Shown: one piece after another, positions 1 through 64,000 of the stretch | Position numbering within the stretch: the first letter of the stretch is position 1 | How the letters are laid out: each line of letters starts with the position of its first letter | From: a virus | Strand: one strand, 5' to 3' | Virus record (IMG/VR): IMGVR_UViG_3300045988_101835 | DNA: 64,000 nucleotides | Made by a program: the position numbers and the translations under genes | Notes under the pieces: model-generated | The model's input: only the letters and a program-made list of their open reading frames with translations | The model's database searches: none | Told to the model about the DNA's origin: nothing

Positions 1-198
1 CACGACCGGGACTTCAATGCCGCTTGCAACATAAAAGAATTTGGCTTGAAAGCCCTACCCACGGAGCGTGGGAAAGTCAAGCCTGTGGACTGCCCTCTTG
101 TGGATGACCGACCTCGTGTCCTAAAAAGCAATGGCAGGAAGAAGCAGGAAAAGAGAGGAGGTATTGGTATCTCCGAAGCCGCTAAATCTTTAGTTTAG
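1..198 (+). CDS. tnpB: TnpB-family (IS200/IS605 OrfB) nuclease, C-terminal fragment; the 5' part lies outside the window
   Basis: Frame 1 reads HDRDFNAACNIKEFGLKALPTERGKVKPV... to TAG at 196-198. HDRD(F/L)NAA.NI is the last RuvC motif, also seen in both full copies here. Confidence 0.7.
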   Translation, partial: HDRDFNAACNIKEFGLKALPTERGKVKPVDCPLVDDRPRVLKSNGRKKQEKRGGIGISEAAKSLV

Positions 199-201
199 CG
201 G
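179..201 (+). repeat. Subterminal hairpin (ccgctaaa-N7-tttagcgg) at the end of the truncated tnpB; candidate IS right-end / omegaRNA stem
   Basis: Perfect 8-bp inverted repeat read directly from the sequence, straddling the stop codon. Confidence 0.5.
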
Positions 202-1383
202 TAGTTCACATTTGCAAAGCAATTATAGTCATCTATGCTGACATACAAATACAAACTTTACAGAACGCGTCGAACCATATGGTTGGATCGAATGCTTTGT
301 GAGTGTGCATTTGTATGGAACCACGCGCTGGCACTTCAACGTAGATGCTATCGCATGTATGGTACGTACGTTTCCACGGTAGACATGCAGAAGCATTTTG
401 TCAAACGCATCAAGCGGAATTTACTATATTCTCATAATAGTATTGAAGTTTTGCAACGTCTCGATGCGGCCTACCAGCGTTTCTTTAAGAAGCTTGCTAA
501 GCGGCCGCCTAAGTTTCGTCGTGCGGCCGACTTCCAATCATTCGTCTACAAACTCCACTATGGCTATAAAATAGATGGCAATTGCTTTACGATTAACAGA
601 CTTAAGAAAACTTATAAATTTCACAAATCACGTGACTTTAATGGCGCGATAAAGACGGTTCGCGTTAAGCGTGATCCGTGCGGTGACTTTTGGTTGTACG
701 TTACGACCGATGCTAAGGTTGAATCCAGCAACACGACACATGATGGTGCGGTTGTAGGCATTGACTTTGGTCTTAAGACGTACTTGACGTTATCCGACGG
801 ACGTACATACGAGAACCCTCAGTTCTTCAAGCAGTCGCTTCGTGATATTCATAAGGTGCACCGTCGGTTGAGTCGCTCTATAAAGGGTTCTAATAATTAT
901 CGTCGTCGCCGTTTGGAGCTTGGTCGGCTTTATCGTCGCATTAGCAACCACCGTGATGATTATCAGTGGCGCTTGACGCATGAGCTATGTCGTCGTTATT
1001 CTACGATTTGCTTGGAGACATTGAGTCTAGAGGGCATGCGTCGTTTGTGGGGCCGTAAGCTTTCGGACCTTAGCCACGCATCTTTCGTGTTTCGTTTGGA
1101 ACACGTAGCCGTTAAGTACAACACTAACGTTGTTCATGTTGACAAGTGGTTTGCTAGCAGCAAGACGTGTAGTGGTTGCGGGTACGTTAATAAGGAGCTT
1201 CGTTTGGTTGATCGGTCGTGGACTTGCCCACAATGTGGCGCACGCCATGATCGTGATTTCAACGCAGCGTTAAACATTAAGCGTTCGGGCATGGACGCGT
1301 TGATTAGTGGTTGTAAGCCCGCTTTTAGCGGCAGCCATGTTTGAGTCAAGAATCCAGCGTCTTTAGGCGTGGGAGTGTGTCAA
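199..1383 (+). mobile_element. tnpB-only IS605-family remnant with an intact right end and no tnpA or left-end hairpin
   Basis: The right-end hairpin foot is at 1373 and TCAA at 1380-1383, 10 nt past the foot, as in the complete copy at 33862..35517. Similarity to that copy starts only at 'atttgcaaa' (about 210). Confidence 0.5.
235..1344 (+). CDS. tnpB: TnpB RNA-guided endonuclease (IS605 OrfB family), copy A
   Basis: 369 aa. RuvC motifs VVGIDFGLK, ICLETLS and HDRDFNAALNI, plus zinc ribbon CSGCG...CPQCG. Close paralog of ORF 34370..35500. Confidence 0.9.
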   Translation: MLTYKYKLYRTRRTIWLDRMLCECAFVWNHALALQRRCYRMYGTYVSTVDMQKHFVKRIKRNLLYSHNSIEVLQRLDAAYQRFFKKLAKRPPKFRRAADFQSFVYKLHYGYKIDGNCFTINRLKKTYKFHKSRDFNGAIKTVRVKRDPCGDFWLYVTTDAKVESSNTTHDGAVVGIDFGLKTYLTLSDGRTYENPQFFKQSLRDIHKVHRRLSRSIKGSNNYRRRRLELGRLYRRISNHRDDYQWRLTHELCRRYSTICLETLSLEGMRRLWGRKLSDLSHASFVFRLEHVAVKYNTNVVHVDKWFASSKTCSGCGYVNKELRLVDRSWTCPQCGARHDRDFNAALNIKRSGMDALISGCKPAFSGSHV

Positions 1384-1403
1384 TGTTTTGTAAAATTTAA
1401 TAA
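1200..1403 (+). ncRNA. Predicted omegaRNA (reRNA) of TnpB copy A: scaffold over the tnpB 3' end and right end, guide about 1384-1403. Boundaries are approximate.
   Basis: By analogy with characterised TnpB systems. Hairpin at 1354-1373 shows G-U to G-C covariation against copy B. Element end TCAA at 1383. Confidence 0.35.
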
Positions 1404-1406
1404 ATC

Positions 1407-1667
1407 ATGAAAAGTGTAAAAGAGAAAGCGAAGGAGTATTTAGAGTCTTTGCCGCGCGATGCGTTATCATGTTATATTGGTATGCCGAAGGTGGTTATAG
1501 CTGTTTCGCTAGCGGAGCAGGAAGCCGAGGAGCGGATGCGGGCTAAAGCAATCAGCGCGTTCGATGATATGTGGTTCGAGAATGGTGAGGATGGAGAGTT
1601 CGAGCCGGATTATGAGTATCACCGAAGGAATTTCATCCAAAAACTGAACGAATATGAAAACGATTGA
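1407..1667 (+). CDS. Hypothetical protein (acidic C-terminus)
   Basis: ORF-track ORF. A-rich composition unlike the phage core. Overlaps the next ORF. Confidence 0.55.
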   Translation: MKSVKEKAKEYLESLPRDALSCYIGMPKVVIAVSLAEQEAEERMRAKAISAFDDMWFENGEDGEFEPDYEYHRRNFIQKLNEYEND

Positions 1668-1941
1668 TGAAAGGGCAAGGGAATGGGTGGATTCGCAGGG
1701 AGCCGGGAGCGTGCATCCATACAATAGGCTGGCGATGATAGACGCTTATATTGCCGCTTATAAGGAACTGGCGCGGTGGAACGACCCCAAAGAGGTGTTG
1801 CCCAAACCGCATAAAGATGTTCTCGTAAAATGTCCGGGCGGTCAAATTGCGATTGATTTCTATTCGCCCAAATTGGGTTGTTTCTTCATCGAACATTCAA
1901 CCGACGCCAAAGTTACCGGCTGGCGTGAAATTTATGAATAG
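1654..1941 (+). CDS. DUF551-like phage protein
   Basis: Pattern W.DPKEVLPK..KDVLVK...G.I....Y......F......KVTGWREI is typical of DUF551. Confidence 0.55.
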   Translation: MKTIDERAREWVDSQGAGSVHPYNRLAMIDAYIAAYKELARWNDPKEVLPKPHKDVLVKCPGGQIAIDFYSPKLGCFFIEHSTDAKVTGWREIYE

Positions 1942-2410
1942 GGGTATGCCGACAATCGCAGTGTGGTTTAGTTGTGGTGCTGCGAGCGCAGTAGCTGCTA
2001 AAATGACGATAGATAAGTACGGGAAAGATTATCGAGTCTTCGTGGTGAATAATCCGATTAAGGAGGAGGACGGGGATAACGTTCGCTTCAAGAAGGATGT
2101 GGGGCAGTGGATAGGTCAGCCGATAATCGAAGCTGTCAATCCGGAATTTCCGAATGCATCTATATGTGAGGTCTTTGATCGTAAGAAATATATGTCTGGT
2201 GTCGGCGGGGCGCCATGTACTCTAATGCTAAAGAAAATGGCGCGGTATCATTTTGAGCGCACGCATGAAATCGACTATCACGTGCTGGGCTTCACTAGAG
2301 ATGAGGTAGATCGCCATAAACGATTTACCAAGTACGAGCGTAGTAATGTAATACCTGTATTGATAGATGCAGGTATTTCCAAAGGTGACTGTTTTACGAT
2401 TTTGCAATGA
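1934..2410 (+). CDS. PAPS reductase / PP-loop family protein, N-terminal part (frameshifted gene)
   Basis: MNRGMPTIAVWFSCGAASAVAA is a degenerate SGGxDS PP-loop. It ends ...ISKGDCFTILQ* and the protein continues in the +1 frame. Confidence 0.6.
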   Translation: MNRGMPTIAVWFSCGAASAVAAKMTIDKYGKDYRVFVVNNPIKEEDGDNVRFKKDVGQWIGQPIIEAVNPEFPNASICEVFDRKKYMSGVGGAPCTLMLKKMARYHFERTHEIDYHVLGFTRDEVDRHKRFTKYERSNVIPVLIDAGISKGDCFTILQ

Positions 2411-2678
2411 TGCTGGTATTAAATTGCCACGTGTCTATTCTATGGGCTATCCGAATGCTAATTGTATAGGATGTGTCAAATCCTCTAGTCCGACTTATTG
2501 GAATTTGGTTCGTTCGATGCATCCGGAGGTATTTGCTGCTCGTGCAGAGCAGAGCCGCAGGATTGGCTGTCGCTTGGTTAAAGTGCGCGGTGAGCGGATT
2601 TTTCTAGATGAGCTTGATCCTCGTGCTCGTGGTGGTAAAATAAAATCGTATGACTGCGGAATATTCTGCGACTTGTGA
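2367..2678 (+). CDS. PAPS reductase family protein, C-terminal part (frameshifted gene)
   Basis: CNDAGIKLPRVYSMGYPNANCIGC is the conserved C-terminal Y..GY....C..C block of the PAPS reductase fold. Confidence 0.6.
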   Translation: MQVFPKVTVLRFCNDAGIKLPRVYSMGYPNANCIGCVKSSSPTYWNLVRSMHPEVFAARAEQSRRIGCRLVKVRGERIFLDELDPRARGGKIKSYDCGIFCDL

Positions 2679-2680
2679 TT

Positions 2681-2878
2681 ATGAAAGCCAAACTACTGAG
2701 ACGGCTGCGGTATGACGATGCGGGTTTATTTTACAGTTCTATGGGTATGACGGGCGCGGGGTGGCTTCATATCTTCGATGTACTTACACAGTGTAAGGTT
2801 GACTATCGTGGTTTGATTGGTTTGGGCAAGGCGATTGATGTTTATGAGCTTGGTTTAGACTCTTATAACGTTGTGTGA
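2681..2878 (+). CDS. Hypothetical protein sharing a DYRGLI..G.AI.V motif with ORF 54054..54557
   Basis: ATG at 2681 overlaps the upstream stop. Motif VDYRGLIGLGKAIDVYEL. Confidence 0.5.
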   Translation: MKAKLLRRLRYDDAGLFYSSMGMTGAGWLHIFDVLTQCKVDYRGLIGLGKAIDVYELGLDSYNVV

Positions 2879-3177
2879 TGGCTATGACTGTGTATGCTTT
2901 GGCTAGGGCTTTTTGCAACTTTTTGGAGTCGGAGGGAATTCTGGATAAGTTCTTAAATCGCTTTTCTTTGTCGATTTTAAATACACCGGAGGATCGTGAT
3001 GATTTGCGAGACTTTATTGTGTGTCGTTATTTTTATGTCCGTGCTGATATGACTTTTCAGGAATTTGCTAAGTCTTTGGTTTCGCTTGCTTTCAAGTGGC
3101 GGCTTACGCCGGAGGGCGAGAGTTTTTGGCGTGATGTATCTACCCGCTGGGTTGCTCATCTTCGAAGTTTAAAATAG
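2878..3177 (+). CDS. Hypothetical protein, paralog of ORF 33051..33329
   Basis: Shared pattern F.FLE.EG...F......F(K/R)W....EG..(F/Y)W.D....W. Confidence 0.55.
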   Translation: MAMTVYALARAFCNFLESEGILDKFLNRFSLSILNTPEDRDDLRDFIVCRYFYVRADMTFQEFAKSLVSLAFKWRLTPEGESFWRDVSTRWVAHLRSLK

Positions 3178-3184
3178 GGTGGTT

Positions 3185-3655
3185 ATGCAATACTTTCTTA
3201 TTATTGATATAGACGGTACGATTGCTTCGTGTGATCATCGTCTTCATTTTATTTCTGGAGCGTCTAAGGACTGGGACTCTTTTTATGCTGGGGTTGAGGG
3301 TGATCCTATTATCGAGAACGTTGCTTGCGTTATTCGTTCGTTGCTTTCTCCGTCTTTACCGCATAACCATTATACGCCTATTTTCATTACGGGGCGTCCT
3401 GAGCGCTGTAAGGAGGCTACCATTCAGTGGCTGTCAGGCTTTGGGTTATGGCGTTCAGACGCAGTCTATCTTTGTCGCCCGGATGCGGACCATTGTCCGG
3501 ACGTGGCTTTGAAGGCTCGTCATTTGGATTACGTGTCTAAGACCTACGGAGTAGCATCCCATAATACGATTATCTTTGAGGATCGTGCCCGTGTCGTAGA
3601 TATGTATCGTTCACGAGGTTTTACGGTGTTTCAGGTCGCTGACGGAAAATATTAA
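3185..3655 (+). CDS. HAD-superfamily phosphatase (nucleotidase / polynucleotide 3'-phosphatase-like)
   Basis: Motif I IIDIDGT, motif II FITGR, motif IV IIFEDR. Confidence 0.7.
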   Translation: MQYFLIIDIDGTIASCDHRLHFISGASKDWDSFYAGVEGDPIIENVACVIRSLLSPSLPHNHYTPIFITGRPERCKEATIQWLSGFGLWRSDAVYLCRPDADHCPDVALKARHLDYVSKTYGVASHNTIIFEDRARVVDMYRSRGFTVFQVADGKY

Positions 3656-3665
3656 TGGTTTATAA

Positions 3666-3697
3666 TTTGGAGGTGTTAATTTAATTTACTATCTTTG
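3666..3697 (+). promoter_or_regulatory. Bacteroidota-type promoter (-33 TTTG, 20 nt, -7 TAtcTTTG)
   Basis: tttg at 3666-3669 and tatctttg at 3690-3697. Lies in the intergenic gap before ORF 3726. Confidence 0.6.
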
Positions 3698-3725
3698 TTT
3701 TAGAAATAAAATTAACACTTTCCAT

Positions 3726-4028
3726 ATGAATCGCAACTTTCTATTTCCGGTTTTTGAGCGTGTCTACGCTTCTGTTGTTTCTGATTGGCGGAGACACTTG
3801 TTATCCTTACCCGTGGGTACGGTCCTGCTGGTTTCGAGTACCTTATCGCTGGGTGTTCGTGACGAAGGGTTGCAGGGGTCTCCGTCGTTGTTCGTCGAGG
3901 ACTGTAGTTCTGTTGTCGGCGGTCGTTTCAGCGTTGTTCGGGACTTCGATCAGCTTCCTCTTTCTGATCAGTTTGCAATCGTAGCATCTTTGGATCGCAC
4001 GACGCCTGTGCTGGTCAAGGAGTTATAG
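3726..4028 (+). CDS. Hypothetical protein
   Basis: ORF-track ORF downstream of a host-type promoter. Confidence 0.55.
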   Translation: MNRNFLFPVFERVYASVVSDWRRHLLSLPVGTVLLVSSTLSLGVRDEGLQGSPSLFVEDCSSVVGGRFSVVRDFDQLPLSDQFAIVASLDRTTPVLVKEL

Positions 4029-4060
4029 ATGCTTACGTTTATTGTCTTACTTAATATATT

Positions 4061-5011
4061 ATGTTCATGAGTTCTACTGTTCAGTCCTTCCTCGTCACTT
4101 CCTGTAAAAAGGCCGTAGCTAAGAACGGTCGTTACTATAATCAGCTTGTCGTAGTTGACGAGCATGGCACTTCCATTTCGTGCTTTTTTTGGGAGAACAC
4201 GGATGCTTTGATGGATCATGTCATTCTGCTTTATGACGGTGTTCCGGAGGCTAACAGTGCTGGGTTCCGGTCTTTCTCGGAGGATCGGTTCGCGGGCGAT
4301 CTTGGTAACTTCATGAAGGATGCCAAGCTTCAGGAGCAGTATCCTCATTGGGCGTCATTCGTCCATCCGTGCCCTACGTTTGATCGTTTTCAGGCATGCC
4401 TTTCGCATCTTCTCGCTGATTGGGTTACCGCTCCAGAGACGCCTGTTGAGTCACTCTCGGCGCGGCAAAAGGTCGTCCGTAAGCTTTTCGAGGAGCTTCC
4501 GGCTTTGTACCAGCTTTACTGTGCTTATCCGGCTGCTGCTAAATTCCATCATGCTTACGAAGGTGGCCTTGCTCAGCATACGTTCGAGATTCTTTACATG
4601 CTGTGGGGTCTTCGTAAGACTTTCCCTTATCAGTTGGACTTGTTCGTCATTACGCTTGCAGCTTTATACCATGACTGGGGCAAGACGAAGGAGTACACGC
4701 CGGAGGTCTTCGAGTATGACGAGACTTTGTGCTTGAAGCCCCATTCGGTTTCCTCCGCGGAGTATGTGAAGGATGTCTATGGTGAGTTCCTTTCGGAGGG
4801 GCTTTTGGAGCGCATTCAGCATTGCATCTATTCGCATCATGGCCGTAAGGAGTGGGGTGTTGCATCTGTTCCGGCTACGGTCGAGGCTTTCGTCCTTTCG
4901 GAGCTTGACCTTCTTTCGGGACATGGTGCTGCTTTCTTTGCGGTTCCGAATCTGGACTACTCGTCTGCTATCGAGCGTCGTGTTATTAACACACCTAATC
5001 CGGAGGAGTAG
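4061..5011 (+). CDS. YhaM-like OB-fold + HD-domain 3'-5' exonuclease / phosphohydrolase
   Basis: YPAAAKFHHAYEGGLAQHT, LYHDWGKTKE and YSHHGRKEWG line up with YhaM HD motifs. Size is 316 aa. Confidence 0.8.
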   Translation: MFMSSTVQSFLVTSCKKAVAKNGRYYNQLVVVDEHGTSISCFFWENTDALMDHVILLYDGVPEANSAGFRSFSEDRFAGDLGNFMKDAKLQEQYPHWASFVHPCPTFDRFQACLSHLLADWVTAPETPVESLSARQKVVRKLFEELPALYQLYCAYPAAAKFHHAYEGGLAQHTFEILYMLWGLRKTFPYQLDLFVITLAALYHDWGKTKEYTPEVFEYDETLCLKPHSVSSAEYVKDVYGEFLSEGLLERIQHCIYSHHGRKEWGVASVPATVEAFVLSELDLLSGHGAAFFAVPNLDYSSAIERRVINTPNPEE

Positions 5012-5014
5012 CTT

Positions 5015-5641
5015 ATGGCTTCAGTTTTGTTTTTGACGGCTACGGACAAGGAGCGGCTTAAGATTAAGCCCCTCCTTGCTCGTCATTCTATTTTAGAGGA
5101 GCTGGCGGTTTCGTGGCGTATTGAGTCGGTGGGTTATACTGACTTGGAGGCGGCGTGCAATACTTCCGTGGAGTTGACTCGTGAGTACGATCTTATTGTA
5201 CGCCTTGGGTATGCTTTAGTGAGTTATCCTACTAAGATTGTAGGCGGCACTCTCTTTTGTGGATCTTCACTTCAGGGTCCTGCTGCGGCGTCTTTGGCTG
5301 GCACGGAGTTTTATGCTTCGCCAGCAGCGGGTAATGGTTTAGTTTTGTCTCCTGTTTGTACTGCTGGGTGTTTTATCGGTGATGTTGGTGTTGCTTCCCG
5401 TGCTTGGCCTTACGATACTACTGTTGTGTATGATGACGCTATGGGAGGTATTGTTGTGGCTCGCAATTGCATTTCTCCGGCTACGGAGATAGGTGCGGTT
5501 TACCTCGGTGTTGTTGATCCGCGTCATGACTCTTATAGTGTTTCTGAGTTTGAGGCTTGCTGTGACGTTTATCCTAATGTTGCAGGCTTGGTTGACGCTG
5601 CTTGTGAGCTTGTTGAGTTTTGGGACATCAAATCTAAGTAG
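5015..5641 (+). CDS. Nucleoside phosphorylase-superfamily protein (Pfs/MtnN-like nucleosidase)
   Basis: FIGDVGVASRAWPYD resembles Pfs KVGDIVVSDEARYHD, and YSVSEFEACCDV resembles LSFDEFLAVAAK. The fold-level pattern is conserved. Confidence 0.45.
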   Translation: MASVLFLTATDKERLKIKPLLARHSILEELAVSWRIESVGYTDLEAACNTSVELTREYDLIVRLGYALVSYPTKIVGGTLFCGSSLQGPAAASLAGTEFYASPAAGNGLVLSPVCTAGCFIGDVGVASRAWPYDTTVVYDDAMGGIVVARNCISPATEIGAVYLGVVDPRHDSYSVSEFEACCDVYPNVAGLVDAACELVEFWDIKSK

Positions 5642-5644
5642 AGT

Positions 5645-5929
5645 ATGGCTCTAATTTCTCCATCTGAGTATGAGCGCGCTTTGCATATTGTGGAGCGGTT
5701 TAAGGCTCAGCAATCCACTTTCAAGCAACTTGCGGAAGATGCTCCCAAGTTGTTTCCTGTTGGCACGGAAGTTGGTTCTACGAAGTCTCTTATGACGGGT
5801 GTTGTTTACGGCTACGGGAGTTGGCGAGGCGTTCCATTGCTGAAGGTTCATTATCCCACGCATGGTGATAGTTTTGGTTCGGGTACTATTCTGGTTCCGA
5901 ATGCTTACGTTATTCGTTCTGCAGAGTAG
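5645..5929 (+). CDS. Hypothetical protein
   Basis: ORF-track ORF, tightly packed between neighbours. Confidence 0.55.
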   Translation: MALISPSEYERALHIVERFKAQQSTFKQLAEDAPKLFPVGTEVGSTKSLMTGVVYGYGSWRGVPLLKVHYPTHGDSFGSGTILVPNAYVIRSAE

Positions 5930-5931
5930 TC

Positions 5932-6348
5932 ATGCGTCTTTTGGTTCGTGATAAGTCGGAGTTTGTCAACTTCGTTCATAACATTTCGGAGCTTCGAGAC
6001 TTCGTTGAGGCTTATGTTCCGGGTACACGTATTGTTCTTGGGGACATCAGCACCTTTTCCAAGCAGATGGTTCCCATGCTTTTGAAGCTCACGGAGGAGA
6101 ATCCTCAGATTGACTGTTATAGTTCTTTGGATATTGTCGATCCGGTTTTGCTCAGTAGGTTTCGGGAGGTTGTGAAGGTTCCGCTTGAGATTCGTTCTGA
6201 GCATTCCGAGAAGGACTTTATGCTCAGTGATCGTTCTTTCTCCAGCACGGTTGCTCACTTGGAGCTTCCGGATACGAGTCGTCTTTTGGCGGTTGGTGCT
6301 TCTAAGACGGAGGTTGCTTTGTTGTCGTTGTCTTTATATAGAGGTTAA
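5932..6348 (+). CDS. Clamp-loader accessory subunit-like protein (delta'/gp62 analogue) lacking a P-loop
   Basis: MLLKLTEENPQ...DPVLLSRFREV resembles LLKTLEEPP...TI.SRC of AAA+ clamp loaders. Confidence 0.4.
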   Translation: MRLLVRDKSEFVNFVHNISELRDFVEAYVPGTRIVLGDISTFSKQMVPMLLKLTEENPQIDCYSSLDIVDPVLLSRFREVVKVPLEIRSEHSEKDFMLSDRSFSSTVAHLELPDTSRLLAVGASKTEVALLSLSLYRG

Positions 6349-6351
6349 ATT

Positions 6352-6624
6352 ATGTCGGGTCCTATTTTCATTATCAGTTTTCTCACATCTTTGACTTTTG
6401 CTTTCATCATTGCTTTGGGGATCTCCGGGCTTCTCAGGTCTTTGGTGCGCTCGCTTCGTGCTTTTTGGTCGCATAAGGAAGACAATGTTAATTCGTCTTC
6501 GAGTGCTGCTGCAGACCTTCATACGGTCGTTAAGGATGTGCTCCTTATGTTTGTGATCTGCTTCATGTGTGCTACGGCCTTTTGGTCGCTTAGGGTTTTG
6601 GTTTATCTTTTATGTCGGGTGTAA
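6352..6624 (+). CDS. Small membrane protein (two hydrophobic helices)
   Basis: Hydrophobic segments IFIISFLTSLTFAFIIALGISGLL and LLMFVICFMCATAFWSL. Confidence 0.5.
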   Translation: MSGPIFIISFLTSLTFAFIIALGISGLLRSLVRSLRAFWSHKEDNVNSSSSAAADLHTVVKDVLLMFVICFMCATAFWSLRVLVYLLCRV

Positions 6625-7292
6625 GGGTCATCTCATTATCTTCGCCGGATTACTTTCGGATTTTGCCGTTTCTCTTTCCGTCCTACGCTGTTTCCAAGAA
6701 TCCTACGTCGAGTTCTGAGTTCATCACTTATCGTGATATTAAGTCTAAGCAGGATCGGGAGTATTTGGATTACGACTACGCGGATTGTGTTTTCATTTCG
6801 CGTCAGATTTTTGATGAGGTCTGGGACGAGGATGTTATCCGCCGTGAGGTTCTGGCTTTCGCCCAGCGTGTCTTTGGTTCCCGCAAGCGTACTTTGAAGA
6901 CTTTGGCTACGGAGGGTCCTGATTTCATAGATGAGTGTCTGGCTTTCATCTTTACTGGGGTTACGTTCGAGGACGAGGAGTCTAAGTTTACGGAGCTATT
7001 TGACTTGTATGGAAGTGTTAAGTTCATTCCTCGGTTTATTCAGGAGTGCGGCAATACGTCTGTGGGTCATGTTTCAGCTTCTATGGATACATTCATACTA
7101 CGTTTACTCAATTCCACGGATTCCCCTTATTACCGTCGTGCTAAGATGCGCTTGGAGAGTAGTCTTCGTCCGTCCATTACGGGAGCTATTGAGGCGATGC
7201 GTACATTGGATAAGTTCTACACGTCGAAGTTTCGGGATTTGTGCCAGTTGTGGTTTTATATGAACTTGCTGCGTAGGCAGTATTTTAAATAG
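6612..7292 (+). CDS. Hypothetical protein
   Basis: 226-aa ORF-track ORF with no motif I recognise. Confidence 0.6.
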   Translation: MSGVRVISLSSPDYFRILPFLFPSYAVSKNPTSSSEFITYRDIKSKQDREYLDYDYADCVFISRQIFDEVWDEDVIRREVLAFAQRVFGSRKRTLKTLATEGPDFIDECLAFIFTGVTFEDEESKFTELFDLYGSVKFIPRFIQECGNTSVGHVSASMDTFILRLLNSTDSPYYRRAKMRLESSLRPSITGAIEAMRTLDKFYTSKFRDLCQLWFYMNLLRRQYFK

Positions 7293-7297
7293 TGAAG

Positions 7298-7684
7298 ATG
7301 GGTGTTGTAGATGCTAAGATAGACGCGGTTGCGATTCTGCAGGCTTACCGGGATAAGTTTGCGGATCAAGATACTATGATTAATAGTTTGTTTGTTCAGT
7401 TGGATACGGAGCTGGATAAGCTTGGTGACCCGTCGCGGTCCCGGTCGGATAAGAACGACGTTGTTCTGGAGTCGGAGTATTTGCTCACGCGCCTTCGTAG
7501 TAAGTTGCTTGTTGAGCTATCGTCCATCCAGAAGGTTTTGAATTCGGTTTCGAATGCCGGGGCCACGAAGTTGTTCAAGGAGCGCTTAAATACGGTCATG
7601 GTTTACTTGGGTCGCCTTAATGATCTGCGTGCGGATTTCGAGGTTATCCAGCGTACTCGGTACGTTGATAATTGGCGTCGATAG
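7298..7684 (+). CDS. Hypothetical coiled-coil protein
   Basis: ATG at 7298, with an alternative GTG at 7292. Confidence 0.55.
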   Translation: MGVVDAKIDAVAILQAYRDKFADQDTMINSLFVQLDTELDKLGDPSRSRSDKNDVVLESEYLLTRLRSKLLVELSSIQKVLNSVSNAGATKLFKERLNTVMVYLGRLNDLRADFEVIQRTRYVDNWRR

Positions 7685-7699
7685 GTACGTTTATGCTGT

Positions 7700-7771
7700 G
7701 TCCACTCTGAGGGCTTATGAGAGAGTGTAGGTCCTTTTCGAAGTCGGCGATGTCCTCGGGGTGGACTTTTT
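7700..7771 (+). terminator. Large stem-loop (13-bp stem including 2 G-U pairs, 41-nt interior) followed by a T-run; terminator or structured RNA
   Basis: gtccactctgagg (7700-7712) pairs with cctcggggtggac (7754-7766), then ttttt. The wobble pairs work only in + strand RNA. Confidence 0.5.
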
Positions 7772-7807
7772 AAGAATCTTTTTTTTTATTAACAAAATAC
7801 TTCGAAT

Positions 7808-8767
7808 ATGGGTCAGTTCATTCAGTTCGGCCAGAGTGCTTCTTCGGTGTCTATCAGTCGTGTAGACATTGCTGTAGGGTACACTGGTTATTGCATTCCT
7901 CTGGACAACAACACGTTGGCCAAGAATATCGTTTACGTTCGGGGTTTTGGTAACCTTGAGCTTGACAGTCAGTCTATGGTTGAGTTCCGGCTTGAGCCGC
8001 AGCTTTACTACTTCTTTTTGGTTGCTCGTCTCAACTGTGATCAGTATGGTCAGGTTGCGAGTGACGACATTACGGTTGAGTATATCCGCATGACGGAGAA
8101 GCAGTACTTCCGCTTTTTGGGTCTTCGTCGTGCCAATCCTAATGCTAACGCTATTATGCTGCAGAAGGAGAAGCGCACGAATCAGGAGGGCAAGGACGTT
8201 TCGTCGGTGGATTACACTCCGGCTACGCTTCAGTACTCGGATGCTATTCGTCAGCGCATCCAGTTGCTTACGGCTAAGCCTGAAGTTATTCAGGGTCTTT
8301 ACACGCAGGTTGATGCTGTGACGAGTAAGACTGCTGATGCTTATCGTGCTTACCTTTCGTCCCTTGCTGGTGGTGTTTCTCCGGCTCCGGGTCTTCCGAC
8401 GCCTCCGCCTCAGCAGCAGCTAGGTCCTATGCCTACGGTTCCGCCTACGCCCCCCGCTTACGGTGGTTATCAGGCAGCTCCGGGTCTTCCGCAGCAGACG
8501 TATCAGGCTCCCCCTGCGCAGGCTGCTGCACCTGTCCCTCATCCCGCTCAGGCTCCTGCTCCGGTTCCTCCTGCGGCTTCTTATCCTGCTTCAGGATATG
8601 CTTCTGCTCCTACTCCGCCGCAGGCTCCGGCTCCGGGTCTTCCGCAGGATGCTCCGGGTTTGGCTCCGGGCATGCCTATCACTCCGCCGCCTATGGACCC
8701 GTTTGCGGGCAATAGCTTCGGTGGGGGTGAGGACTTCCCGGAGGATTTCGGTGGTTCTAGCTTCTAG
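7808..8767 (+). CDS. Hypothetical protein with SSB-like architecture (folded N-domain, P/Q/A-rich linker, acidic-aromatic tip)
   Basis: About 110 aa of P/A/Q low complexity ending ...GGGEDFPEDFGGSSF*. Sits directly upstream of the RuvC and RecA-like genes. Confidence 0.6.
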   Translation: MGQFIQFGQSASSVSISRVDIAVGYTGYCIPLDNNTLAKNIVYVRGFGNLELDSQSMVEFRLEPQLYYFFLVARLNCDQYGQVASDDITVEYIRMTEKQYFRFLGLRRANPNANAIMLQKEKRTNQEGKDVSSVDYTPATLQYSDAIRQRIQLLTAKPEVIQGLYTQVDAVTSKTADAYRAYLSSLAGGVSPAPGLPTPPPQQQLGPMPTVPPTPPAYGGYQAAPGLPQQTYQAPPAQAAAPVPHPAQAPAPVPPAASYPASGYASAPTPPQAPAPGLPQDAPGLAPGMPITPPPMDPFAGNSFGGGEDFPEDFGGSSF

Positions 8768-8832
8768 ACCCCCGTGGATTGTTGGACAGCCGGAGGTCTC
8801 TTAGGAGGCTTCCGGTTTTTATTTGGACTATT

Positions 8833-9489
8833 ATGAGAGTATTGGGTATTGATCCGAGTTTTACACGGACGGGTCTTTCTATTTTAGATTCTGAGCTGGG
8901 TGTTATTGCTTATACCTCCATTGAGGTTCCGAAGGTTCTAAAGGAGGGTGGTAATATTTTTCATTTTGATAAGTCTTTTCAGGCCGCTACGTGGCATGCG
9001 AAGGCGGTTCGCTCATGGCTTACGGAGTACGATGATAGTGTTGATGCTGTGTTTGCAGAGATGCCTGCTATGCTTTCAGGGTCCGGCCCGTATCTCTTGC
9101 CTTTGCAGTGTATGCTTTACACGGAGTTTCAGGATTTACGGAAGTACTCTACTGCAGGTTTGACCAAGTCCCATTCGGGTCTATTTTCGCTTCTTACAGC
9201 CGATTTCTATCTCATCCCGCCTACGGCTATCAACTCTTTGGTTCGTCCATCTACGGCCAAGAAACGGGCCAAGAAAGGCGAGATTCCGGAAGCCCCTCCT
9301 AAGAAGATTTCCAAGGAGGAGGGCAAGAAGCTTATTGTTCAGTGGGTACTGGATCATTATAGTATTGCTATGAACCATGACGAGGCTTCGGCGGTTATCC
9401 TTGCTGCTATCGGCTTGGATATACTGGCTGGTACTTACAAGAAGACTTACCAGCTTTGCCCACGGCTACAGAAGGATCTATTTGATTGA
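8833..9489 (+). CDS. ruvC: RuvC-like Holliday junction resolvase
   Basis: MRVLGIDPSFTRTGLSIL at the N-terminus, with later AEMP and DEASAVILAAIG acidic motifs. Confidence 0.7.
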   Translation: MRVLGIDPSFTRTGLSILDSELGVIAYTSIEVPKVLKEGGNIFHFDKSFQAATWHAKAVRSWLTEYDDSVDAVFAEMPAMLSGSGPYLLPLQCMLYTEFQDLRKYSTAGLTKSHSGLFSLLTADFYLIPPTAINSLVRPSTAKKRAKKGEIPEAPPKKISKEEGKKLIVQWVLDHYSIAMNHDEASAVILAAIGLDILAGTYKKTYQLCPRLQKDLFD

Positions 9490-9606
9490 TTTACACAGAG
9501 TTATGCTTTATATCAATAATGGTTTTGGTTATTGGTTCTACGACCTAGTGTGCGATTTCTTGGATGGGCTTAGTTATATATCCGATTGGTTCCGGCGGAG
9601 CCACTA

Positions 9607-9622
9607 GTGCAATTCTATATCC
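9607..9622 (+). promoter_or_regulatory. Phage-specific promoter-like motif, C-variant (GTGCAATTCTATATCC)
   Basis: One of 9 copies of a conserved motif. A degenerate half-copy ttatatatcc lies at 9574-9583. Confidence 0.5.
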
Positions 9623-9633
9623 TATTTTTTTTT

Positions 9634-9744
9634 ATGTGTGAGTCTTCTACACAGGATACGGAGGAGGTCAAGATACCGATTCCGGTTTTTCCTTCGTCGG
9701 ATAATAGTGATGACGACGATTGGGTGTTCTACGCTGATTTATAA
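9634..9744 (+). CDS. Small acidic protein (36 aa)
   Basis: MCESSTQDTEEVKIPIPVFPSSDNSDDDDWVFYADL*. Lies 11 nt after the motif and is followed by two hairpins. Confidence 0.4.
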   Translation: MCESSTQDTEEVKIPIPVFPSSDNSDDDDWVFYADL

Positions 9745-9750
9745 TTCCCA

Positions 9751-9805
9751 GCGGAGGGAGTTCTCCGCCTTTGTTCCCAGCAGGAGGGATTCCTGCGATT
9801 TAACT
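9751..9805 (+). terminator. Two tandem related hairpins (gcggag-N6-ctccgc; gcagga-N5-tcctgc), each preceded by ttccca
   Basis: Read directly from the sequence. T-rich tails follow each hairpin. Confidence 0.5.
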
Positions 9806-9815
9806 ATTTTATTTT

Positions 9816-10925
9816 ATGGCTAAAAAGTCAGAGAAATCCGGGAAGTCGGAGTTGACTTCCCTTGCGGACGTGTTGAATGAGTATGGTATCGACCGTCCTA
9901 CTACGTTTGTCGATACGGGTATCGACACCTTGAATGACATCTTGGGTGGTGGTATTGCTCGTGGTAGCTCCTACGCTATGTGGGGTGTTGCGGGTTGTGG
10001 TAAGTCCACCATTGCGGCCCAGACGCTTCGTAGCTTCTGCCGTCAGGGTTTGAAGTGCGTCTTGGTGGATACGGAGCGCGCATGGAATGACCTTCAGCTT
10101 CAGTCTTTCGGTTTATGGGAGTACAAGGAGTCTGGTCTTCTCATTCACCTTACGGTCCGTGACTATGCTCAGTTGGAGGACGTATGCAAGGTTATATCTT
10201 CGGATCAGGACGCTGGTATTTCCTTTGCCGTCTTTGATAGTATGTCGGAGTTGGAGGCTTATGCGGATAAGACCTTAACGGTCAAGGATTGTCGTCCGGG
10301 TATTAAGGCACTGCAGGCATCCTTTTTGCTTCCTCGTATTAAGAACTGGTTTGCGGATGCCGACATTGCGTCCTTATGGCTCTTTCACGCCCGCGCTAAC
10401 CTCCAGATGGGTGTTCCTAACCCCTACGCCTCGAAGGACCGTCAGGATGGCGGATATGCTGCCCTTCACGTTCCGGACGCTATCATCAAGCTTTCTGTTG
10501 GTTTCAAGCTCAAGGAGAAGGAGGGTGACACCGAAGAGGTTTACGGTGTTGAGTTGTTCATGGAGGCTACCAAGAATAAGTTCAGCAAGCCTTTCCGTCA
10601 GAAGAAGGTCAAGCTCATTTTCGGTCAGGGTGTTAGCAAGCGCTATGCCACCATTGATGAAGCTGTGGCTTCGGGTGTCATCCGGAAGTCGGGTGCAAGT
10701 TATTCGCTTCCGTGGGGTGAGAAGTTCTTTGGTGTCAAGAAGCTTTATGCTATGGAGCATACCACCCTTAAGCGGTTATATGAGTATCTACGGACTAACG
10801 GTGCTTCGGAGGTGGGCACGAGTCCGGGCATTCCGGTCTATGTTGATCCTGCCGTTAATCCGTCGGACTTGGACCCGGAGACGGGTGAGCTCTTATCATC
10901 AGAAGGTTCCATTTCAAACTTGTAG
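9816..10925 (+). CDS. RecA/UvsX-family recombinase
   Basis: LNDILGGGIARGSSYAMWGVAGCGKSTIA is the RecA/RadA-type Walker A context. Walker B-like VFDSM. Confidence 0.75.
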   Translation: MAKKSEKSGKSELTSLADVLNEYGIDRPTTFVDTGIDTLNDILGGGIARGSSYAMWGVAGCGKSTIAAQTLRSFCRQGLKCVLVDTERAWNDLQLQSFGLWEYKESGLLIHLTVRDYAQLEDVCKVISSDQDAGISFAVFDSMSELEAYADKTLTVKDCRPGIKALQASFLLPRIKNWFADADIASLWLFHARANLQMGVPNPYASKDRQDGGYAALHVPDAIIKLSVGFKLKEKEGDTEEVYGVELFMEATKNKFSKPFRQKKVKLIFGQGVSKRYATIDEAVASGVIRKSGASYSLPWGEKFFGVKKLYAMEHTTLKRLYEYLRTNGASEVGTSPGIPVYVDPAVNPSDLDPETGELLSSEGSISNL

Positions 10926-11250
10926 TCATGGAGTTGTGTGATATTATTTCCATCACCTTGACAGCCGCGGGTGCTGCTCATCTTACGGAGTGTGATATGG
11001 ATTAGCGCGAGTATCATCATGTTTATAATGAGCTTCCGGAGAAGGAGATGCAGCGGTTCTATCCTGCGGACTATTATGAGGGTCAGGTTTTGACTATGTC
11101 TTTTTCCTCTCTTTTCTGTAGGTTTGAGCGCTATTCTTTCCATCTAGGTTCCGAAGTTCCATTTGTGGATTTGAAGCTAGTAGAATCCAACTAACATGTT
11201 TGGTTCTGCGTTTACGTATATGTAACGACTTACTATTTTATGATGATTAC

Positions 11251-11272
11251 AGGCCGGGGTTTTCCTCGGCCT
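11251..11272 (+). terminator. Hairpin aggccgggg-tttt-cctcggcct
   Basis: 8-9 bp stem with one G-U pair. Only a weak T tract follows. Confidence 0.4.
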
Positions 11273-11286
11273 TCGTTGTGGTTTAT

Positions 11287-11350
11287 GGGGGGGGGTTTGG
11301 GTTATGGGTTGTGTGTGGGTTGTGGTTGTGGGGTTCCGGGGTGCGTGGGG
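11287..11350 (+). repeat. G-tract cluster (G9, G3, G3, G3, G4, G4, G4) in a GT-rich non-coding spacer
   Basis: Read directly from the sequence. Lies between a hairpin and the motif at 11415. Confidence 0.6.
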
Positions 11351-11414
11351 CCGTGTGGTTTCGGTTGTTGCCTTCGTCGTATGTTGTGCTGGGTTGTTTT
11401 TGTTCTGGCAGAGG

Positions 11415-11430
11415 GTGCAATTCTATATCC
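11415..11430 (+). promoter_or_regulatory. Phage-specific promoter-like motif, C-variant (GTGCAATTCTATATCC)
   Basis: Identical 16-mer to 9607..9622. Confidence 0.5.
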
Positions 11431-11499
11431 ATATTTTTGTGGCATTGTTTATGCGTTGCACTGTTTTACGTTGATGTTTTTAATTAATTTGTTTTTCTT

Positions 11500-11799
11500 A
11501 TGAATGGTTATCCTCTGTTTGTAGGTTTTTCGTCTAGCAGCGATACGAGTTATACACCGCCGCAGACGTATTGTTCTCTTATGGTCATTCATTTCCGGAC
11601 TCTTGGTACTACAGAGCTTATTATTGATTATTGCTCGGGCTATGATTTCGGCGGACATCGTCTTCCTTCGGGTAGGCTGTGGTTGACCTTCGAGGATAGT
11701 CCTGCCTTGTCTTCGGGTCTTAGTGATCTTGTTGCTACTTTAGAGCGTGGTGGTCATTGTGTGTGCTTTGATTCGGTTACAGCGTTTAATTTATCTTGA
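11500..11799 (+). CDS. Hypothetical protein
   Basis: ORF-track ORF. Confidence 0.5.
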   Translation: MNGYPLFVGFSSSSDTSYTPPQTYCSLMVIHFRTLGTTELIIDYCSGYDFGGHRLPSGRLWLTFEDSPALSSGLSDLVATLERGGHCVCFDSVTAFNLS

Positions 11800-11802
11800 T
11801 TT

Positions 11803-12270
11803 ATGGTTCAGGTTCCTAGTATTGATAGCTACCTTTGGGGTTACATAGGTTGTGGTCTTAAGGTTCAGGATTGCCCTACGGGTTCTGTCTTCCGCTTTCG
11901 AGATGTCCGTCCGGGTAGCTGTAGTATGGACGGTGTTCGTCCTGTGTTGCGTCCTTTGCGTTGGTTGTTTACGTCGGCGGGCTTTCCTGTGTTGTGCGAT
12001 CTTATAGGGCTGTCTTATCCGGACGCCTATGATTTTGCCTTAGGTTCTGATTATGTTACCTTCAGGTGTCATGGGTCGGATAATGTTTACACGGCTTCGT
12101 GGGGCCATGATACACTCTGCTTCTTTGTAGGCTGCTCCGAGGTTGCATGTATTCCTCCTTATTTGGTGTATGATGTCTGCCATAGCTACTTTGTAGATTA
12201 CCGTGGTTTGCTGGATTGTGGTGCGGCTGTTCCTACGTCTTGTGTTGGTGACGTTTATGCGGAGGGTTGA
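11803..12270 (+). CDS. Hypothetical Cys-rich protein
   Basis: ORF-track ORF. Confidence 0.5.
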   Translation: MVQVPSIDSYLWGYIGCGLKVQDCPTGSVFRFRDVRPGSCSMDGVRPVLRPLRWLFTSAGFPVLCDLIGLSYPDAYDFALGSDYVTFRCHGSDNVYTASWGHDTLCFFVGCSEVACIPPYLVYDVCHSYFVDYRGLLDCGAAVPTSCVGDVYAEG

Positions 12271-12318
12271 TCCTTCGTGCCCTGTTCTGGTTTTGTTTTT
12301 TAGTGTTTATGCTGTAGG

Positions 12319-13509
12319 ATGGATATAGTTGTTAAGGATTACCTTGCTGCGCGTGACGTTCGGGTACGCGTCGAGGGGTTGACGGTGCTTCGTGGTGAGA
12401 GCTGTGCTGGTAAGAGTAGTACGTTCCGCGGTGTTGTTGCTGCTTGCATGAATAGGTTTACGTCGGGCTGCGTCCGTTGGGGTTCTGCGGGGTGTAGTGT
12501 CTCGGTTCGGTTTGCGGATGACGCCCGTGTTCTGCGTGTTACTAAGACGGAGAAGGGTGGTGCTGTTTATCGGCTTGGGGATGTTACTTATGATAAGACA
12601 CGGCGCGAGGTTCCGTCGGATGTTTGTAGCTTTCTGAACTTTGGTTTTCTGGAGGCGGGGAGCGATAGGCTTTCCTTGAGCTTCTGGGAGCAGTTTACGC
12701 CGCCGTTGCTTATGGGCTTCAGCCAGCGTCGTATTGGTGAGCTTCTAGGTTCTGGTTCTGGGTTATCGGACTGGAGTGTTTGCTGGCGTGGTCTTGGTGT
12801 TCGTCGTGACCGCTGCCGTGGTGCTTCTACGAGTTTGGGTAAGCTTTTGGATTCCGCTAAGCGTAGTAGGGAGTTGTATTGCTCGCTTCAGGCGTCGGGT
12901 TCTGCTCTTTATGGTAGGGTTACGGATGCCTATAGTAGACTTACGTCGTTGCGTTCGCGGTTGTCGTCCTTGCAGACGCTTCTTTCGTTATGCACGACGG
13001 ATTATGTCCATGCGTCTTCTGTTGTTTCGGGTTATTCACGGCTGTCTTCGATTTTGGACGCCTACGTCGCGTTTTTGTCCCGCCGCCGGGAGGTAGTATC
13101 GCTTCTGGATTTACATGCAGGCAGATCGCTTCTTTCGGGCCAAATTTCGAGTATTTTGGAGCCTTGCTTGGGGGTTTTAGATAAGCATTCGTCTTTGGTA
13201 TCGTCGTGTTCGTCGTTGGGTTCCCGTAGGTCGTTGCTTGTGTCTTTAGTGGATATGGTTACGCGCCGCGGTTCTCTGTCGTCGGGTCTTTCCGTCGCAT
13301 CGGAGTATGCTTCGTACCTTTCCGGGTTGGCGGATCTTGCCTCGCGTCGTGCTTCTCTTTTGTCGCGCCGTGAGCGCTTAGAGTCTTTGTTGTCGCTTCT
13401 TACTAGCCGTGGTTCGTTCGCTTCAGAGATTTCGCGTTTGGAGGGTTTGCTTGATAGTAGTGTTTGTCCTTTGTGCGGTTCCCCTTTGGGTTCGTTGGGG
13501 TGCTGCTGA
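12319..13509 (+). CDS. Rad50/SbcC-like ATPase, N-terminal half (P-loop, coiled coil, zinc hook)
   Basis: Walker A LRGESCAGKSST, a long S/L-rich coiled coil, and CPLCGSP hook 13 aa before the stop. Confidence 0.7.
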   Translation: MDIVVKDYLAARDVRVRVEGLTVLRGESCAGKSSTFRGVVAACMNRFTSGCVRWGSAGCSVSVRFADDARVLRVTKTEKGGAVYRLGDVTYDKTRREVPSDVCSFLNFGFLEAGSDRLSLSFWEQFTPPLLMGFSQRRIGELLGSGSGLSDWSVCWRGLGVRRDRCRGASTSLGKLLDSAKRSRELYCSLQASGSALYGRVTDAYSRLTSLRSRLSSLQTLLSLCTTDYVHASSVVSGYSRLSSILDAYVAFLSRRREVVSLLDLHAGRSLLSGQISSILEPCLGVLDKHSSLVSSCSSLGSRRSLLVSLVDMVTRRGSLSSGLSVASEYASYLSGLADLASRRASLLSRRERLESLLSLLTSRGSFASEISRLEGLLDSSVCPLCGSPLGSLGCC

Positions 13510-13551
13510 TTTACGTTTATGGTTTAGTTTTTAATTTTAATCATTTATTTT

Positions 13552-13974
13552 ATGGCTTTATCGTTGGAGGATATACAGCGTCGTAGGTCTGAGGTTGCTT
13601 CGAGCTTATCTGCCGCCCAGACGAAGTTGGGTGTTCTGGAGTCTCAGATTTCGTCATTAAGTAGTAGTTTAGGTTACGCTACGGTACCGTCTGAGTCACA
13701 GCTTCGTAGTGATCTTGCGGCTTTGGATCGTGAGATTGCGTCTTCGGAGTCATTGCTTTCGGCTGCGGAGTCGGAGATGTCTTCGTGGCTTTCTAAGTAC
13801 GATGCGCTTCGGGGTGTTTCTCCGGCTTCGGCCCCTTCGTCGCCGTCGCTTGCTGCCCCGTCGGGTTCTGGCTCGTCGGGTGTTGCTGCTTCGGCTTCAG
13901 GTCCTGTTGTTTCTTGGGGTCCTTCGGGTTCTGGTTCGCTTCCGGACTTCGATGATGATGATGCTCTTGCTTAG
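13552..13974 (+). CDS. Coiled-coil protein with an S/P-rich linker and acidic tip (LPDFDDDDALA)
   Basis: Heptad-like S/L pattern. The tail was read directly from the sequence. Confidence 0.55.
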   Translation: MALSLEDIQRRRSEVASSLSAAQTKLGVLESQISSLSSSLGYATVPSESQLRSDLAALDREIASSESLLSAAESEMSSWLSKYDALRGVSPASAPSSPSLAAPSGSGSSGVAASASGPVVSWGPSGSGSLPDFDDDDALA

Positions 13975-13977
13975 TCT

Positions 13978-14631
13978 ATGGCTTCTTTAGGTGATACATA
14001 CATAGGCTCTGGAGTCGAGCTTCGCTGTACGGATTGTATGGATTATATGCGGTCTTTGCCGGATAAGTCCTTCGACGTTGCTATTGTCGATCCGCCGTAT
14101 GGGATTCATGTTTCTAAGCGTGACTTGGGAGGTCTTTCGTCTAAGATTTACATGGGTTCATGGGATGACAGTATTCCGGATGGTTCTTACTTTTCGGAGT
14201 TGTTCCGTGTTTCGCGTCACCAGATTATCTGGGGTGCTAATTATTTTACGTCTTACTTGCCGGGTATTATGTCATGGGTTGTGTGGGATAAGAGTATTCC
14301 GGACAGCTTGAGCTTTGGTCAGGGTGAGCTTGCGTGGACGAGCTTCGGTGGTCCTTTGAAGATTGCGCGTATTCCTTACCGTGGTTCTGTTGGTGCAGAT
14401 GAGGTTCGGATTCATCCTACGCAGAAGCCTGTTAAGTTGTACGAGTGGTTGCTTTCGCGTTATGTTAAGCCGGGCATGCGTGTTCTGGATACCCATATGG
14501 GTAGTGGTTCTTCGGCCATTGCGTGCCTGAATGCTGGTCTTTCCTTCGTTGGATGTGAGCTTGATCCTATCCATTACGAGGACGCTAAGAACCGCTTTAC
14601 TTTCCATAGTAGACAGCAGCGATTGTTTTGA
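13978..14631 (+). CDS. DNA methyltransferase, beta-class N6A/N4C (N6_N4_Mtase family)
   Basis: Motif IV IVDPPYG precedes HPTQKP and motif I VLDTHMGSGSS. Confidence 0.85.
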   Translation: MASLGDTYIGSGVELRCTDCMDYMRSLPDKSFDVAIVDPPYGIHVSKRDLGGLSSKIYMGSWDDSIPDGSYFSELFRVSRHQIIWGANYFTSYLPGIMSWVVWDKSIPDSLSFGQGELAWTSFGGPLKIARIPYRGSVGADEVRIHPTQKPVKLYEWLLSRYVKPGMRVLDTHMGSGSSAIACLNAGLSFVGCELDPIHYEDAKNRFTFHSRQQRLF

Positions 14632-14633
14632 TT

Positions 14634-15224
14634 ATGAATTTGGATTTGTATACTAGATTTACGGAGTCCTATACTTCATTATGCCGTCGTCTTGAGGATG
14701 CCGACGAGCGTGTTCTCAGCTACGAGCGCCAGTTGGATGAGGTCCTTTCGGAGTCTTCGTTGCTTGAGCGCTGCCGTGACGCTATGGGTTCTGCTAAGGA
14801 GCTTCTTACGAAGTCTTCGCTTACACAGTGCGAGCGCCTTGCTACGCTTGCGGTTCGTTCTATCTTCGGTCTGGACGCTAAGGTTGTCTATGATTCGGAT
14901 GCCAGCAAGTTTCTGCTGGATTACGGTGACGGTAAAAAGAGCGATTTGACGACCGCGCAAAGTGGTGGTTTAATGGTCGTTGTGAGCTTTGTGTTCACGC
15001 TTTACTTGATCATGAAGCACAAGTCGCGCCGTGTTTTATTTATGGACGAGGCTTGGGTTCAGGTTTCGGCGGCTCATTATCCTCGGTTTATCGACTTTGT
15101 TCGGACCATCTGCCGTGACTTTGGTTTTGAGATTTTGCTTGTTTCGCATGATGCTCGCTTGACGCTTGACATGTGTGATAGGTGCTATGAGATACGTGAT
15201 GGGGAGGCCCATCGTTTAAAGTAG
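14634..15224 (+). CDS. Rad50/SbcC-like ATPase, C-terminal half (signature, Walker B, H-loop)
   Basis: AQSGG signature, VLFMDEA Walker B with D-loop, LLVSHD H-loop. Confidence 0.7.
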   Translation: MNLDLYTRFTESYTSLCRRLEDADERVLSYERQLDEVLSESSLLERCRDAMGSAKELLTKSSLTQCERLATLAVRSIFGLDAKVVYDSDASKFLLDYGDGKKSDLTTAQSGGLMVVVSFVFTLYLIMKHKSRRVLFMDEAWVQVSAAHYPRFIDFVRTICRDFGFEILLVSHDARLTLDMCDRCYEIRDGEAHRLK

Positions 15225-15233
15225 GATTTTATT

Positions 15234-15938
15234 ATGGATTGTTTGGTTAATAAGGATTTGCTGCCGGGTATTATTGCCGACAGTGGTCTTATGAAGTATG
15301 CCTTCGGTGAGCTTAAGGCTTTGGGTTATACTTCGGCGTCGGATGGTATAGATGGTATGTTGTATAATGATGTCATCGAGCTTTTAGCTGTGTTTGTGTC
15401 ACAGGGTCATAGTAATAATTCAGCTCCTATTATTTTGAATATGTTTCAGCGGTTGGCGCAGTATCAGCCGCTTTCACCGTTGCGGTTTACGGACGACGAG
15501 TGGGTTGAGTTCGCTGACGGGGAGTTTCAGAATATCCGCCGTAGCTGCTTCTTTAAGGAATCTCCGCATGATCGCGTTTATACTATCGAGGGTTATACGA
15601 AGTGTTCTTCGCGTCGCCGTGAGTTCGGGAGTTCTGAGATTACGGATGGTACGGGTTTCTGTTGGTCTGGCGGTGGTTTTCATGTCATGCATGACGGGGT
15701 TGTTCTTCCGGAGGCTTATACGCAGCGTTGTTACTTACCTGCGTCTTCTTATGCCGATGGCTTTAAGCCTTACGATTGCATATCGTTGCCTTGCACGGAG
15801 GTTGAGGTTTCTCCTAATAATTGGGAGTTTTTCGTCGAGGATACGTGCCCAGAGTTGCAGTTGTTGAAGACCCGTTACGAGTTGCAACCTATGCGTCCTG
15901 ATGTTTCCTTTGTTGGTAAACACATTCTACAGTTGTAG
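15234..15938 (+). CDS. Hypothetical protein
   Basis: 234-aa ORF-track ORF. Confidence 0.6.
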   Translation: MDCLVNKDLLPGIIADSGLMKYAFGELKALGYTSASDGIDGMLYNDVIELLAVFVSQGHSNNSAPIILNMFQRLAQYQPLSPLRFTDDEWVEFADGEFQNIRRSCFFKESPHDRVYTIEGYTKCSSRRREFGSSEITDGTGFCWSGGGFHVMHDGVVLPEAYTQRCYLPASSYADGFKPYDCISLPCTEVEVSPNNWEFFVEDTCPELQLLKTRYELQPMRPDVSFVGKHILQL

Positions 15939-15944
15939 TAGTTT

Positions 15945-16259
15945 ATGGGAGATTGTGGTTATAGCGGGTTTGTACCTGCAGGTGGTGAGTTTCAGTTTTA
16001 CGACCGTGTTTATAAGGTTGTTGCTTTGGTCGACTTGGTGAGTCCTATTCCTACGCCGTGTCCGGGCAAGACGGCATATTCCTATGCCCATTGCCCTAGT
16101 TGTGCATTTGCGGATAATCCGTGCCTTTGTGCACAGGCTAGGGATCTGATCGGCGGGTGCTGTGGTTCATGTCGCCGTGATGGTACGTCGGTCTGTATTT
16201 TCGAGCTTGGTGTTGCTGTCCGTGGGACGGGCGACATCGTTGATCCGGAGGAGGCTTAG
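15945..16259 (+). CDS. Hypothetical Cys-rich protein
   Basis: ORF-track ORF with multiple CxxC-like pairs. Confidence 0.5.
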   Translation: MGDCGYSGFVPAGGEFQFYDRVYKVVALVDLVSPIPTPCPGKTAYSYAHCPSCAFADNPCLCAQARDLIGGCCGSCRRDGTSVCIFELGVAVRGTGDIVDPEEA

Positions 16260-16262
16260 CTT

Positions 16263-16895
16263 ATGAACACTAAGGTTAAGATTTTCGAGTTGCAGGTTGG
16301 GGATTACCTTTATGGTCTCACCACGACTCTAGGCTTCAGCCCCTACAGGATTGCTTGCATTGAGCGTCATAAGGATATGGTTGACTTGGAGTTATCGGGT
16401 CAGGGTCCTTCTGTTGGCGAGTATCGTGTTCAGGTTTCGTGTAGAGAGGACACTGCGTTGCTGATGCTGGCGGGTACTATTTACTTTGATAGTATGCACC
16501 TTCTTTATTTGACGGGTTCTTTGTCGGCTTTATACGGCAATGCTACTTATATTGTGCAGTGCATTCAGGATATTGGGTATTCTGCTTTATCTTCGGGTTG
16601 GGTTTCTGCGGATTGTCGTGTTGCCAATTCGGGTTCCCTTGAGGTTGTCTGTGGGTACGATGAGGGTGCCTATCGTCGTGCTATTGTTGCGGGCATTAAC
16701 TTTGGGGGTGCTACTGGAGATTCTGGTCCTTACCTGCAGTTAGAGGTTAATTGCGCTCGTAATCTTTATTTTCGTCTGGGTAGCGATGGTAGAGTTTATA
16801 TGGTGGATGCGACAGCTTTCGAGTCTCGTCAGAAGGCACTTGCTGAGGAGATGAGTCGTTCGTGGTCCAATGCTTCGCCGAACAGCTATTTGTAG
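16263..16895 (+). CDS. Hypothetical protein
   Basis: ORF-track ORF. Confidence 0.6.
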   Translation: MNTKVKIFELQVGDYLYGLTTTLGFSPYRIACIERHKDMVDLELSGQGPSVGEYRVQVSCREDTALLMLAGTIYFDSMHLLYLTGSLSALYGNATYIVQCIQDIGYSALSSGWVSADCRVANSGSLEVVCGYDEGAYRRAIVAGINFGGATGDSGPYLQLEVNCARNLYFRLGSDGRVYMVDATAFESRQKALAEEMSRSWSNASPNSYL

Positions 16896-16924
16896 TTTTT
16901 TTTCTAACTTTCCTTCAATATTTA

Positions 16925-16956
16925 TTTGCATAATTAAATTAACTTTCTTATCTTTG
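16925..16956 (+). promoter_or_regulatory. Bacteroidota-type promoter (TTTG, 20 nt, TAtcTTTG), part of a repeated promoter-leader cassette
   Basis: tttg at 16925-16928 and tatctttg at 16949-16956. The cassette repeats at 32971-33053. Confidence 0.65.
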
Positions 16957-16987
16957 TGGTGTAGAGATAGTTCTACAGCTACTTAGT

Positions 16988-17356
16988 ATGGATTTGGTTA
17001 TGGCAAAGTATGTTTTGGAGAAGGTGATTTCGGGTTCGCAGTTCGTTTACACGGTATATGACGAGTCGGGTAATGTGGTTTCGACCCGCACGAGTTCTAG
17101 GAGTTATGTAGCGTGCACGGCAGACGGTGAGTTTTATTTCTGTCGTCTTAGCTTGATTGGGTCTGCTATTCGGAAGTACGAGCGTGCTATTTCGGATTTA
17201 TCGGCTATTGAGTCTGGTGCTTCTGCGCGTCAGGTTCTGGGCTACTATAAGCGTACTATTTACTCGGATTACAATCTTGATGATCTCCGGGAGCTTGCTT
17301 CTCGTGCGGAGGTTCGTCTTCCGAAGTTGCGGGCTATTGCTTATCTGGCGGAGTAG
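16988..17356 (+). CDS. Hypothetical protein
   Basis: ORF-track ORF with an alternative ATG at 17000. Confidence 0.55.
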   Translation: MDLVMAKYVLEKVISGSQFVYTVYDESGNVVSTRTSSRSYVACTADGEFYFCRLSLIGSAIRKYERAISDLSAIESGASARQVLGYYKRTIYSDYNLDDLRELASRAEVRLPKLRAIAYLAE

Positions 17357-17363
17357 CTATATT

Positions 17364-17405
17364 CCTGCGGGGAGTTCTTTTTCTCTCCGCAGGCTTTCAT
17401 TTTTA
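17364..17405 (+). terminator. Rho-independent terminator (cctgcggggag-N8-ctctccgcagg, then T-rich tail)
   Basis: 11-bp stem with one G-U pair, read directly from the sequence. Confidence 0.65.
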
Positions 17406-17430
17406 GTGTTGAATTTTAATTTTGTGGATT

Positions 17431-17637
17431 ATGATTGAGACAATGCGTGTTAAGGACTTTCTGAAGGATTCTCGCCGTCATGGGCGTTATGCTATCGGGA
17501 CTTCTCCGTCTAACTTGAAGACGGTTTCGGGGTACTCTGATAATACGTCGGGAGGACGCCGCTTCCTTCGTTTTTCGCATATGGAGGTTGTCGTTGATGA
17601 CTTCACGACGGTTGTCGTTGACTTTTCGCAGCGTTAG
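17431..17637 (+). CDS. Hypothetical protein
   Basis: ATG at 17431 within ORF-track ORF 17422..17637. Confidence 0.45.
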   Translation: MIETMRVKDFLKDSRRHGRYAIGTSPSNLKTVSGYSDNTSGGRRFLRFSHMEVVVDDFTTVVVDFSQR

Positions 17638-17675
17638 CGTCCTGCCATTTGGTTAACTTTTAATATGCAATCAGT

Positions 17676-18563
17676 ATGAGTAGTATGATGACTATGGGTT
17701 TGGGTTTAGCTGCTGGGTACACGAGCGCTGCTACGGATATTCCTATGAAGTTCTGCCCTAAGTGTGGTGTTTCGAAGCCTTTGTCTTTGTTTTCGCGTAG
17801 TTCTGCGAATAAGGACGGCCTTCAGTGTTGGTGTCGCTCTTGCCGGAGTATTGCCGCTAAGGCTCGTGCAGCTCGTCGCAAGGCTGCTAAGGCTGCTGCT
17901 AAGGAGGAGGGTGCTAGTAAGTCGGATGTTTCTACGCCTTCTACTGTGGAGGATGGTTCTACTCATATTCGGCGTTCGGATTATCATGTTGTTTCGGCTT
18001 CGGACGCGGAGGTTCTTGGCGGCGTAGTTCCGGCGGGTAAACCTGCGTCGAATTCGGTTCTGCGCGCTCATGGTTTTCAGCGTTGCTCTAAGTGTCATTC
18101 TATCCTGCCGCTTTCTGAGTTCACTTCGTCTTCTGGTCGTGTAGACTACTACTGTAAGGAGTGTCGTAAGTCGGCTACTGACTCGTCACGTTCTGCTGCT
18201 TCGTCTGCGAAGTTGTGTGCTTCCAGTGCGGAGTTGAAGAAGGCTATGTCGGTTGAGGTTCCGGCGGCTAAGGTTGTGGCCCGCAATGGTGTTCCTACGT
18301 CGGAGTCTATGCTTCCGCGTCGCCTTCGTAGGTTATCCCCCCCCCTTGCGGCGGATGCCGTTCCGGGGAGTTCCGACCGCGTGTCTTCAGTGGATGTGTG
18401 TATTGAGTCGGGTGTGTGCTCTGATTTGAGTGATACGCGCGGCTTTAACCCTTTGTTCGAGGGCATCTCGTCGGAGGAGTTGTTTTCGGAGCTTGAGGCT
18501 CGTGGTTTTGCTCTGGCTGGCGTTTACCGCCTTCGTGTCATTCGGGAGCGCGTTGTCAGGTAG
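17676..18563 (+). CDS. Protein with two repeated CxxC...CxxC zinc-ribbon modules
   Basis: CPKCG..KPLSLFS......DGLQCWCRSCR and CSKCH..LPLSEFT.....VDYYCKECR. Confidence 0.6.
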   Translation: MSSMMTMGLGLAAGYTSAATDIPMKFCPKCGVSKPLSLFSRSSANKDGLQCWCRSCRSIAAKARAARRKAAKAAAKEEGASKSDVSTPSTVEDGSTHIRRSDYHVVSASDAEVLGGVVPAGKPASNSVLRAHGFQRCSKCHSILPLSEFTSSSGRVDYYCKECRKSATDSSRSAASSAKLCASSAELKKAMSVEVPAAKVVARNGVPTSESMLPRRLRRLSPPLAADAVPGSSDRVSSVDVCIESGVCSDLSDTRGFNPLFEGISSEELFSELEARGFALAGVYRLRVIRERVVR

Positions 18564-18592
18564 TACGTTTACGGTTTATGTAGTTTATTGTT

Positions 18593-18892
18593 ATGGAAGT
18601 CACTCGTGGTTTACTGTTGGATTCTTTGAAGGGGTCTGACAACTTTGATAAGTGTATTTGTCTTGCTAAGTACCTGATTTCGGAGATTGGTGGGACATTT
18701 ACTATCGAGCATATGATGTCGGATACCTATGTGTTTACCTTTCGCTCTTATGATATTGAGGATGCGCTTGCTGTTGTATTCCGGGGTACTCGCTGTACGG
18801 TTTTTCAGTCTGGAGAGGCTCAGCGTATCTTCGTTGGTCCTTTCTCCGGGGATGATCTTAGTGTTCTTTTGGAGCTTTTCGGTGTCGAATGA
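18593..18892 (+). CDS. Hypothetical protein
   Basis: ORF-track ORF that overlaps the next gene by 4 nt. Confidence 0.55.
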   Translation: MEVTRGLLLDSLKGSDNFDKCICLAKYLISEIGGTFTIEHMMSDTYVFTFRSYDIEDALAVVFRGTRCTVFQSGEAQRIFVGPFSGDDLSVLLELFGVE

Positions 18893-19779
18893 GTCGCTTT
18901 CTTTTCATTACGGACTTGCATATAACCACCACGTGTCCGGTCCGCACGGGTAATCCTTTGGAGGATGTTTGTTCTAAGCTTCGGTGGTGTGTCGACTTCG
19001 TCAATGAGCATGATGCTACGTTGCTTCTTGGTGGTGACATCTTCGATAAGCCTACGGTTCCTCTGGAGGCTATTAACATGGTCATCGAGGTCCTTCGTGG
19101 TTGCCGCCGTATGCCATTAGGTGTCTGGGGCAATCACGATCAGCTTTACCGTGCTGCAGAGAATAATCCTAAGTGTGCCCTGTATACACTTGCTTCGTCC
19201 CGTGTCATTGCGCTGATTGATGACCGGGATGTTGAGTTTGAGGATTGTACTGTCACTAATGTTCTACCTTTGCAGACGAGTTCGAGTCCTCAGATTTTCA
19301 TTTATCACGGTTTCCTCAACCAGAAGGACGGTCGGTTCACGGTTCCGCTTTCGGACATTGCTTCTCCATCGAGTCCTACGTTGGTTCTGCTGGGGCATGA
19401 CCATATTGAGTATGCGGACTTGGAGTTGTCGGACTCGGTTACGGTTGTTCGTCCGGGCAGCTTGTTTCGGAATCGCCGTGTTGAGACGTCGGAGCGTCCT
19501 CCTAAGGGGGTCTATGTTGAGGTTTCGAATGGGTCTATTTCTCACCGCATGGTCGAGGTTCCGGCTCGTTCTTTCGACAGCATCTTTGCTGTTAAGACGG
19601 ATGGTTCCGTTGCGCCGTCGGAGGATGTTGATTATGACAAGCTTCTAGAGACGCTTCAGGCGAGCTGTGGTTCTGATGATCTCACGTTTATAGATGCTCT
19701 TTCGTCGGTTGCGGACGAGGACGTCGTTTTGTACTGCGAGGGTGTCGTAGCGGAGAGTCTTCAGTCTTCGGCGCGTTAG
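18889..19779 (+). CDS. Mre11/SbcD-like (T4 gp47-like) metallophosphoesterase nuclease
   Basis: Motifs ITDLH, GGDIFD, GNHD and GHDH in canonical order. Confidence 0.8.
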   Translation: MSRFLFITDLHITTTCPVRTGNPLEDVCSKLRWCVDFVNEHDATLLLGGDIFDKPTVPLEAINMVIEVLRGCRRMPLGVWGNHDQLYRAAENNPKCALYTLASSRVIALIDDRDVEFEDCTVTNVLPLQTSSSPQIFIYHGFLNQKDGRFTVPLSDIASPSSPTLVLLGHDHIEYADLELSDSVTVVRPGSLFRNRRVETSERPPKGVYVEVSNGSISHRMVEVPARSFDSIFAVKTDGSVAPSEDVDYDKLLETLQASCGSDDLTFIDALSSVADEDVVLYCEGVVAESLQSSAR

Positions 19780-19803
19780 TTCATAAACTTTTAACATTTC
19801 CAT

Positions 19804-21027
19804 ATGTCTAATATTAATGATTTTAAGTTAGAGGGGGCTGTGGCGTCGGATGCCATGTCCCCTCTTAGCACGTTAGGTCTTGATGATGTTTCCGCTTCGG
19901 AGCTTGCGGGCATTGCAGAAGCTTCGTCGGGTCTTCCTTATGACCATTACATTTCGTTTTCGAAGCTTCAGGCTACTCCTATGCTTCGTGTTCTGGATTG
20001 CCTTTCAAAGTTGGCAGCGGCTTTGTCAGGCAAGAACGTCCTGATTTCAGCCAATGAGAAGCTCATCACGGTCAAGTATGACAATGCTGCCTACCAGTTT
20101 GTTTTTCGCATTCCGAACTCGTCGGGTAAGACGTTGTCACCTTTTGCCATTCCCATTTCAACCCTGAAGGCATTGTTCGGGAATGTCATGGCTCACTTGG
20201 TTCTCGTCGAGCAGAAGAGTTCCTTCGGGGATCAGCCTGCGGGGCTGTACGCTCATTTCTCGGGGAACCTTGTCTTTGTAGCTACGCAGCCGTTCGACGA
20301 GGGTATGTACAAGTTTGCCTACGACAAGATGACGGATCAGCTTGATGGATCTTACATTAGAACTCACCTTCGTTCCTTTACGTCGCTGCTTGCTTTTTCG
20401 GAGCGGACGTCGGAGCGCCATTTGATCTGTCAGGGTGGGATGTCATATTTGAACATCGGCTCAATTCTGGGGCGCATGAAGTCATTCTTTGGTAATCATG
20501 ACTGCATCATCTCCCGGTATTTGGTTGACTGTATTGCCACGCTTGCTGAGTTCGACGGCACGTCTGTTTCGGGTTTCTTTGCGGACGATCATGCTTCTTT
20601 GAAGTTCGGTGATAGCTGCTACCTTCGATTCGCCTACACTTCGGGGGAGGCTGTTTCTAGGTTCATGAGTCCTTTGTTCCGCAATTCGTTCTCTTATGAC
20701 ACTTCCATCCGTATCGATGATACTCCTTTCTGTCAGTTGCTGACGGTTATCGGGTCTCTGGATTACTTCACGGACACTATTAAGGTTTCCTTCGCTACTA
20801 ATGACTTTACGGTCGTGGCTCACAAGAAGGATGGTTCGGATGCAACTTACAAGTTCCAGTACAAAGAGGGTACGAGTCCGTCGGGGACTATCATCGTGTC
20901 GATTCCGGTTTTGCTTGGTGTTCTGTCGAAGGCTTCGGATGTCACCAAGTATAGCTGTGCTTCTAGTAGCCTTGTTGTTGACTTGGGTGATTGCACTTAC
21001 TGCGTACGCTCTGTGCTAATGGCTTAG
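19804..21027 (+). CDS. Candidate DnaN-like sliding clamp
   Basis: 407 aa. LLAFSERTSERHLICQGGM resembles the DnaN domain-II block fA.s.de.R..L.Gv. Replication-gene context. Confidence 0.4.
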   Translation: MSNINDFKLEGAVASDAMSPLSTLGLDDVSASELAGIAEASSGLPYDHYISFSKLQATPMLRVLDCLSKLAAALSGKNVLISANEKLITVKYDNAAYQFVFRIPNSSGKTLSPFAIPISTLKALFGNVMAHLVLVEQKSSFGDQPAGLYAHFSGNLVFVATQPFDEGMYKFAYDKMTDQLDGSYIRTHLRSFTSLLAFSERTSERHLICQGGMSYLNIGSILGRMKSFFGNHDCIISRYLVDCIATLAEFDGTSVSGFFADDHASLKFGDSCYLRFAYTSGEAVSRFMSPLFRNSFSYDTSIRIDDTPFCQLLTVIGSLDYFTDTIKVSFATNDFTVVAHKKDGSDATYKFQYKEGTSPSGTIIVSIPVLLGVLSKASDVTKYSCASSSLVVDLGDCTYCVRSVLMA

Positions 21028-21055
21028 CCTTCGCGGAGTGCTGTTTGCTTCTACT

Positions 21056-21090
21056 TCCCGGTCCTTGTTTGGGGCCGGGATTTAATTTTT
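21056..21090 (+). terminator. Rho-independent terminator (tcccggtcc-N7-gggccggga, then tttaattttt)
   Basis: 9-bp stem with one G-U pair. Confidence 0.65.
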
Positions 21091-21096
21091 GGTATT

Positions 21097-21112
21097 GTGC
21101 AATTATATATCC
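21097..21112 (+). promoter_or_regulatory. Phage-specific late-promoter-like motif (GTGCAATTATATATCC followed by tATAAAT)
   Basis: Conserved 16-mer, intergenic, immediately after a terminator. Confidence 0.55.
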
Positions 21113-21154
21113 TATAAATTATATCTAGGCGTGATTGTAGAGCTTCTTTCAGGC

Positions 21155-21748
21155 ATGAGTGTTTCGGAGTGTCGGCGTCGTGGTCTTTCGTCGCTTCGTC
21201 CGTCGGGTTTTTCGGGTCCGGGTCTTTATAGCCTTTGTAAGGTTTCTGATTCGGCCTCATTGGTGCTGCTGTCTTCGGATGAGCTTTCCGGAGTTCAGGA
21301 CGCTGCGTCTGAGGGGTCTTTCGTCACGTTTGGAGGCATTAAGTATCGGTTATTACAGGAGACGCCTAATGCGTGGCTTGTAGAGCCACTTTCGGGCGAT
21401 GCTGGGGATTCGGATTCTTTCATCACGTTATTGAAGTCTCAGTATCCGGAGCCTGATCCGGAGGTAGATGCAGATCAGGAGTCGTTGGATGCAGCTACGA
21501 AGGCGCATGCTTCTACGCTTCCTTCGCCGTCGCGTTCTGCTTCTACGCCTAATGTTTCTGCATCGTATGATTTTACGAAGCCTTATAAGTCTTCTGATTT
21601 GAAGTTGGTTGCGTACCCGTACATGAATCCAACGCTGTGGGCGGATGCGGTTAGCGCTGTTGCTTCGCGTGATGGTTCCGATAAGATTATGGTTGGTAAG
21701 GTAGTTTTGGAGTATCGACGCTTGCGTCGTGCTTCTAAGAATAAGTAG
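21155..21748 (+). CDS. Hypothetical late protein
   Basis: ATG at 21155 in ORF-track ORF 21089..21748. The ORF-track start lies inside the promoter motif. Confidence 0.55.
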   Translation: MSVSECRRRGLSSLRPSGFSGPGLYSLCKVSDSASLVLLSSDELSGVQDAASEGSFVTFGGIKYRLLQETPNAWLVEPLSGDAGDSDSFITLLKSQYPEPDPEVDADQESLDAATKAHASTLPSPSRSASTPNVSASYDFTKPYKSSDLKLVAYPYMNPTLWADAVSAVASRDGSDKIMVGKVVLEYRRLRRASKNK

Positions 21749-21753
21749 TAGAC

Positions 21754-22509
21754 ATGCTTAGGGATAGCGATTATAGGGATTTGTGCCGTGTCGAAGACTC
21801 TTCGGCCCGTTCTGTTTTTGATGCCGACGGGGATTCTAAAGGCGTTCTGGGTGCTGTAGGCGGTATTGCTAAGAATGCTCTAAAACGTGGTCTTGGTGAG
21901 GCCGCTAAGGGTATACTTACGGATTTGCTATATGGTTCTACGGGTCTGAAGGGTTCGGATATCGCCAAGTTCCTTGACACGTTGGACAAGAAGCTTCGTC
22001 ATGGCGACCGTGCTGCTTTGTCTGCTGCGCTGTCACAGATTGCTTACGGCAAATGTAATCTTCAGGAGGGCTTCTATATTTTGAGTGCTGCGGATGTCAC
22101 TCCGTCGTCTATGGAGGATTACACTTTCAAGATGCCTATCTTTGCTGCTGTTGACTGGGATTCTTACAAGAAGCTTAAAGAGTACAAGCGTGGTTCTTGG
22201 GAGGATATTGACGATGCAGATGAGCGTGATGAGGCTAAGGCGAAGGAGGAGAAGGAACTTGCGGATTTGCAGTCTAAGTTCATTGACAAGCCTTTGACGG
22301 ACGCCTACGCTGGAGACGACTTTTTGGCTCATATCATTCCGAATCCTGTATCTGGCGACTTGTCGGTTCATTGGGGTTATATTCCCAATAAAAATATTGA
22401 GCAGGCTTTCGTTGCGAACGTATCCGGGGATCGTTCTTTCACGCTTAGTGTTTTTAAGGATGATAAATCTGCGGTTACGGCAGTGCGGCAGAAAGAGGTC
22501 TCGAAGTAG
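21754..22509 (+). CDS. Hypothetical late protein
   Basis: ORF-track ORF. Confidence 0.6.
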   Translation: MLRDSDYRDLCRVEDSSARSVFDADGDSKGVLGAVGGIAKNALKRGLGEAAKGILTDLLYGSTGLKGSDIAKFLDTLDKKLRHGDRAALSAALSQIAYGKCNLQEGFYILSAADVTPSSMEDYTFKMPIFAAVDWDSYKKLKEYKRGSWEDIDDADERDEAKAKEEKELADLQSKFIDKPLTDAYAGDDFLAHIIPNPVSGDLSVHWGYIPNKNIEQAFVANVSGDRSFTLSVFKDDKSAVTAVRQKEVSK

Positions 22510-22540
22510 TTGTGCCTTTAAATTAACTTTCTTATATTTG
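22509..22540 (+). promoter_or_regulatory. Bacteroidota-type promoter (gTTG, 20 nt, TAtaTTTG)
   Basis: tatatttg at 22533-22540. The -33 element matches 3 of 4 positions. Confidence 0.45.
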
Positions 22541-22556
22541 CATAAAATTTACACTC

Positions 22557-23123
22557 ATGAGTTTTACAGATATAATTTCGAGTAGTGTCATCACGGATGC
22601 GGATGCTTCGAGCTATGATTCGGATAAGATGGCTTCTCAGTTTACGGAGACGTTCGGTTTTCCTCGGAAGGGTAAGTGGGGGTCGATGAATTACATTCTT
22701 TCGGTTCCTAGTGGCAATTACGAGGATATTGAGTTGAACTCTGCGGGTGTTCCGGTTTATGCGGGGACGCAGTCTTCACCGTATGGTGGGGCTGTATTTC
22801 TTGTCGAGGTTCTGCCGTCGGGTGAGATGTCGGTCGTTGAGGACCTTTCTTACGCGGGTGTTATGGCGGAGCCTACGGTTGCCGATATTCTTCTCGACTA
22901 TGATCTTTTGGACTCGGATAACGAGTATTATGTTGAGTCCTACGAGAAGAAGTATGGTGCCACGCCGGATGAGGATGCTCGGTATTCTGCTGCGGAGGAT
23001 GTCGATGACAGTATTGATGCGCCTGCACCTTATAATGCGGGTGTGACTATGATGTCTGACATTGGCTCTCATGTTCCGGGTCAGTTTCCGGCTAAGCGCC
23101 GTCGTCGGACTTGTGATAAGTAA
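22557..23123 (+). CDS. Hypothetical protein (acidic body, basic KRRRR tail)
   Basis: ORF-track ORF. Confidence 0.6.
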   Translation: MSFTDIISSSVITDADASSYDSDKMASQFTETFGFPRKGKWGSMNYILSVPSGNYEDIELNSAGVPVYAGTQSSPYGGAVFLVEVLPSGEMSVVEDLSYAGVMAEPTVADILLDYDLLDSDNEYYVESYEKKYGATPDEDARYSAAEDVDDSIDAPAPYNAGVTMMSDIGSHVPGQFPAKRRRRTCDK

Positions 23124-23152
23124 TTCATTTTTCAATTTTTAGATAGTTCATT

Positions 23153-26100
23153 ATGGGAAAAGGTTTTTGGGAACACATGGTTGCGGACAGCACGTCATGG
23201 GTTCAGGATTCGAATGAGCGTCTTAAGGAGTACCTTGAGGGTTCTTTGAGTAAGGCGGGTCTGGAGTCTTTCGTTACGGTTATGCCGCGGCGTGACGGTT
23301 ATCGTATTTATGCTGGGGAGAAGCCGGACGCTCCTTTTGCATATGTAGATGTTTATTTGGACGGCAATGCTTTGGTTGTTGAGGGTTCCAGCAAGCGGCA
23401 TCTTTCGGAGCAGGAGATGGGTGACTTGGCGCGTTTCCTCGGCATTTCGGGTTCGGAGGCTGGTGAGAAGCTCAATCGCTTCCGCAAGTTCATCGACGCG
23501 CTTCAGAAGCACGCGGGCGAGGACGTTGACAAGCTTGAGGACTTGAAGGTTTCGGATGCCTGTGGCAAGGCCGCTAAGGGTCAGAAGATCGGCAAGGCTG
23601 CACCGGAGGCGATTGTGTCAGATGATTTTGGGGCTTCGGCTGAGGTTTACTTGGCTCATGATGGCGACATGTCTTTCGATGACGCTGCCGATATTATTTC
23701 TTCTTTCAATACTGATTACAGTTTGGAGGATGGTCTTTTGTGGGTTTCTGAGAAGTGGGTTGATCCGTCGGATTCTGCCACTGAAGTTAATCTTGCATTT
23801 GCGGCTGGTATTCTCGGTATTGCCAATGGGGATGATATTGTAGCTTCCGATCTTTACGCTAGCTTGTCGGATGACGAGGTTTACGAGAAGCTTGCGGTTA
23901 AAGATTTGGTTGTTCAGGTATATACCTCAGATCATCGCGAGCATCATGAGTTTATTTATAAGGACCCTTCTTATGAATTACTTCGCAAGGTTGCGCGTAC
24001 TGTTCTGTTCTTCTCCGAGGCTCGGGACAACTACAAGGACACTTATGAGGGTCTTAAGAAGATTTTGCCTGCTGCCCAGATCAGCGATTCTGTCTCTGTG
24101 AATTTTAAGAATTCGAAGGGTGGTTCTGTTGTTCGTCAGCTTGCAGGTCAGCGAATTGGCAAGGATGTTTCGAAGGCCCGTCCTGTTCGGGACTCGAAGG
24201 CTTCGGAGGTTGCTAAGATCGACAAGGCTTTGGACTTGGTTCGCAATGCCTATAAGAGCACTGGTAAGAAGTCGGAGGTCAAGGGCATGTCTTTGGACAT
24301 CAAGGGTCTCGATGACGCAGTTGTAGACCTGAAGGCATATAAGTCTGGTAAGGAGGATAAGATTGCCGTTGAGATTCGTTGGAAGGATGGTGAGCGCAAG
24401 GGCTTCGATTATGGTATCGACGCTAAGGCTTCTCATGTTTACGGTGACATTGTTTCGTTAAAGAAGGTCGCCGACAGCTTGGAGGACCCTACGGAGGATT
24501 TAATTGGCGTTGCTAGGGAGGGTGACGTTACTTACGCCGAAGTCGAGAGTATCTTCTCGTCTAATGGTGTCAAGCCGTCTCTTGATGATCGCATTTTTTG
24601 GGTCAACTATAAGTGGGACGATCCGGAGGCTTCGGGGGGTACGGTTCGTATTGACCTGTCTTCGGGTCTTGCAGGCATTGGGGTTCTTGATGAGTATGAG
24701 TCGCTGTTTGTCATGCAGGAGGATCGCTTCCTGCAGGAAGTTAAGGTTGACTATGCTTTAGTTCAGACTACCTTGTATCCGGATAGTAAAGATGCTGAGA
24801 TTGAGTACAAGGAATTCTATTATGAGAATCCCTCGAAGTTCACTCTTAGTCGTATTTCTCGCCTTTTTAAGGCTGTTAGCATCATGGCATTGTCTTATGA
24901 GGGTACTGTACAGCTCTTGGAGGCTGGTCTTCCGAAGGAGGGTCGCGTTTCTGACTCGGTTCATGTTGACATTAAGAATCGCAAGGGTGGCGCTTCGGTT
25001 CGTCAGGTTGAAGGTTCTTGCATAGGCAAGCCTGTTGCAAAGGCGTGCCCGGTTCGTGATTCGAAGCTTGCGGGTCAGAAGGTCGGCAAGGCCGCTCCGA
25101 AGGCTAAGGTTAGTGACTTTGCTGCAGTTCCTGAGTCGGCTTTGGTGCCGTTCCAGAATGCTTGGGCTAAGCTGCAGTCTAATTCCAAGCTTCCGAAGGC
25201 GAAGACGTCTATTGACTATATGGGCGATCTTATTCCTGTTGAGTTGGAGCGCAAGGGAGCAGATGCTGTGGATGTTCGCGTTAACGGCAAGTCTGTTGGT
25301 AGTTACGACTTGAAGAAGGACAGCGCTGACTACGTTTTCAATGCCATTATTGGTCGTGATGATACTACGGTGGGTGATCGCGTTGACAATGGTCTTTCGA
25401 AGACGTCGGATGCTGCTGGTAATTCGGGAATCGAGATGCTTAAATTGCTTTCCCACCTTCTTCTCAATGATATTGATTACACGTTGCAAGATGACGGTTC
25501 GGTTGATGTCGATATCCCTATCGGTTCAGGCAGTGATGGTAGTATTGCAATCACTTTGTCGGGGAATGCTCCTGATTTGAATTCGGCTTTGAAGGGTACT
25601 GTTACGAATGCGAATATTTCAGTTAGTGTGAATGGTTCTGGTGTGCGGTCTTGGGTTGTTTCTTCCTTAGATGCATCAAAGTTAAAGGATGTTCTTTTAG
25701 ATTTGCATGCCTTGTCTGGGAGTTCTTCGGCCACTGTCGATGAGGCTATTGCTATTCTTGACGTTGCTTATGAAGATTTTGCTAAGTCTGCTGTTGCGGA
25801 TGCTGTTGAGGGTACTTTTGCTCCGCAGACTAAAGTTCGCATTAAGTCTCTTTTGACAACCGATCCTTATGGCCATAGCGGCGATGCTGGTGTGGTTCTC
25901 GGTCGTTTGGATGTCGATCCGGATACGGTTGTTGTATTGTTCGAGTCGGGTGTTCCTGTTGCCTTGTATGACATTGACGCTATCGCGCTGGACGGCACTC
26001 CCGCGAAGACTCAGGATGCTGCTCCGGCACCCTTTGCTAAAGTGAAGGAGGGTCTGGAGTTGTTCGTTCCTTTAGCTATCACGGCTCATGGGGGTTCGGT

Positions 26101-26983
26101 AGGTGCTGATTCGGTTACTATTACTGAAGGTGCTGCTGGTCGCATCTCCGTTGGTCTGGCTGCTGACTTGGGCGATACTGAAGTTTCTGCGGCTGCGGCT
26201 GCACTTGACAACGTTGCTCGGGTCTTGGGTTATGCAGCATCGAAAGAAGCTGATGGTCGCACCTTCTTGTTGACTCCGCTTCGTGTTTCGGATTCTGTAG
26301 AGGATGCAGCTAGTTTAGTAGCTTCTCTGGAGTCTGACTCGTCTATCGAGAATCAGCGTCGTGTTGCCGACATAATGCTGAAGAATGATATGCATGTTCT
26401 GAAGGATGGTCGCAAGGAGATTATGGTCATTGCTAATGCCGATACTGATATTCCGTTGTTCTCCTTCAAGCAGCATGCGTGGATGAATATTCACGATAAG
26501 GCTTTGGATTCTGGCGATGCTTTTGGGGTTTATAATCTCAAAGAGCGTAGATGGTTCTTGGCTCCGGAGGATGCCCGTGCGGCTCGTTGGGGTTTTGAAG
26601 ATGCAGCTAAGCGTTATGCCAGCAAGGAAGATGCTGAGGCAGCTCTTAATGAGGTGGCGGAGCTTCAGCCCGGTACAGCCAAGAGTGCTTTTGTTGTGAA
26701 GCCGTTGGGTCGGGTTTCGGACTCGGAGAAGCGTTCGGATTTCGTCTTTCCTGCGGATTCCTCGGATGTGAATGACGGCAAGGGTCACTTTCCTTTGAAC
26801 AGTCTCCGTCGTGCTCGTGCTGCTATCGCTTACGCGAATAAGTATCAGGAGCTTCCTACGTGGTACTCGGGTGATCTTGACCTGAAGGGCTTCGTCGATA
26901 AGATTGTGTCGGAGGTCAAGAAGCAGTATCCGTCTATTGAAATTTCCCCGGAGTCTTATATTCCTGCTCCGGATCAGAAATAG
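23153..26983 (+). CDS. Very large (1276 aa) late protein with an internal duplication; possibly virion-associated
   Basis: Longest ORF in the window. Repeated modules at about aa 165-350 and 455-640. Terminator immediately downstream. Confidence 0.8.
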   Translation: MGKGFWEHMVADSTSWVQDSNERLKEYLEGSLSKAGLESFVTVMPRRDGYRIYAGEKPDAPFAYVDVYLDGNALVVEGSSKRHLSEQEMGDLARFLGISGSEAGEKLNRFRKFIDALQKHAGEDVDKLEDLKVSDACGKAAKGQKIGKAAPEAIVSDDFGASAEVYLAHDGDMSFDDAADIISSFNTDYSLEDGLLWVSEKWVDPSDSATEVNLAFAAGILGIANGDDIVASDLYASLSDDEVYEKLAVKDLVVQVYTSDHREHHEFIYKDPSYELLRKVARTVLFFSEARDNYKDTYEGLKKILPAAQISDSVSVNFKNSKGGSVVRQLAGQRIGKDVSKARPVRDSKASEVAKIDKALDLVRNAYKSTGKKSEVKGMSLDIKGLDDAVVDLKAYKSGKEDKIAVEIRWKDGERKGFDYGIDAKASHVYGDIVSLKKVADSLEDPTEDLIGVAREGDVTYAEVESIFSSNGVKPSLDDRIFWVNYKWDDPEASGGTVRIDLSSGLAGIGVLDEYESLFVMQEDRFLQEVKVDYALVQTTLYPDSKDAEIEYKEFYYENPSKFTLSRISRLFKAVSIMALSYEGTVQLLEAGLPKEGRVSDSVHVDIKNRKGGASVRQVEGSCIGKPVAKACPVRDSKLAGQKVGKAAPKAKVSDFAAVPESALVPFQNAWAKLQSNSKLPKAKTSIDYMGDLIPVELERKGADAVDVRVNGKSVGSYDLKKDSADYVFNAIIGRDDTTVGDRVDNGLSKTSDAAGNSGIEMLKLLSHLLLNDIDYTLQDDGSVDVDIPIGSGSDGSIAITLSGNAPDLNSALKGTVTNANISVSVNGSGVRSWVVSSLDASKLKDVLLDLHALSGSSSATVDEAIAILDVAYEDFAKSAVADAVEGTFAPQTKVRIKSLLTTDPYGHSGDAGVVLGRLDVDPDTVVVLFESGVPVALYDIDAIALDGTPAKTQDAAPAPFAKVKEGLELFVPLAITAHGGSVGADSVTITEGAAGRISVGLAADLGDTEVSAAAAALDNVARVLGYAASKEADGRTFLLTPLRVSDSVEDAASLVASLESDSSIENQRRVADIMLKNDMHVLKDGRKEIMVIANADTDIPLFSFKQHAWMNIHDKALDSGDAFGVYNLKERRWFLAPEDARAARWGFEDAAKRYASKEDAEAALNEVAELQPGTAKSAFVVKPLGRVSDSEKRSDFVFPADSSDVNDGKGHFPLNSLRRARAAIAYANKYQELPTWYSGDLDLKGFVDKIVSEVKKQYPSIEISPESYIPAPDQK

Positions 26984-27006
26984 GTTGGTATAATTTTTAA
27001 GTGAGA

Positions 27007-27032
27007 GGTGGAGTTTCGGCTCCACCTTTTTT
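27007..27032 (+). terminator. Rho-independent terminator (ggtggag-tttcgg-ctccacc-tttttt)
   Basis: Perfect 7-bp stem followed by T6. Confidence 0.8.
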
Positions 27033-27043
27033 ATTGCATTAAT

Positions 27044-27075
27044 TTGTTTATTAAATTAATTATACTTATATTTGT
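27044..27075 (+). promoter_or_regulatory. Bacteroidota-type promoter (TTTG, 20 nt, TAtaTTTG)
   Basis: tttg at 27044-27047 and tatatttg at 27068-27075. Confidence 0.65.
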
Positions 27076-27117
27076 AGCATGAAGTACGTTGATTGTGCAA
27101 CTTAATATGCTTTGGTA

Positions 27118-27465
27118 ATGAGTAAGTGTTTGTCATTTGCAGATGTTTATGAGGTGCTGGAGGCGTCTTCCTCGGCTGGCCATTCGTACGGGAGTGACGG
27201 CTGCTTTCGTGTCTTCTACGACGGTGCTTCTGTATCATGTTGCCTTGAGGTTCATACAGCATTGTCTACGTTTCCGTCGCGCGATATGCGTGAGGTTCCT
27301 GTTCATTCTTTGCTTGTAGATTTTGTGTCGTTTGCGTATCAGGGGTCTGCTCCTGACATGTCTCGCACTTTGGAGTTCCAGTCTCCGACGTCGTTGTGGT
27401 TGGTTTCGAAGGTTGTGTCTGTGTTGCAAGACCTTTGTGCATCATGTCGCGGGGGGTCTTCCTAA
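27118..27465 (+). CDS. Hypothetical protein
   Basis: ATG at 27118 in ORF-track ORF 27112..27465. Confidence 0.5.
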   Translation: MSKCLSFADVYEVLEASSSAGHSYGSDGCFRVFYDGASVSCCLEVHTALSTFPSRDMREVPVHSLLVDFVSFAYQGSAPDMSRTLEFQSPTSLWLVSKVVSVLQDLCASCRGGSS

Positions 27466-27469
27466 CCGT

Positions 27470-27553
27470 ATGGTTATTGTAGACCAAGTCGTTGCTTCGC
27501 TTCAGTCTTTGGGTTTCACTCTTGGTAACTTTCCGATTTATGGTGACGAGTAA
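27470..27553 (+). CDS. Possible 27-aa peptide (MVIVDQVVASLQSLGFTLGNFPIYGDE)
   Basis: ATG-initiated tail of ORF-track frame 27323..27553. It fills an intergenic gap. Confidence 0.3.
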   Translation: MVIVDQVVASLQSLGFTLGNFPIYGDE

Positions 27554-27926
27554 ACGTGATGCCTTCTTTGCAGATGTTGCTAAGCGGCGCATCGATAGCG
27601 AGTTCTGGGTTGATCCGACTGGCCGTGTTGTTCGTCTTCGTGTGTCGGACGATCTGGACTGGGCTGTTATTTCAAGTATTGTTTCTATGCATGGGAGTAT
27701 TGCAGAGCAGCAGTTCAGTGATTGTATTGGCTCTCCGGAGGATTATGCTAGGAAGTTGGGTTGGATTTCTGTTCAGCTTGATAACGAGTATCGTGCCCCT
27801 CATTGCTACAAAGAGCCTACGCAGTCGCAGATAAATACGATGTTTGATTTTGGTTACGCTCTTAATGATGGTACGGGGTTCTCAATGCTTGGTCCTGTGT
27901 GGTCGTTTCATAAATTGCCGAAGTGA
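27540..27926 (+). CDS. Hypothetical protein
   Basis: ATG at 27540 in ORF-track ORF 27492..27926. Confidence 0.5.
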   Translation: MVTSKRDAFFADVAKRRIDSEFWVDPTGRVVRLRVSDDLDWAVISSIVSMHGSIAEQQFSDCIGSPEDYARKLGWISVQLDNEYRAPHCYKEPTQSQINTMFDFGYALNDGTGFSMLGPVWSFHKLPK

Positions 27927-28156
27927 TGAATTGTTCTTTTCTGAAGCGGTTTTCGCGTTCTGCTTTCTTACGGGGCGGAGTTGTTAGTCACCATAAGTTC
28001 GCCTACTTAGTATTTGATTGGCGGCGTTTGTCTGTCGAGTTGGGTGCGGACTGGTATGGCCTTGCGTTTGGGCTTCGTCTGTCTTGCTGGGCCGTACGAG
28101 TTGACTTTTTGGTTTTCAACTTTGAGGTTTCTTTGGTTTCGGAGGATGAGTCATAG
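27926..28156 (+). CDS. Hypothetical protein
   Basis: ATG at 27926 overlaps the upstream TGA. Confidence 0.45.
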   Translation: MNCSFLKRFSRSAFLRGGVVSHHKFAYLVFDWRRLSVELGADWYGLAFGLRLSCWAVRVDFLVFNFEVSLVSEDES

Positions 28157-28165
28157 GGTTGGTGC

Positions 28166-30949
28166 ATGATGATACGTTCGGTGCGGTTTATAGAGTCTTA
28201 TTATAAGGTCCTGCATAACGGTTGTGAGTTTTACAACCGGGATGCAGGTCTTATGACGTCTGATGATTTTAAGTCTTCGGATGTCAAGTGGCTCATTGTG
28301 TTTCCGTCTTCGTCGTTCGACAAGGATAATTCGATGACGCCTACGGTTCTGTTGGACTTTGTTCGCAGTTCGTGTCCGGGTGTCTTCATTGACTTTGCTT
28401 TTCTGCCTTGCCGGGATGACATTCGGTGGTATGACAAGGAGAGTATGCCTTACGCTATTGGTGTGTCATCCCATCTGGACGCTTCTCACTTTGACATTGT
28501 AGGCTTTAGTATTTCGTGCTTGTACGAGATTCCGGTAGTTCCGTGGATGCTTCAGTCTTTTTCGCGCTGCGATAAGCCTATTCCGCTTTCGTGGTCGGAG
28601 CGGAGTAAGTATAATATTGATGAGCTTCCGGTCATCTATGCAGGCGGTGCTTCTGTGGTCTACTCAGACATTCTGTTTGGTGATTTAGGCGATGGTCGCA
28701 AGAGCTATCTGGATTTCATGCATCTGGGTCAGGTCTGGTCCCAGACTCGCCTACTGCAGCTCATGTTGAATAAGAAGTACAAGAATCCGATTCGTATTGG
28801 TCGTGTTCCTTATCTTCTTTGGGAGCGTGGTGATCGTCATTGCTATATGCCGCAGGCTTATGATATTGTCTTTGATGGTTGTCGTGTAGTATCGGTTACG
28901 CCGACGTCATCTTCCGTCCCTTCGTCGGTTGTTTTTAATACGGGTCAGGAGAAGCCGTCGGGGCTTCTTGGTGCTTCTCGGGGTTATCTTCGTGGTTCGG
29001 GTGGCAACGCGGGGCTGGCTATGGTCTCTGCTGCGGAGGGTTGTGGCTTTACGGGTAACTGTACCTTTTGTGCCGAGGGTCACATTGCGGGGGGCTTGCA
29101 TGAGGAGTCGCAGGATGATATTGTTCGTATGGCCCGGGCAGCTAAGATATCGTCGGGTGCGGATACGGTTAAGCTTGCGTCTTACAATTTGAATTATCTT
29201 ACGGATTGGAAAGGCACGGTTGCTAGGGTTCAGGAGGTTTTTCCTACTGTTTCCTTCAGCAATATGCGGATGGAGGAGCTTGGTCGGGATGAGGATGCTA
29301 TGGAGCTGCTTTTTCAGCTAGGGTTCCGTCGCGGCACTGCTCCTATTGAGGGTATTAGTCCTCGTATTCGTAATGGGTATTATAATAAGGGGCTGTCCGA
29401 GGAGGCGCTGGATTCTTACATGCGTTTCATGGTTCATAGGGGTTGCTTGGACATCAAGGTTGGTATTGTCCTTTGCGGCCTTGAGGAGGGTGCTGATTGG
29501 CAGTGGTTGTATGACTTCACTAAGCGCTGGAAGGACTACGCTGCTTCCCGCGGGGGTAAGCTACCTATTCGGTATCGTTGTACGCCTTTGGTTCAGTATC
29601 CTTTGACGCCTATGGAGTATACGGCTAAGTCCGCCGCTCGCATTAGTTATGAGGATGGTGAGTGGGTTCCACGGTATTGGTTTGACAAGTTTGCTGCGGA
29701 GCTTGATACGCGCATTCAGGTTAACGGCTATCGTTACAGTACGTTGCTGGAGCAGGTTTTTGTGAGCTTGGGTCGTAAGATGACTTCGTCCTTGCAGTCG
29801 GTTTTGTCTTCCGGGCATTTCCTGTACAACATGCGCGCTTTGACTACTTCGTCTTTTATGGATGATATCCGTTCGGTTATTTCCGCCGATGCTGCATCTT
29901 TCTTTGAGATGCCGGATATTGATTCCTATGTTTCCATTCTGTCGGCGGTGTCCTCTCCTTTTTCAGAGGTTTGTAAGTTGCAGGGACGTAACATCCAGTC
30001 GGGGCTTTCGGCGCTTCCTATGAGTCGTTGCCTTCGTACTAATGCAGTAGATCGCCTTACATGCTATGAGAAGATTTCAGGGGGTTGTACGGGGTGTGTT
30101 GGGAAGGCTGCCTCCTTGCGTCCATTTAACCGTCAGTTGCTATCTTCGGTCACTTCGAAGGATATTCTTGCCGTTGTTAAGCCAGAAACGGTCCAAACGC
30201 TTCGTTTCAGGATAAAGAGGTATGGTTACGCCACAGTTTTAAATCCGCGTCATACAGCGCATATTTTGGCCTCGGCATTAATGCAGCATTCTGAGGTTTC
30301 GGCTGCGTCCTTTATTCGTGTATCGAAGATTCACTCTATGTATGGTCAGTCTTATGCGGATAGTCATTGGGACGTTAGTGGGAGTCAGTTAGTAGACCTT
30401 GAGTTTAGGACATTGCTTTCTACAGATGTGGTTAATGCTGCGATTGCGTCTGCGAATTCGATACTACAGTCTTTTACGATTATGGGCTTCTCGGATGGGA
30501 GTCTTGATTCCGGTATTGAGTTGACAGACATGAATGTTTTCACGTTCCGGTCGGATTTGCCATTGGAGGTTTGGGATTTCGTTTTGCCGGAGTACGATGG
30601 TTCTGTCATGGTCCTTGAGGGTGACAAGTATTATCCTCATCTTTTGAAGTCGGGGCCGTTATCTGCCCCGGTTGTTGGGGGTGCTTCGGGAGGTTCGAAG
30701 GGTGTCTTCGTGCTTCCGGTCCGTTGCAATCCGTGGTACTATCTTCGTGCTGTTTTGCGTCCTAAGCGAGTACATCCCAATAAACTTTATAGAGATACGT
30801 TTATTGACTGCGTTACAACGGTTAGGGTTAGGGATTATGCTGCTTGTAGTGGCTGTGGTTCCTCGAATGCCGTTTATGATATAGGTTCGGGTAAGCCTTA
30901 TAACTTCTGCACGAGTTGTTTGGCAAAGTTATTATTGAAGAAGTTGTGA
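28166..30949 (+). CDS. B12-binding-domain radical SAM protein (TIGR03960/DUF2344-like) with an atypical CX5CX2C cluster motif and a C-terminal zinc ribbon
   Basis: AAEGCGFTGNCTFCAEG. GTAPIEGISPRIRNGYYNKGLSEE resembles TFAPEAGSqRLRdvInKgite. The N-terminal region resembles a B12 domain. CSGCG...CTSC at the end. Confidence 0.65.
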   Translation: MMIRSVRFIESYYKVLHNGCEFYNRDAGLMTSDDFKSSDVKWLIVFPSSSFDKDNSMTPTVLLDFVRSSCPGVFIDFAFLPCRDDIRWYDKESMPYAIGVSSHLDASHFDIVGFSISCLYEIPVVPWMLQSFSRCDKPIPLSWSERSKYNIDELPVIYAGGASVVYSDILFGDLGDGRKSYLDFMHLGQVWSQTRLLQLMLNKKYKNPIRIGRVPYLLWERGDRHCYMPQAYDIVFDGCRVVSVTPTSSSVPSSVVFNTGQEKPSGLLGASRGYLRGSGGNAGLAMVSAAEGCGFTGNCTFCAEGHIAGGLHEESQDDIVRMARAAKISSGADTVKLASYNLNYLTDWKGTVARVQEVFPTVSFSNMRMEELGRDEDAMELLFQLGFRRGTAPIEGISPRIRNGYYNKGLSEEALDSYMRFMVHRGCLDIKVGIVLCGLEEGADWQWLYDFTKRWKDYAASRGGKLPIRYRCTPLVQYPLTPMEYTAKSAARISYEDGEWVPRYWFDKFAAELDTRIQVNGYRYSTLLEQVFVSLGRKMTSSLQSVLSSGHFLYNMRALTTSSFMDDIRSVISADAASFFEMPDIDSYVSILSAVSSPFSEVCKLQGRNIQSGLSALPMSRCLRTNAVDRLTCYEKISGGCTGCVGKAASLRPFNRQLLSSVTSKDILAVVKPETVQTLRFRIKRYGYATVLNPRHTAHILASALMQHSEVSAASFIRVSKIHSMYGQSYADSHWDVSGSQLVDLEFRTLLSTDVVNAAIASANSILQSFTIMGFSDGSLDSGIELTDMNVFTFRSDLPLEVWDFVLPEYDGSVMVLEGDKYYPHLLKSGPLSAPVVGGASGGSKGVFVLPVRCNPWYYLRAVLRPKRVHPNKLYRDTFIDCVTTVRVRDYAACSGCGSSNAVYDIGSGKPYNFCTSCLAKLLLKKL

Positions 30950-31239
30950 GTGAGTTTGAGTGCAGCTTGAAGTGGCTTATTGCTGATCTGTGTATTTGTT
31001 CCCATTCTTTGTTGCGGGGTAAGTCCGTAACCCGGAGTTTTGGTTTTGCTGATTTCGGTGTTTATGGGACGATACGTTTTACACGGAGTGCTACGGATAA
31101 CTACTCATTGACTGGCGTATTCAGTGGCAATGGCTCGGATCAGTTTGGCGAGTTGGTCATTCCTTATTGCCCTTACGTGGGTTTTGACGAATACGCTCGC
31201 AATTTTGTTGATTTTATAAAAGAAAAAGTTTTAGTTTGA
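30946..31239 (+). CDS. Hypothetical protein (GTG start overlapping the upstream stop)
   Basis: GTGA overlap at 30946-30949. Confidence 0.45.
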   Translation: MSEFECSLKWLIADLCICSHSLLRGKSVTRSFGFADFGVYGTIRFTRSATDNYSLTGVFSGNGSDQFGELVIPYCPYVGFDEYARNFVDFIKEKVLV

Positions 31240-31242
31240 GTA

Positions 31243-31557
31243 ATGGGAAGAAGTGTTTCTCGTGAGAGTGTTGAGGTTCGTCCGGGTTTTTCCGTTGATA
31301 TGACGGGCCAGCAGCGAGCTTTTTGGTCTACGCTTACGTCGGTTCCGGTTGGGGATCAAGTGTCCACGGAGGAGCTTTCTACGAAGCTGGATATTGAGAT
31401 TCGCAATTTGCGTGTCTTGAAGAACAAGGTCGGGCGACTGGTATCACCTGCTTATATCATTAAGAGTAAGTGGGGTGGTTTTTACAGTTTGGTTCCGGTT
31501 TCGGATCAGGCTGCGGAGTCTACACCGACCGTTGCTTCGGAGTCGGTTTCGGAGTAG
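31243..31557 (+). CDS. OmpR/PhoB-type winged-helix DNA-binding protein
   Basis: MTGQQRAFWSTL...VSTEELS...IRNLRVLKNKVGRL...IIKSKWGGFYSL resembles the Trans_reg_C pattern. Confidence 0.5.
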   Translation: MGRSVSRESVEVRPGFSVDMTGQQRAFWSTLTSVPVGDQVSTEELSTKLDIEIRNLRVLKNKVGRLVSPAYIIKSKWGGFYSLVPVSDQAAESTPTVASESVSE

Positions 31558-31566
31558 TGGTGTTCT

Positions 31567-32172
31567 ATGAATCTTCCGGTGAGTCATATATGTCTACCTC
31601 CGGGGTTTCGTCACAAAAATTACCAGTGGTTAAAGTTGCTGGAGTTGTGGGGCGGTATTCGTGGTGGTGTTGAGGTTCGTGAGAACTTCATTACGGACGA
31701 TTTGGCTGTAGATGTTTTGGAGCATCTGCCGTGTGCATCGGGGGATCGTATTTCCTTTTGGTATACCCGAGACGTTGGGGGTCGTGGCAAAAATACTTCC
31801 GTTGACTACTTTGGTTTGGTAGGTTTATCCTTGTTGAACTTGTCGGACCGTCGTGTCATTATTACGGAGGGTGTTTCTGATTATTTGTCTGCTAAGTTGT
31901 GCTACCCGACCTTCAACGTTCTTGGGTTTACTTCTCTTGGTGGCAATTCGAAGGCTACCCGTATTGTCTTGTCGTTGTTCGACGAGCTTTATTATTTTGC
32001 GGATAATGACATGGATAAGCATGGGTTTAATACGGGTTTGCGTGCCGGGGGCAACGTTTTGAATTTTTATATGCGTCATGGTAAGCGTGTCCATGTTTTG
32101 ACACCGAATTTGCCTTATAAGGATACGACGCAGCAGTTTCTGGCAGACTTGGCGTTCGCGTTTAACAGTTAG
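31567..32172 (+). CDS. Toprim-domain protein (primase-like)
   Basis: VIITEGVSDYLS...LGFTSLGG...YYFADNDMDKHG...KD. Confidence 0.65.
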   Translation: MNLPVSHICLPPGFRHKNYQWLKLLELWGGIRGGVEVRENFITDDLAVDVLEHLPCASGDRISFWYTRDVGGRGKNTSVDYFGLVGLSLLNLSDRRVIITEGVSDYLSAKLCYPTFNVLGFTSLGGNSKATRIVLSLFDELYYFADNDMDKHGFNTGLRAGGNVLNFYMRHGKRVHVLTPNLPYKDTTQQFLADLAFAFNS

Positions 32173-32181
32173 GTTTCTTTT

Positions 32182-32958
32182 ATGGTTTACATGGGGTCTA
32201 AGGCGGCTTTGGTTTCGGAGCTTGGTCCTATTCTAAAGTCGCATTTGGTTTCGGATTCTCAGTGGTACATTGAGTGTTTTATGGGTGGTGGCAATATGAT
32301 TTCTATGATCGACCATCCTTTGCGCTGGGGTAATGACTACAATGATCTTCTGCCGGAGATGTTTTCGTATCTTCAGTCGAAGGTCTATTTTGATGAGCGC
32401 ACTTGTGAGTGGTGCTTTCCGGAGGATACTTTCCCCACGGAGGTATCTAAGGAGGAGTATATCTACATGCGTGGTCATAAGGAGGAGTTTCCGAAGTGGC
32501 TTGTGGCCTACGTTGGTTTCTGCTGTTCGTTTAAGGCTACGTTTTTTCAGGGTTATGCGGGTAAGATGTATCAGGATCGGAATCGCGCTTCTATTTTCAA
32601 GCAGTTCACGGCGCAGTATCATAACGGCATGCGGGGTGTTAAGCTGACTGCCGGGGATTATCGTGATATGGATATTCCGCGTGGGTCATTGTTGTACCTT
32701 GATCCGCCTTATGCCAATACGAGTGCTTATAAGTCTAGTGCAGGTTCTATTAATAAGTTCGATCATCCTGCGTTCTATCGTTGGTGTGTTTCACAGGTTA
32801 AGGACAATGAGTGTTCTGTGTTTTTGTCGGAGTATACGAAGCCGGATTACGGTACATGGGATACGGTTTGGCAGCAGATCAAGTTTAATAACATGTACTC
32901 GGGTGGTGGTCCTAAGCCGTTCAATGTAGAGAAGTTATTTCGCTGCATAGGTGAGTAA
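32182..32958 (+). CDS. dam: Dam-like DNA adenine methyltransferase (D12 class)
   Basis: MGSK, FMGGGN (motif I), ND.N, LLYLDPPY (motif IV), FLSEY. Confidence 0.8.
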   Translation: MVYMGSKAALVSELGPILKSHLVSDSQWYIECFMGGGNMISMIDHPLRWGNDYNDLLPEMFSYLQSKVYFDERTCEWCFPEDTFPTEVSKEEYIYMRGHKEEFPKWLVAYVGFCCSFKATFFQGYAGKMYQDRNRASIFKQFTAQYHNGMRGVKLTAGDYRDMDIPRGSLLYLDPPYANTSAYKSSAGSINKFDHPAFYRWCVSQVKDNECSVFLSEYTKPDYGTWDTVWQQIKFNNMYSGGGPKPFNVEKLFRCIGE

Positions 32959-32973
32959 GGTTTTTACCTTTTA

Positions 32974-33005
32974 TTTGGATTATTAAATTAACTTTTCTAT
33001 CTTTG
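32974..33005 (+). promoter_or_regulatory. Bacteroidota-type promoter (TTTG, 20 nt, TAtcTTTG), second copy of the promoter-leader cassette
   Basis: tttg at 32974-32977 and tatctttg at 32998-33005. Confidence 0.65.
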
Positions 33006-33050
33006 TGGTGTAGATATAGTTCTACAGGTAATTTAATATGGCTTTGAGTT

Positions 33051-33329
33051 ATGGGTACTACCTTCAAGGATTTGGCTTTGTTCTTTGTGTTTCTAGCTGA
33101 GGAAGGAGCTACGGCTCAGTTTTTCGAGAATTGGGTTCCCAACGATCCGTTTTGTCGTGCGTGTTCAGATATTGTAGGTTCGTTCACTTTGTGGGTTCAA
33201 AGATATGGCGTGGCTTGGGACTCTTATATTACTTCCTCTTTTCGTTGGGGGTGCTCCCTTGAAGGTCCTGCTTACTGGTCGGATTTAAACTTCAAATGGT
33301 TGAGTTATTATGGGACGGTTTGTAAGTAG
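33051..33329 (+). CDS. Hypothetical protein, paralog of ORF 2878..3177
   Basis: Shared F.FL.EEG...F......FRW...EG..YW.D...KW pattern. Confidence 0.55.
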   Translation: MGTTFKDLALFFVFLAEEGATAQFFENWVPNDPFCRACSDIVGSFTLWVQRYGVAWDSYITSSFRWGCSLEGPAYWSDLNFKWLSYYGTVCK

Positions 33330-33927
33330 CGACAGTGTGGTGTATACTCGCTTTTGCGAGATCATCAATGGGTTCACGGGTTATGCTATGACCCGTCAGG
33401 ACTTCGAGTCTATTCTGGAGCGATGTGGTAGTCCTTATGCGTGGAGTACGGTCCGGGCGTGGCTTAGGGGTTTGGAGCGCTTAGGCTTCGTTTATCCGTT
33501 GTATAACATCGACCAAGTGCGTTCGGGTGCTAAGCAGGTGTGGTTCTTGTATCATCCCTTGCTGCATCCTTTGCGTTCTACGGAGCTTAAGTACGCTAAG
33601 AGTCTTTCTCCTGTAGAGTCTATCCAGTTGAAGTTTTCTCCGGTTCTGTCTCGTTTAGGAGATACTCGTCCGTGGCATGCTGCTTTACATGCTATTAATT
33701 CTCGAGTTTTCCATGTAGACGTGAATCTTAAGTTCAAGATTGGTATGGGAGTTGTGAATCGGATTTTCGCTCCTCATGTTAATAGTTTGTTTGCGGCGCC
33801 TGTTGTATCTTCTATGTTTGTTATGAGCTTGATTGCTTCTGGGGTTTGTAAGAGGATTTACGAATTAAAGCTGCAGAAAGCCCACGCCTTTAGGCGTGGG
33901 ATGAATGCAGCCTATCTTTTCTTCTGA
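33310..33927 (+). CDS. Hypothetical (winged-helix-like) protein whose 3' end is replaced by IS605 left-end sequence
   Basis: The reading frame runs across the predicted IS boundary at 33861/33862. The last 22 codons are IS-derived. Confidence 0.6.
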   Translation: MGRFVSSDSVVYTRFCEIINGFTGYAMTRQDFESILERCGSPYAWSTVRAWLRGLERLGFVYPLYNIDQVRSGAKQVWFLYHPLLHPLRSTELKYAKSLSPVESIQLKFSPVLSRLGDTRPWHAALHAINSRVFHVDVNLKFKIGMGVVNRIFAPHVNSLFAAPVVSSMFVMSLIASGVCKRIYELKLQKAHAFRRGMNAAYLFF

Positions 33928-34310
33928 TCCTCGATATATCGACGTATTGTATCTTCAGAAATGTGTCCTATCGTCTCAACGTAATAGGATCGCGTCCAGA
34001 GGGTCGGCATGCGTGTCTGCAGCGACGGAAATTCAAGCCGGAGCGTATGTGATGTGTAACCCTTAAGCTGTGCCACAATCCGCGCAACCGGATCAATCGG
34101 GTTGGCCTTAATAAAAAGATGAACATGGTCGGGCATGACCTCCAGCGACTCGATAACCCATCCGAACTTGATAGCTTGCTCATGGAGCAAGACATTAAAA
34201 CGTTTTGCAATATCACCCGTTAAAACCTTTCGACGATACTTGGAGCACCAGATGATATGATAGGCTACATTATAGACGGAGCCTTTATTTATCTGCCAAC
34301 GGGTACGCAT
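33912..34310 (-). CDS. tnpA: IS200/IS605 Y1 (HUH) transposase TnpA
   Basis: MRTRWQINKGSVYNVAYHIIWCSKYRRKVL...MPDHVHLFI...GYTS...LWTRSYY carries the HUH and catalytic Tyr context. Internal ATG at 34310. Confidence 0.9.
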   Translation of the reverse strand: MRTRWQINKGSVYNVAYHIIWCSKYRRKVLTGDIAKRFNVLLHEQAIKFGWVIESLEVMPDHVHLFIKANPIDPVARIVAQLKGYTSHTLRLEFPSLQTRMPTLWTRSYYVETIGHISEDTIRRYIEDQKKR

Positions 34311-34318
34311 GGTTTTTA

Positions 34319-34350
34319 TTTGCAAAAATAGTATTCTATTCTTATATTTG
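34319..34350 (+). promoter_or_regulatory. Bacteroidota-type promoter inside the IS, driving tnpB
   Basis: tttg at 34319-34322 and tatatttg at 34343-34350, with 20-nt spacing. Confidence 0.6.
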
Positions 34351-34369
34351 TGGCATAAAGAGTACAATA

Positions 34370-35500
34370 ATGTTGACCTACAAGTACAAACTCTATAGGA
34401 CGCATCGGACCATATGGTTGGATCGGATGCTTCGTGAGTGTGCGTTTGTATGGAACCATGCGCTTGCACTTCAACGTAGATACTACCATTTGTACGGTAA
34501 GTACGTTTCGTCGGTAGATATGCAGAAGCATTTCGCCAAACGCATCAAGCGGCATCTATTGTACTCACATAATAGCGTTGAGGTATTACAGAGATTGGAC
34601 GCAGCTTACCAACGGTTCTTCAAGAAGCTTGCTAAGCGTCCGCCTAAGTTTCGCCGGGCTTCAGACTTTCAGTCATTCGTCTACAAACTCCACTATGGCT
34701 ATAAAATAGACGGCAATTGCTTTACAATTAACAGACTTAAGAAAACTTATAAATTTCACAAATCCCGTGACTTTGCGGGTGCAATAAAGACGGTTCGTGT
34801 TAAACGCGATCCATGCGGTGACTTTTGGTTATACATTACAACCGATGCCAAAGTAGAAGCCAGCAACACGACATATGATGGTGCGGTTGTAGGAATTGAC
34901 TTTGGCCTTAAGACATATCTGACGTTATCCGACGGGCGCAGCTATGCGAACCCGCAATTCTTCAAGCAGACGCTGCGCGACATCCGTAAGGCGCATCGTC
35001 GGCTGAGCCGTTCCGTCAAAGGATCCAATAACCACCGCCGTCGGTGGTTGGAGCTTGGTCGGATCTACCGTAGGATTAGCAATCATCGCGACGATTATCA
35101 GTGGCGCTTGGCACATGAGTTATGTCGTCGTTATTCTACGATCTGCTTGGAGACACTAAGCCTTGACGGGATGCGCCGGTTGTGGGGTCGCAAGGTTTCG
35201 GATCTCAGCCACGCATCGTTCGTATCGCACTTGGAATTCGTAGCCACTAAGTATGGCACGAGCGTTGTGCATGTCGACAAGTGGTTTGCTAGCAGCAAGA
35301 CGTGTAGTTGTTGCGGATACGTTAATAAGGAGCTTCGTTTGGTTGCTCGATCGTGGGTTTGTCCACAATGTGGTACGCACCATGATCGTGATCTAAACGC
35401 GGCGTTAAACATTAAGCGTTCGGGCATGGGCGCGTTGATTAGTGGTTGTAAGTCCGCTTCGGCGGCCGCCATGCTTGAGTCAAGAATCCAGCGGCTTTAG
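34370..35500 (+). CDS. tnpB: TnpB RNA-guided endonuclease, copy B
   Basis: 376 aa. VVGIDFGLK, ICLETLS and HDRDLNAALNI motifs. CSCCG...CPQCG zinc ribbon. Confidence 0.9.
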   Translation: MLTYKYKLYRTHRTIWLDRMLRECAFVWNHALALQRRYYHLYGKYVSSVDMQKHFAKRIKRHLLYSHNSVEVLQRLDAAYQRFFKKLAKRPPKFRRASDFQSFVYKLHYGYKIDGNCFTINRLKKTYKFHKSRDFAGAIKTVRVKRDPCGDFWLYITTDAKVEASNTTYDGAVVGIDFGLKTYLTLSDGRSYANPQFFKQTLRDIRKAHRRLSRSVKGSNNHRRRWLELGRIYRRISNHRDDYQWRLAHELCRRYSTICLETLSLDGMRRLWGRKVSDLSHASFVSHLEFVATKYGTSVVHVDKWFASSKTCSCCGYVNKELRLVARSWVCPQCGTHHDRDLNAALNIKRSGMGALISGCKSASAAAMLESRIQRL

Positions 35501-35537
35501 CCGCGGGAGTATGTCAAATATGGAGGTTATGATCTCG
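35350..35537 (+). ncRNA. Predicted omegaRNA of TnpB copy B: scaffold to 35517, guide about 35518-35537. Boundaries are approximate.
   Basis: By analogy with characterised TnpB systems. Hairpin gcggc-ttta-gccgc at 35491-35504. Confidence 0.35.
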
Positions 35538-35603
35538 CGGGTTGGGTCCTTAAGATTAAGTCTACTCTCTCGGATATGGGTGTTTCTTTGAACAGTGATT
35601 TTT

Positions 35604-37880
35604 ATGGCTGGGGGAAATAGTACTACTACTTTAGCGAATCTTTATCGTCCCAAGACTTTTGCGGACGTCGTGGGCCAGCCTTTGGCGGTTACCACCTTGA
35701 AGCGTATTGCCCATGCGGACGGTATCGCCGCACGTGCTATTTTTATGAAGGGTGCGTTTGGCTCCGGTAAAACTACGACTGCCCGTATTTTTGCTAGAGC
35801 TTTGAACTGTGATACTTTCAAGCAGACTGACGATGTTTGTAATACGTGTGATGGTTGTCTGGAGGCTTCGTCGGTTAATTCCTCTACGTATTGGGAGCTT
35901 GATGGTACAGTCATAGGTAACGTCGAGGGTATTCGTGCTCTGAAGGAGCGCTTGTCTATTGTTCCTAATGGTCGTAGGGTTGTCTGTCTTGACGAAGTTC
36001 AGAGTTGCTTGTACTATAATACACCTGTAGTGTGTGTATCAGATGACGGCAGTATTTACCGTCAGCCGATTCACAAGATTGTTAATAATCGGCTACCTGT
36101 GAAGGTTCTTTCGGTTAACGCTGCGGGAGGTCTTTGTGTTTCTCGTGTTACGGGTTGGTTTAAGAATCCTCTTAAGCAGTTATGTCGTATTAAGGTACGG
36201 GGCGCTTCTGGTCTTAAAAAGATTGGTTCTGGCTCGCGGGTAATAGTTTGTACTTTAGATCATCGCTTTTTACGTTCGGATGGTGAGTATGTTTGTGCTT
36301 CGGACTTACATTTAGGAGATTCGTTGTCATCTTTTTTTAGTGTGTGCGGGGATCGTTTTATTCAGGCAGAGCTTAATAAGCGTACTGAGTATATCATTTC
36401 CGATTCAACAAAGTCGTTCCTTTATGGGAGTCTTTTGGGTGATATGTACTTTTCTTCTGGTGATGTAAATTACAATTATCGTTTGAAGTGCACTCATGGA
36501 CATGTTCAGCTTTTTTGGTTACGTGAGAAGCATCGTATACTTGGGTGCTTAGCTGGGGCCTTGCGGGAGTTTGTTAGCTCGCCGGGTGCTTATGTTGATT
36601 CAGTTTCTGTTATGAATTCGTTGAGTCATCCTTTATTTACCGAGATGGCGAGAGTTTGTTGTGGTTCTGATGGGAAACGTCACGTAAATATGGAGTGGTT
36701 GTCTCATGTCGACGAGATAGGGTTAGCTGCTTGGTTTATGGATGATGGTTCTTATCATTTTCGTCGTTTGCGTAATAAACAGGTAACCTGCTTGCATGGG
36801 GTTCAACTGTCTACTCATAGCTTTACTTATGAGGAAAATGAACTTTTAGTTAAGTGGTTATCTGATCGTTGGGGTCTAGATTTTTATATTAGGGTTGATA
36901 AGAGATGTGGTAAGCCTTACTTAGTTTCTAGTCATGTTGAGTCTGCTAGGAAGTTTTTAGCACTTGTTGCTCCTTTCCTTTGCAAGGAGTTTCAATATAA
37001 GTTAGGTAACACTTTTGAGGCTGGTGGTGGTGTTAGGTCTATTCCAGCAATTTCCAAGCGAGTCCCGGAATACTTCGGCGGTTTTTTATTCGATGGGGTT
37101 GTCGAGAGTATTGAGATTTTTGACCCTCCGAAGTACTCATCTGTTAAATCTGGCTGTTTGTCTAGCGAGAATAAATATCCTTATGATAATGGTTGGGTAT
37201 ACGACTTGGAGGTAGCAGATACTCATTCTTATATTGCAGGCCGGGGATTTGTGGTTCATAACTGCAGCAGGAGTGCGAGTGACGCTTTATTGAAGGTTGT
37301 CGAGGAGGGAGTTCCTAATACGATCTTTCTCTTTTGTGGCACGGAGGATATCCAGCCAACTTTAAAGTCTCGTTGTGTAAATATTGACATTTCGGTTATT
37401 CCTTTGTCTTTGATTGCGGATCGCGTTCGGTTTATAGCTAACGACCGGGGTATCTCTATTACGGATGATCAGCTTCGAATCTTGGCTATGAAGTCTCAGG
37501 GTCACATGCGGGATGCCCTTCAGTTGCTTCAGTTTTACGAGCTTGCGGGCGAACGTGCTCTTGACAGCTCCTACTTCTTGTTCCGGGAGTTTGTGCGCTC
37601 TTGCTTCGCAAAGGGCGCCGATCCTTCGTCCGTTTTGCCAAAGCTGTTGGTTTATTCCACTGCAGATATAAAGATGTCTGTAGGGCTTCTTATTCGCAAT
37701 ATTTTCGGCAGTGTTCAGGATGACTCTTTGGAGTCTAAGTTCCAGCGTGCGGGTCTGGGTCAGACGTTGTTTAGCTTTTTCTTTTCTCCGTTAGCTCAGC
37801 AGGCTTTGGGTTCTGAGATTGGGACAGAGATTTTGCTTAGGTCTTTAATGGAGCGAACTGCGGGTTCTCGAAAGGTGTAG
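35604..37880 (+). CDS. Clamp-loader AAA+ ATPase (DnaX/RFC/gp44-like) interrupted by an intein
   Basis: LYRPKTFADVVGQ, Walker A GAFGSGKTT, Walker B CLDEVQS, then after the intein SASDALLKVVEEGVP and LKSRC. Confidence 0.85.
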   Translation: MAGGNSTTTLANLYRPKTFADVVGQPLAVTTLKRIAHADGIAARAIFMKGAFGSGKTTTARIFARALNCDTFKQTDDVCNTCDGCLEASSVNSSTYWELDGTVIGNVEGIRALKERLSIVPNGRRVVCLDEVQSCLYYNTPVVCVSDDGSIYRQPIHKIVNNRLPVKVLSVNAAGGLCVSRVTGWFKNPLKQLCRIKVRGASGLKKIGSGSRVIVCTLDHRFLRSDGEYVCASDLHLGDSLSSFFSVCGDRFIQAELNKRTEYIISDSTKSFLYGSLLGDMYFSSGDVNYNYRLKCTHGHVQLFWLREKHRILGCLAGALREFVSSPGAYVDSVSVMNSLSHPLFTEMARVCCGSDGKRHVNMEWLSHVDEIGLAAWFMDDGSYHFRRLRNKQVTCLHGVQLSTHSFTYEENELLVKWLSDRWGLDFYIRVDKRCGKPYLVSSHVESARKFLALVAPFLCKEFQYKLGNTFEAGGGVRSIPAISKRVPEYFGGFLFDGVVESIEIFDPPKYSSVKSGCLSSENKYPYDNGWVYDLEVADTHSYIAGRGFVVHNCSRSASDALLKVVEEGVPNTIFLFCGTEDIQPTLKSRCVNIDISVIPLSLIADRVRFIANDRGISITDDQLRILAMKSQGHMRDALQLLQFYELAGERALDSSYFLFREFVRSCFAKGADPSSVLPKLLVYSTADIKMSVGLLIRNIFGSVQDDSLESKFQRAGLGQTLFSFFFSPLAQQALGSEIGTEILLRSLMERTAGSRKV
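36006..37262 (+). mobile_element. Intein (419 aa) with a LAGLIDADG homing endonuclease, inserted after Walker B of the clamp loader
   Basis: Starts at Cys (CLYYNT), block B TLDH, LYGSLLGDMYF and LAAWFMDDGSY, ends VVHN followed by +1 Cys. Confidence 0.85.
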
Positions 37881-37889
37881 GTTTTTGTT

Positions 37890-38468
37890 ATGGTTGATCG
37901 CGTGGATATTGTAGATTTAGATTCTGCTGCTGAGGTTAGTGTTTCGTCGGCTCGTGTTGTTATAGATAAGCGGCTGTTGCTTTCTTTTTACATGCATCCT
38001 ACGGATGAGACTACGGAGGCGGAGCTTGCTGAGATTAATAAGGTCATCAGCATTGTTTTGAATACTCATTTTGGTAAGTATTACCGCATGTTTGATGACT
38101 TGCGTTCGCAGGCTCTTGCTACTATTATAGAGCGTCATGATCGCTTTGACTCGAAGATGGCAGCTTATCCTTATCTGTATACCATGATTCGCAATGAAGC
38201 GGGTAATTTGATTCGTCGTTTGCTTCGTGAGGATGACCTTGAGGTTCTGCCGCCGTCACGCGGTCGTGTTGCAGAGATTATTCCGAGTGTTTTAGACGAG
38301 CTTCTGCCGTTCTTGTCGGGTGACTCTCCGTTTACACGTATAGAGATTCCGCATGGTCTTGTAGGTCCGTTTCTTGTCTTTTGCCAATGTGGCTTAAACA
38401 AGAAACAGTCGGAGTCGGAGGCTATGGAGTCGGTTATCGGCAAATTGGTTGACATTTTTATTTTTTAA
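37890..38468 (+). CDS. Candidate phage sigma factor (sigma-70 region 2 / T4 gp55-like)
   Basis: 192 aa. HDRFDSKMAAYPYLYTMIRNEAGNLIRRLLRE resembles gp55 [30 protein letters not shown]. Hydrophobic tail LVDIFIF. Confidence 0.45.
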   Translation: MVDRVDIVDLDSAAEVSVSSARVVIDKRLLLSFYMHPTDETTEAELAEINKVISIVLNTHFGKYYRMFDDLRSQALATIIERHDRFDSKMAAYPYLYTMIRNEAGNLIRRLLREDDLEVLPPSRGRVAEIIPSVLDELLPFLSGDSPFTRIEIPHGLVGPFLVFCQCGLNKKQSESEAMESVIGKLVDIFIF

Positions 38469-38480
38469 TTTTATTATCGC

Positions 38481-39386
38481 ATGGACGAAAATACTATTTT
38501 AGGAGAGGATTCTCCCGTCACGAGTTTGGAGTCTTTGGTTCGTCTCGGCACGGCCACGGAGACGGATTTGGGTATGCAGATGCGTGCCATCATGGTAGGT
38601 GTTTCTACCGCTGCTTGTAACATTGTGGAGCGTCTTCACAATCAGTCTATGGCCTGCGCTAATATTATGCAGCGTCTTTCTGACAAGCATTTGGAGAAGT
38701 TGTCGGAGGAGATCGAGACGATGGATCGCACTGAGCTGGATGTTGAGTATAAGAATCTCATGGCTCGTCAGATCGAGGTTGCCAAGCTGGAGATCAAGAT
38801 TGCTCAGGGTAAGGCTATGTTCCCTGAGGATTCTTTCTCGGAGGAGGATCGTAAGATTCTGCGTATGCTTTCGGCGCTTCGTTCGAAGGAGGATCGCCAG
38901 CGCTTCGTTCGCATTCTGTCGGAGGAGTTCGGTGACGAGAATAGCTTCGATAGCGAGCCTGTGGTTCCTTCGGAGCCTATTTACGATGCAGTCGATCCTG
39001 CTGATTCGGAGTTGACGCGCGGTGGTCGTGTTCGTCGTGCGTCACGTAAGGTTTCGGCTGGCCGCGAGATGCCTCAGGATGAGTTCGCTGAGATGGAAAC
39101 TACGGTTACGGTTGCTCCGGAGAATCCCACGAAATCGGTGGATATTGACGTTGTGGTTCCGGATAGCAGTGTCGGCGTTCCGCAGCACGCTATCGAGCCT
39201 ACGCCGACGTCGGGTGTCGAGGTTGGTCCTGAGTCGCTTGCGGATGCTCCGTCGGATGTCAAGCTTCCGGAGCCGCCGGAGATTCCGGGATTCGAGCTTC
39301 CGCATGATGAGTCTCCGGCTCCTGCGCCTGCTGCTCAGCCTGCTCAGGCGATTCCTGACTTTGAGGACGAGTTCGCAGGCATGTAG
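38481..39386 (+). CDS. Hypothetical protein with a coiled-coil N-domain, P/E/A-rich linker and tip IPDFEDEFAGM
   Basis: ORF-track ORF. The tail was read directly from the sequence. Confidence 0.6.
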   Translation: MDENTILGEDSPVTSLESLVRLGTATETDLGMQMRAIMVGVSTAACNIVERLHNQSMACANIMQRLSDKHLEKLSEEIETMDRTELDVEYKNLMARQIEVAKLEIKIAQGKAMFPEDSFSEEDRKILRMLSALRSKEDRQRFVRILSEEFGDENSFDSEPVVPSEPIYDAVDPADSELTRGGRVRRASRKVSAGREMPQDEFAEMETTVTVAPENPTKSVDIDVVVPDSSVGVPQHAIEPTPTSGVEVGPESLADAPSDVKLPEPPEIPGFELPHDESPAPAPAAQPAQAIPDFEDEFAGM

Positions 39387-39400
39387 TCTCCAGCCTTTGA

Positions 39401-39415
39401 GTCAATTATATATCC
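39401..39415 (+). promoter_or_regulatory. Late-promoter-like motif variant (GTCAATTATATATCC) overlapping a 9-bp hairpin at 39415-39438
   Basis: 14 of 15 positions match the consensus. Hairpin is ccggaaatc-N6-gatttctgg. Confidence 0.45.
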
Positions 39416-39454
39416 CGGAAATCTTGGTAGATTTCTGGGGTATTTTGTTTGGTT

Positions 39455-39988
39455 ATGAATGAAGGTTTGATTTGCGGTTTATCGCGTGTTGAGGATTCTC
39501 TGGATGATTTGTATTCGGAGGCCTATGTTGCTTCTATGGGCCAGCTTTTGGAGATTGCGGCCTGCGAGGAGATTCTGGCTTGGGCACAGTATGCTGTAGT
39601 TTCTCCCTATCTTGTTGGCGAGGAGCGTGCTAACATCGAGGAGCTTTTCAATACGAATGCCAAGGACGAGCTTGACGATCATTTCTGGAAGCTCCAGAAC
39701 CGCATGAATGAACTTCAGTACGTCCCTAAGACGTTATTTGACTTTTCTAAGATTCAGTCTACCGCCCGTTGTGAGTACCATATCCCTACGGATGTTGCGG
39801 ACTTGATTACGCTTCTCAAGCAGAATATCGAGTCGGAGGAGTGCGCTATTCGCACTTACCAGAATATCATTATGGTTGCCCGTGATAATTCCGATTTTGT
39901 CACGGAGCGTATTGCTAAGGAGATTCAGGACGACGAGGCTCAGCATCTCTCGGACTTGAATGACTTTTTGGCCGACTTGGAGTCTTAG
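39455..39988 (+). CDS. Ferritin-like (bacterioferritin/rubrerythrin-fold) protein
   Basis: EEILAWAQY, KDELDDHF, SEECAIRTY and DDEAQH resemble the E...ExxH...E...ExxH di-iron pattern. Confidence 0.45.
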   Translation: MNEGLICGLSRVEDSLDDLYSEAYVASMGQLLEIAACEEILAWAQYAVVSPYLVGEERANIEELFNTNAKDELDDHFWKLQNRMNELQYVPKTLFDFSKIQSTARCEYHIPTDVADLITLLKQNIESEECAIRTYQNIIMVARDNSDFVTERIAKEIQDDEAQHLSDLNDFLADLES

Positions 39989-40108
39989 TTTTTAGATTGC
40001 CGCCGTCACTGCACTGATGGCTGACAGTTGCCTTTATATTGTGTGTGCCCTCTGGGGATCGCCATCGTGCAGGGTGGCGTCCCTTTGGGGGCTTTCTAGT
40101 TTGGGTCT

Positions 40109-43100
40109 ATGGGGTCAGTTAAGGATACGATACAGCGTCGGGGTGGTGTTGCTTCTGCCGTCAGCGACTTGCTTCTTACGGAGCGCAAGCTAGTAGGATT
40201 TCGGGAGTTTATTCTTTCTCCAGACTATATGGCTTTGGAGGGGGTCTATCCTTTCTGGTTGAAGGAGGCAGATAACATGCAGGATGACTTGTCTTCACTG
40301 GTGTTGACAGGCTCATTAGGAGGCGGCAAGTGCGTAGTTTACAGCGACTTGGTATCGACGGATCATGGGTACGTTCCTATTGGGTCTTTGGTTCCAGATG
40401 CGGGTTATGGCTTCACACCGTTCGAGGTTGGTGTCGAGCAGCCAGATGGTAGCTTTGCGCAGACGAGTCATTTCTACAAGGAGAAGGACGCGGAGGTGCT
40501 TCACTTGCGTTGTGCTAGTGGTCGGAGTTATAGTGGTACTGCGGATCATCCTCGGTTAGCTTATCGTGTCGGCTCGGATCGCGTTGAGTTGGTTCGCTGT
40601 GGCGACTTGCGTGTCGGTGATTATATCGCCCGCCGTTGGACAGGTAGTATCGAGTTGCATCCGGACGCAGATGAGGCTAAGCTTTATTGCTTGTATGGTG
40701 TCTGGCTTGGGGATGGTCATTTTGATAATGCTGTTCCTCACAATCCAGTTATAGGTTATTTGTCATGTGATACTTTAGCTGATTGGTGTCGTGAGGTTGA
40801 AGGCTATTTGACGAGTAATGCTCATATTTGTAAAGAGAGTGGCTGTCGGTTATATTCGTTGCCGTTGTATCGCTCTAGGCTTCGTGATTTTATAGGTGGT
40901 TACTGTGTCGCTAATACGAAGTATATTCACAGTGCTGCTTTCGGAAGTCGTGAGCGTGCATTTTACACGTTGTATGGTTTGCTTATTACAGATGGGTATG
41001 TAAATAAAGGTCATGGGACGCTTGGGTTTGCTACAGTTTCTCCGCGTTTGGCGGATGGTGTATGTAGCATTCTCGACTATCTTGGTTTGCAGTATAGCAT
41101 CCGGAAGCGTACAGATCGCAAGTATTTTTATAAGAAGGTTGGTGAGTGGCGTCCGGCGCAGGACAGTTATCGGATAACTATATCAGTTGAGTCATCGCAT
41201 GCTTTATACGATGCTATGCTAGCTTACGTTCCTCTCCTTGAGATGGATGCTCCGCATCAGCGTCGTCTTATTGAAGGGCTTCGTGCAGATTTTGAGGCTC
41301 GTGCTAGTAAGAGTTCTCGAATAAACTGTAAGACTACTTTCAAGTTAGAAGGTGCTGAGGTTGGCATAGTGGCGCAGCTGCGTTCGGTTCGTCAGTTGAC
41401 GGATGTGTCGACGCGAAATAAGTTTGATTCTTATGCTAGGACTACCCATTCTATGTTGGGGAATAAAGCTGCATCCAATCAGGCTTTCGAACGTTTGCGA
41501 GCGTGGTTGGAGGATCGAGGTCAGACGTTGCCGGACAACTTGGCTTCTTTTTGTGATGTTCGTTTTGACCGAATTGAGAGTATTGATACGACGGTTGAGG
41601 ATGTTTATGATGTTACAGTTCCTTCGACGCATTTGTTCATGTCGGGGAATGTGGTGAATCATAATACGTCTTACCTGAATATGGTTACTTGCTATAAGTT
41701 GTATTGCTGGTTTAGTCAGGGCGACTTGTATAACTATTTTCAAATCCTTCGTGGTACGCCTATTTACTTTTTGTACTTCTCTGTATCGATGAAGGCTGCG
41801 GAGCGTTCTGGTTTCAAGCAGTTGCGACAGATGATTGATAATGCCCCGTGGTTTAAAAATAATTTTCCGCGCCGTAAGGACATTCAGTCTTCCATTCAGT
41901 TTAATAATAATTTCTCAATTGAGTTTGCTTCGGGTGAGAGTCATGCTATTGGTTTGAATGTCGTTGGTGCTATTATTGACGAGGCTAATTTCAGGAATGG
42001 TGTCGGTCAGGGTACTGTTTCAGAGTATTCGGAGGTCCAGCGTTTGGCTCAGCAGTTGGAGGACCGTATGCATTCTCGTTTTACCCGTGAGGGCGGTAAG
42101 TTGATTTCTTTCATGGGGTACATTTCCTCGGCTTCTTATCAGTCTTCGTTTATCGAGGAGAAGGTTGCCGAGTTGGCATCTGATCCGCAGGGTCGTGTTA
42201 TTAATGCCGTTCAGTATAAGATTTGTCCTCAGAATTACTCGCCTAAGAAGTTCGAGGTGTTCTGTGGCTACCAGCAGATTTCCCCGTGTATTGTCCAGAG
42301 CAAGGAGCATAAGGCTACGCTTGTGAAGTCTATGAGTCTTCCGAAGTCTAAGGCGGAGGGTTATTTCGAGCGTGTTCCGGAGGATCTGAAGTCGCAGTTC
42401 AAGAAGAACATCTATCTGGCCATCCAGAATCATTGCGGACGTTCTACAGCGGCTAAGGGTAGCTTCATCACGAACTATGATGTCGTTCGCAAGGCGTATA
42501 GTGATGCGTTGCTTCGTGCGTGTCCTTTGGTTCAGAGTAGTATTGTTGTCTCGGATCAGGACGATACTCCTATCCGCTCTGTTCTGGATATTTCACGTTT
42601 ACAGTATACGGATCGTCCTCATGCCCTGTGCTTGGACTTGTCTTTGACGGGCGACCACGGTTCTTTGTGCTGTGTTCGGTTTGATGGCTATGCGGCAGAC
42701 GGCAGGGCTTTGCATAATGAGGTTTTCAACTTAGAGCTTGTTCCTCCGGCGTTTCCGGGGATGTTGAAGGTTTCGAAGGTCGAGGATTTCATTTTGTGGC
42801 TTGCAGAGCATTTGAATATTGTGGTTTTTAGTACTGACCAGTTCCAGTCCACGCAGCTTCGTCAGAATGTGTGCGAGGCTTTGATGCTTCCGGATATCCG
42901 CCTTTCTTTGGATAGTTCCGACATTCCTCATTTGTTGTGGCTTTCGATGTTAGTTGACGAGCGTCTTGGTCTTCTTTACTTGGAGCGTCAGGATCGAGAG
43001 ATTCGGGAGGCGGTCCATGATGTTGTCAAGCATAAGGTTGTCAAGCGTGACGGGTCTTCAGACGACCAGTTCCAGACTTTGGTCGGTGCCTTCTTCTTGT

Positions 43101-43414
43101 CGGAGACGATCTGTACGCAGGAGGGGGATATATCGTCCTTGCTTGATGCGCGCCTTAACTTGGTTGGTGCAGGTAATATTAACCGTATGCTTAAGTCGCT
43201 TGGCTATGGTGGCGTTGCTTTGGATGGCCGGGGTCAGGTTGCCCGTGCTGCTGTTTCGGACGTCGAGGCTCCGCGTCCGAGTGTCCGTTCGCTTCTGGAG
43301 GGTCGTGCTGCTTCGGGTCCGTCGTTTACGAGTTCTGATGTTATTGCTTCGATGACGCCGCGTCGTAGACGTGGTGGTGTCTGGGATTTGATTAATGGTT
43401 TGGGCGACAAGTGA
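40109..43414 (+). CDS. terL: Terminase large subunit interrupted by an intein
   Basis: The P-loop GSLGGGK|...|TSY is reconstituted after intein removal. Walker B-like GAIIDEANF. Sits upstream of the portal-size gene. Confidence 0.85.
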   Translation: MGSVKDTIQRRGGVASAVSDLLLTERKLVGFREFILSPDYMALEGVYPFWLKEADNMQDDLSSLVLTGSLGGGKCVVYSDLVSTDHGYVPIGSLVPDAGYGFTPFEVGVEQPDGSFAQTSHFYKEKDAEVLHLRCASGRSYSGTADHPRLAYRVGSDRVELVRCGDLRVGDYIARRWTGSIELHPDADEAKLYCLYGVWLGDGHFDNAVPHNPVIGYLSCDTLADWCREVEGYLTSNAHICKESGCRLYSLPLYRSRLRDFIGGYCVANTKYIHSAAFGSRERAFYTLYGLLITDGYVNKGHGTLGFATVSPRLADGVCSILDYLGLQYSIRKRTDRKYFYKKVGEWRPAQDSYRITISVESSHALYDAMLAYVPLLEMDAPHQRRLIEGLRADFEARASKSSRINCKTTFKLEGAEVGIVAQLRSVRQLTDVSTRNKFDSYARTTHSMLGNKAASNQAFERLRAWLEDRGQTLPDNLASFCDVRFDRIESIDTTVEDVYDVTVPSTHLFMSGNVVNHNTSYLNMVTCYKLYCWFSQGDLYNYFQILRGTPIYFLYFSVSMKAAERSGFKQLRQMIDNAPWFKNNFPRRKDIQSSIQFNNNFSIEFASGESHAIGLNVVGAIIDEANFRNGVGQGTVSEYSEVQRLAQQLEDRMHSRFTREGGKLISFMGYISSASYQSSFIEEKVAELASDPQGRVINAVQYKICPQNYSPKKFEVFCGYQQISPCIVQSKEHKATLVKSMSLPKSKAEGYFERVPEDLKSQFKKNIYLAIQNHCGRSTAAKGSFITNYDVVRKAYSDALLRACPLVQSSIVVSDQDDTPIRSVLDISRLQYTDRPHALCLDLSLTGDHGSLCCVRFDGYAADGRALHNEVFNLELVPPAFPGMLKVSKVEDFILWLAEHLNIVVFSTDQFQSTQLRQNVCEALMLPDIRLSLDSSDIPHLLWLSMLVDERLGLLYLERQDREIREAVHDVVKHKVVKRDGSSDDQFQTLVGAFFLSETICTQEGDISSLLDARLNLVGAGNINRMLKSLGYGGVALDGRGQVARAAVSDVEAPRPSVRSLLEGRAASGPSFTSSDVIASMTPRRRRGGVWDLINGLGDK
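40331..41665 (+). mobile_element. Intein (445 aa) with a LAGLIDADG homing endonuclease, inserted in the TerL Walker A loop
   Basis: Starts at Cys (CVVYSD), block B TADH, LYGVWLGDGHF and LYGLLITDGYV, ends VNHN followed by +1 Thr. Confidence 0.85.
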
Positions 43415-43427
43415 TGCTGTTGGTTAT

Positions 43428-43443
43428 GTGCAATTATATATCC
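43428..43443 (+). promoter_or_regulatory. Late-promoter-like motif (GTGCAATTATATATCC followed by tATAAAT)
   Basis: Intergenic, 20 nt before the ATG at 43464. Confidence 0.55.
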
Positions 43444-43463
43444 TATAAATTTATATTTTGATT

Positions 43464-44117
43464 ATGGTACGTAAGAAAGACGCTGCACAGTCTCAGAGTG
43501 CTGAAGTAGAAGTTAAGATTCCGTCGCAGTCTGCTGCGGACATTCCTGTTTTGTCGTTGGATGCTGTTCCTGCACCGCCTATGCCGGATGCGTCGGTTCC
43601 GTCCACTTCGGAGGATGCTATTGTTCCTCCTTTTGCAGGTGATCCTGCTTCGGTGAGTGTTGCACCTAATGGTGGTAAGAGCTTCGCCGAGTTGCTTTAT
43701 GAGGATGATGCTACAGGCGGTGTGGGTGCAGTTGCTTCGCCGTCTATGCCGAGTGCTTCCTTCGAGGAGCTTCCGGTTCTTGATATGGCGTTTATGCCTA
43801 AGCCTGACGCTGCTGTTGTCATGGATATTCCGAGTGAGAGTCCGTCTGTTGTTTCGCCGCAGCCTGCACCTGCTGGGAGTCTTCGTGATGCTATTGCTAA
43901 GCGTGGCGGCGCCTTTGGGTCGCGTGTTGGCATTAAGCAGCTCATTGCCGAGCGCGGTGGTGCTCAGCGTGAGGTTGCGGGTTTGGGCGTAAAAGCGGCC
44001 ATTGCTTCGCGTTCTTATCAGGGTGGTGGTGTTGGTGCATCTCGTGCCATTCGTGACCGCATGCAGGGCAGTATTCGTGCAGAGGCTGGTGTTTGCACGA
44101 CTAAGGTTGTAGGTTAA
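43464..44117 (+). CDS. Hypothetical late protein (A/P/S-rich)
   Basis: ATG at 43464 in ORF-track ORF 43458..44117. Confidence 0.55.
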   Translation: MVRKKDAAQSQSAEVEVKIPSQSAADIPVLSLDAVPAPPMPDASVPSTSEDAIVPPFAGDPASVSVAPNGGKSFAELLYEDDATGGVGAVASPSMPSASFEELPVLDMAFMPKPDAAVVMDIPSESPSVVSPQPAPAGSLRDAIAKRGGAFGSRVGIKQLIAERGGAQREVAGLGVKAAIASRSYQGGGVGASRAIRDRMQGSIRAEAGVCTTKVVG

Positions 44118-44128
44118 GACTTCATTTC

Positions 44129-45649
44129 ATGTATACTGGGGGTTTACAGTCATTAGGTTTAATGTTGGCGAATTTCCTCGGCATTCCGCCGGGGGTTTCG
44201 CTTCGTAGGACATACGGGAATCGCGGCACTTCCGCTAATGGGAATGGCTTGTCGGAGATTCTTGCCAATCATGATTTCATTAATTCGATTGTGGACATCA
44301 CGTCGGATGACGTGTGCGTAGGTAATTCTCCCGTGTACGTTTCGGGTCTGTCGTCTATTTCGAGTCCTGTTCTTAAGCAGCGCACGGAGGACATCTGTGC
44401 CGCTTTGAATAAGATCGTTCGTTGGGCTGCTGTCGACTTACTGAAGCATGGGTTGTCGATGTATGTTTTTCATTCTTACGAGGATCGTGTTGCGGGGCGG
44501 GTTAAGGCTTCGCTTGTTCCCTTCGTTGAGGATGTTAAGATTTACATGAAGCGTGACGGTTCTATTGTTTTCTATGATACGAAGGATCGTGTTGTCGAGA
44601 ATGTTCTTGTGTTCTTGAACTATTCTAAGGAGTCTCTGGTTAAGATTGAGTCCGGGTCTCATGACAATTCGATGTCGGACGCCGAGTGGGATGAGATGCT
44701 CTATGAGGTTACGCCGGAGCCTATTCAGCTTAAGAACGTTTCATCGGTTGCTCAGGACTTGTATGGTCTTGAGCGTTCTATGTATAGCTATCGCAATAAG
44801 TTGGCGCGTATCGTGCGGTTTATAACGGTTGATGTCGGTAACTCGCAGGGGGAGCGCACTCAGGAGATTATAGACGATATATCTCAGACTATCAATGCTG
44901 ATTCTCAGTCGTTACAGCCCACGATGACGCCCAACACGGATTTTGCGGACGGTATCTCTATTCATCCTCACCGTAAAGGTATCGGCAAGCCGGAGCTTGT
45001 TGAGAACGTTCCGGATTTCGATATTTCGAAGATGGCGGACTTGGATTATACGCTTGGTCGTCTTTTTCTGGCTACTCGCTTTCCTAAGACGTATGCCGAC
45101 TTTAACACGAATTTGAATGAGACTACTGTTTCGTTGATTCGTGGTGATATTCGGTATGCTCGTATGGTTGCTCATTGCCGCTTCAATATTGAGGATACGA
45201 TTAACAACTGGTTCCGGTCTTCGTCTAAGGAGCTTGACTCGTCGGATGTTTACTTCCGGTTGGTTAAGTTGCCTACGTCGGAGGATACGGATGTTGTCGA
45301 TACGCTTACGTCGTTTGCGGAGTTTTCCAATAATTTCATTGAGACTTTGGATAACGCAGAGACGCGTGAGGCGGCTCTCAATTACCTTCAGTCTATGGAG
45401 TCATTGTTGGATGATACTTCCAACTTGAGTTCGGTTCAGAATTGGTTCGAGCTTATGCGTTCGTACATCAACGATAAGTTCGATGCTTTGGACCGTGACG
45501 AGGAGAATGCTGCCGCGCAGGAGGCTGCCGCCCTTGAGGGGCTTGGTGCTTCGCTTCCGGCGGACGAGGGCGCTGCTGAGGATGCGGTTGCTGCAGATAT
45601 GGCTGCTGCCGCGGAGGAGTTCGAGGCACCGCCTGCAGTTCCGGAGTAG
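44129..45649 (+). CDS. Candidate portal protein (gp20-size)
   Basis: 506 aa. Lies downstream of terL in a T4-like head module, with an acidic C-terminus. No motif-level confirmation. Confidence 0.45.
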   Translation: MYTGGLQSLGLMLANFLGIPPGVSLRRTYGNRGTSANGNGLSEILANHDFINSIVDITSDDVCVGNSPVYVSGLSSISSPVLKQRTEDICAALNKIVRWAAVDLLKHGLSMYVFHSYEDRVAGRVKASLVPFVEDVKIYMKRDGSIVFYDTKDRVVENVLVFLNYSKESLVKIESGSHDNSMSDAEWDEMLYEVTPEPIQLKNVSSVAQDLYGLERSMYSYRNKLARIVRFITVDVGNSQGERTQEIIDDISQTINADSQSLQPTMTPNTDFADGISIHPHRKGIGKPELVENVPDFDISKMADLDYTLGRLFLATRFPKTYADFNTNLNETTVSLIRGDIRYARMVAHCRFNIEDTINNWFRSSSKELDSSDVYFRLVKLPTSEDTDVVDTLTSFAEFSNNFIETLDNAETREAALNYLQSMESLLDDTSNLSSVQNWFELMRSYINDKFDALDRDEENAAAQEAAALEGLGASLPADEGAAEDAVAADMAAAAEEFEAPPAVPE

Positions 45650-45674
45650 GCTTGGAGTATGCAGGTATAGGTTG

Positions 45675-45713
45675 GACGGAGGGTTATGCTATGGTGTTGC
45701 TCTCCGTCTTTTT
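45675..45713 (+). terminator. Terminator hairpin (gacggag-N20-ctccgtc-ttttt)
   Basis: 7-bp stem followed by T5. Confidence 0.55.
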
Positions 45714-45723
45714 GGTCTTAGGA

Positions 45724-45755
45724 TTTGCATAATAAAATTAATATCTTTATATTTG
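45724..45755 (+). promoter_or_regulatory. Bacteroidota-type promoter driving the toxin cassette
   Basis: tttg at 45724-45727 and tatatttg at 45748-45755, with 20-nt spacing. Confidence 0.65.
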
Positions 45756-45776
45756 TGTTATAAAATTGGTGACTTT

Positions 45777-46028
45777 ATGAGTGACTTTATAACTGCAATT
45801 TGTGATTTTGAAGATGATGATGCTCGTCCTCTTTCGGAGCGGGTCAATGATGCTGACTTTGACGAGGCTGCGTGGTTAGCACAGGCTACGGAGGATGCAC
45901 GTGCGGAGGGGTTTGCTGATCCTGAGCGTGTAGCTCGCAATTATCTTTACACTCTGCGTCATCCTTTTGAAGAGCGAGTGCCGTTGGAGGATGTTTTAGC
46001 TAAGCTTCGTGCGACTTACGGCATATAA
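45777..46028 (+). CDS. Small acidic protein, paralog 1 (candidate antitoxin)
   Basis: DFDEAAWLAQATEDARAEGFADP...PLEDVLAKL. Overlaps the toxin start by 20 nt. Confidence 0.6.
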   Translation: MSDFITAICDFEDDDARPLSERVNDADFDEAAWLAQATEDARAEGFADPERVARNYLYTLRHPFEERVPLEDVLAKLRATYGI

Positions 46029-46299
46029 GGTTGTTTTTCGTAAGTCTGCTTTAAAGGCTTTTGAGAAGTATATCGATAGGATTCAGCCAGCTAGGCGTGC
46101 GAGAGCTTTAGAGGTGGTAGAGTCTTTAGCTGTTTCTCCACGTAGTGGTATTGGAGCCAAGCATATGCTTAAGGGTTCTTTTAATAGGCGGTGGGCTTGT
46201 TCTGTGACTCCTTCGGCGCGGCTTTTGTATCATATTGAGGATGATGTGTTGGTAGTCGATATATTTGATTTTAGTGTTGATCATTATAGGGATGTTTAG
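46009..46299 (+). CDS. YoeB/Txe-like (RelE superfamily) toxin
   Basis: YKVVFRKSALKAF..., LKGSFNRRWACSVTPSARLLYHIEDDVLVVDIFDFSVDHY resembles YoeB [33 protein letters not shown]. GTG start. Confidence 0.7.
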   Translation: MRLTAYKVVFRKSALKAFEKYIDRIQPARRARALEVVESLAVSPRSGIGAKHMLKGSFNRRWACSVTPSARLLYHIEDDVLVVDIFDFSVDHYRDV

Positions 46300-46309
46300 C
46301 TTTGACTCT

Positions 46310-46477
46310 ATGGATTTTGATGAGTCTGCGTGGTTAGCACAGGCTACGGAGGACGCGCGTGCGGAGGGTTTTGCTAATCCTCGTGAGGTGGCTGTTTCTT
46401 GTTTGGATGTTTTACGCAAGCGTCCCATGAAGACAATCACTTTGTCTGAGTTTCTCTCTAAGTATCGTTCTGAGTGA
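46310..46477 (+). CDS. Small acidic protein, paralog 2
   Basis: MDFDESAWLAQATEDARAEGFANP...TLSEFLSKY. A 69-nt core is about 90% identical to paralog 1. Confidence 0.55.
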   Translation: MDFDESAWLAQATEDARAEGFANPREVAVSCLDVLRKRPMKTITLSEFLSKYRSE

Positions 46478-46505
46478 TGTGTGCTTTTAGGCATTTCGTG
46501 GGGTT

Positions 46506-46697
46506 ATGTGTTTAATTGATTACGATTTCGATTCTCCGGATTTTGATGAGTCATCTTGGCTTGCTGCCATGTCCGATGCTTTAGCGGCGGAGGGTTTTGC
46601 TGACTCGGATGCAATGGCTCGGGACCTGTTGGAGAGTCGACGTCATCCGGAGCAGGTATGCTCTCTGGAGGATGTATTTGCAGAGTTTGGGTTGTAG
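46506..46697 (+). CDS. Small acidic protein, paralog 3
   Basis: DFDESSWLAAMSDALAAEGFADS...SLEDVFAEFGL. Confidence 0.55.
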   Translation: MCLIDYDFDSPDFDESSWLAAMSDALAAEGFADSDAMARDLLESRRHPEQVCSLEDVFAEFGL

Positions 46698-46715
46698 TGT
46701 TAGTTACTGTGTGTT

Positions 46716-47345
46716 ATGGCCAAGCAGAATAAACCAATAAGATTGACCAAGTCGAATACCCGCAAGTATCCGAGCAGTTCGCCTTCGCGTAGTAGCTCCG
46801 TTATGAAGACGAAGCCGTCGTCTTTGAATTATAAGAAGTTTCTCTCTGAGCGAGATTTCTTGAAGGTCGCTAAGCGTGCAAGCATGGTGCAAGGTTGGTC
46901 CTTGTCCTCCATTGACTTCGCAGGCAATGAGCTTCGCTTCTTGGTTAATTCTGTAACACGTCCCGGCATTAAGTATACGATTATCGTTCAGGTCAATCCC
47001 ATTGCTAAGAGCGTGATGATCGACAAGAAGGCTAAGCTGTATAAGATACTGCAGGACGCGGGTTTGAAGATATTTTGCAGTTGTCCTGCTTGGGGTTACT
47101 TCGGCTACTCTTATAAGGCTTGGCGTCAGGGCTATGGTATATTTCCAGAGACACGTTATCCTCACATTCGCAATCCACATTTGCGCGGCTTCGTGTGTAA
47201 GCATTTGCATTATGTGATGCGGCTCTGGCCCTTCCTTTCTCGACAGATTGCGAAGCAGTTCCGGGATTACTGGACTAAGGAGCAGTTGGAGCAAATTGAT
47301 GATGCTATTGAATATGCTTTGAAGGGTATCAAGATTGATTTTTAG
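46716..47345 (+). CDS. SWIM zinc-finger protein
   Basis: CSCPAWGY...CKHLH is the CxC-Xn-CxH SWIM signature. Confidence 0.6.
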   Translation: MAKQNKPIRLTKSNTRKYPSSSPSRSSSVMKTKPSSLNYKKFLSERDFLKVAKRASMVQGWSLSSIDFAGNELRFLVNSVTRPGIKYTIIVQVNPIAKSVMIDKKAKLYKILQDAGLKIFCSCPAWGYFGYSYKAWRQGYGIFPETRYPHIRNPHLRGFVCKHLHYVMRLWPFLSRQIAKQFRDYWTKEQLEQIDDAIEYALKGIKIDF

Positions 47346-47399
47346 TTTTGTTTAGTTTTACATTTGGTTTCATATAAGGAGGTTTGGTCCTCCGGTTTG

Positions 47400-47445
47400 C
47401 CTCGGGTGTTGCATGACGTCAGTCGTGCAATGTCCGAGGGTTTTT
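47400..47445 (+). terminator. Terminator (cctcgg...ccgagg outer stem with an inner ttgcatgac/tcgtgcaa stem, then T5)
   Basis: Read directly from the sequence. Lies in the spurious 5' extension of ORF-track ORF 47364. Confidence 0.6.
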
Positions 47446-47449
47446 GTTT

Positions 47450-47465
47450 GTGCAATTATATATCC
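47450..47465 (+). promoter_or_regulatory. Late-promoter-like motif (GTGCAATTATATATCC)
   Basis: 27 nt before the ATG at 47493. Confidence 0.55.
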
Positions 47466-47492
47466 TTAAAATTAAAAATTGTTTTAGGATAT

Positions 47493-49307
47493 ATGGCAAA
47501 GTTGATTCCTATGGTTCGTGAGTTCAACACGTCTCCGGTTGCGGAGCTTGACGTGCTGTCTCACAACATTTCGGTTATAGCTTCGGAGCTTGGTGTTGAG
47601 TATGCTACTCCGGTCTCGACTGTTTCTTTCGTCCGTGCTGTTGGTGACGGTAACGAGTTCACGGTTACGGTTGATGCTGTTTCTGCGGAGTCGAAAGTGG
47701 GAGTTGTTACTCTCCTTGTTGATCGTGATTCGGATGTAGAGTATACTATTTCGGCGGAGGGCTTCGAGGATATTACGGGCACTTTGTATGTTTCGGATGT
47801 CAATGCTCAGGTCCTGCTTCCTCGGTTTACTGCTGTAAGTAGTGATGAGAAGTTTACTGTCACGGTGTCGGCCACTCCGTCGGATGCTACGGTTAAGATC
47901 AACGGCCAGTCTGTTTCGGAGTTGGAGGTTGCCGCGGGATCGAATGTTTCGTGGTCTGTGTCTAAGGACGGTTACATTCCTCAGTCGGGCAACATTCAGT
48001 CTATTTCCAAGGATGAGACTGTTACTGTTACGCTGGAGGCCGATGCTATCGAGTCGTATAGTGACGTTGCCGTTGTCCTGAGTTACGCGGGCACTCCGGT
48101 TGCTGCTTCCGGCGGTACGGTTACTCCTACTGTTTCTTATTCTCAGATTGCTTCTTATAAGTCTGGTAAGACGGAGACCATTACTTCGGGTGGTTCTGTT
48201 TCATTCTCCGGCGATGATGTAGATACTGTTTCGGGTTCTGTTGATGTTCCGAGCGCTGGTACTACTGTTTCGGATGTCACCTTGATTACCACGGCTACCT
48301 GCACTGTTTCGCTGAATGGCAAGAGCGGTTCTGCTTCTGCCGAGATTAACCGTGCTGCTAATACTGTAGAGTATAGTGCACCTGTTGTTTCGGGTGGCAC
48401 CTACGCTGAGATTCCTGCAGGCGGCGGCAGCTCGACTCCGTCGGGTCTTTCTTATACTCAGACTGCCACTTACAGTTCTGGTTCGTCTGAGGCCATCGCC
48501 ACAGGCGGTGATGTTACCTACAGTATGCCTACTGTTGAGGGTCTGACTTTGGCTAGTGCTTCGACGGGTGAGGTTTCGGGTACTGATCGTGGTTCTGTTG
48601 CAGGTGACGCTATCTCTGGTACTGTTACAGCTACGGTTAGCTTGAATTCCAAGTCTGGCACGCTGGAGATGCCTGTTTCGCAGGCCGCCAATGAGGCAAC
48701 CTACGGGGATGTTTCGGTTGTCGTAGGCGCTATCGCTGATATTCCTGCTTCGGGTGGCGAGGCTGTTGTTGGTGATGTTACTTGCACGCAGGCTGTGTCT
48801 TATACGTCTGGCGCATCTTTGGAGAATCCGATTGAGGATTATACTGTGTCTAGTCCTCTGCCGTCCGCTTCGGATTTGTCTACGACGGTTAAGGAGCGCA
48901 CGAAGGTTGGTACTGTTACTGTTACGGCTACGGGTCAGGGTGATAAGTCCGGTACGGGTTCTGCTGATGTCTATCAGGCGGCTAATGTTGCCACGTATGG
49001 TGACGCTACGGTTTCTTTGACTTATCCTGACATTCCTGCTGAGGGTGGTAGTGTTAATCCTAACGCTTTGACGGGTACTCAGTCTGTATCTTATACTTCG
49101 GGTGCTTCGGAGTCGGATGTTTTCGAGGTGGAGGGTTCTCCGGTGTATAGCGGCACGAATGTCGATCCGAGCACGGGTACTGTTACAGCAGAGGCTACGG
49201 AGTCCGCTTCTCGCACTCTTATTACTACGGCTTCGGTTTCTGTTCAGAGCCACGGCAAGACGGCTACGGCTTCTGCTGAGGTTTATCAGGCCGCTAAGAC
49301 GGAGTAG
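47493..49307 (+). CDS. Capsid-decoration-like protein (Hoc analogue) with PEGA/Ig-like modules and 4 tandem repeats
   Basis: FTVTVSATPSDATVKINGQ...SKDGY is PEGA-like. Four units of about 103 aa end in (Y/S)QAAN. Head-module context. Confidence 0.55.
   Translation: MAKLIPMVREFNTSPVAELDVLSHNISVIASELGVEYATPVSTVSFVRAVGDGNEFTVTVDAVSAESKVGVVTLLVDRDSDVEYTISAEGFEDITGTLYVSDVNAQVLLPRFTAVSSDEKFTVTVSATPSDATVKINGQSVSELEVAAGSNVSWSVSKDGYIPQSGNIQSISKDETVTVTLEADAIESYSDVAVVLSYAGTPVAASGGTVTPTVSYSQIASYKSGKTETITSGGSVSFSGDDVDTVSGSVDVPSAGTTVSDVTLITTATCTVSLNGKSGSASAEINRAANTVEYSAPVVSGGTYAEIPAGGGSSTPSGLSYTQTATYSSGSSEAIATGGDVTYSMPTVEGLTLASASTGEVSGTDRGSVAGDAISGTVTATVSLNSKSGTLEMPVSQAANEATYGDVSVVVGAIADIPASGGEAVVGDVTCTQAVSYTSGASLENPIEDYTVSSPLPSASDLSTTVKERTKVGTVTVTATGQGDKSGTGSADVYQAANVATYGDATVSLTYPDIPAEGGSVNPNALTGTQSVSYTSGASESDVFEVEGSPVYSGTNVDPSTGTVTAEATESASRTLITTASVSVQSHGKTATASAEVYQAAKTE
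48063..49304 (+). repeat. Four tandem coding repeats of about 310 nt
   Basis: Repeat units: ...YSQIASYKSGK...INRAAN, ...YTQTATYSSGS...VSQAAN, ...CTQAVSYTSGA...VYQAAN, ...GTQSVSYTSGA...VYQAAK. Confidence 0.75.
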
Positions 49308-49348
49308 TTCTTTTGGTTTAAAACTTACTTTTCTAAATTTTTGTACAT

Positions 49349-49714
49349 ATGGCAGATGCTAAATTACTGAGGATGGATCGTGCACGGTTCACCTCTCCGG
49401 TTGCACAGTTGGACGCTGTTAAGTTCAACATTCAGGTTCTGGCTGCAAAGGCAGGTCTGGAGTTTGAAGACCCCATGACGGCTGTTTCGTTCAAGGGTTC
49501 GGTTGGTGCTTACGCTCCGGCTTACACTATCACTATCAACAGCAATACTTACAATCCGGATGCTAACGGCGTTGCGGTTGCTGTGTTGCCGTCGGGTGAG
49601 TCTGTTTCGTTCACGGCTAAGGCTGAGGGTTATGTAGACATTACGGGTTCGATTACTCCTGAGGGTATCAACCAGATTGTTTACCTGACTTGGGCTGCTG
49701 CTCCTAAAGCGTAA
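49349..49714 (+). CDS. Small decoration-like protein sharing its N-terminal domain with ORF 47493
   Basis: FTSPVAQLDAVKFNIQVLAAKAGLEFEDPMTAVSF matches FNTSPVAELDVLSHNISVIASELGVEYATPVSTVSF. Confidence 0.55.
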   Translation: MADAKLLRMDRARFTSPVAQLDAVKFNIQVLAAKAGLEFEDPMTAVSFKGSVGAYAPAYTITINSNTYNPDANGVAVAVLPSGESVSFTAKAEGYVDITGSITPEGINQIVYLTWAAAPKA

Positions 49715-49724
49715 CGGGCACTAA

Positions 49725-49738
49725 GCAATTATATATCC
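49725..49738 (+). promoter_or_regulatory. Late-promoter-like motif (GCAATTATATATCC followed by cATAAAT)
   Basis: 13 nt before the ATG at 49752. Confidence 0.55.
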
Positions 49739-49751
49739 CATAAATTCGGAG

Positions 49752-50459
49752 ATGATGTTTAACAAGGTCTTTGCAACATACAAGAGTCAGTTTAAGGTTG
49801 TAGACTCTACGGAGGCGGCAGATGGTACCCGGATTCCTATTATTCGTGGTGCTGCGTCGCATACGGATGTTCAGAGCCAGAAGGGCTACCGTTATCGCTC
49901 TGGTTTCTGGGATAAGGTGATTAATGATCCTGCGCTTCAGCAGCGCATTGAGGAGCGGGATATGCTTGGCATGATCGAGCATCCTACGGATGACTCGGAT
50001 TACATGCGGACGCCTTTGGATAAGGCATCGCATGTTGTGATGCGTGCATGGGTTGATGAGTCTTCGCATGACCCGTGGATTGATTGTGGGTTGCTTAACA
50101 ATCCGGATGGTAACGCTATTAAGGCTTTGGTTGATGTAGGTTTTCGTCCGGGTTGCAGCACTCGCGGTCTTGGTGACTATTTGATGGATTCGATTTCCGA
50201 GTATCTGGACCCTGATACTTTCACGGTTATTACTTGGGACTTGGTCAAGTCGCCGAATTTCGGAGACATTAGGTTGGAACGCGTATCGGATTCCTTGCTG
50301 GCTTCGCCGATTTTCAAGGAGGCTGTGCAGATGTATCAGTTACGAGACTCTGTAGACGATGCTTATAATCCCGACCGTTTGTTATTGGAGACGCGCCGCG
50401 CCATTTCCGCGCTTCAGGATTTATGTTCTGCTCTTGAGCGCAGTTGTCAGCGGTCTTAG
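49752..50459 (+). CDS. T4 gp21-like prohead core protease
   Basis: MLGMIEHP resembles ALGELNHP, GFRPGCSTRGLGDY resembles GWIPGVSSRGLGSL, and WDLVKSPNF resembles VDAVWGPSAP. Confidence 0.75.
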   Translation: MMFNKVFATYKSQFKVVDSTEAADGTRIPIIRGAASHTDVQSQKGYRYRSGFWDKVINDPALQQRIEERDMLGMIEHPTDDSDYMRTPLDKASHVVMRAWVDESSHDPWIDCGLLNNPDGNAIKALVDVGFRPGCSTRGLGDYLMDSISEYLDPDTFTVITWDLVKSPNFGDIRLERVSDSLLASPIFKEAVQMYQLRDSVDDAYNPDRLLLETRRAISALQDLCSALERSCQRS

Positions 50460-50505
50460 TTTCCAGTAGGTTTTGATTATTTCATTTTAAGTTATTAAAA
50501 GTTTT

Positions 50506-52002
50506 ATGACTGATTATTTATCTTTGGACGCACGCCGCGTTACTGATAGTATCGCCGCTGCTCGTGCCGACAAGCGCACTGCAAAAGCCATGCTGAAGTC
50601 GGAGAAGCTTGGCAATCTGACTACGCTTAAGGAGCGTGGTATTCAGGCTGGTATTCTGAACAACTTCAGCCGTGCCATTCAGGATTCTATTGATGCTCCC
50701 GCTACTCGCGGTCAGCAGGTTAACATGATGTCGGACTTCGGACCTTACATTCCGGAGGTCTTCCCCATCGTTGCCGCTTGGTATCCCGACTTCCCGCTGA
50801 AGGACCTGATCTCGGTTCAGGACATGAATCAGGATTTGGCTTACCTGTTCTTCTCGAAGCTGGTTACTGGCACCAACAAGGCTCCCACGATTACGGGTCA
50901 GGTTGTTGAGACCGCTACGGGTATGCGTCAGATCAACGGCTACTATCCTACGGGTGAGATCATGGGTGAGACCATTCCGGAGGAGCAGCTTGAGTACGAC
51001 GCCACCACGAACGAGCTTGTAGCCATGACGGCTTACTACGCTCTGAACACCAGTGGTGATTATCTGGAGAAGTTCCTCATCAATGTTTACAAGGGCAACG
51101 CTATCGTTGCTACCCTGATTGCTACGACCGTTCAGAACGGCAAGGTTATGCTGGTCAACAGTGCTAACCCCGGTGTTTCGAATGGCTCGTACATGGTCGT
51201 TGAGTCGGGTGCCATCATGCTGGCTTCTGCTGACATCGACAACATTAAGGCTACGACAGGTGTTTGTCTGAACGTGAACTACGTTTGGAACCTCGACTAC
51301 GCTATTCAGGAGAACATTCCGAAGGTTAAGGAGCAGGTTGAGCGTGTTGAGATGCGCGCTATTCCCCGTGCTATCGGCATGGAGTGGACGATCTTCGCCG
51401 AGGCTCTGAAGAAGTCGCAGTTCAACACCGACATTCGCGTTGAGAACACCAAGCGCGTCCTTGATCTTCTGTACCAGTATCAGGTTCGTTACATCCTCGA
51501 TACCATGTGGACCTACGCTGCAGGTGCTCCCGGTACCATTACTCTCAACATGTCCAACAACTTCTCGCTGGACGTACAGGCCGCTGACCTCATGCGTCAG
51601 CTCAAGCAGTACGCTACGCAGATCGAGATCGCTACGGGCCGTATCGAGGGTAACCGTCTTGTCGTCGGCAAGAACCTGAAGTCGTTCCTCGAGTCGCTGC
51701 CCACCACGTGGTTCAAGCCTGTTGCTACACCGAGCGGCTTCTCGTCGCCCCGCGAGATCGGTACCTTTGGGACTTTCAAAGTGTACTACGATCCCTACCG
51801 CGCCGACAACGAGGCCTTCATGACCTACCGGGGGGATCAGTGGTTTGATGCTGCATTTTATTGCGGGATTTACTTACCTATCGTTCCGACGGATACTGTG
51901 GCACTTGGGGTTACGGTCCGTCAGTCTATGGTCAGCATGGAAGCGTATTTGTTCCATAAGAAGACGGCGGTGGTTCGCCTTACGGTTAACTACGGGGCCT
52001 AG
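50506..52002 (+). CDS. T4 gp23-like major capsid protein
   Basis: IEIATGRIEGNRLVVGKNLKSFLESL resembles IARQTGRGEGNFIIASRNVVNVLASV, and GTFKVYYDPYRADNEAFMTYRG...AAFYCGIYLPIV resembles GKYRVYIDQYAKQDYFTVGYKG...AGIYYAPYVAL. C/G-ending codon bias. Confidence 0.85.
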   Translation: MTDYLSLDARRVTDSIAAARADKRTAKAMLKSEKLGNLTTLKERGIQAGILNNFSRAIQDSIDAPATRGQQVNMMSDFGPYIPEVFPIVAAWYPDFPLKDLISVQDMNQDLAYLFFSKLVTGTNKAPTITGQVVETATGMRQINGYYPTGEIMGETIPEEQLEYDATTNELVAMTAYYALNTSGDYLEKFLINVYKGNAIVATLIATTVQNGKVMLVNSANPGVSNGSYMVVESGAIMLASADIDNIKATTGVCLNVNYVWNLDYAIQENIPKVKEQVERVEMRAIPRAIGMEWTIFAEALKKSQFNTDIRVENTKRVLDLLYQYQVRYILDTMWTYAAGAPGTITLNMSNNFSLDVQAADLMRQLKQYATQIEIATGRIEGNRLVVGKNLKSFLESLPTTWFKPVATPSGFSSPREIGTFGTFKVYYDPYRADNEAFMTYRGDQWFDAAFYCGIYLPIVPTDTVALGVTVRQSMVSMEAYLFHKKTAVVRLTVNYGA

Positions 52003-52025
52003 TCATTTTGACGGTGTGTTTTTCG

Positions 52026-52060
52026 ATCCGGGTGGTTTTTCCGCCCGGATTTTTGTTTTT
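52026..52060 (+). terminator. Rho-independent terminator after the capsid gene (atccgggtgg-N6-ccgcccggat, then T-rich tail)
   Basis: 10-bp stem with one G-U pair, followed by ttttgttttt. Confidence 0.75.
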
Positions 52061-52083
52061 GTCAATATTCTTACGTATATTTG
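52052..52083 (+). promoter_or_regulatory. Bacteroidota-type promoter for the homing-endonuclease gene
   Basis: tttg at 52052-52055 and tatatttg at 52076-52083, with 20-nt spacing. Confidence 0.6.
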
Positions 52084-52198
52084 CAGTGTTAGTATAGCTT
52101 CTCTCGACTTTATGCTATACGTTTATAGGTTTGGAATCCTCCGTTGGGGTCACGAAGTCGAGAGCGTGGTTCTGGCGGGGGATTTTCCTTTTTGAGTT

Positions 52199-53239
52199 AT
52201 GTTTTCGGGGATTATTTATTTACGTATTAGTCCTAGTAATAAAGGGTATGTTGGTCAGACTATTGACGAGGCGGGCCGCGATTGGGAGTTTGGTAATTTA
52301 AATAAGCGTTATGGTGGTGCAGCCATCGAGGCCGCACGCCGTAAGTATCCTCCTTCGTTGTGGCGTAAATTCACTATATGTACGGTTAACGCTCGTAATC
52401 GGGACGAGCTTCGAGTTTGGCTTGATGCTCTGGAGGTATATTACATTTGGGCTTTCCAGACTGCCGATAAACGGTATGGTTACAATGCGAAGCTAGGAGG
52501 TAATAGTCGTGGTGGGTATCGTCATTCGGAGGAGACACTACGCAAGATAGGTGCTGGTAATAAGGGGAAAGTTGTTTCTCCGGAGGCACGCGCTATAATT
52601 GCGTCTAAGCTGCGAGGACGTAAGCGTCCTTTGTCTGCTTGTGTAAAGACTTCGTTGGCTATGCGAGGTCATGTGTGGTCTCCGGAGACTTGTGCCAAAC
52701 GTTCGGCAGCTTTACGGGGTCGTAAGCTACCTCCTAATAGCGCTGTATTTTCGGAGGAGTATCGTCAGCGTCATCGTGAGTTGTCTGCTGGTCGTCTTCA
52801 TAGTCAGGCTGCTAAGAATAAGGTTTCTATTTCTAAGGGTTATCGTCCCGTTCTGGTTTATGATCGCGCTTCGGGTTCTTTTCTTGGTGAGTTTCAGACG
52901 CGCGTAGAGGCTGCTGCTCTTGGAGGTATACTTCCACATCAGATAGCACAGTCTTTTTCTGCACATCCGGGCGCGTTGTGGGTGTGCATTAAGAGTCATG
53001 TGTATGCATCGTCTGATCCTTCGTTGTCACGTGTTTCTCTTTGTGACAATGGGTATACTCCGGTTCTTCCTCCGTCGCAGCGTTCTATTAGCTGTGTCTC
53101 TTTACGCGGCAAGGACTTGGGTTGTGATAGCTTGTCAGGCTGGGAGTCTCGTCTAGGCATACGTCGTAATAATATTCTCCGTGTTTGCAATGGTGATCGA
53201 AATGTTGCTGGCGGCTACGTTTTCCGCTATGTAGGCTAG
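52199..53239 (+). CDS. GIY-YIG homing endonuclease with NUMOD3-like repeats (free-standing)
   Basis: GIIYLRISPSNKGYVGQT, YGYN, repeated H/S.E(E)T..K(I/L)....G modules, GGYVFRY at the C-terminus. Confidence 0.8.
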   Translation: MFSGIIYLRISPSNKGYVGQTIDEAGRDWEFGNLNKRYGGAAIEAARRKYPPSLWRKFTICTVNARNRDELRVWLDALEVYYIWAFQTADKRYGYNAKLGGNSRGGYRHSEETLRKIGAGNKGKVVSPEARAIIASKLRGRKRPLSACVKTSLAMRGHVWSPETCAKRSAALRGRKLPPNSAVFSEEYRQRHRELSAGRLHSQAAKNKVSISKGYRPVLVYDRASGSFLGEFQTRVEAAALGGILPHQIAQSFSAHPGALWVCIKSHVYASSDPSLSRVSLCDNGYTPVLPPSQRSISCVSLRGKDLGCDSLSGWESRLGIRRNNILRVCNGDRNVAGGYVFRYVG

Positions 53240-53275
53240 TGGTTACGTTTATGTTTTAAACTTTTCGATTTACTT

Positions 53276-53712
53276 ATGATACCTATTAGATTGTGTGACT
53301 ATAGATTCCGTGGCAGGGTTCTTGGCTCGAAGGATTGGGTGTACGGCGACCTGCAGATTGGGGATGACGATCATATTCCAATGATTGGCGTTGTCGGTCC
53401 GGGGCGTTATGTAGAGTATGTGCAGGTAGATGCTTCTACAATCGGGATGTCTATTGGGATTAGAGATAAGAATGCCAATGACATTTATGAGGGTGACATT
53501 TTTAAAGATGATGTTCTGCGGTATGTCCGAACCGTCTTCCGAGTTCCCGGGGCTTTGCTTTCGAGTCTAACCCTATATCGTTTGGGTACGATCATACCGA
53601 GCAGCTTTATCCGTATTCTCCTATTGCAGAGATGCAGATCGCTTCGTGGCTGTCTCAGTGCTGTGAGGTGATTGGCAATATTCATGATAATCTTGAATTG
53701 TTAAAACAATGA
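53276..53712 (+). pseudogene. YopX-family gene with a frameshift in the run cccgggg (about 53545-53551)
   Basis: The N-terminal part FRG...W.YGD...TIGMSIGIRDKNANDIYEGDIF reads in one frame. The canonical C-terminus GFAFES...CEVIGNIHDNLELLKQ* reads in the -1 frame and ends at 53712. Confidence 0.7.
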
Positions 53713-53885
53713 CTAAAGCATCGTTTGACACAGTAGCAGGTCTGCTGTTAGCAGTTGTGGGACTATCTTCTGTGGTTCCGTCCTATGAAGCAGGCGCTTG
53801 GGTTAAGTTGGTGCTTTATGTTGTTTTGACATGCTTAGGGATTTGGATGTTCTCCGACGGTTATACTAATCTTCCTAAAAAATAA
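53709..53885 (+). CDS. Small membrane protein (58 aa, two hydrophobic segments)
   Basis: ATGA overlap with the YopX stop. MTKASFDTVAGLLLAVVGLSSVV...WVKLVLYVVLTCLGIWMF. Confidence 0.45.
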   Translation: MTKASFDTVAGLLLAVVGLSSVVPSYEAGAWVKLVLYVVLTCLGIWMFSDGYTNLPKK

Positions 53886-54053
53886 GGCAATGACACCGCA
53901 AGAGCTTTATGACTTGGCAGTCGAGAAAGGGAGGGGGCTGAGGACTACGATTTAATGCTCTACCAAGATGAATTGCGTGTATGAGATGTTGTGACTTGTG
54001 CGGATGTATCAGTTGATGAATTAGTTCAAACAGTATACTTAAAAATTAAACAG

Positions 54054-54557
54054 ATGAAACGTGAATTAACGCTCACTGACATTGCTGGGTACCTACCGTA
54101 TGGTTTAAAAGTTCAAGAGGCGTATCAGGATATTTGGACAATACGCCAGCTTGGCAATATAGACCCTTGTAGGGACGGTGATGTTGGTTTGGTGTCCAGT
54201 GCCGGGAATTATGAGCAATACACCTATATCGACGATATAAGGCCCATCCTTCGTCCGATGTCCGATCTTGCCGGATCGATTACCCACAAAGGCAAAACAT
54301 TCATTCCGATTGAGTGTATTGCCGAAATGACCCGCGAGGATGGCAATGATTCGAATTGGACGTATGATTTAATAAATTGGTTTGGTAAATATGACCCTAT
54401 ATGGAGTACTTCCGAGTTATTGATGTCACTGCCTGAATGGCTTATAATACCTGTCATTGATAAGCTTTGTGAGTGGATGTTTGACTATCGTGGTTTAATC
54501 TACGAGGGGCTGGCCGTCAGCGTCCGAGACTTACAACAGAATCCTTACGAGAAGTGA
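54054..54557 (+). CDS. Hypothetical phage protein (the C-terminal motif FDYRGLIYEGLAVSV is shared with ORF 2681)
   Basis: ATG at 54054 in ORF-track ORF 53991..54557. A-rich island composition. Confidence 0.55.
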   Translation: MKRELTLTDIAGYLPYGLKVQEAYQDIWTIRQLGNIDPCRDGDVGLVSSAGNYEQYTYIDDIRPILRPMSDLAGSITHKGKTFIPIECIAEMTREDGNDSNWTYDLINWFGKYDPIWSTSELLMSLPEWLIIPVIDKLCEWMFDYRGLIYEGLAVSVRDLQQNPYEK

Positions 54558-54901
54558 AAACAATTCGAGCGTACGGGCATGGTTTCCTTCTTCGTCGAGG
54601 GTTACTGAGTATAGGCCGCAACTATAAGACTGGTAACTGGGCGATAGAGCTTCGATGGTCTTGGGGTTATATTCGGGCATGGTCACTCCGGTTGTATCTG
54701 GGTTGCGCTAAGCCGAGCCACGAGCGCATTAGGTTCTGCCATGTTATTTCTCCGCTGTTTATGGTGTTGCACTGGCTTGTTGCTATTCCAGTCTATCTTA
54801 TTGCTTATGGTGTTTTGTTCGCAGGCTTAGGGATTCTAGTGGGGATGGGCAGGCTGCTTTTATGGCTGGGTGATAGGCTCGATAGGCTTGGTAGGTTGTG
54901 A
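54554..54901 (+). CDS. Membrane protein (C-terminal hydrophobic helices)
   Basis: GTG start. ISPLFMVLHWLVAIPVYLIAYGVLFAGLGILVG. Confidence 0.45.
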   Translation: MKTIRAYGHGFLLRRGLLSIGRNYKTGNWAIELRWSWGYIRAWSLRLYLGCAKPSHERIRFCHVISPLFMVLHWLVAIPVYLIAYGVLFAGLGILVGMGRLLLWLGDRLDRLGRL

Positions 54902-54961
54902 ATATTGATGTAATCTGTTTCCCGGCGGTAGCTAGAGTTAGGCAACTTTAACAATCATATT

Positions 54962-55300
54962 ATGGAAATTTCGAAGGAGGAATTTGATTCTGTTATTGAT
55001 AGAATTCTGAGTTGTCATGTGGGAGTTTGCTCTTGTGAGAGTGGCACAGTTCCGGACGGTGCTCTGTATTCCGGGCATCGGAAGGTAGTTTTCACCTTCA
55101 CTCCGAGTTCTGTTGATGCAGCAGTTCCCACGACGGCTGTCATTCTGGTTTACGCTGCTCCATCGGAGGGCATGGTGTTTGTGACGGTTGAGGAGGTTGG
55201 GCCTTCTGCTATTTGGTCTACGACGCTGTCAGCGTCCGATGCTGAAGTTTTATGCCGCCGTCTTCTGGATCGTGCTCCCCATTCGGGTTCGATTCGGTAG
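54962..55300 (+). CDS. Hypothetical protein, tandem paralog A
   Basis: MEISKEEFDSVIDRILS... aligns with MKISKEQLISVVDKLVS... of the next ORF. Confidence 0.55.
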   Translation: MEISKEEFDSVIDRILSCHVGVCSCESGTVPDGALYSGHRKVVFTFTPSSVDAAVPTTAVILVYAAPSEGMVFVTVEEVGPSAIWSTTLSASDAEVLCRRLLDRAPHSGSIR

Positions 55301-55342
55301 ACGTGATATGCTTTCTTTCGTTCGATTTTTAACACTCTTGTC

Positions 55343-55696
55343 ATGAAGATTTCTAAGGAGCAGCTTATTAGTGTTGTTGATAAGCTTGTTAGTCTTCCTT
55401 TTGACTCTTATTCTTTTACACACGAAAAAGTTCCCGTAGATTCGTTGCATTCTGGTCTGACGAAGTCTGTAGTCAAGATTTGCCCTCATTCAGGTCACGG
55501 GTCTTTGCCTTCGTATCATGTGAGCCTTTATGGGAATGGTTCGTCATCGACAGTTACTGTTGAGGTGTTTAATCCTTCTGCTACATGGTTTTTGAATGAT
55601 ATGTTGAATATAGACGCTATTACGATCTTTAAACCACTATTGGTCCGTCTTGAGGAGTATGAGTCTTTTTGTTTGGCTCGGTTTCTGTCGGAGTAA
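55343..55696 (+). CDS. Hypothetical protein, tandem paralog B
   Basis: See ORF 54962..55300. Confidence 0.55.
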   Translation: MKISKEQLISVVDKLVSLPFDSYSFTHEKVPVDSLHSGLTKSVVKICPHSGHGSLPSYHVSLYGNGSSSTVTVEVFNPSATWFLNDMLNIDAITIFKPLLVRLEEYESFCLARFLSE

Positions 55697-55817
55697 CGTT
55701 TCCGTCCTTATAAGGAGCGAGGGAAAATCCATTTGGATTTTTTAACGCATTGGTTAGAGTTACACGGCCTCCTGTGCTGAGTAGACCGTATGTTTAGTAT
55801 CTTAAGTGGTTTTAGTT

Positions 55818-56234
55818 ATGTGTACTGTTGTATTTTCCTCGTGGGCTTCCGTTATTGGGCTTTTCTTAGTCGTGCTGTGTCCTTTGTTGGTTTTATTCTT
55901 GTGTTTCAAGGATTTTAGTTTGTGTAAGTTTTTCGGGTCCATCCGCTTTCTCATGCGCTTGCGTCGCGGGGTGGTTATCTATCAGTACGTGCATAGTGCG
56001 TCCGATCCTGATCCCTTTAATGCTGTGGTTCGGTATGCTGTGGTTCGAGATGTTAAGCGTAATTGTGAGGGCCTTACTTGGGTTTCGTATTGTATGTGTG
56101 ATGATATAGTTCATTATAGCGACTTTGTATCTTCTGATTTTCATCCGATGTTTACTAAGAACGATATGCGCACTTCTGCCGCTCATTCTTTGATTTATTC
56201 ATCGTGGAGGATTTCCGATAAGTGCTTTGAGTAG
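55818..56234 (+). CDS. Membrane-anchored hypothetical protein
   Basis: N-terminal hydrophobic segment VVFSSWASVIGLFLVVLCPLLVLFLCF. Confidence 0.5.
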   Translation: MCTVVFSSWASVIGLFLVVLCPLLVLFLCFKDFSLCKFFGSIRFLMRLRRGVVIYQYVHSASDPDPFNAVVRYAVVRDVKRNCEGLTWVSYCMCDDIVHYSDFVSSDFHPMFTKNDMRTSAAHSLIYSSWRISDKCFE

Positions 56235-56235
56235 T

Positions 56236-56556
56236 ATGCGATCTGGTCTTTATATTCTATGGTTTGTTTTTCTGATTGCTGTGGCTGCGGCGTTTTATCG
56301 GTATTATTGCTATCGTTGTTATTGCCAACGCCTTGTTCCCGGGACCGTTCTCCTTCATCCGGTAGATGAGCCGTTTGGTTCTCAGATGTTCTATAAGATC
56401 GTAGATCGTACTGTGTTTAGACGGACGTTGTATCTCAAGATAGTCTTAGTGGATGATAGTGGTAATCCTACGTTGTCGTCTCCGCGGATTAAGTCGGCAT
56501 ATGAGCTTTATGCATTAGGTTATAAAGTTATCAATCACCATTCAGGTATTATATGA
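56236..56556 (+). CDS. Membrane-anchored hypothetical protein
   Basis: N-terminal hydrophobic segment GLYILWFVFLIAVAAAF. Confidence 0.5.
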   Translation: MRSGLYILWFVFLIAVAAAFYRYYCYRCYCQRLVPGTVLLHPVDEPFGSQMFYKIVDRTVFRRTLYLKIVLVDDSGNPTLSSPRIKSAYELYALGYKVINHHSGII

Positions 56557-56666
56557 AGTTTGATTTAGCTGATATTCTATTTTCCATTAACAAGCATGAT
56601 CTGGCTTGTTACTATGCGGTATCCTATGCTAAGACTATGCCGTTGAGTTGGGGTGTCCATCGGTGA

Positions 56667-57209
56667 GTGTCCGTAGCCTTGTCTACCCTTGCTTGTGATT
56701 TATCGCTTTCTGCACGTGATGTTTTGCATCCTGTTCGCATGTCACGTTTTAGGTCGTGGCTGTTCAAGTATTTTGCGCGTTTTGGTATTGTCTCTACGGA
56801 TTGTCGTGTTGGTGACGACTGCTTTATAGATTACTTAGCTTATTACTATTCTGAATGGTTACGCAAGAGTTTTGTTGATTACTGGCGTACACATAGGATT
56901 GCAGATACACTTTTGGTAATAGATGAGGCTTCTTCGCTTTATAAGCAGTATATTGCGCAAGGAGATTTAACGGGGTTGTGCGATGTATTCCATGCTGCTT
57001 TTGTCAATCTCGGTTATGACTTTTCATGTATTTCGGTTAATGGCCACTATTTATCATTTCGCTGTACTATCTCAGATTTAATCCCTGAGTTTAAAGAGTA
57101 CTATTCTAGTGTCGCGGTTCCTTTGTTCTGGCGGTCACTTAGTGATACTGATCTTCGGTTATATTATTTGCAGGAGTTGCATTCTCTTTATGCTTCTAAG
57201 TTGATGTAG
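56667..57209 (+). CDS. Hypothetical protein (GTG start; an in-frame upstream 37-codon ORF is separated by TGA)
   Basis: ORF-track ORF. See the related finding. Confidence 0.5.
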   Translation: MSVALSTLACDLSLSARDVLHPVRMSRFRSWLFKYFARFGIVSTDCRVGDDCFIDYLAYYYSEWLRKSFVDYWRTHRIADTLLVIDEASSLYKQYIAQGDLTGLCDVFHAAFVNLGYDFSCISVNGHYLSFRCTISDLIPEFKEYYSSVAVPLFWRSLSDTDLRLYYLQELHSLYASKLM

Positions 57210-57211
57210 TT

Positions 57212-57526
57212 ATGGGATTCCGTCTTGGTCGCCATCGGAGGGTTAAGCGTGGTGATAGGGTTTATGTATACTGGGCTGGTCGAGGTTATGATGCAGAGGT
57301 TGTTGGCTTCCGCAGTTGTAGCTTCGTCGTTCGCTTTCTAGATAATGGCAATCAGGTTGAGTTACCTCCGTATAATCACGGACTGTTCTATGGCTTTTGT
57401 TATGAGGCGGGTATTGCCTTTTTCTATATGTCTCACCCGTCCCATTTGCGTTGGGTTTTGCTGTGTGAGAAGCTTCGGTTGAAGCTACCTCATAAGATTT
57501 GCCGCTTTTTGCGGTTGATGGACTAA
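57212..57526 (+). CDS. Hypothetical protein
   Basis: ORF-track ORF. Confidence 0.5.
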   Translation: MGFRLGRHRRVKRGDRVYVYWAGRGYDAEVVGFRSCSFVVRFLDNGNQVELPPYNHGLFYGFCYEAGIAFFYMSHPSHLRWVLLCEKLRLKLPHKICRFLRLMD

Positions 57527-57551
57527 CACACAATTCAAAATTTGGTACCTT

Positions 57552-57707
57552 ATGGTCGTTCTGGATGTCTTTGAGTTTCTCATTGGGGTTGTTCTATATC
57601 TTCTAGGGTTTTGGCTTGCCTGTGCGGTTCTTTTTGCGGTCTTGGGTTACCTTTATTGGTTTGTGGGCCTCCTAGTGCGCGCGTGCAATTATATATCCCA
57701 CAAATAA
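57552..57707 (+). CDS. Small membrane protein (51 aa)
   Basis: MVVLDVFEFLIGVVLYLLGFWLACAVLFAVLGYLYWFVGLLV... The 3' end overlaps the promoter motif. Confidence 0.4.
   Translation: MVVLDVFEFLIGVVLYLLGFWLACAVLFAVLGYLYWFVGLLVRACNYISHK
57683..57698 (+). promoter_or_regulatory. Late-promoter-like motif (GTGCAATTATATATCC followed by cAcAAATA)
   Basis: 21 nt before the ATG at 57720. Confidence 0.55.
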
Positions 57708-57719
57708 AATTTGGTGGTT

Positions 57720-58058
57720 ATGGATTTGTATAGTGTTTTGTCTGCAGACTTTGCTACGTTTCAGGAGGAGCTTGAGGCAACGGCGCCTAAGTCGGATGCT
57801 TGGGTTATCAGTGGTGAGGGTGATGCTGCTGTTTTGAAAGGTAAGCTTTCGCAGGCGTCTTTTGAGATTTCCAAGGATGCCGACAGTCAGGATGTCCGTA
57901 TGGATATTGTCGGCTCGGATATTCCTTCGTCGGTCCATGCTATTGTTCTGAATACAGTGTTCGACGACGCTATGTCTGCGGTTGCTGCTGCTGTTCAGAT
58001 CAACGGTGTTTATTCGGAGGCTTTGTCTTCTGTTAATGACATTCTGCGTAACGCCTAG
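57720..58058 (+). CDS. Hypothetical late/structural protein
   Basis: First gene after the motif. Confidence 0.55.
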   Translation: MDLYSVLSADFATFQEELEATAPKSDAWVISGEGDAAVLKGKLSQASFEISKDADSQDVRMDIVGSDIPSSVHAIVLNTVFDDAMSAVAAAVQINGVYSEALSSVNDILRNA

Positions 58059-58064
58059 TTTTCT

Positions 58065-58850
58065 ATGTCGGAGTCACCTGATATAAGGCTGAACGCGCTT
58101 ACGCTTTTTGCTGCGCGGATGGCGGATATTCGCATATCTCGTCATCCGCTTCGTTCTGACTGTTTCTTTATGGTCAATAAGACGGAGTTTGACATTTATC
58201 AGGATGGCACTTCTTTTGAGGTTGCTCGTATTTTCAAGCAGGTTATTGTGAAGAAGAATCCGGACATGTTTTATGTTCAGGAGTCTTTCGGTGATGATGC
58301 TTTGGTCGAGGACGGTGATCTCATTCCGTGGGTTGTTAATATGACATGCTTGGGGCTTCCGCGTTTGCCGATGCTTGATGATCGTTTTCTGATTGACGGC
58401 ATGGTTTATTCGGTCTCTGCGGTTAAGCCTGTAAATCGCAATTCTCAAGGCATCTTGGAATGCCTTGTTTATCCGGAGCGCCGAGATGATCATGATACGC
58501 TTTGCGTGTATGGGGTTTCTTTCCATCAGGCGATGAAGAGCGTCTCCCTTCAGGATGCCTACGGTGCACCTTCAGTTATGCGTGTTATTTACGGGGGTTC
58601 TCCGATTAGTATGTCTTGGGACAAGAAGTCATGGTTTCCGTTCGAGGCTGTGTCTACGGTTACTGTTCCACGTGGCACCAAGCGGTTCTATGTGAAGGAC
58701 GCTAGGGGTGTTGTTTCGGACTTTGTGTTCGGCGGGCGTCCTGTTCCGTCTTCTACGCCTTCGGTACCGGAGGGCTATTCTGCTATTCGGGATTGTAGTG
58801 GTCGGTTGTTTTTCTGCGCTTCGTGCCAGCATATGTACGTTAATGGGTGA
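58065..58850 (+). CDS. Hypothetical structural (neck / head-completion?) protein
   Basis: Position between the head and tail modules. Function was not recognisable. Confidence 0.55.
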   Translation: MSESPDIRLNALTLFAARMADIRISRHPLRSDCFFMVNKTEFDIYQDGTSFEVARIFKQVIVKKNPDMFYVQESFGDDALVEDGDLIPWVVNMTCLGLPRLPMLDDRFLIDGMVYSVSAVKPVNRNSQGILECLVYPERRDDHDTLCVYGVSFHQAMKSVSLQDAYGAPSVMRVIYGGSPISMSWDKKSWFPFEAVSTVTVPRGTKRFYVKDARGVVSDFVFGGRPVPSSTPSVPEGYSAIRDCSGRLFFCASCQHMYVNG

Positions 58851-58855
58851 GTTCT

Positions 58856-59422
58856 ATGGCGTCCTTGAGTTTTAAAGATAAGTTATTTGCGACGTATCCT
58901 ATTCCTCGGAGTGTTTCGATCTGGGAGGGTGATGGTGTTTCGTCGTTTGCGGTTAGCAGTTTGGATGATCTTATTTCGTCGTGTGTTGACGAGCTTCGTT
59001 CGGACTTGTACATCACGGAGTATGTTCATTGCTCGTCTCAATCCACGTCGCTCCCGGAGGATGCTTTCGCTGTTGTGAATGCTAAGATCGACTTTCAGTT
59101 TCAGGGTAACCGTAGTGTTCGTGTTGATTTTGATGCTGCTTCACATAGGGCTTTGATTCGTTACGTTCCTGCGGTTCTCACCTACCGTCGTTATTTGCGT
59201 CTTTCGGACTTGGATACTTTGGCGGGGGATCGCCTTATCTACGCTAAGATGTATGTTCTTTGGCAGATGGCAGAGAAGGAACTTACCATCTTGCGGTCTG
59301 TTGTTCTGGACGCAGATAATGGCTCGGTCAATCTTGATGCTTTAGCATCCTTTTCGGATAAGTGTCGTGATCGCTACGAGGAGATGAAGGCGGAGGTTTT
59401 CATTTACACATCTGGAGTATAA
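58856..59422 (+). CDS. Hypothetical structural protein
   Basis: ATG at 58856 in ORF-track ORF 58847..59422. Confidence 0.55.
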   Translation: MASLSFKDKLFATYPIPRSVSIWEGDGVSSFAVSSLDDLISSCVDELRSDLYITEYVHCSSQSTSLPEDAFAVVNAKIDFQFQGNRSVRVDFDAASHRALIRYVPAVLTYRRYLRLSDLDTLAGDRLIYAKMYVLWQMAEKELTILRSVVLDADNGSVNLDALASFSDKCRDRYEEMKAEVFIYTSGV

Positions 59423-59436
59423 TTTTTTTTTATATT

Positions 59437-59961
59437 ATGGGGGCTTTTTATTCACATGTTTGCGATTCCGAGAATTCGGCATCGGTAAACGATAAGGTTG
59501 CTACAGGCAAGCGCATTTCGAAAGGTCTTGCCGATTATCATCTTCACCACAAGGGCGGTGCGGAGGATATTCCGTCTATGGTTGATCTGAACGCCGAGGT
59601 TAAGGAGGAGGTTACGGACTCTACGGGTACGTTCAGCCTTCCTGCTGCTGCGGCATCTATTTTGTCTATGGTTCCGACGTTCGAGGTTGCGTCTTCGGAG
59701 CCGGATCGCCTTGAGGGTTTTTTTAAGTCGGTTGACGGGGATGAGGTTTATCTTGGCTTCGATGATTCTACGGTCACGGTTTACGCATACGAAGACCTTT
59801 CGGATGTATATGAAGACCCCATTGAGGTATCGTTCGACGCTTCGTCTTTGAACAGTGTGTACGCTTTGGCTGCGTTCTTGTCTGGGGTTGAGGATCTTCT
59901 CAGTAAGTCTTTGAACGTAGAGGACTATGTTTATGGGATTAAAAAGTTAGCATCGAAGTAG
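59437..59961 (+). CDS. Hypothetical structural protein
   Basis: ORF-track ORF. Confidence 0.55.
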   Translation: MGAFYSHVCDSENSASVNDKVATGKRISKGLADYHLHHKGGAEDIPSMVDLNAEVKEEVTDSTGTFSLPAAAASILSMVPTFEVASSEPDRLEGFFKSVDGDEVYLGFDDSTVTVYAYEDLSDVYEDPIEVSFDASSLNSVYALAAFLSGVEDLLSKSLNVEDYVYGIKKLASK

Positions 59962-59962
59962 C

Positions 59963-60604
59963 ATGTTTTTGCTTCAGTACGAGAAGGCGGTTTTGGAATG
60001 GTTTCATGCAGCGTATCCTCCGTTGCGTGAAGCCATTTACGCTTCCGACATAGATAAGCTTTTGGCGTTGGACGATCATCTTAAGTATCCGTCGTTGGTT
60101 TACAGCCGTGAGGATGCTGATCTCACGTTGCCGAAGGCTTACGACTCGTACTGCACTACTGCTGACGGCACTTTGGAGCACATGCGGGCTTTTCCTTTCG
60201 AGCAGATTTACGACGCTAAGCTTGTCGTCGAGAAGCAGGAGGACATCTGGCGTGTTGCTAATACTATTCGTCAGCGGTGGTCTTATGACTCCTACGCTCA
60301 TATTCTCCATCCGGACGATGACTGGCATCTAGACGTAGGCATGAGGTTACTTCGGTTCCGTGTTGAGAGCGAGCGTGACAACTTGGACCGGAAGGGTGCC
60401 CGGCGCGTGCTTCATATGCGCTGGCGTTCGAGTTTGATTCTTGAAGATTATGATGAAGCCCATCGTTGGGCCGGCTACCGTCTTTGGCTTGTTCCTAACG
60501 GTGTTATGGCGGAGAAGTATCTCATTGCGGAGGGTCCGCTTCCCATTGGCGGGGTTATTCCCGACGAGCCGCCTATGGTCGAGGGTACTATCTCGAAGGC
60601 GTAG
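59963..60604 (+). CDS. Hypothetical structural protein (possible tail-completion/terminator by position)
   Basis: Last conserved-looking gene before the sheath, separated from it only by the homing-endonuclease gene. Confidence 0.5.
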   Translation: MFLLQYEKAVLEWFHAAYPPLREAIYASDIDKLLALDDHLKYPSLVYSREDADLTLPKAYDSYCTTADGTLEHMRAFPFEQIYDAKLVVEKQEDIWRVANTIRQRWSYDSYAHILHPDDDWHLDVGMRLLRFRVESERDNLDRKGARRVLHMRWRSSLILEDYDEAHRWAGYRLWLVPNGVMAEKYLIAEGPLPIGGVIPDEPPMVEGTISKA

Positions 60605-60730
60605 CTTTTATACGTATATGTTTTTGCGAGGTGTTTGGTCTTGCGACCTCAAAATTTTTTCATTGATAAAGTGAAGCGGTGACTTAGGTTGCTGCTTCTT
60701 TTGTTGCGATTGTATACGTATTATCCTTAT

Positions 60731-61738
60731 ATGTATCGGGGTATTATTTACTTGCGGACTTCGCCGTCGGTTAAGTACTACGTCGGCTTGACCACGAATG
60801 AGACCAAGCGTCAGGAGTATTGGTTAAATACCAAGCGCGACTACGGTGGTTATCTAATTCGTGACGCCCGGAAGCGTTATCCGCCGGAGACGTGGGGCTA
60901 CACGGTTTTGGCGGAGGTCTTTAGTCCTTCGCGGTCGGACCTTATGGTTTGGCTTAATGCGCTGGAGGTCTACTTCATTTGGCGTTACGACTCTAATAAC
61001 CCGGAGCATGGTTATAACCTCACACGCGGTGGTGAGGGTCGTCTTGGCTACAAGTGCCGTCCGGAGGTTAAGGCGCGTCTTTCTGCTTTGTACAAGGGTC
61101 GCCCGCTTTCCGAGGAGACGAAGGAGAAAATCTCTCGTGCGGCTAAGGGCCGCAAGGCTTCGGAGGAGACACGACGGAAGCTGTCGGCTGCTCATAAGGG
61201 CAGAAAGCATTCAGAGGCTGCTAGGCGTGCTATGTCTTTAGCTTTGCGTGGGGTTCCGCATCATGCAGGTACTGGGCTTATTTTATCAGCTATCCACAAG
61301 GGGCGCAGACTTGATCCATCTCATGTTGCTAAGTTGCATGCTGCTAATCGTAAGGCTGTGCTACAGTATTCATTGTCGGGTGAGTTGCTGGCGGAGTTTG
61401 ATAGCGCTGTTGAGGCAAGTGCTGCGCTGGGAGTTTGTTATGGCCCTATTAGTCAGTGTTGTCGCGGCACTTTAAAGACGGCTTATGGGTTCAAGTGGGT
61501 TTTCAAGAATCCTGCACCGCCAGCCATCAAGCGTTCAGATCGTTATGTGGGTCAGTTCAGTTTGGAGGGCGAGTTGCTGCATGTTTATCCGTCTGCAGTT
61601 GCTGCCGCTAAGGCGACTTCTGGTCTTGTCTATGGTATTCGTGGATGCTGTAGAGGGGAGCATATTACGTCGGGTGGTTTCCGTTGGCATTATGTACATA
61701 AAGATACTCATGCAATTATATATCCCATAAATAAATAA
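60731..61738 (+). CDS. GIY-YIG homing endonuclease with NUMOD3 repeats, paralog of ORF 52199
   Basis: GIIYLRTSPSVKYYVGLT, YGYN, SEETKEKIS / SEETRRKLS / HSEAARRAMS repeats, YGFKWVF and GGFRWHYV. Confidence 0.8.
   Translation: MYRGIIYLRTSPSVKYYVGLTTNETKRQEYWLNTKRDYGGYLIRDARKRYPPETWGYTVLAEVFSPSRSDLMVWLNALEVYFIWRYDSNNPEHGYNLTRGGEGRLGYKCRPEVKARLSALYKGRPLSEETKEKISRAAKGRKASEETRRKLSAAHKGRKHSEAARRAMSLALRGVPHHAGTGLILSAIHKGRRLDPSHVAKLHAANRKAVLQYSLSGELLAEFDSAVEASAALGVCYGPISQCCRGTLKTAYGFKWVFKNPAPPAIKRSDRYVGQFSLEGELLHVYPSAVAAAKATSGLVYGIRGCCRGEHITSGGFRWHYVHKDTHAIIYPINK
61711..61725 (+). promoter_or_regulatory. Late-promoter-like motif (TGCAATTATATATCC followed by cATAAATA) embedded in the last codons of the homing-endonuclease gene
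   Basis: 26 nt before the sheath ATG at 61752. Confidence 0.55.
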
Positions 61739-61751
61739 CTGGTTTACAATC

Positions 61752-63575
61752 ATGGGAAAGAGCGCAAATCCCTTAATTTCAGTGCAATACACCGATGAAA
61801 CCAACTACGTCGAGGCTTCGAGTACTGATGACGTGATGGGTATGGTTATGGATGCTAACTGGGGTCCTTGTGGGACACCTGTTGTTTGCAATAGTACCAC
61901 TTTCCGTTCTATTTTCAATCCTCAGGGTTTGGGTCGTTTGAATGGCACGCTTGCCACGGCGCTTCGTGCTTTCGAGAAGAATCAGTCTTACATCGAGGTT
62001 GTCCGCTTGGGCAGTAAAGAGAATTGGCTGTTCGTGTATATTACGAGTGCTGGTACGGTAGGTACTTATTCGTATCCTTATAGTACCGATTCTTCGGCTA
62101 TTGACTTCTCGGCTGTAGCTACGGCTATCGAGACTTCGTTTGAGGGCGATCCTAAACCTACGGTTCAGGCTTTGTTCCGTCTTCGTTATCCGGGGGGCTT
62201 CCCAGCCCAGATTACTTTGTCGGCGTCGCCTAAGACGTTCTTGGGCACCCAGATGTATAGTCTGGAGCTTGCAGCTTATTCGGGTCAGACTTACACTACT
62301 GCAGGTGCTTCGGCTCGTGGTAAGAGTACGAAGGCTTCGGGTGCTACGGCGCAGCCGTCTTTCACCAATATCCTTGAGACCTTGACTTTCTCGCTTGTGG
62401 ACTTGACCTACAACGGTGTTTCGTATAATTACGCTGATGTCATTACGAATGACTCGACGTACTTTGTTTCGGACGTTGCGTGGGCTGCGGGTAAGTCTGT
62501 TAGCGTTGCTTTGACGAATGCGCCGTTCGTCTACAAAGTTGCAGATGCGGAGATTCCGGGCATTATTTCTCCTTCTTCTACAGTTCCGGCTTACGTGGCA
62601 GATGACTTCGTCGCAGCCTACGAGCTTTTCAAGGATCGTGACATTTCGTCGTCTACGGAGTTGGTTAATAGTTACCTTTGGGATGCTTATCTGGAAGGCA
62701 ATAGCGATCCTGTTTTTGATTCCTCTGCGGGTCCGGGTGCAGTCATGACTAAGATGTCTGAGATCGCCGAGCTTCGTCAGGACTGCTGCGCCTTGCTTGG
62801 CTTCCCTACGACGGTTAATTCGTCTGCGTGGATCAATCCTAACGAAGTTAATTGGGAGACTACTACCCGTACGAATGCTCGCACTTGGTTCGACGCTATT
62901 GCTAATGCGGGTCTGAACATGCACTCGTTCGGCATCGTTGGTTGGGAGCGCTATACGCTTCGTACTACGATGGGCGTTAAGGTTTATAACCTTGACTGTA
63001 CTGCAGGGTGGTGTGGACGTATTAGTGCTGTTGCTGCTTCTACTCGCAATCGGAACCAGCTTCCGTCTTACAAGGCTTATGGTACTTACCCGTCGACGCT
63101 TGTTCGGACTATGAGCTTTGAGAATGTCGTTGAGATGCATAAGGAGGACGGTATTGGTTCTGTTTATAGCACTGCTACGGGTAACTTCATCTTTGACGTG
63201 AAGGGTCTCTACGGAGTCGGCACTTCCTACTTTGCTCAGGCGAACGTTATGCGTGTCATCGAGTTCTTGCTTAGTAATAGCTACGACATCATTGAGCAAG
63301 TTATCCATACGGACGTTGCCGCTAACAAGGCTTCGCGTATTGACCTCGAAGGTCGCATGAATACGATGCTTAGCTGGTTCATTTCTCGCAATGAGCTTAA
63401 GGCCGAGTCGTATGTTGATATCGGTGATTCTTTGAACAGCGATGATCTGACGAACGGTGGTGAGTACTTGAATATTAATATTGTCTGCTACTTCTTGAAG
63501 TTGACGCAGGGTGTTAATATTAACATCATCGTCCGTGATGGTAGTGTTAGTTCGTCTGTTTCGATGGTTAATTAA
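61752..63575 (+). CDS. T4 gp18-like contractile tail sheath protein
   Basis: ANWGPCG resembles FQWGPAF, AELRQDCCALLGFP resembles GDARQDCLVLCSPP, and QANVMRVIEFLLSN resembles RINVRRLFNMLKTN. Confidence 0.8.
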   Translation: MGKSANPLISVQYTDETNYVEASSTDDVMGMVMDANWGPCGTPVVCNSTTFRSIFNPQGLGRLNGTLATALRAFEKNQSYIEVVRLGSKENWLFVYITSAGTVGTYSYPYSTDSSAIDFSAVATAIETSFEGDPKPTVQALFRLRYPGGFPAQITLSASPKTFLGTQMYSLELAAYSGQTYTTAGASARGKSTKASGATAQPSFTNILETLTFSLVDLTYNGVSYNYADVITNDSTYFVSDVAWAAGKSVSVALTNAPFVYKVADAEIPGIISPSSTVPAYVADDFVAAYELFKDRDISSSTELVNSYLWDAYLEGNSDPVFDSSAGPGAVMTKMSEIAELRQDCCALLGFPTTVNSSAWINPNEVNWETTTRTNARTWFDAIANAGLNMHSFGIVGWERYTLRTTMGVKVYNLDCTAGWCGRISAVAASTRNRNQLPSYKAYGTYPSTLVRTMSFENVVEMHKEDGIGSVYSTATGNFIFDVKGLYGVGTSYFAQANVMRVIEFLLSNSYDIIEQVIHTDVAANKASRIDLEGRMNTMLSWFISRNELKAESYVDIGDSLNSDDLTNGGEYLNINIVCYFLKLTQGVNINIIVRDGSVSSSVSMVN

Positions 63576-63592
63576 TTAAATTTCTTGCTTGT

Positions 63593-64000
63593 CCTATGAC
63601 ACGTAAAATACAGACTTTCACGGGTATCATCACGAACCCGATGAATATTCACAACTTCGCGTTGTCCATTCCGGGTTTTGAGGATTACAGCATCACGGTT
63701 CAGAGCACGTCGTTTCCGTCGGACTCTCTCCGTCAGACGCGGTTGTACGTTGCGGGCGAGGAGATTCGCTATCCTACGGTTGCTCAGAATTCGGGCACGT
63801 GGCAGTTTGTTGTTCCGGAGACGGACGACGGTACTATCAGTTCCATTCTGGATGGCATCCGTTCTGAGATTTGGAATCAGCTTACGGGTGGTTTGACGGT
63901 TGATCCTACGCAGTGGCGTGACATTGGTGTCATTGCCCGGGACCTCAATAGTAACGAGTCTTTCGAGGTCATTTTGCATGGTGCGTGGCTTGCGGGCCGT
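63593..64000 (+). CDS. T4 gp19-like tail tube protein (3' end outside the window)
   Basis: ATG at 63593, open to the window end. NIHNFALSIPGF...ITVQSTSFPS...YVAGEEIRYP...GTWQFVV fits the tube pattern. Lies immediately after the sheath. Confidence 0.65.

Follow-up and report, generated by a model that had tools for sequence, protein, structure and literature searches.

Within a 64,000-nt stretch of viral DNA (IMG/VR record IMGVR_UViG_3300045988_101835; this whole stretch is called the window, and all positions refer to it), we identified at 33862-35517 an insertion sequence (IS) that, judged from its sequence, is an apparently autonomous IS608-like member of the IS200/IS605 family residing in an uncultured gut phage of ~130 kb. 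The element encodes a TnpB with complete catalytic motifs, and IS-free alleles of the interrupted phage locus carry, next to TTAC, a sequence matching the predicted guide of this TnpB. The original prediction, made from the window alone, had proposed that TnpB might promote RNA-guided homing into IS-free phages during co-infection. Since the anatomy of the element was confirmed and real IS-free alleles were found, the preconditions for such homing are in place. No drive is visible in the sequence data, the mechanism had already been published, and the IS+ allele carries a 38-nt loss.

An IS608-like element inserted in phage DNA

The limits of the element (1656 bp, with its top strand on the + strand) were defined by its relatives. 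When the element was compared by BLAST with the collected TnpB loci, four further full copies (L003, L004, L005, and L018) were aligned across IS positions 1-1656, and their flanks were unrelated. The same terminal base was found in eight tnpB-only or partial derivatives, again with unrelated flanks. The window itself contains a tnpB-only derivative of the same IS family (copy A, 235-1383, + strand; tnpB at 235-1344, right end to 1383, guide from 1384), whose similarity to the full element (copy B) stops exactly past ...GTCAA. At 35518, homology to the IS-free allele starts again. The agreement of four other full copies and about eight derivatives in unrelated flanks places the right end at 35517, and the predicted guide therefore starts at 35518. 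The full element is present at at least four distinct insertion sites and its derivatives at several more, which represents the mobility feature of the IS200/IS605 family.

Both ends have the organization of a single-strand transposon. The left end (33862-33903, + strand) consists of a 19-nt linker ending in AAAG (33877-33880) and a hairpin at 33881-33900, CCCACGCC-TTTA-GGCGTGGG. The right end consists of GAAT (35484-35487), a hairpin (35488-35507), and a 10-nt tail ending in TCAA (35514-35517). GAAT is presumably the counterpart of the right guide of IS608. Terminal inverted repeats and a target duplication are absent, and the element is flanked by TTAC on the left and ATAT on the right. This TTAC (33858-33861, + strand), the predicted TnpA target and left cleavage site and the probable TnpB TAM, is the equivalent of the first TTAC of the IS-free allele, which contains two. 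TTAC directly precedes the left end in all five full copies, and TTTAC, TTAT, or CTAC is found at this position in the tnpB-only derivatives.

These features were compared with those of IS608 (ISHp608) from Helicobacter pylori, which likewise encodes a Y1 TnpA and a TnpB, inserts 3' of TTAC, has GAAT 5' of the right hairpin, and lacks terminal inverted repeats and target duplication. Whereas both genes have the same direction in IS608, tnpA is divergent from tnpB in the present element, as in IS605. The cleavage sites of IS608, its left guide tetranucleotide AAAG, and the distances between them have been described (PMC3201880), and the two elements share left cleavage 19 nt from the hairpin with AAAG as well as cleavage at TCAA 10 nt past the right hairpin. 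According to the IS608 rule (PMC3201880), AAAG at 33877-33880 would pair with TTAC, and it ends 19 nt from the cleavage site. The present TnpB is ~35% identical to TnpBs in Helicobacter phage records. Unlike IS608, the element resides in a gut phage, and its family includes tnpB-only and ORF-less derivatives inside phage genomes.

tnpA (33912-34313, - strand) encodes a 133-aa Y1/HUH transposase that matches the entire Pfam Y1_Tnp profile (1-121 of 121, E=6e-38), and its translation contains the HVH motif and the tyrosine of a C-terminal RRYIEDQ. tnpB (34370-35500, + strand) is an uninterrupted ORF for a 376-aa homologue of RNA-guided nucleases, which matched Pfam OrfB_IS605 and Cas12f1-like_TNB (the latter with E=3e-22). 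Its residues 12-355 were aligned with the ISDra2 TnpB structures 8bf8/8ex9/8exa and 8h1j (E=8e-43). In the alignment with 8bf8, GIDFG, CLETL, and HDRDLNAA correspond to GVDVG, GTEHL, and HDRDENAA of ISDra2, and the D-E-D triad is kept. Both CxxC pairs of the zinc ribbon (CSCC and CPQC) are present. We take the conserved RuvC residues to be equivalent to D191/E278/D361 of ISDra2. The original prediction of an intact copy B TnpB with three RuvC motifs and a zinc ribbon was thus confirmed, and the possibility that its catalytic residues are non-canonical was checked by the alignment, which revealed the canonical GIDFG, CLETL, and HDRD. Pairwise dN/dS of tnpB was 0.05-0.15 with dS of ~0.4-2.8 among nine related copies (first 1020 nt), indicating that tnpB is under purifying selection in phage-borne copies. 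Premature stops were found in two sister tnpB copies elsewhere (L006 and L008).

The window is phage DNA. It encodes a major head protein (phrog_138), a large terminase (phrog_17415), and an intein-containing clamp-loader-like gene, and phage genes are located on both sides of the IS; the ORF of the clamp-loader gene starts at 35595, just downstream of the guide. The plus strand shows a strong G/T skew, which is weaker inside the IS. The nearest full-length relative of the phage is a 132,585-bp metagenome contig (L034). Inteins with LAGLIDADG endonucleases are polymorphic for presence and absence in the same phage population, indicating that co-infection with gene conversion evidently occurs in it. 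Mosaic SNP patterns also make recombination evident. An assembly chimera was ruled out as the source of the insertion because the IS is joined to phage DNA exactly at its ends on either side (TTAC at the left and TCAA at the right); it is also contradicted by an independent contig (L019), in which the corresponding genes flank a remnant of this IS subtype.

The family was found mainly through protein scans with TnpB, which yielded 14 loci in IMG/VR and 9 in GTDB species genomes. Close relatives among the 185,579 species-representative genomes were restricted to one 'Muribaculaceae' MAG. One contig of this MAG, with L019, is this phage, and the other, with L017 and L018, has no backbone match to the window. 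Since the genome scan favours close relatives, the IS family may still have a bacterial reservoir. Related copies are carried by more distant phage contigs of 67-135 kb, several IMG/VR relatives share their backbone with this phage, and multiple copies of the IS family occur across a clade of related phage contigs. TnpB itself is widespread in phages; homologues were present in 427 of 50,697 phage records, with Parabacteroides phage PF672P2 and csAssE-Sib as the nearest (~54-55%). No empty allele of locus A, the site of copy A, was found, all four IMG/VR contigs with this locus being occupied.

The predicted omegaRNA scaffold and its guide

The original prediction placed an omegaRNA scaffold across the 3' end of tnpB and the right end. 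We located the candidate scaffold at ~35394-35517 (+ strand, ~124 nt), overlapping both. When 11 copies including the distant L011 (54% protein identity) were aligned, the RNAalifold structure of the 3' domain comprised 30 pairs, with 97.9% of cells paired and 14 pairs with compensatory changes, most of which were contributed by the single divergent L011. Compensatory variation was observed among close copies too, in a stem that changes from CGC/GCG to CAC/GUG and in the right-end hairpin. None of 500 shuffled controls reached this structure, and slid registers yielded 1-4 compensatory pairs. The right-end hairpin is in part the DNA-binding site of TnpA, so its conservation is not specific to a role in RNA. 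Third-codon divergence among the copies was 0.2-0.55 along tnpB, whereas it was 0.13-0.16 in the last ~110 nt.

The limits of the scaffold were indicated by a deletion derivative. The phage record MT839121.1 carries a 166-nt ORF-less mini-element, which follows TTAC and consists of 42 nt of the left end and 124 nt corresponding to 35394-35517. It was the sole match (128 bp) when 31000-39000 was searched by megablast against the 50,697 phage records. Since the mini-element keeps exactly this segment, 35394-35517 is delimited as a unit. The conclusion that it encodes a structured omegaRNA-like scaffold is thus supported by three things, namely the covariation, the suppressed synonymous divergence, and the mini-element, and to this computational extent the proposed scaffold holds. 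No omegaRNA or IS605-orfB Rfam family was detected at the gathering threshold over the whole window or at E<=10 over 33800-35700, and a search for a terminator-like site between tnpB and the flank found none.

The first 16-20 nt past the right end form the predicted guide-encoding flank (35518-35537, + strand), and the 20-mer is atatggaggttatgatctcg. The proposed guide therefore stands as predicted, with its start now fixed by independent copies of the element. By analogy with the ISDra2 and Gst TnpB systems (PMC10055086), the flank from 35518 would be transcribed as the guide. The nuclease would use TTAC as its TAM, as suggested by the left-end flank and by the coupling of the TnpA and TnpB motifs (PMC10055086). 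The match between the guide and its own flank is true by construction and is not a statistical coincidence, because IS605 guides are defined in this way.

IS-free alleles and irregularities of the IS+ allele

Four IS-free alleles of the phage locus were found in public contigs. Two of them (L001 and L002) are IMG/VR contigs retrieved via the upstream phage protein, and the other two (L034 and L035) are metagenome contigs retrieved via exact-pattern scans. Their flanks are 99.5-99.8% (L034), 98.8-99.6% (L002 and L035), and about 93-99% (L001) identical to the window. At the target, the IS-free alleles read TTAC followed by ATATGGAGGTTATGATCT, in the context ...cctgTTAC followed by ATATGGAGGTTATGATCTtG. 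With both TTACs included, all four read ...gaggatTTAC, then tgtactgatcagtattttgcaccacatgctcctgTTAC, and then ATATGGAGGTTATGATCTtGCaGG; the natural empty-allele target with its TAM may be written as TTAC+ATATGGAGGTTATGATCTTG. The guide matches these alleles directly 3' of TTAC, with 18 of 18 contiguous positions from the TAM-proximal end and 19 of 20 overall. Thus, the target anticipated by the original prediction, an IS-free allele of this phage locus, exists in four natural instances. Within the window, the 16-nt guide has two other sites at <=3 mismatches, both with exactly 3 (17579 and 45186), and the former has no TTAC before it. Further matches of the 18-mer in IMG/VR were confined to one unrelated phage group, in which AGCA precedes the match.

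Locus B, the site of the full element, is therefore polymorphic for presence and absence of the IS; it is occupied in the window and empty, with the recognition site intact, in the four contigs. One of the five intact alleles is IS+, and one further allele (L019) is a decayed remnant, so that there is no sign of a sweep. Only IS positions 1158-1656 are left in the remnant, which shares 96% identity with copy B and differs from it in the sequence flanking the right end. Its lineage is ~4% diverged, and empty alleles occur in relatives with a divergence of 0.2-0.5%, a distribution compatible with transfer, independent insertion, or loss. No second IS+ allele of locus B was found in the IMG/VR and metagenome scans.

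The insertion cuts a phage gene (33310-33861, + strand) that encodes 230 aa in IS-free phages, and the ORF in the window continues into the IS to 33927. This conserved protein, which loses 46 residues by the insertion, showed no Pfam match and no PHROG match. The severed 3' tail of the gene (35519-35620, + strand) still has an open frame, and its first 49 nt differ from every IS-free allele by 6 substitutions.

The IS+ allele differs from the IS-free allele by more than the presence of the IS. Missing from it are the 38 nt that separate the two TTACs of the IS-free allele; the first TTAC meets the left end, and the right end meets the sequence following the second TTAC. A parallel was observed at locus A, where the right end is followed by gtttac and tgttttg in L008-L010 and directly by tgttttg in the window and L012, a loss of 6 nt that again ends in TTAC. 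These right-end deletions suggest, by inference only, a reaction in which TnpA joins the right end, once cleaved, to the sequence 3' of the next TTAC. Irrespective of the cause of the deletion, TTAC still precedes the new guide in the empty allele, and the coupling of TAM and guide is thereby preserved.

The right flank differs from that of the closest IS-free relative (L034) by 11 mismatches in 2746 nt, and 6 of the 11 fall in the first 49 nt. These clustered substitutions are at 35536, 35539, 35542, and 35564-35566, and the other state is common to all four IS-free alleles. In the severed frame, the substitutions at 35536, 35539, and 35542 are synonymous, and those at 35564-35566 change one codon (V to T). 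Relaxed selection was ruled out as the cause of the cluster because six changes in 49 nt contrast with a background divergence of ~0.2% and the first three are synonymous. The cluster looks like a short conversion tract from a more divergent lineage, unlike decay. A donor lineage with the right flank of the window type (ATATGGAGGTTATGATCTCGC) was not found in IMG/VR, and a metagenome scan for this flank yielded no donor but two additional IS-free alleles and a chance match to unrelated sequence.

Possible homing, self-retention, or passive insertion

We consider it fairly probable that TnpB-omegaRNA cuts copies of the locus that carry TTAC and the target and that an IS+ genome then serves as the repair template, by which the element is reinstated or spread. 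In such a process, TnpA would move the + strand as single-stranded DNA, with cleavage on the 3' side of TTAC at the left end and of TCAA at the right end. Transcription of tnpB would proceed through the right end, the last ~124 nt would fold as the omegaRNA scaffold, and the next ~16-20 nt of phage DNA, from 35518 onward, would serve as the guide. TnpB-omegaRNA could then cut any copy of the locus with TTAC followed by ATATGGAGGTTATGAT. One type of target would be generated by scarless excision of the IS from sister genomes in the replicating pool and would match the guide perfectly (20/20), and the other would be the IS-free allele of a co-infecting sibling phage, with 18 contiguous matches. 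The break would be repaired by recombination with an IS+ genome, which would restore or spread the IS. We infer the transcription and processing of the RNA, the length of the guide, the use of TTAC by the nuclease, the cleavage, and the copying by repair. Cutting of its own excision product within the replicating pool of phage genomes, which needs no co-infection, would be the more conservative role. Homing in co-infection, self-retention in the replicating genome pool, and passive insertion are not distinguished by the data.

If the insertion is passive, the IS would be a recent and mildly deleterious passenger that persists by drift or hitch-hiking, and its TnpB and omegaRNA would be inactive or irrelevant in a short lytic cycle. 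The rarity of the IS+ allele, the 46 residues lost from a conserved protein, the decay of the L019 remnant at this locus, and the pseudogenes among the family members agree with this idea. TnpB of IS608 was inactive in a plasmid-interference assay (Meers et al., PMC10055086), which calls for caution because the present element has the end chemistry of IS608. Strong purifying selection on tnpB across phage-borne copies and a scaffold that is conserved and retained in mini-elements argue against it. The IS family is, moreover, multi-copy in related phage contigs, with close genome relatives only in the 'Muribaculaceae' MAG. Passive insertion is thus a doubtful explanation, although one to be taken seriously.

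TnpB-omegaRNA might instead act as a weapon; it would cut the genomes of IS-free competitors in co-infection and so reduce their output, while the IS would be copied only inefficiently. TAM and target do occur in co-circulating siblings up to 99.5-99.8% identical (L034), and exclusion of competitors by homing endonucleases has been described for phages (reviewed in PMC13565253). Such a weapon is improbable here, since flanks of ~99% identity and evident recombination would allow easy repair from the IS+ genome, so that killing without conversion is unlikely to dominate. Finally, the location of the guide just upstream of the clamp-loader gene (ORF start 35595) might suggest that a domesticated, nuclease-dead TnpB functions as a TldR-like RNA-guided repressor of the downstream clamp-loader operon. 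A dead-nuclease regulator was ruled out by the intact catalytic residues; the RuvC D-E-D triad and the zinc ribbon are intact. In addition, tnpA and both transposon ends are kept, mobile relatives occupy many sites, and it is TCAA, not TTAC, that precedes the guide-matching DNA in the IS+ genome, so self-binding is not expected. We therefore regard a repressor function as extremely improbable.

Cutting and repair of the locus, the reading we prefer, corresponds to the published model of TnpB, in which TnpB-omegaRNA, with the motif recognized by TnpA as its TAM, cuts the donor joint and recombination then restores the element (Meers et al. 2023, PMC10055086). The present TnpB shares its protein architecture and aligned catalytic triad (8bf8, E=8e-43) with the TnpBs of ISDra2 and of Geobacillus stearothermophilus ISGst (Karvelis 2021; Meers 2023), and it is predicted to share with them an omegaRNA at the tnpB 3' end and right end, a flank-derived guide, a TAM identical to the TnpA target, and the donor joint or empty site as the target. 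The TAM of ISDra2 is TTGAT, whereas TTAC is proposed here. The present element also differs in that its replicon is a phage, where the replicating phage pool or a co-infecting phage would take the place of the sister chromosome, and in that its nuclease activity is predicted.

The idea of homing has likewise been published for TnpB (PMC10055086), and it is already listed as theoretically applicable to co-infecting phages; a 2026 review treats 'transposon non-restorative homing' directed at a co-infected phage or plasmid as theoretical (PMC13565253). According to an experiment cited in this review, IS605 is driven through a plasmid population by TnpB (PMC13565253). As in the plasmid gene drive, in which TnpA is dispensable, the element-free allele on a homologous replicon would be cut and repaired from the element-bearing one, whereas the preconditions alone, a polymorphic locus and a TAM with target in the empty allele, are documented here. 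TnpB homing is established for chromosomes and plasmids, and its non-restorative form for plasmids alone; a demonstration in phages was not found in the searched literature. In T-even phages, homing endonucleases that are free-standing or borne by introns or inteins (seg, mob, and I-TevI) spread in co-infection by cutting the element-free allele and co-convert flanking markers. Recognition by the present element would differ from these protein-encoded specificities in being RNA-guided and reprogrammed at each insertion.

It is tempting to speculate, although we hold this as a tentative and rather unlikely extension, that a phage-adapted IS608-like lineage of full, tnpB-only, and 166-nt mini-elements spreads among co-infecting gut phages by RNA-guided non-restorative homing and thus represents a programmable equivalent of the seg and mob endonucleases of T4. 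The 38-nt loss and the tract of six substitutions would then be a conversion scar, and the right-end deletions to the next TTAC at two loci would reflect TnpA-catalysed re-programming of the guide with a valid TAM kept.

The deletions reaching the next TTAC, the cluster of substitutions in the flank, and the natural IS-free targets with TAM were not visible to the original prediction. The locus provides a natural test case, since an apparently autonomous element with a defined predicted guide and TAM can be set against IS-free siblings from other samples, the closest 99.5-99.8% identical, that carry the target. With an uncultured phage, the practical use of the locus is limited, but the element, the RNA, and the target are small enough for tests in a heterologous host. 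Many phage genomes are replicated and recombined within a single cell, and classical homing endonucleases are known to influence inheritance in phages. The neighbouring inteins indicate that homing operates in this phage population.

Sequence changes beside the right ends

Compared with all four IS-free alleles, the allele carrying copy B, the complete IS608-like element at window 33862-35517, has six substitutions in the 49 nt that follow its right end (35536-35566), and the first three of them are synonymous in the reading frame severed by the insertion. Elsewhere, the divergence from L034, the closest IS-free relative, was about 0.2-0.5%, against which the cluster at 35536-35566 stands out. 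A donor lineage that was not seen may have left this cluster as a conversion tract.

At two loci, sequence directly beside the right end has been lost, and both deletions end exactly after the next TTAC, the TnpA target and inferred TAM. The deletion at locus B was 38 nt (window 33858-33861/35518 versus 6549-6590 of the IS-free allele L002), and that at locus A, occupied by the tnpB-only copy A, was 6 nt (gtttac; window 1383/1384 versus 4149-4156 of contig L008). Because deletions ending at the next TTAC recur, a TnpA-mediated event is suggested, which would have changed the guide and kept a TAM in the empty allele.

Across window 35498-35620, the severed gene tail shares its reading frame with tnpB of copy B, so that 39 residues would be appended if the TAG stop of tnpB were read through; this shared frame is probably a coincidence.

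Nested, minimal and remnant elements

The window starts within a third TnpB element, IS-X (1-209, + strand; TnpB C-terminus HDRDFNAACNIKEFG...), which is different from the other two and lies inside copy A, between its left end and its tnpB start. The right end of IS-X reads ...gtagttcac/atttgcaaag. Since the uninterrupted site in contigs L008 and L012 is aaatTTAT/atttgcaaag (L008 2890-3000), the IS-X target appears to be of the TTAT type. Given this nesting and the uninterrupted site, the predicted IS-X guide would be directed at IS-X-free copies of another transposon.

The top strands of copy A (235-1383), copy B and IS-X are on the + strand in all three cases, and the + strand of the window is G/T-rich and gene-sense. 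IS200/IS605 elements prefer the lagging-strand template, with which this orientation agrees if replication is co-directional with transcription.

The human faecal phage scaffold MT839121.1 carries an ORF-less mini-element of 166 nt (3368-3533), in which TTAC is followed by a 42-nt left end and a 124-nt omegaRNA/right-end segment. With its predicted omegaRNA, it is in effect a non-autonomous derivative with a guide RNA only. Contig CANQWS010000007.1 (L019), binned as a Muribaculaceae MAG, is the same phage as the window, with flanks 96% identical. It retains a copy B remnant (2996-3520) with a deletion spanning window 33149 through IS position 1157 and bounded by short gatcc microhomologies; the 24 nt 3' of the remnant's right end differ from the window as well.

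Other repeats and neighbouring inteins

The motif (T/C)GTGCAATTATATATCC(C/T)ATAAAT occurs in six intergenic copies (window 21096, 43427, 47449, 49722, 57682 and 61709), and a separate 64-nt repeat pair lies at 16921 and 32970. They probably represent promoter or regulatory motifs of the phage.

LAGLIDADG inteins were located in a clamp-loader-like gene (window 35595-37880; intein about 36009-37252) and in the large terminase gene (40109-43414; intein about 40393-41667). The clamp-loader intein was missing from both the IS-free allele L001 and L019, which instead had an insert of ~1.1 kb at about 35770, related to the terminase intein. Thus, at a distance of a few hundred bases from copy B, classical homing elements are present in some members of this phage population and absent from others.

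Follow-up and report, generated by a model that had tools for sequence, protein, structure and literature searches.

The stretch of DNA considered here (the window) comprises the 64,000 nucleotides of the virus record IMGVR_UViG_3300045988_101835. Nine nucleotides past the end of a clamp-loader gene begins a module of two genes, of which one encodes a sigma-like protein (ORF 37890) and the other a partner protein (ORF 38481). Both reading frames, with the peptides that an earlier note on this DNA had quoted from them, exist on the + strand, and they directly follow the clamp-loader gene, as the note had described. The features of the locus are:

35595..37880, + strand: clamp-loader gene (DnaX/gp44-like) with a LAGLIDADG intein, upstream neighbour of the module
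37890..38468, + strand: gene of the sigma-like protein, 192 aa, proposed late promoter-specificity subunit
37968..38234, + strand: sigma region-2 domain, aa 27-115, with the family motif YxYTxxRNExGN within
38286..38465, + strand: putative C-terminal three-helix domain, aa 133-192, the last helix ending in LVDIFIF
38481-39386, + strand: gene of the partner protein, 301 aa
38481..38960, + strand: N-terminal helical domain of the partner, aa 1-160, conserved, with the motif QGKxLFPEDxxSxEDR
38961..39350, + strand: linker of the partner, aa 161-290, variable and Pro/acid-rich
39351..39386, + strand: C-terminal tip of the partner, IPDFEDEFAGM, with the stop codon; conserved

The clamp-loader gene is identified by its Pfam matches (DNA_pol3_delta2, DNAX_ATPase_lid, LAGLIDADG_2 and Intein_splicing) and by PHROG 5846, clamp loader, with an E value of 3.5e-42. 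The source virus is a deep-branching T4-like myovirus, as seen from matches to the Gp23 capsid protein, Portal_T4 and Peptidase_S77, and is an uncultured gut phage with a host probably among the Bacteroidales. When 50,697 phage genomes were searched, neither the portal protein nor, by tblastn, ORF 37890 and two distant members of its family found a match. From a myovirus of the T4 kind, if a distant one, a late switch in the style of T4 can reasonably be expected.

The sigma region-2 block that the earlier note had read in ORF 37890 is real. The Pfam domain Sigma70_r2 matches residues 62-111 with E 2e-5 and 24.7 bits (cutoff 24), and it matches 41 of the 61 members of the family. The profile of the family, when compared with the PDB, finds region 2 of ECF sigma factors and nothing else (E 0.004-0.6). 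In the AlphaFold model, which was calculated from an alignment of 61 sequences and has a pLDDT of 88, region 2 is made up of the helices 27-35, 43-60, 62-81 and 92-115 (pLDDT 94-98), and the top Foldseek matches of this model are region 2 of sigmaE, with probability 1.0 and TM scores of 0.6-0.69.

The C-terminal part of the model contains the helices 133-142, 155-169 and 175-191 (pLDDT 92-96), and no region 4 is detected in it. Sigma70_r4 matches none of the 61 family members, a profile of the C-terminal domain alone finds nothing in the PDB at E<=10, the match to TIGR02937 is confined to model positions 14-72 of 165, and full-length ECF sigmas score below sigma-2 fragments alone in Foldseek. 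The mean net charge of the C-terminal domain is about zero, and its best-conserved positions are hydrophobic, Gly or Pro, not basic. A single PDB alignment (5uxx) does not stop at region 2 but reaches the start of region 4.1, opposite the family motif YLTGE. The evidence supports the conclusion that ORF 37890 is a sigma-2-only protein, with an architecture nearer to that of gp55 than to that of a two-domain ECF sigma.

This likeness of architecture does not extend to detectable homology with gp55, to which the earlier note had likened the protein. Chains of gp55 are absent from the PDB profile matches (E<=10) and from the top 50 Foldseek matches in the PDB; hhalign of ORF 37890 against T4 gp55 gives E 0.003 with a probability of only 10%; the gp55 PHROG (phrog_234) is matched by one of the 61 family members; and Foldseek against BFVD reaches phage proteins with a gp55 or late-sigma annotation at E ~0.1-1 only. 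Nor is LVDIFIF a tail, as had been supposed: it is the end of the helix 175-191, confidently folded in the AlphaFold model (pLDDT >90), and the C-termini are not conserved across the family, so that it cannot be taken as a clamp-binding tail of the gp55 type. The family itself, proteins of ~180 amino acids in 82 clusters found in metagenomes only, is new, and the back-translated pattern YNYxYT..RNExGN found nothing in IMG/VR.

The partner protein has a conserved helical domain of ~155 residues, followed by a linker that varies from 0 to ~140 residues among relatives and by an acidic/hydrophobic tip, DDEFxGM and variants thereof. The linker and the exact tip had been pointed out in the earlier note, and comparison with relatives bears out both, since the tip is kept in homologues of only 20-40% identity while the linker varies. 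The tips of relatives read ALDFDEFAGM, DDEFVGM, DDEFEGM, DDEFDGI, DDLEFEN, KDDDNTF and SSDDELE, with a weaker ELDSNE in lineage L014; in L012 and L014 the whole partner is 154-164 residues long. Profiles of the partner, compared with the PDB, Pfam, PHROGs and NCBIfam, gave scattered chance matches only. Similarity to gp33 was not found: hhalign against T4 gp33 gives a probability of 0.1%, and the chains of the gp33 structures 3TBI and 7D7D are not matched in the PDB. ORF 38481 is thus not detectably homologous to gp33. As a test for a tail common to other phage proteins, like the one shared by the polymerase, gp33 and gp55 of T4, IMG/VR was searched with the back-translated DDEFxGM followed by a stop codon, and this retrieved just the partner itself, within this phage group, and unrelated dCMP deaminases.

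The gene pair was recovered in ten lineages (the window, L001, L004, L012, L014, L017, L018, L045, L046 and L047), and in every one of them the partner gene lies directly 3' of the sigma-like gene, with an overlap or at most 30 nucleotides between them. The clamp-loader gene is the upstream neighbour also in L001, L012, L014 and L018. In L004 and L045 the pair is kept though the clamp-loader gene is not adjacent, and here a TAnnTTTG promoter stands directly before the sigma-like gene and a late box (described below) directly after the partner gene. Insertions, which comprise a ferritin gene, IS elements and a gene for 2288 amino acids, always fall in the gap between the partner gene and the gene of the large terminase, TerL, and never in the gap between the sigma-like gene and its partner. 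The partner gene abuts or overlaps TerL in L012 and L014, while further genes, and except in L018 a late box among them, come between partner and TerL in the window, L001, L004, L018, L045 and L047; in L046 nothing but a late box stands there. A late box between the partner and the ferritin or TerL genes is found in the window, L001, L007, L010, L004, L045, L046 and probably L047, whereas in L018 it sits between the sigma-like and partner genes. Gene order is syntenic among the relatives from the clamp loader to the portal gene. Because the loci all come from a single syntenic clade of phages, the mere fact that two genes lie side by side says little about functional coupling.

The late box, CAATTATATATCC, precedes late genes and has no -35 element. 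With up to two mismatches this 13-mer occurs 10 times in the window against 1.4 expected, and TATATATCC occurs eight times against 0.33 expected, in both cases exclusively on the + strand, so that a conserved promoter-like motif, as claimed in the earlier note, does exist. The canonical late box of T4, TATAAATA, is not enriched. The core TATATATYY is conserved in relatives and lies upstream of late genes also in L014 and L018, where the sigma-like proteins are ~33% identical to that of the window; a conserved -35 element is visible at the candidate late promoters neither in the window nor in relatives. The boxes, together with the nearest host-type promoter upstream of the clamp-loader/sigma/partner block, are:

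39403..39415, + strand: late box CAATTATATATCC, candidate promoter, 17 nt past the stop codon of the partner, followed by the ferritin-like gene and TerL; a box directly follows the partner gene also in L001, L007, L010, L004 and L045
43431..43443, + strand: late box, followed by ORF 43458 and the portal gene
47453..47465, + strand: late box, ahead of a head-fibre-like gene
49726..49738, + strand: late box, followed by the genes of the prohead protease and the Gp23-type major capsid protein
57686..57698, + strand: late box, followed by ORF 57711 and further genes
61713..61725, + strand: late box, ahead of the 607-aa ORF 61752
21100..21112, + strand: late box of the left arm, ahead of the ORFs at ~21150-22509
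9610..9622, + strand: one-mismatch late box CAATTCTATATCC, ahead of a UvsX-like recombinase gene
9571-9583: further late-box variant, near the box of the UvsX-like recombinase gene
11418..11430, + strand: one-mismatch late box, ahead of ORF 11500
32986..33005, + strand: Bacteroidota host-type promoter AATTAA-N-TAnnTTTG

Further copies of the host-type promoter lie at 16937, 22521, 27054 and 45736, which makes five matches where 0.03 are expected, and promoters of the Bacteroidota TAnnTTTG type are present in the early region of the phage.

The protein that had been put forward as a DnaN-like clamp is the following:

19804..21027, + strand: clamp candidate of the earlier note, 407 aa, putative

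It has no match in Pfam, PHROGs, NCBIfam, the PDB or phage genomes, and its comparison by hhalign with E. coli DnaN and T4 gp45, an insensitive one made with single sequences only, gives nothing beyond shuffled controls. No sliding clamp was identified in the window. The conserved protein of ~200 amino acids encoded at 31567-32172, upstream of the clamp loader, was considered as an equivalent of gp45 and rejected, since its motifs TEGVSD and DNDxxxxxTG make it a Toprim protein. ORF 23153 (1276 aa), considered as a tail-bearing polymerase, has no matches anywhere. The C-terminus of the ferritin-like protein, DLNDFLADLES, resembles the clamp motif of T4, a resemblance judged to be coincidental because it lies inside the Pfam ferritin match. 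The tip of the partner, finally, which the earlier note had called clamp-binding-like, is conserved and acidic/hydrophobic, but its motif DDEFxGM differs from the clamp-binding motif of T4, (S/T)LDFL(F/L/Y).

To interpret the locus, consider a late switch in which ORF 37890 is the late sigma and ORF 38481 its cofactor, with a division of labour like that of gp55 and gp33 carried out by proteins not detectably homologous to them. We favour this reading tentatively and give it somewhat less than an even chance. The sigma-like protein and its partner would be co-transcribed by the host RNA polymerase from Bacteroidota-type TAnnTTTG promoters. ORF 37890 would be a promoter-specificity subunit reduced to a sigma region-2 module, which may dock on the beta-prime clamp helices and recognise and melt the -10 element, while the small, non-basic helical domain at its C-terminus could stand in for region 4. 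In this way the host core polymerase would be redirected to single-box promoters without a -35 element, that is, TATATATYY followed by nnTAAA (CAATTATATATCC-yATAAAt in this phage), before the packaging, head and tail genes. The conserved helical domain of ORF 38481 would then bind the sigma-like protein or the polymerase, and its flexible acidic linker with the conserved tip would tether the complex to a third protein, for which a sliding clamp is the favoured candidate. What the analysis establishes is the sigma-2 fold, the lack of a detectable region 4, the conservation of the gene pair and of the tip, and the statistics and positions of the motif; that ORF 37890 recognises the promoters, that ORF 38481 acts as its cofactor and that a clamp is contacted at all is inferred.

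The model for this proposal is the gp55/gp33/gp45 system of T4. Common to the two are the T4-like phage background, a sigma-like protein of ~185-190 residues that has region 2 without region 4, a single AT-rich, -10-like box without a -35 element at the promoters, a second small helical protein whose linker varies and whose acidic/hydrophobic C-terminal tip is conserved, and the location of the module next to the clamp-loader gene. The differences are that the tail is here carried by the partner only and reads DDEFxGM instead of (S/T)LDFL(F/L/Y), that the promoter box is TATATATCC and not TATAAATA, that the two genes lie side by side in one operon while genes 55 and 33 of T4 are far apart, and that a gp45-like clamp was not found in the window. 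In T4, contact with the clamp is essential for gp33 and less important for gp55 (PMC2988020), and from this follows that a tail on the cofactor alone is mechanistically plausible. Outside T4, a precedent for the clamp hypothesis is given by phage Mu, where MuC and the host beta clamp bring about replication-coupled activation via clamp-binding motifs (PMC12867686), and where the late promoters likewise have a -10 but no -35 element. MuC, however, is a DNA-binding activator that works together with sigma70 and has canonical clamp-binding motifs (PMC12867686), whereas in the present case a phage sigma is proposed to replace that of the host and the tip departs from the canonical clamp-binding motifs. 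Hypothetically, late transcription in this phage may be coupled to a clamp.

In the main alternative, the partner is a small terminase subunit that would bind DNA with its N-terminal part, oligomerise through a central coiled coil and bind the large terminase with its flexible C-terminal tail; ORF 37890 would still be a late sigma, but ORF 38481 would have no part in transcription. A helical domain with a C-terminal tail fits what we take to be the general architecture of small terminases. The partners of L012 and L014 have the size and helical character of T4 gp16 and are encoded directly before TerL or overlapping it, just as gene 16 of T4 overlaps gene 17; no other candidate for a small terminase was identified, and with synteny from clamp loader to portal the sigma-like and partner genes could be neighbours by chance. 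Yet hhalign finds no similarity between the partner and T4 gp16, and nine members gave no terminase match in Pfam, PHROGs or the PDB. The insertions separate the partner from TerL and never from the sigma-like gene, and in most lineages a late box, with other genes, divides it from TerL and leaves it in one group with the sigma-like gene, downstream of a host-type promoter. It would, furthermore, be unusual for every subunit of a ring oligomer to carry a disordered linker of 100-140 residues. On balance this reading is unlikely. The tip by itself may also be understood as an SSB-tail-like or other hub-binding motif that recruits the partner to replication or recombination proteins or to the host polymerase, and not to a clamp. 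With its acidic residues and a Phe or Leu close to the end, it is more like the C-termini of bacterial SSB than like the clamp motifs QL[SD]LF and SLDFLF, and two more proteins of the window, ORF 7808 (GEDFPEDFGGSSF) and ORF 13552 (LPDFDDDDALA), end in similar acidic/aromatic tails. As no binding partner was identified, and the search of IMG/VR found the motif on the partner only within this phage group, this is held to be highly improbable.

ECF sigma genes are typically followed by the gene of their own anti-sigma factor, and the position of the partner gene agrees with this arrangement. An ordinary ECF-type (group 4) pair would then be present, in which the C-terminal domain of ORF 37890 is a degenerate region 4 still able to bind the beta flap, ORF 38481, as an anti-sigma factor of the cytoplasm, keeps the sigma inactive until a signal sets it free, and no clamp is involved. 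The nearest matches of ORF 37890 in sequence and structure are indeed region 2 of ECF sigmas, which are of similar size, and the 5uxx alignment enters the start of region 4.1 at YLTGE. A repressive partner would have a parallel in T4, where gp33 itself represses basal transcription (PMC7892883). Against such a pair stand the missing region-4 signal, in the 61 members as well as in the profile of the C-terminal domain, and the lack of a conserved -35-like element at the candidate promoters. The partner, moreover, matches no anti-sigma domain and has no membrane segment that could anchor it, and sequestration alone leaves unexplained why a conserved free tip is carried on a linker of variable length. 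We therefore regard an ECF pair as distinctly unlikely.

The preferred reading, a late sigma with a tethering cofactor, can be carried one step further. In this deep-branching T4-like clade of gut Bacteroidales phages, the coupling of late transcription to replication may have been re-invented by non-homologous means, with a new sigma-2-only factor acting on TATATATYY and an operon-linked cofactor that would tether the polymerase to a phage clamp or to the host DnaN by its long flexible linker and a clamp-binding tip of a new type, DDEFxGM; in this full form the proposal is a rather improbable one. Control of transcription by phages is almost unstudied in the Bacteroidota, where the rules by which host sigma factors recognise promoters differ from those of E. 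coli. A sigma-2-only family, a partner that looks obligate and a cognate candidate promoter together give a late switch that can be put to the test, for gut phages that are abundant and uncultured. For gene expression in Bacteroides, the sigma-like protein and the promoter box could also be used as orthogonal parts. Should the tail of the partner prove to bind a clamp, late transcription coupled to replication would have a further, independent example besides those of T4 and Mu.

The part of the window that the earlier note had read as a possible late-transcription module is organized as follows, with the ferritin-like gene behind a late box, a promoter-like motif found ahead of late genes.

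35595-37880, + strand, clamp-loader gene, interrupted by a LAGLIDADG intein
37890-38468, + strand, ORF 37890, sigma-like protein of 192 aa
38481-39386, + strand, ORF 38481, its partner, 301 aa
39449-39988, ferritin-like gene (Pfam Ferritin, E 2e-14), directly 3' of the pair

Both ORFs carry the peptides quoted from them, and the pair lies directly after the clamp-loader gene, as had been stated, with a gap of 9 nt. The sigma region-2 block noticed in ORF 37890 is borne out by domain, family-profile and structure matches. Residues 62-111 match Pfam Sigma70_r2 (E 2e-5) with 24.7 bits, barely over the curated cutoff of 24, and NCBIfam TIGR02937 (sigma70-ECF) is matched in its region-2 half only (model positions 14-72 of 165). 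While the indexed protein search gave only 5 relatives, the exhaustive profile search gave 82 cluster representatives, nearly all of 175-210 aa; 41 of the 61 aligned members match Sigma70_r2 individually and none matches any region-4 model. The family profile finds only ECF sigma factors in the PDB, always in region 2 (E 0.004-0.6). Its nearest PHROG is a generic sigma family (13/61 members), and the gp55 PHROG is touched by a single member of the 61. With no tblastn match in cultured phage genomes, the family is new and confined to metagenomes.

The AlphaFold model of ORF 37890, built from the 61-sequence alignment, is confident (pLDDT 88) and has three parts.

aa 27-115, N-terminal domain of four helices
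aa 116-132, acidic linker, low confidence
aa 133-191, separate C-terminal domain of three helices

The best Foldseek matches in the PDB are isolated region-2 structures of sigmaE and SigC (prob 1.0, target TM 0.6-0.69), and full-length ECF sigmas rank below these fragments, from which follows that the C-terminal domain contributes nothing region-4-like. Searched by itself, the profile of this domain finds nothing in the PDB at E<=10. Its net charge is about zero and its conserved positions are hydrophobic, together with a motif YL(T/S)GExxF; these sequence properties make it look unlike a helix-turn-helix that reads a -35 element. The T4 late sigma, gp55, is absent among the best 50 PDB matches, and the matches among viral models, which all lie at E of about 0.02-1, are phage sigma factors of various kinds, of which a few carry a gp55-like annotation. 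When ORF 37890 is aligned with gp55 by hhalign, E is 0.003 but the probability 10%, and homology to gp55 is not demonstrable by such comparisons. The terminal LVDIFIF, taken earlier for a hydrophobic tail, closes the last helix of the model, and its residues are not conserved in the family. From this follows that ORF 37890 resembles gp55 in architecture, a sigma region 2 without region 4, but lacks the gp55 clamp-binding tail.

Since close homologues of the partner were uninformative by themselves, the gene that comes after the sigma-like one was read in ever more distant loci. A partner homologue overlaps the sigma-like gene or follows it within 30 nt in 10 lineages: the window and the metagenomic loci L001, L004, L012, L014, L017, L018, L045, L046 and L047. 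Two alignments of these homologues (A6 and A9) show a conserved, helical-looking N-terminal domain, about 155 aa long and bearing the motif QGKxLFPEDxxSxEDR, then an unconserved linker whose length varies from 0 to about 140 residues, and, at the exact end, an acidic tip with a hydrophobic residue. The long linker ending in IPDFEDEFAGM was thus correctly described, and the tip recurs in relatives as ALDFDEFAGM, DDEFVGM, DDEFEGM, DDEFDGI, DDLEFEN, KDDDNTF and SSDDELE, with a weak version, ELDSNE, in L014. Such a tail has the signature of a putative short linear binding motif on a flexible tether. It is similar in character to the T4 tails SLDFLYEAND (gp55), TLDFLL (the co-activator gp33) and SLDFLFG (gp43), but the motif differs. 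Searches of PDB, Pfam, PHROGs and NCBIfam give no match for the domain, nor does it match T4 gp16 or gp33. Acidic/aromatic tails also end two other window proteins, ORF 7808-8767 (GEDFPEDFGGSSF) and the coiled-coil protein ORF 13552-13974 (LPDFDDDDALA); they may share an interaction network with the partner tip, or be SSB-like.

The conserved promoter motif invoked in the earlier note holds up. The late motif (GTG)CAATTATATATCC(yATAAAt) occurs in the window in 7 exact copies and 3 with 1-2 mismatches, all on the + strand, where 1.4 are expected, and its core TATATATCC in 8 copies against 0.33. Copies with 0-1 mismatch lie about 10-45 nt 5' of a likely start codon.

+ strand, late boxes before the ferritin-like gene and TerL (large terminase), ORF 43458 and portal, and the head-fibre gene
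+ strand, late boxes before the genes for protease and capsid, two operons of the tail region and a few left-arm genes
16937-16956, 22521-22540, 27054-27074, 32986-33005 and 45736-45755, host-type promoters AATTAA(C/T)T..T-TAnnTTTG

The core TATATATYY followed by nnTAAA also stands ahead of late genes in L001, L004, L007, L010, L018 and the AT-rich L014, and is found in L045-L047. Nothing is conserved at -35 distance from the late boxes in the window or its relatives, and the canonical T4 late box TATAAATA is not enriched. The host-type promoters are strongly conserved and contain TAnnTTTG, the Bacteroidota primary-sigma -7 element; AATTAA-N6-10-TAnnTTTG has 5 copies against 0.03 expected, and the AATTAA upstream element is unusual, standing where a -33 TTTG is usual. 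L004 and L045 have a TAnnTTTG promoter right 5' of the sigma-like gene and a late box right 3' of the partner gene, and in the window, L001, L007, L010, L004, L045 and L046 a late box stands between the partner and the ferritin or TerL genes that follow. A host-type promoter before and a late box after the pair imply a pre-late unit read by the host polymerase. After this unit come the genes behind the phage-specific box, and such an arrangement would follow the logic of a sigma cascade.

A clamp is to be expected where there is a clamp loader, but no sliding clamp was identified in the window. ORF 19804, earlier put forward as DnaN-like, has no match in Pfam, PHROGs, NCBIfam, PDB or phage genomes, and no signal in hhalign against DnaN and the T4 clamp gp45, an insensitive comparison of single sequences. 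A positional candidate 5' of the clamp loader (31567-32172) was rejected as a Toprim-domain protein (TEGVSD...DNDxxxxxTG), conserved at this place in all lineages. Inteins with LAGLIDADG homing endonucleases split both the clamp-loader gene and the TerL gene (40109-43414), and intein-bearing clamp loaders occur also in the distant relatives L012, L014, L018 and L045. The ferritin-like gene is an unexpected iron-storage gene beside packaging genes, and at least five further lineages (L001, L010, L018, L045, L047) have it at the same place. At L004:10310-17176, genes for 2288-aa and 726-aa proteins are inserted between partner and ferritin genes, behind a late box; the former shares a segment with the head-fibre-like protein of the window (47364-49307).

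ORF 37890 can fairly confidently be called a late promoter-specificity factor. That the two genes form a late sigma and cofactor, analogous to gp55/gp33, is the best supported of the readings and has nearly an even chance, and the candidate role of ORF 38481 as cofactor is about as tentative. It is unlikely that ORF 38481 is instead a small terminase subunit: the partner lies immediately 5' of TerL in L012 and L014, like T4 gene 16, and adjacency to the sigma-like gene is by itself weak evidence when all loci are syntenic relatives, but insertions always fall between partner and TerL, never between sigma-like gene and partner, and a late box usually separates partner from TerL. A sigma/anti-sigma pair would suit the ECF-like region 2, but not the absence of a region 4 and of a -35 element, nor the tethered tip, and is slightly less probable.

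T4-style late transcription is textbook knowledge, and phage Mu, as was recently shown, makes use of the clamp of its host (PMC12867686). For the sigma-cofactor reading, a contact between module and clamp is a doubtful candidate. Of the clamp contacts in T4, that of gp33 is the essential one (PMC2988020; PMC7892883), which makes a tail on the cofactor alone plausible. That the tip is a non-clamp motif, such as an SSB-tail-like hub motif, is improbable, though the similar tails of ORFs 7808 and 13552 count in its favour.

The window is phage-like, with every credible gene on the + strand, strong T>A skew (AT skew down to -0.48) and G>C skew on this strand, and no tRNA genes. Among its products are a T4-type portal, a major capsid protein of the Gp23 type and, with a weak match, an S77 prohead protease, a set seen more clearly in L014. 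The capsid protein is only 21-28% identical to those of cultured T4-superfamily phages and has a 97% match from human faeces; related contigs reach 132-142 kb. IS200/IS605-type elements lie within the phage.

235-1344 and 34370-35500, TnpB genes
33912-34469, minus strand, Y1 TnpA gene

Several TnpB copies (82-97% protein identity) occur in the uncultured Muribaculaceae MAG CANQWS01, which either points to the host or reflects phage contigs that were mis-binned; together with the host-type promoters they make a Bacteroidales host likely. Other genes include a Tad3 anti-Thoeris homologue (15234-15938; PF25185, E 2e-26), a 927-aa protein (28166-30949) kept clade-wide at 39-58% identity and weakly similar to B12-binding radical-SAM proteins (TIGR03960, E 2e-7), and two free-standing NUMOD-type homing endonuclease genes in the structural region (52199-53239; 60689-61738). 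A 1276-aa ORF (23153-26983) has no Pfam, PHROGs, NCBIfam or PDB match, and conservation in L001 and L004 is partial; the L004 homologue matches Pfam InPase and DUF3873.

What appears new is a metagenome-only family of sigma-2-only factors, with a conserved tailed partner not homologous to gp33 and a -10-only promoter box as its candidate cognate, all in T4-like phages that branch deeply and have likely Bacteroidales hosts.

Follow-up and report, generated by a model that had tools for sequence, protein, structure and literature searches.

A TATATAT-centred box before late genes of a divergent T4-like phage of gut Bacteroidales: a probable late-class promoter and a candidate phage sigma factor

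Introduction

Just upstream of the portal block in a 64,000-nucleotide stretch of phage DNA (IMG/VR record IMGVR_UViG_3300045988_101835, here called the window), a short intergenic word recurs almost letter for letter before several other gene blocks, and the question is what this word does and which protein reads it. A sequence-only reading of the window had treated its copies as a candidate phage-specific middle or late promoter and had not recognised it as a described one; we likewise found no published description of the motif in the literature searched, on Bacteroides phage sigma factors and late promoters, including the Far-T4 paper. The kind of element is known, namely phage late promoters read by a phage sigma factor, with T4 as the prototype. 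What sets this instance apart is a TATATAT core within 19 fixed positions, its conserved flanks, the sigma family, the type of host and an arrayed sister element.

Results

The window belongs to a very divergent T4-like phage

All genes of the window lie on the + strand. Those that can be identified encode a Gp23-type major capsid protein, a T4-type portal, a prohead protease and a head-fibre-like protein; the large terminase and the clamp loader are each split by a LAGLIDADG intein, and further genes encode UvsX, a Metallophos (Mre11-like) protein, methyltransferases, TnpB/IS605 proteins and NUMOD endonuclease-like proteins. Pfam and PHROG scans gave no match for most genes behind the boxes. 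An unannotated human-faecal fragment encodes a capsid protein 97% identical to that of the window, and identity to that of any isolate is 28% at most. The same proteins are found on gut metagenome contigs of up to 117 kb, and near relatives have been binned with a Muribaculaceae MAG and a Bacteroidales MAG. The window comes from a T4-like, very divergent myovirus of gut Bacteroidales. A DNA search of 50,697 phage records with the 8 kb surrounding the site returned no match, nor did Rfam and tRNA scans of the window.

Host-type Bacteroidota promoters (TTTG-N17-21-TAnnTTTG) also occur in the window, nine on the + strand and none on the − strand, with six of the nine intergenic. They precede other genes, including the operon of the phage sigma factor and inserted accessory genes. 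Such primary-sigma promoters (−33 TTTG, −7 TAnnTTTG) resemble the box in genome, strand and intergenic placement 5' of genes, but their sequence is entirely different and the two classes serve different gene sets. Neither TTTG near −33 nor TAnnTTTG near −7 is present at any box site in the window, which agrees with the earlier remark that the motif is unlike the host-type promoters found alongside it.

The box is sharply defined and strand-specific

The full signal spans 20-22 bases, GCAATTATATATCC-NNN-AAAT, and stands just 5' of head and other late genes. Searched as GCAATT(A/C)TATATCC with at most one mismatch, the motif occurs as nine full copies and one half-copy, on the coding strand only and nearly always between genes. 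A scan of the window with AATTMTATATCC, again at up to one mismatch, gave ten matches, all on the + strand (Table 1), against 0.52 expected by chance, and ten or more matches were seen in 0 of 100 shuffles. The ten fall at the sites listed by the sequence-only reading, whose coordinates include a GTGC prefix. On the + strand the 14-mer GCAATTATATATCC is matched exactly six times, with one mismatch three times, with two mismatches never and with three mismatches twice, while the − strand of the window holds nothing at two mismatches or fewer. Because of the gap in this spectrum and the empty − strand, the motif is sharply defined and strand-specific, and not the top of a degenerate distribution. 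The A form of the box has 19 specified positions, namely 14 contiguous bases plus AAAYT.

Table 1. Boxes, host-type promoters and sigma-operon genes in the window
Position	Strand	Feature	AATTMTATATCC match start	Context
9572..9583	+	Half-copy AGTTATATATCC	9572	39 nt 5' of C-form box
9609..9630	+	C-form box GCAATTCTATATCC, T-rich tail	9611	5' of small acidic ORF (9634-9744) and uvsX (9816-10925)
11417..11438	+	C-form box	11419	Poorly coding stretch between uvsX and 396-aa gene
21099..21120	+	A-form box	21101	18 nt 3' of terminator hairpin (21056-21080)
32974..33005	+	Host-type promoter		Head of operon with clamp loader and sigma gene
3666, 16925, 27043, 34319, 45724, 52052		Other host-type promoter sites		
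35595..37880	+	Clamp-loader subunit (DNA_pol3_delta2), LAGLIDADG intein inside		Immediately 5' of sigma gene
37890..38468	+	Small sigma-like protein, 192 aa, sigma-70 region 2		Candidate specificity factor
38481..39386	+	301-aa protein		Next gene after sigma; syntenic in four clades
39402..39423	+	A-form box TCAATTATATATCC-CGG-AAAT	39404	Then ferritin-like gene and large terminase
43430..43451	+	A-form box GCAATTATATATCC-TAT-AAATT	43432	Then 217-aa gene (ATG 43464) and portal gene
47452..47473	+	A-form box	47454	12 nt 3' of strong terminator (47400-47439)
49725..49746	+	A-form box	49727	Then prohead protease (49752-50459) and Gp23-like major capsid protein (50506-52002)
57685..57706	+	A-form box	57687	Then five unknown genes (57723-60604), structural region
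61712..61733	+	A-form box	61714	Overlaps 3' end of NUMOD homing-endonuclease-like ORF

By a crude gene map, eight of the nine full copies start within the 7.2% of the window that is intergenic; the remaining one (61712) runs over the final codons of the gene upstream. The window copies lie 11-70 nt from the next start codon when measured from CC, the same range as given before. Also as described earlier, several copies follow a terminator: terminator-like hairpins with T-runs lie directly 5' of 21101 and 47454, and one overlaps the copy at 39404. The statement that most copies precede head, neck or tail genes holds for the portal block, the head-fibre-like gene, the prohead protease with the capsid protein and other blocks of the structural region; it fails for two A-form copies, of which one precedes the ferritin-like gene and the other four unknown genes. 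The latter genes, behind the 21099 box, encode proteins of about 197, 251, 188 and 1276 aa.

Two other readings were rejected: a MITE or other mobile repeat, since the flanks of the copies are unrelated within one genome, and a link to the TnpB/IS605 genes, since no box adjoins such genes. The box forms no structure of its own. Raw over-representation of the TATATAT heptamer was also rejected as a signal, its counts being non-significant; the heptamer is special only in placement and strand.

The A form is conserved in near relatives and its core in distant ones

An exact 14-mer scan of viral contigs gave mostly chance single matches, and only multi-hit contigs were informative. On five IMG/VR contigs with capsid proteins 66-70% identical to that of the window, GCAATTATATATCC is unchanged at orthologous positions while the intergenic flanks have diverged. 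The conserved places are those before the gene 5' of the portal, the head-fibre-like gene, the protease and capsid genes, a 600-aa gene and the ferritin-like gene. For example, the 43430 box is unchanged at the orthologous position in L004-L008, with diverged flanks, and the same five loci have orthologous sites for the 47452 box, which precedes the head-fibre-like gene (ATG at about 47492), and for the 61712 box, which precedes a 607-aa gene (61752-63575). The L007 counterpart of the 49725 box reads GCGATTATATATCC, and this site was also footprinted by alignment. Orthologues of the 57685 site were found in L001 and L003, and of the 39402 site in L125-L128. Within the 39402 box, ATATATCC opens the 5' arm of a hairpin that is followed by a T-run (39410-39443); this hairpin of 18 bp is conserved and shows three compensatory pairs.

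Conservation extends beyond the 12-mer by which sites were selected. Among 31 unique sites, GC stands 5' of the box in 29, and the tail at +15 to +19 is A, A, A, T/C, T, independently of site selection. The tail kept across relatives is accordingly NNN-AAA-(T/C)-T, and the (C/T)ATAAAT first described as the tail of the motif is particular to the window clade. A spacing survey covered 51 unique sites over all loci, 48 of them with a callable downstream ORF. For 35 of these 48 the distance from the first A of AATT to the ATG is 28-39 nt; at some sites it is 51-154 nt, with mobile genes inserted between.

More distant phages were located through the sigma protein described below, with a 14-sequence subset of the family, the full alignment being too diverse; several sigma relatives lie on contigs too short for promoters to show. 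Two loci with a sigma protein about 50% identical carry GCAATTATATATCG and GCAATTATATATCT, each 3' of a terminator (L132), and TCAATTATATATAC (L138). L140 (sigma 36%) has GGTTATATATCCcATAAAc 5' of its ferritin gene. L168 (33%) has ggtTATATATTtnnnAAAA, five times on the coding strand versus none on the other, and L169 (31%) has gggGTTATATATTT, three times versus none, with two copies clearly 3' of hairpins. L139 (27%, in a genome of 34% GC) has TATATATTTAAtAAA seven times, five copies with a start codon within 25-55 nt. One L139 copy precedes the gene 5' of the portal, where TATATATTTAATAAA occupies the position equivalent to the 43430 box. The boxes of L139 and L168 read TATATATTT.

All clades share TATATAT, five bases and then usually AAA, about 25-40 nt 5' of start codons and on the coding strand, whereas GCAAT and CC are clade-specific outer parts that are fully replaced in other clades. 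The sequence-only reading had likened the ATAAAT tail to the T4 late promoter TATAAATA. That resemblance is not conserved in the relatives, where the shared element is the TATATAT inside the box. Because it is shared across clades, unlike the ATAAAT tail, TATATAT is the better candidate for a −10-like element. AAAYT was tried in the same role and rejected: several genes would then have leaders no longer than 2-3 nt, and AAAYT is not kept in L169.

A small sigma-region-2 protein is encoded in the window

The product of ORF 37890-38468 had been put forward as the specificity factor for the box. Its identity as a small sigma-region-2 protein was borne out by Pfam, by profile comparison, by an AF2 model and by Foldseek; its pairing with the box is taken up in the Discussion. 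The ORF matches Pfam Sigma70_r2 at 24.7 bits (cut-off 24). An exhaustive profile search for the family gave 82 cluster representatives of about 180-200 aa, and among the 72 members that were aligned and scanned Sigma70_r2 was found in 37 and region 4 in one. Compared with the PDB, the family profile matched ECF sigma factors (best E 1.5e-5). An AF2 model built on the 72-sequence alignment reached a pLDDT of 84.6, compared with 40 when only six sequences were supplied, and Foldseek aligned the model with region 2 of sigmaE (probability 0.99, TM 0.67). Phage sigma factors were among the Foldseek matches too, those annotated as gp55 at E 0.3-0.5 only. An hhalign comparison with T4 gp55 was weak (probability 47%, E 2e-4, 104 columns), with the match running collinearly from the N-terminus through region 2. 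A tblastn search with the sigma protein against the 50,697 phage records found no match even at E 1, and single-sequence PDB searches with the sigma, the 1276-aa ORF and the 301-aa ORF gave nothing useful. The family has not been described before and is only marginally gp55-like.

The order of clamp loader and sigma gene is kept in L140 and L141, and in L132 the sigma gene has a host-type promoter of its own immediately 5'. A sigma gene placed behind a host-type promoter is what one would expect if the factor is produced early and acts late. In the family of the 301-aa protein encoded next, the N-domain and a C-terminal PDFxDEFxGM are conserved and are joined by a variable linker rich in acidic residues and proline, and no Pfam, PHROG or PDB match was obtained for it, even when the family profile was compared with the PDB. 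Its hydrophobic and acidic C-terminus resembles the clamp-binding tails or epitopes of the same character in T4 gp33, gp55 and gp43 (PMC2988020). By this analogy the 301-aa protein is a candidate gp33-like co-activator, which we offer as a lead. Neither a sliding clamp gene nor a gp33 homologue was identified among the proteins scanned.

The sigma family, at 27-55% identity, co-occurs with TATATAT(-N5-AAA) in L132, L138, L140, L139, L168 and L169. This co-occurrence follows phylogeny and is therefore no proof of recognition.

The C form is a separate, sometimes arrayed class

The C form (AATTCTATATCC) has a T-rich tail, with TTT where the A form has AAA. It is a separate class, related to the A form. 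In the window the C form is not arrayed, and the A form consists of dispersed single copies before genes. In a clade at 67% identity the C form is conserved, but there it makes up tandem arrays of 2-5 units, 42-63 nt apart, each array lying in about 1 kb of non-coding DNA with a G-rich tract on its 5' side. One array lies 3' of uvsX and ends in a unit orthologous to the window copy at 11419; the two share the downstream gttttacgttgat, and the window copy itself has a G/T-rich tract 5' of it. The other lies about 65 nt 5' of an A-form box in the late region, a site at which the window clade has the A-form box only (L136:20095). The half-copy of the window also has a counterpart, in that L161 carries the related GCATTATATATCC 5' of the same small ORF. 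The C copies had been listed as a variant of the motif, and the motif as a whole as a middle or late promoter. Given the missing AAA start region and the tandem arrays in relatives, the C form is not simply a variant of one signal and cannot be taken for a plain middle promoter.

The spacing within the arrays is too tight for independent open complexes, and possible roles are tandem weak promoters, sites of a separate protein, an origin or a sigma sink. Because the C form is nearly identical to the A form, its arrays, too tight for independent polymerase complexes, also count against the reading of the A form as a sigma-dependent promoter, fitting a DNA-binding protein better than a holoenzyme. 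That the C form, and perhaps the half-copy, is no promoter at all, serving instead as iterons, as an R-loop-type replication origin or as a decoy that titrates sigma or holoenzyme, we regard as a serious though rather unlikely alternative. The arrays themselves point this way, with their 2-5 units at 42-63 nt, their place in about 1 kb of non-coding DNA, behind uvsX in one case and within the late region in the other, and their G-rich tracts 5', as does TTT in place of the AAA start region. The T4 origins oriF(uvsY) and oriG(34) are promoter-plus-unwinding-element units and would be precedents for the origin version. Against it, the C form of the window clade is single-copy and in front of genes, the array spacings are out of helical phase, no initiator protein is known, and the last unit of an array is followed by a conserved leader and gene, as a promoter would be.

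It is also conceivable, though we would put little weight on it, that one phage factor reads the box in two modes, firing late transcription at the A form and using the C-form arrays as origins or as a sponge that sets the time of the late switch. The R-loop or open-complex origins oriF and oriG of T4 would be the counterpart of the arrays. If this were true, replication and late transcription would be physically coupled by a shared DNA word in a phage clade with a host polymerase of the unusual Bacteroidota type.

Discussion

How the A-form box might be read

We propose that the A-form box is, in all likelihood, the late-class promoter of this phage, read by host RNA polymerase carrying the small phage sigma factor. 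Where boxes follow intrinsic terminators, as several do in the window and also in L132 and L169, the genes behind them need a new start. Early in infection, host RNA polymerase with the host primary sigma factor would read the TTTG/TAnnTTTG promoters, and the early genes would include the operon of the clamp loader, the sigma factor (37890-38468) and its 301-aa partner. The phage sigma, essentially region 2 alone like T4 gp55, would then redirect the host core enzyme to the box. There TATATAT would act as the −10-like element, at about −13 to −7, and CC with the three variable bases as the discriminator; the start point would be the second A of the conserved AAA, about 16 nt downstream of the first A of AATT, leaving leaders of 12-23 nt. 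GCAAT and CC would be additions particular to the clade, to which the signal owes its unusual length and exactness. This register is suggested by spacing and by conservation across clades; the start of transcription at the box, the sigma factor as its reader and any role of a sliding clamp or of the 301-aa protein are inferred as well.

The site at 39404 bears on the level at which the box acts. The hairpin at 39410-39443 could terminate the sigma operon, and a transcript that starts after the CC of this box could not form it. This favours a start signal in DNA over an RNA leader element.

Alternative readers of the box

The box could instead be the operator of a separate phage DNA-binding activator comparable to T4 MotA, Mu C or P2 Ogr, and lie over or just 5' of a weak core promoter; the sigma factor would then not be the source of specificity, and the C-form arrays would be further sites of the same protein. 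A second DNA-reading protein has room in the scheme because a region-2-only sigma is not expected to read bases at about −19 to −14 with such strictness. The length and exactness of the box would suit an activator, and so would the tandem C-form arrays at 42-63 nt and the way in which GCAAT and CC are strict within a clade and wholly replaced in others. The core common to the sigma-bearing clades is nevertheless a readily melting TATATAT, suitably spaced from a conserved A-rich start region, as a −10-like element would be, and the box offers the host sigma no −7 element (TAnnTTTG). Moreover, no candidate protein was identified, and the 301-aa neighbour has no detectable DNA-binding domain. We consider the activator unlikely, if worth keeping in mind.

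Promoters of single-subunit polymerases are typically contiguous, nearly invariant signals of about 20 bp that adjoin the start site. The box has this appearance: it is contiguous and nearly invariant over about 20 bp, abuts the presumed start and is repeated before late blocks, as T7-type promoters are. It might then belong to a phage-encoded RNA polymerase, T7-like single-subunit or divergent two-barrel (crAss-like), for which very large ORFs without assignable function would offer room (1276 aa in the window; 2288, 3084 and at least 1794 aa in relatives). However, no RNA-polymerase Pfam family occurs in the gene tables over about 80 kb, of a genome of at least 117 kb, and no DxDGD catalytic motif in the + strand ORFs of the window or of six related loci. 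The 1276-aa ORF is itself behind an A-form box, and the phage encodes a sigma factor, which makes sense only with the host core enzyme. A phage polymerase as reader is very improbable. Just as improbable is a box that works at the RNA level, as a 5'-leader element that activates translation or directs the processing of polycistronic transcripts: the tight start-codon spacing (28-39 nt at 35 of 48 sites) and strict strand specificity would fit, but several boxes lie directly 3' of strong terminators and out of reach of upstream transcripts, the 39404 box is sequestered in a terminator hairpin, some sites are 51-154 nt from the ATG with mobile genes between, and the box has neither an Rfam match nor structure of its own.

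Comparison with T4

Read as a late promoter recognised by a phage sigma, the A-form box has its nearest counterpart in T4. The T4 late promoter is the 8-bp TATAAATA, placed similarly to the −13 to −7 proposed here. It consists of a −10-like element only (PMC7892883), and the upstream DNA is not conserved (PMC7892883, PMC2988020). The two systems are alike in several respects. First, the phage itself is T4-like, with a Gp23-type capsid protein, a T4-type portal, a clamp loader and UvsX. Second, an A/T-only, −10-like core lies immediately 5' of late structural genes with no −35 element. Third, the sigma protein is a small region-2 protein of 192 aa, compared with 185 aa for gp55, and its gene adjoins that of the clamp loader. 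The differences are equally clear. Where T4 has 8 bp, the box is fixed over 14 contiguous bases plus AAAYT and has TATATAT as its core; the window clade thus does not show the bare −10-like element of the T4 type, since GCAAT and CC-N3-AAAYT are also fixed, and the distant clades with only TATATAT-N5-AAA come closer to it. BLAST and HMMER detect no similarity between the sigma protein and gp55, the matches being to Sigma70_r2 and ECF sigmas instead. In addition, the host is a member of the Bacteroidales whose polymerase uses −33/−7 promoters, and a second, arrayed form of the box exists.

T4 middle promoters, with a MotA box at −30 and a host −10 element and used by sigma appropriation, offer a further comparison. 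They too combine a phage-specific upstream box with a downstream A/T element, and the C form here stands in front of recombination genes. Unlike the MotA box, the box described here abuts its A/T core and does not lie at −30, there is no host −7 element, and no MotA or AsiA homologue was detected among the proteins scanned.

Significance

Our analysis offers a concrete, testable pairing of promoter and sigma factor in T4-like phages of gut Bacteroidales, an abundant clade that is uncultured and has no known transcription signals. The box allows late genes to be called in genomes that are largely unannotatable, most proteins here having no family match, and arrays of the C form may point to origins or to a regulatory sink. 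If the pairing of sigma and box holds, it would offer an orthogonal expression switch for Bacteroides engineering, and it would show a gp55-type late system adapted to a host polymerase of the −33/−7 type.

Overlapping and repeated forms of the candidate promoter box

At window positions 39410–39443 the candidate promoter box itself supplies the 5' arm of a terminator hairpin. Members of the 67% clade (relatives whose capsid protein is about 66–70% identical) retain this hairpin, and the base changes in it are compensatory. The segment is a compact overlap of a predicted terminator and a candidate promoter.

The C form, GCAATTCTATATCC, a sister motif of the A-form candidate late-promoter box, occurs in the same clade as tandem arrays of 2–5 units, spaced 42–63 nt apart in non-coding DNA, which lie 3' of uvsX and also shortly upstream of a late A-form box. 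In the window clade it is single-copy (window 9609–9630 and 11417–11438). Window 11260–11400, flanked by a terminator hairpin on one side and the C-form box on the other, is an extremely G/T-rich tract with GGGG runs, possibly a G-quadruplex or R-loop-prone sequence; comparable G-rich tracts lie upstream of the arrays in L161 and L151.

Coordinates of promoters, arrays and genes in the window and related loci
Feature	Position	Remark
Host-type promoter, conserved spacer block	3666–3697
Host-type promoter, conserved spacer block	16925–16956
Host-type promoter, conserved spacer block	27043–27074
Host-type promoter, conserved spacer block	32974–33005
Host-type promoter, conserved spacer block	45724–45755
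C-form array	L161:10640–10982
C-form array	L151:10633–10812
C-form arrays		L152, L147, L154, L157, L159, L163
TnpB/OrfB_IS605	235–1344
TnpB/OrfB_IS605	34370–35500	own host-type promoter at 34319
TnpB/OrfB_IS605	L136:13818–14996
NUMOD-type endonuclease-like	52199–53239	own host-type promoter at 52052
NUMOD-type endonuclease-like	60689–61738
Tad3-family protein	15234–15938	accessory, anti-defence
ParE-toxin-like ORF	46009–46299	accessory; weak match; within head module
Ferritin-like gene	39455–39988	accessory; under late-type box
927-aa protein	28166–30949	accessory; sub-threshold radical-SAM matches
Gene of protein with C-terminal tail	38481–39386	...IPDFEDEFAGM
Gene of protein with C-terminal tail	7808–8767	...EDFPEDFGGSSF
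Gene of protein with C-terminal tail	13552–13974	...LPDFDDDDALA
Gene of protein with C-terminal tail	9634–9744	...DDDDWVFYADL

Mobile elements, candidate tRNA genes and host evidence

One phage genome carries three TnpB/OrfB_IS605 (Cas12f-like) genes. Contig L134, otherwise collinear with the window, is without the second window copy, and in the related locus L005 a TnpB gene separates an A-form box from its gene. Inteins with LAGLIDADG endonuclease domains split both the clamp loader (35595–37880) and the large terminase (40109–43414).

A tRNA scan of the 64,000-nt window found no tRNA genes. L140, a distant relative, has two candidate tRNA genes, spotted by eye at 7494–8101 in the long intergenic region just 5' of its TTATATATCC box. 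Near relatives (L172, L176, L177, L187 (CANQWS010000007.1 / 32.1) and L186) are binned in two MAGs, one from a rabbit-gut Muribaculaceae bacterium and the other from a member of the Bacteroidales; this binning is weak host evidence, and their presence there is likely an artefact of it.

Shared C-terminal tails

The C-termini of several window proteins resemble one another, each being a tail of hydrophobic and acidic residues. The 36-aa acidic ORF preceding uvsX is kept in L161, where its tail reads ...EDYVFYSDF. The tails may serve as a common docking peptide, for example toward a sliding clamp or an SSB partner.

Host-type promoters with a conserved spacer

Similarity among the host-type promoters of the window extends beyond TTTG and TAnnTTTG into the spacers, where the sequence (A)TTAAATTAA(T/C)T is conserved; L132, L138 and L140 have it too. 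This conservation suggests an early promoter of phage-specific flavour, or a site for an added factor.
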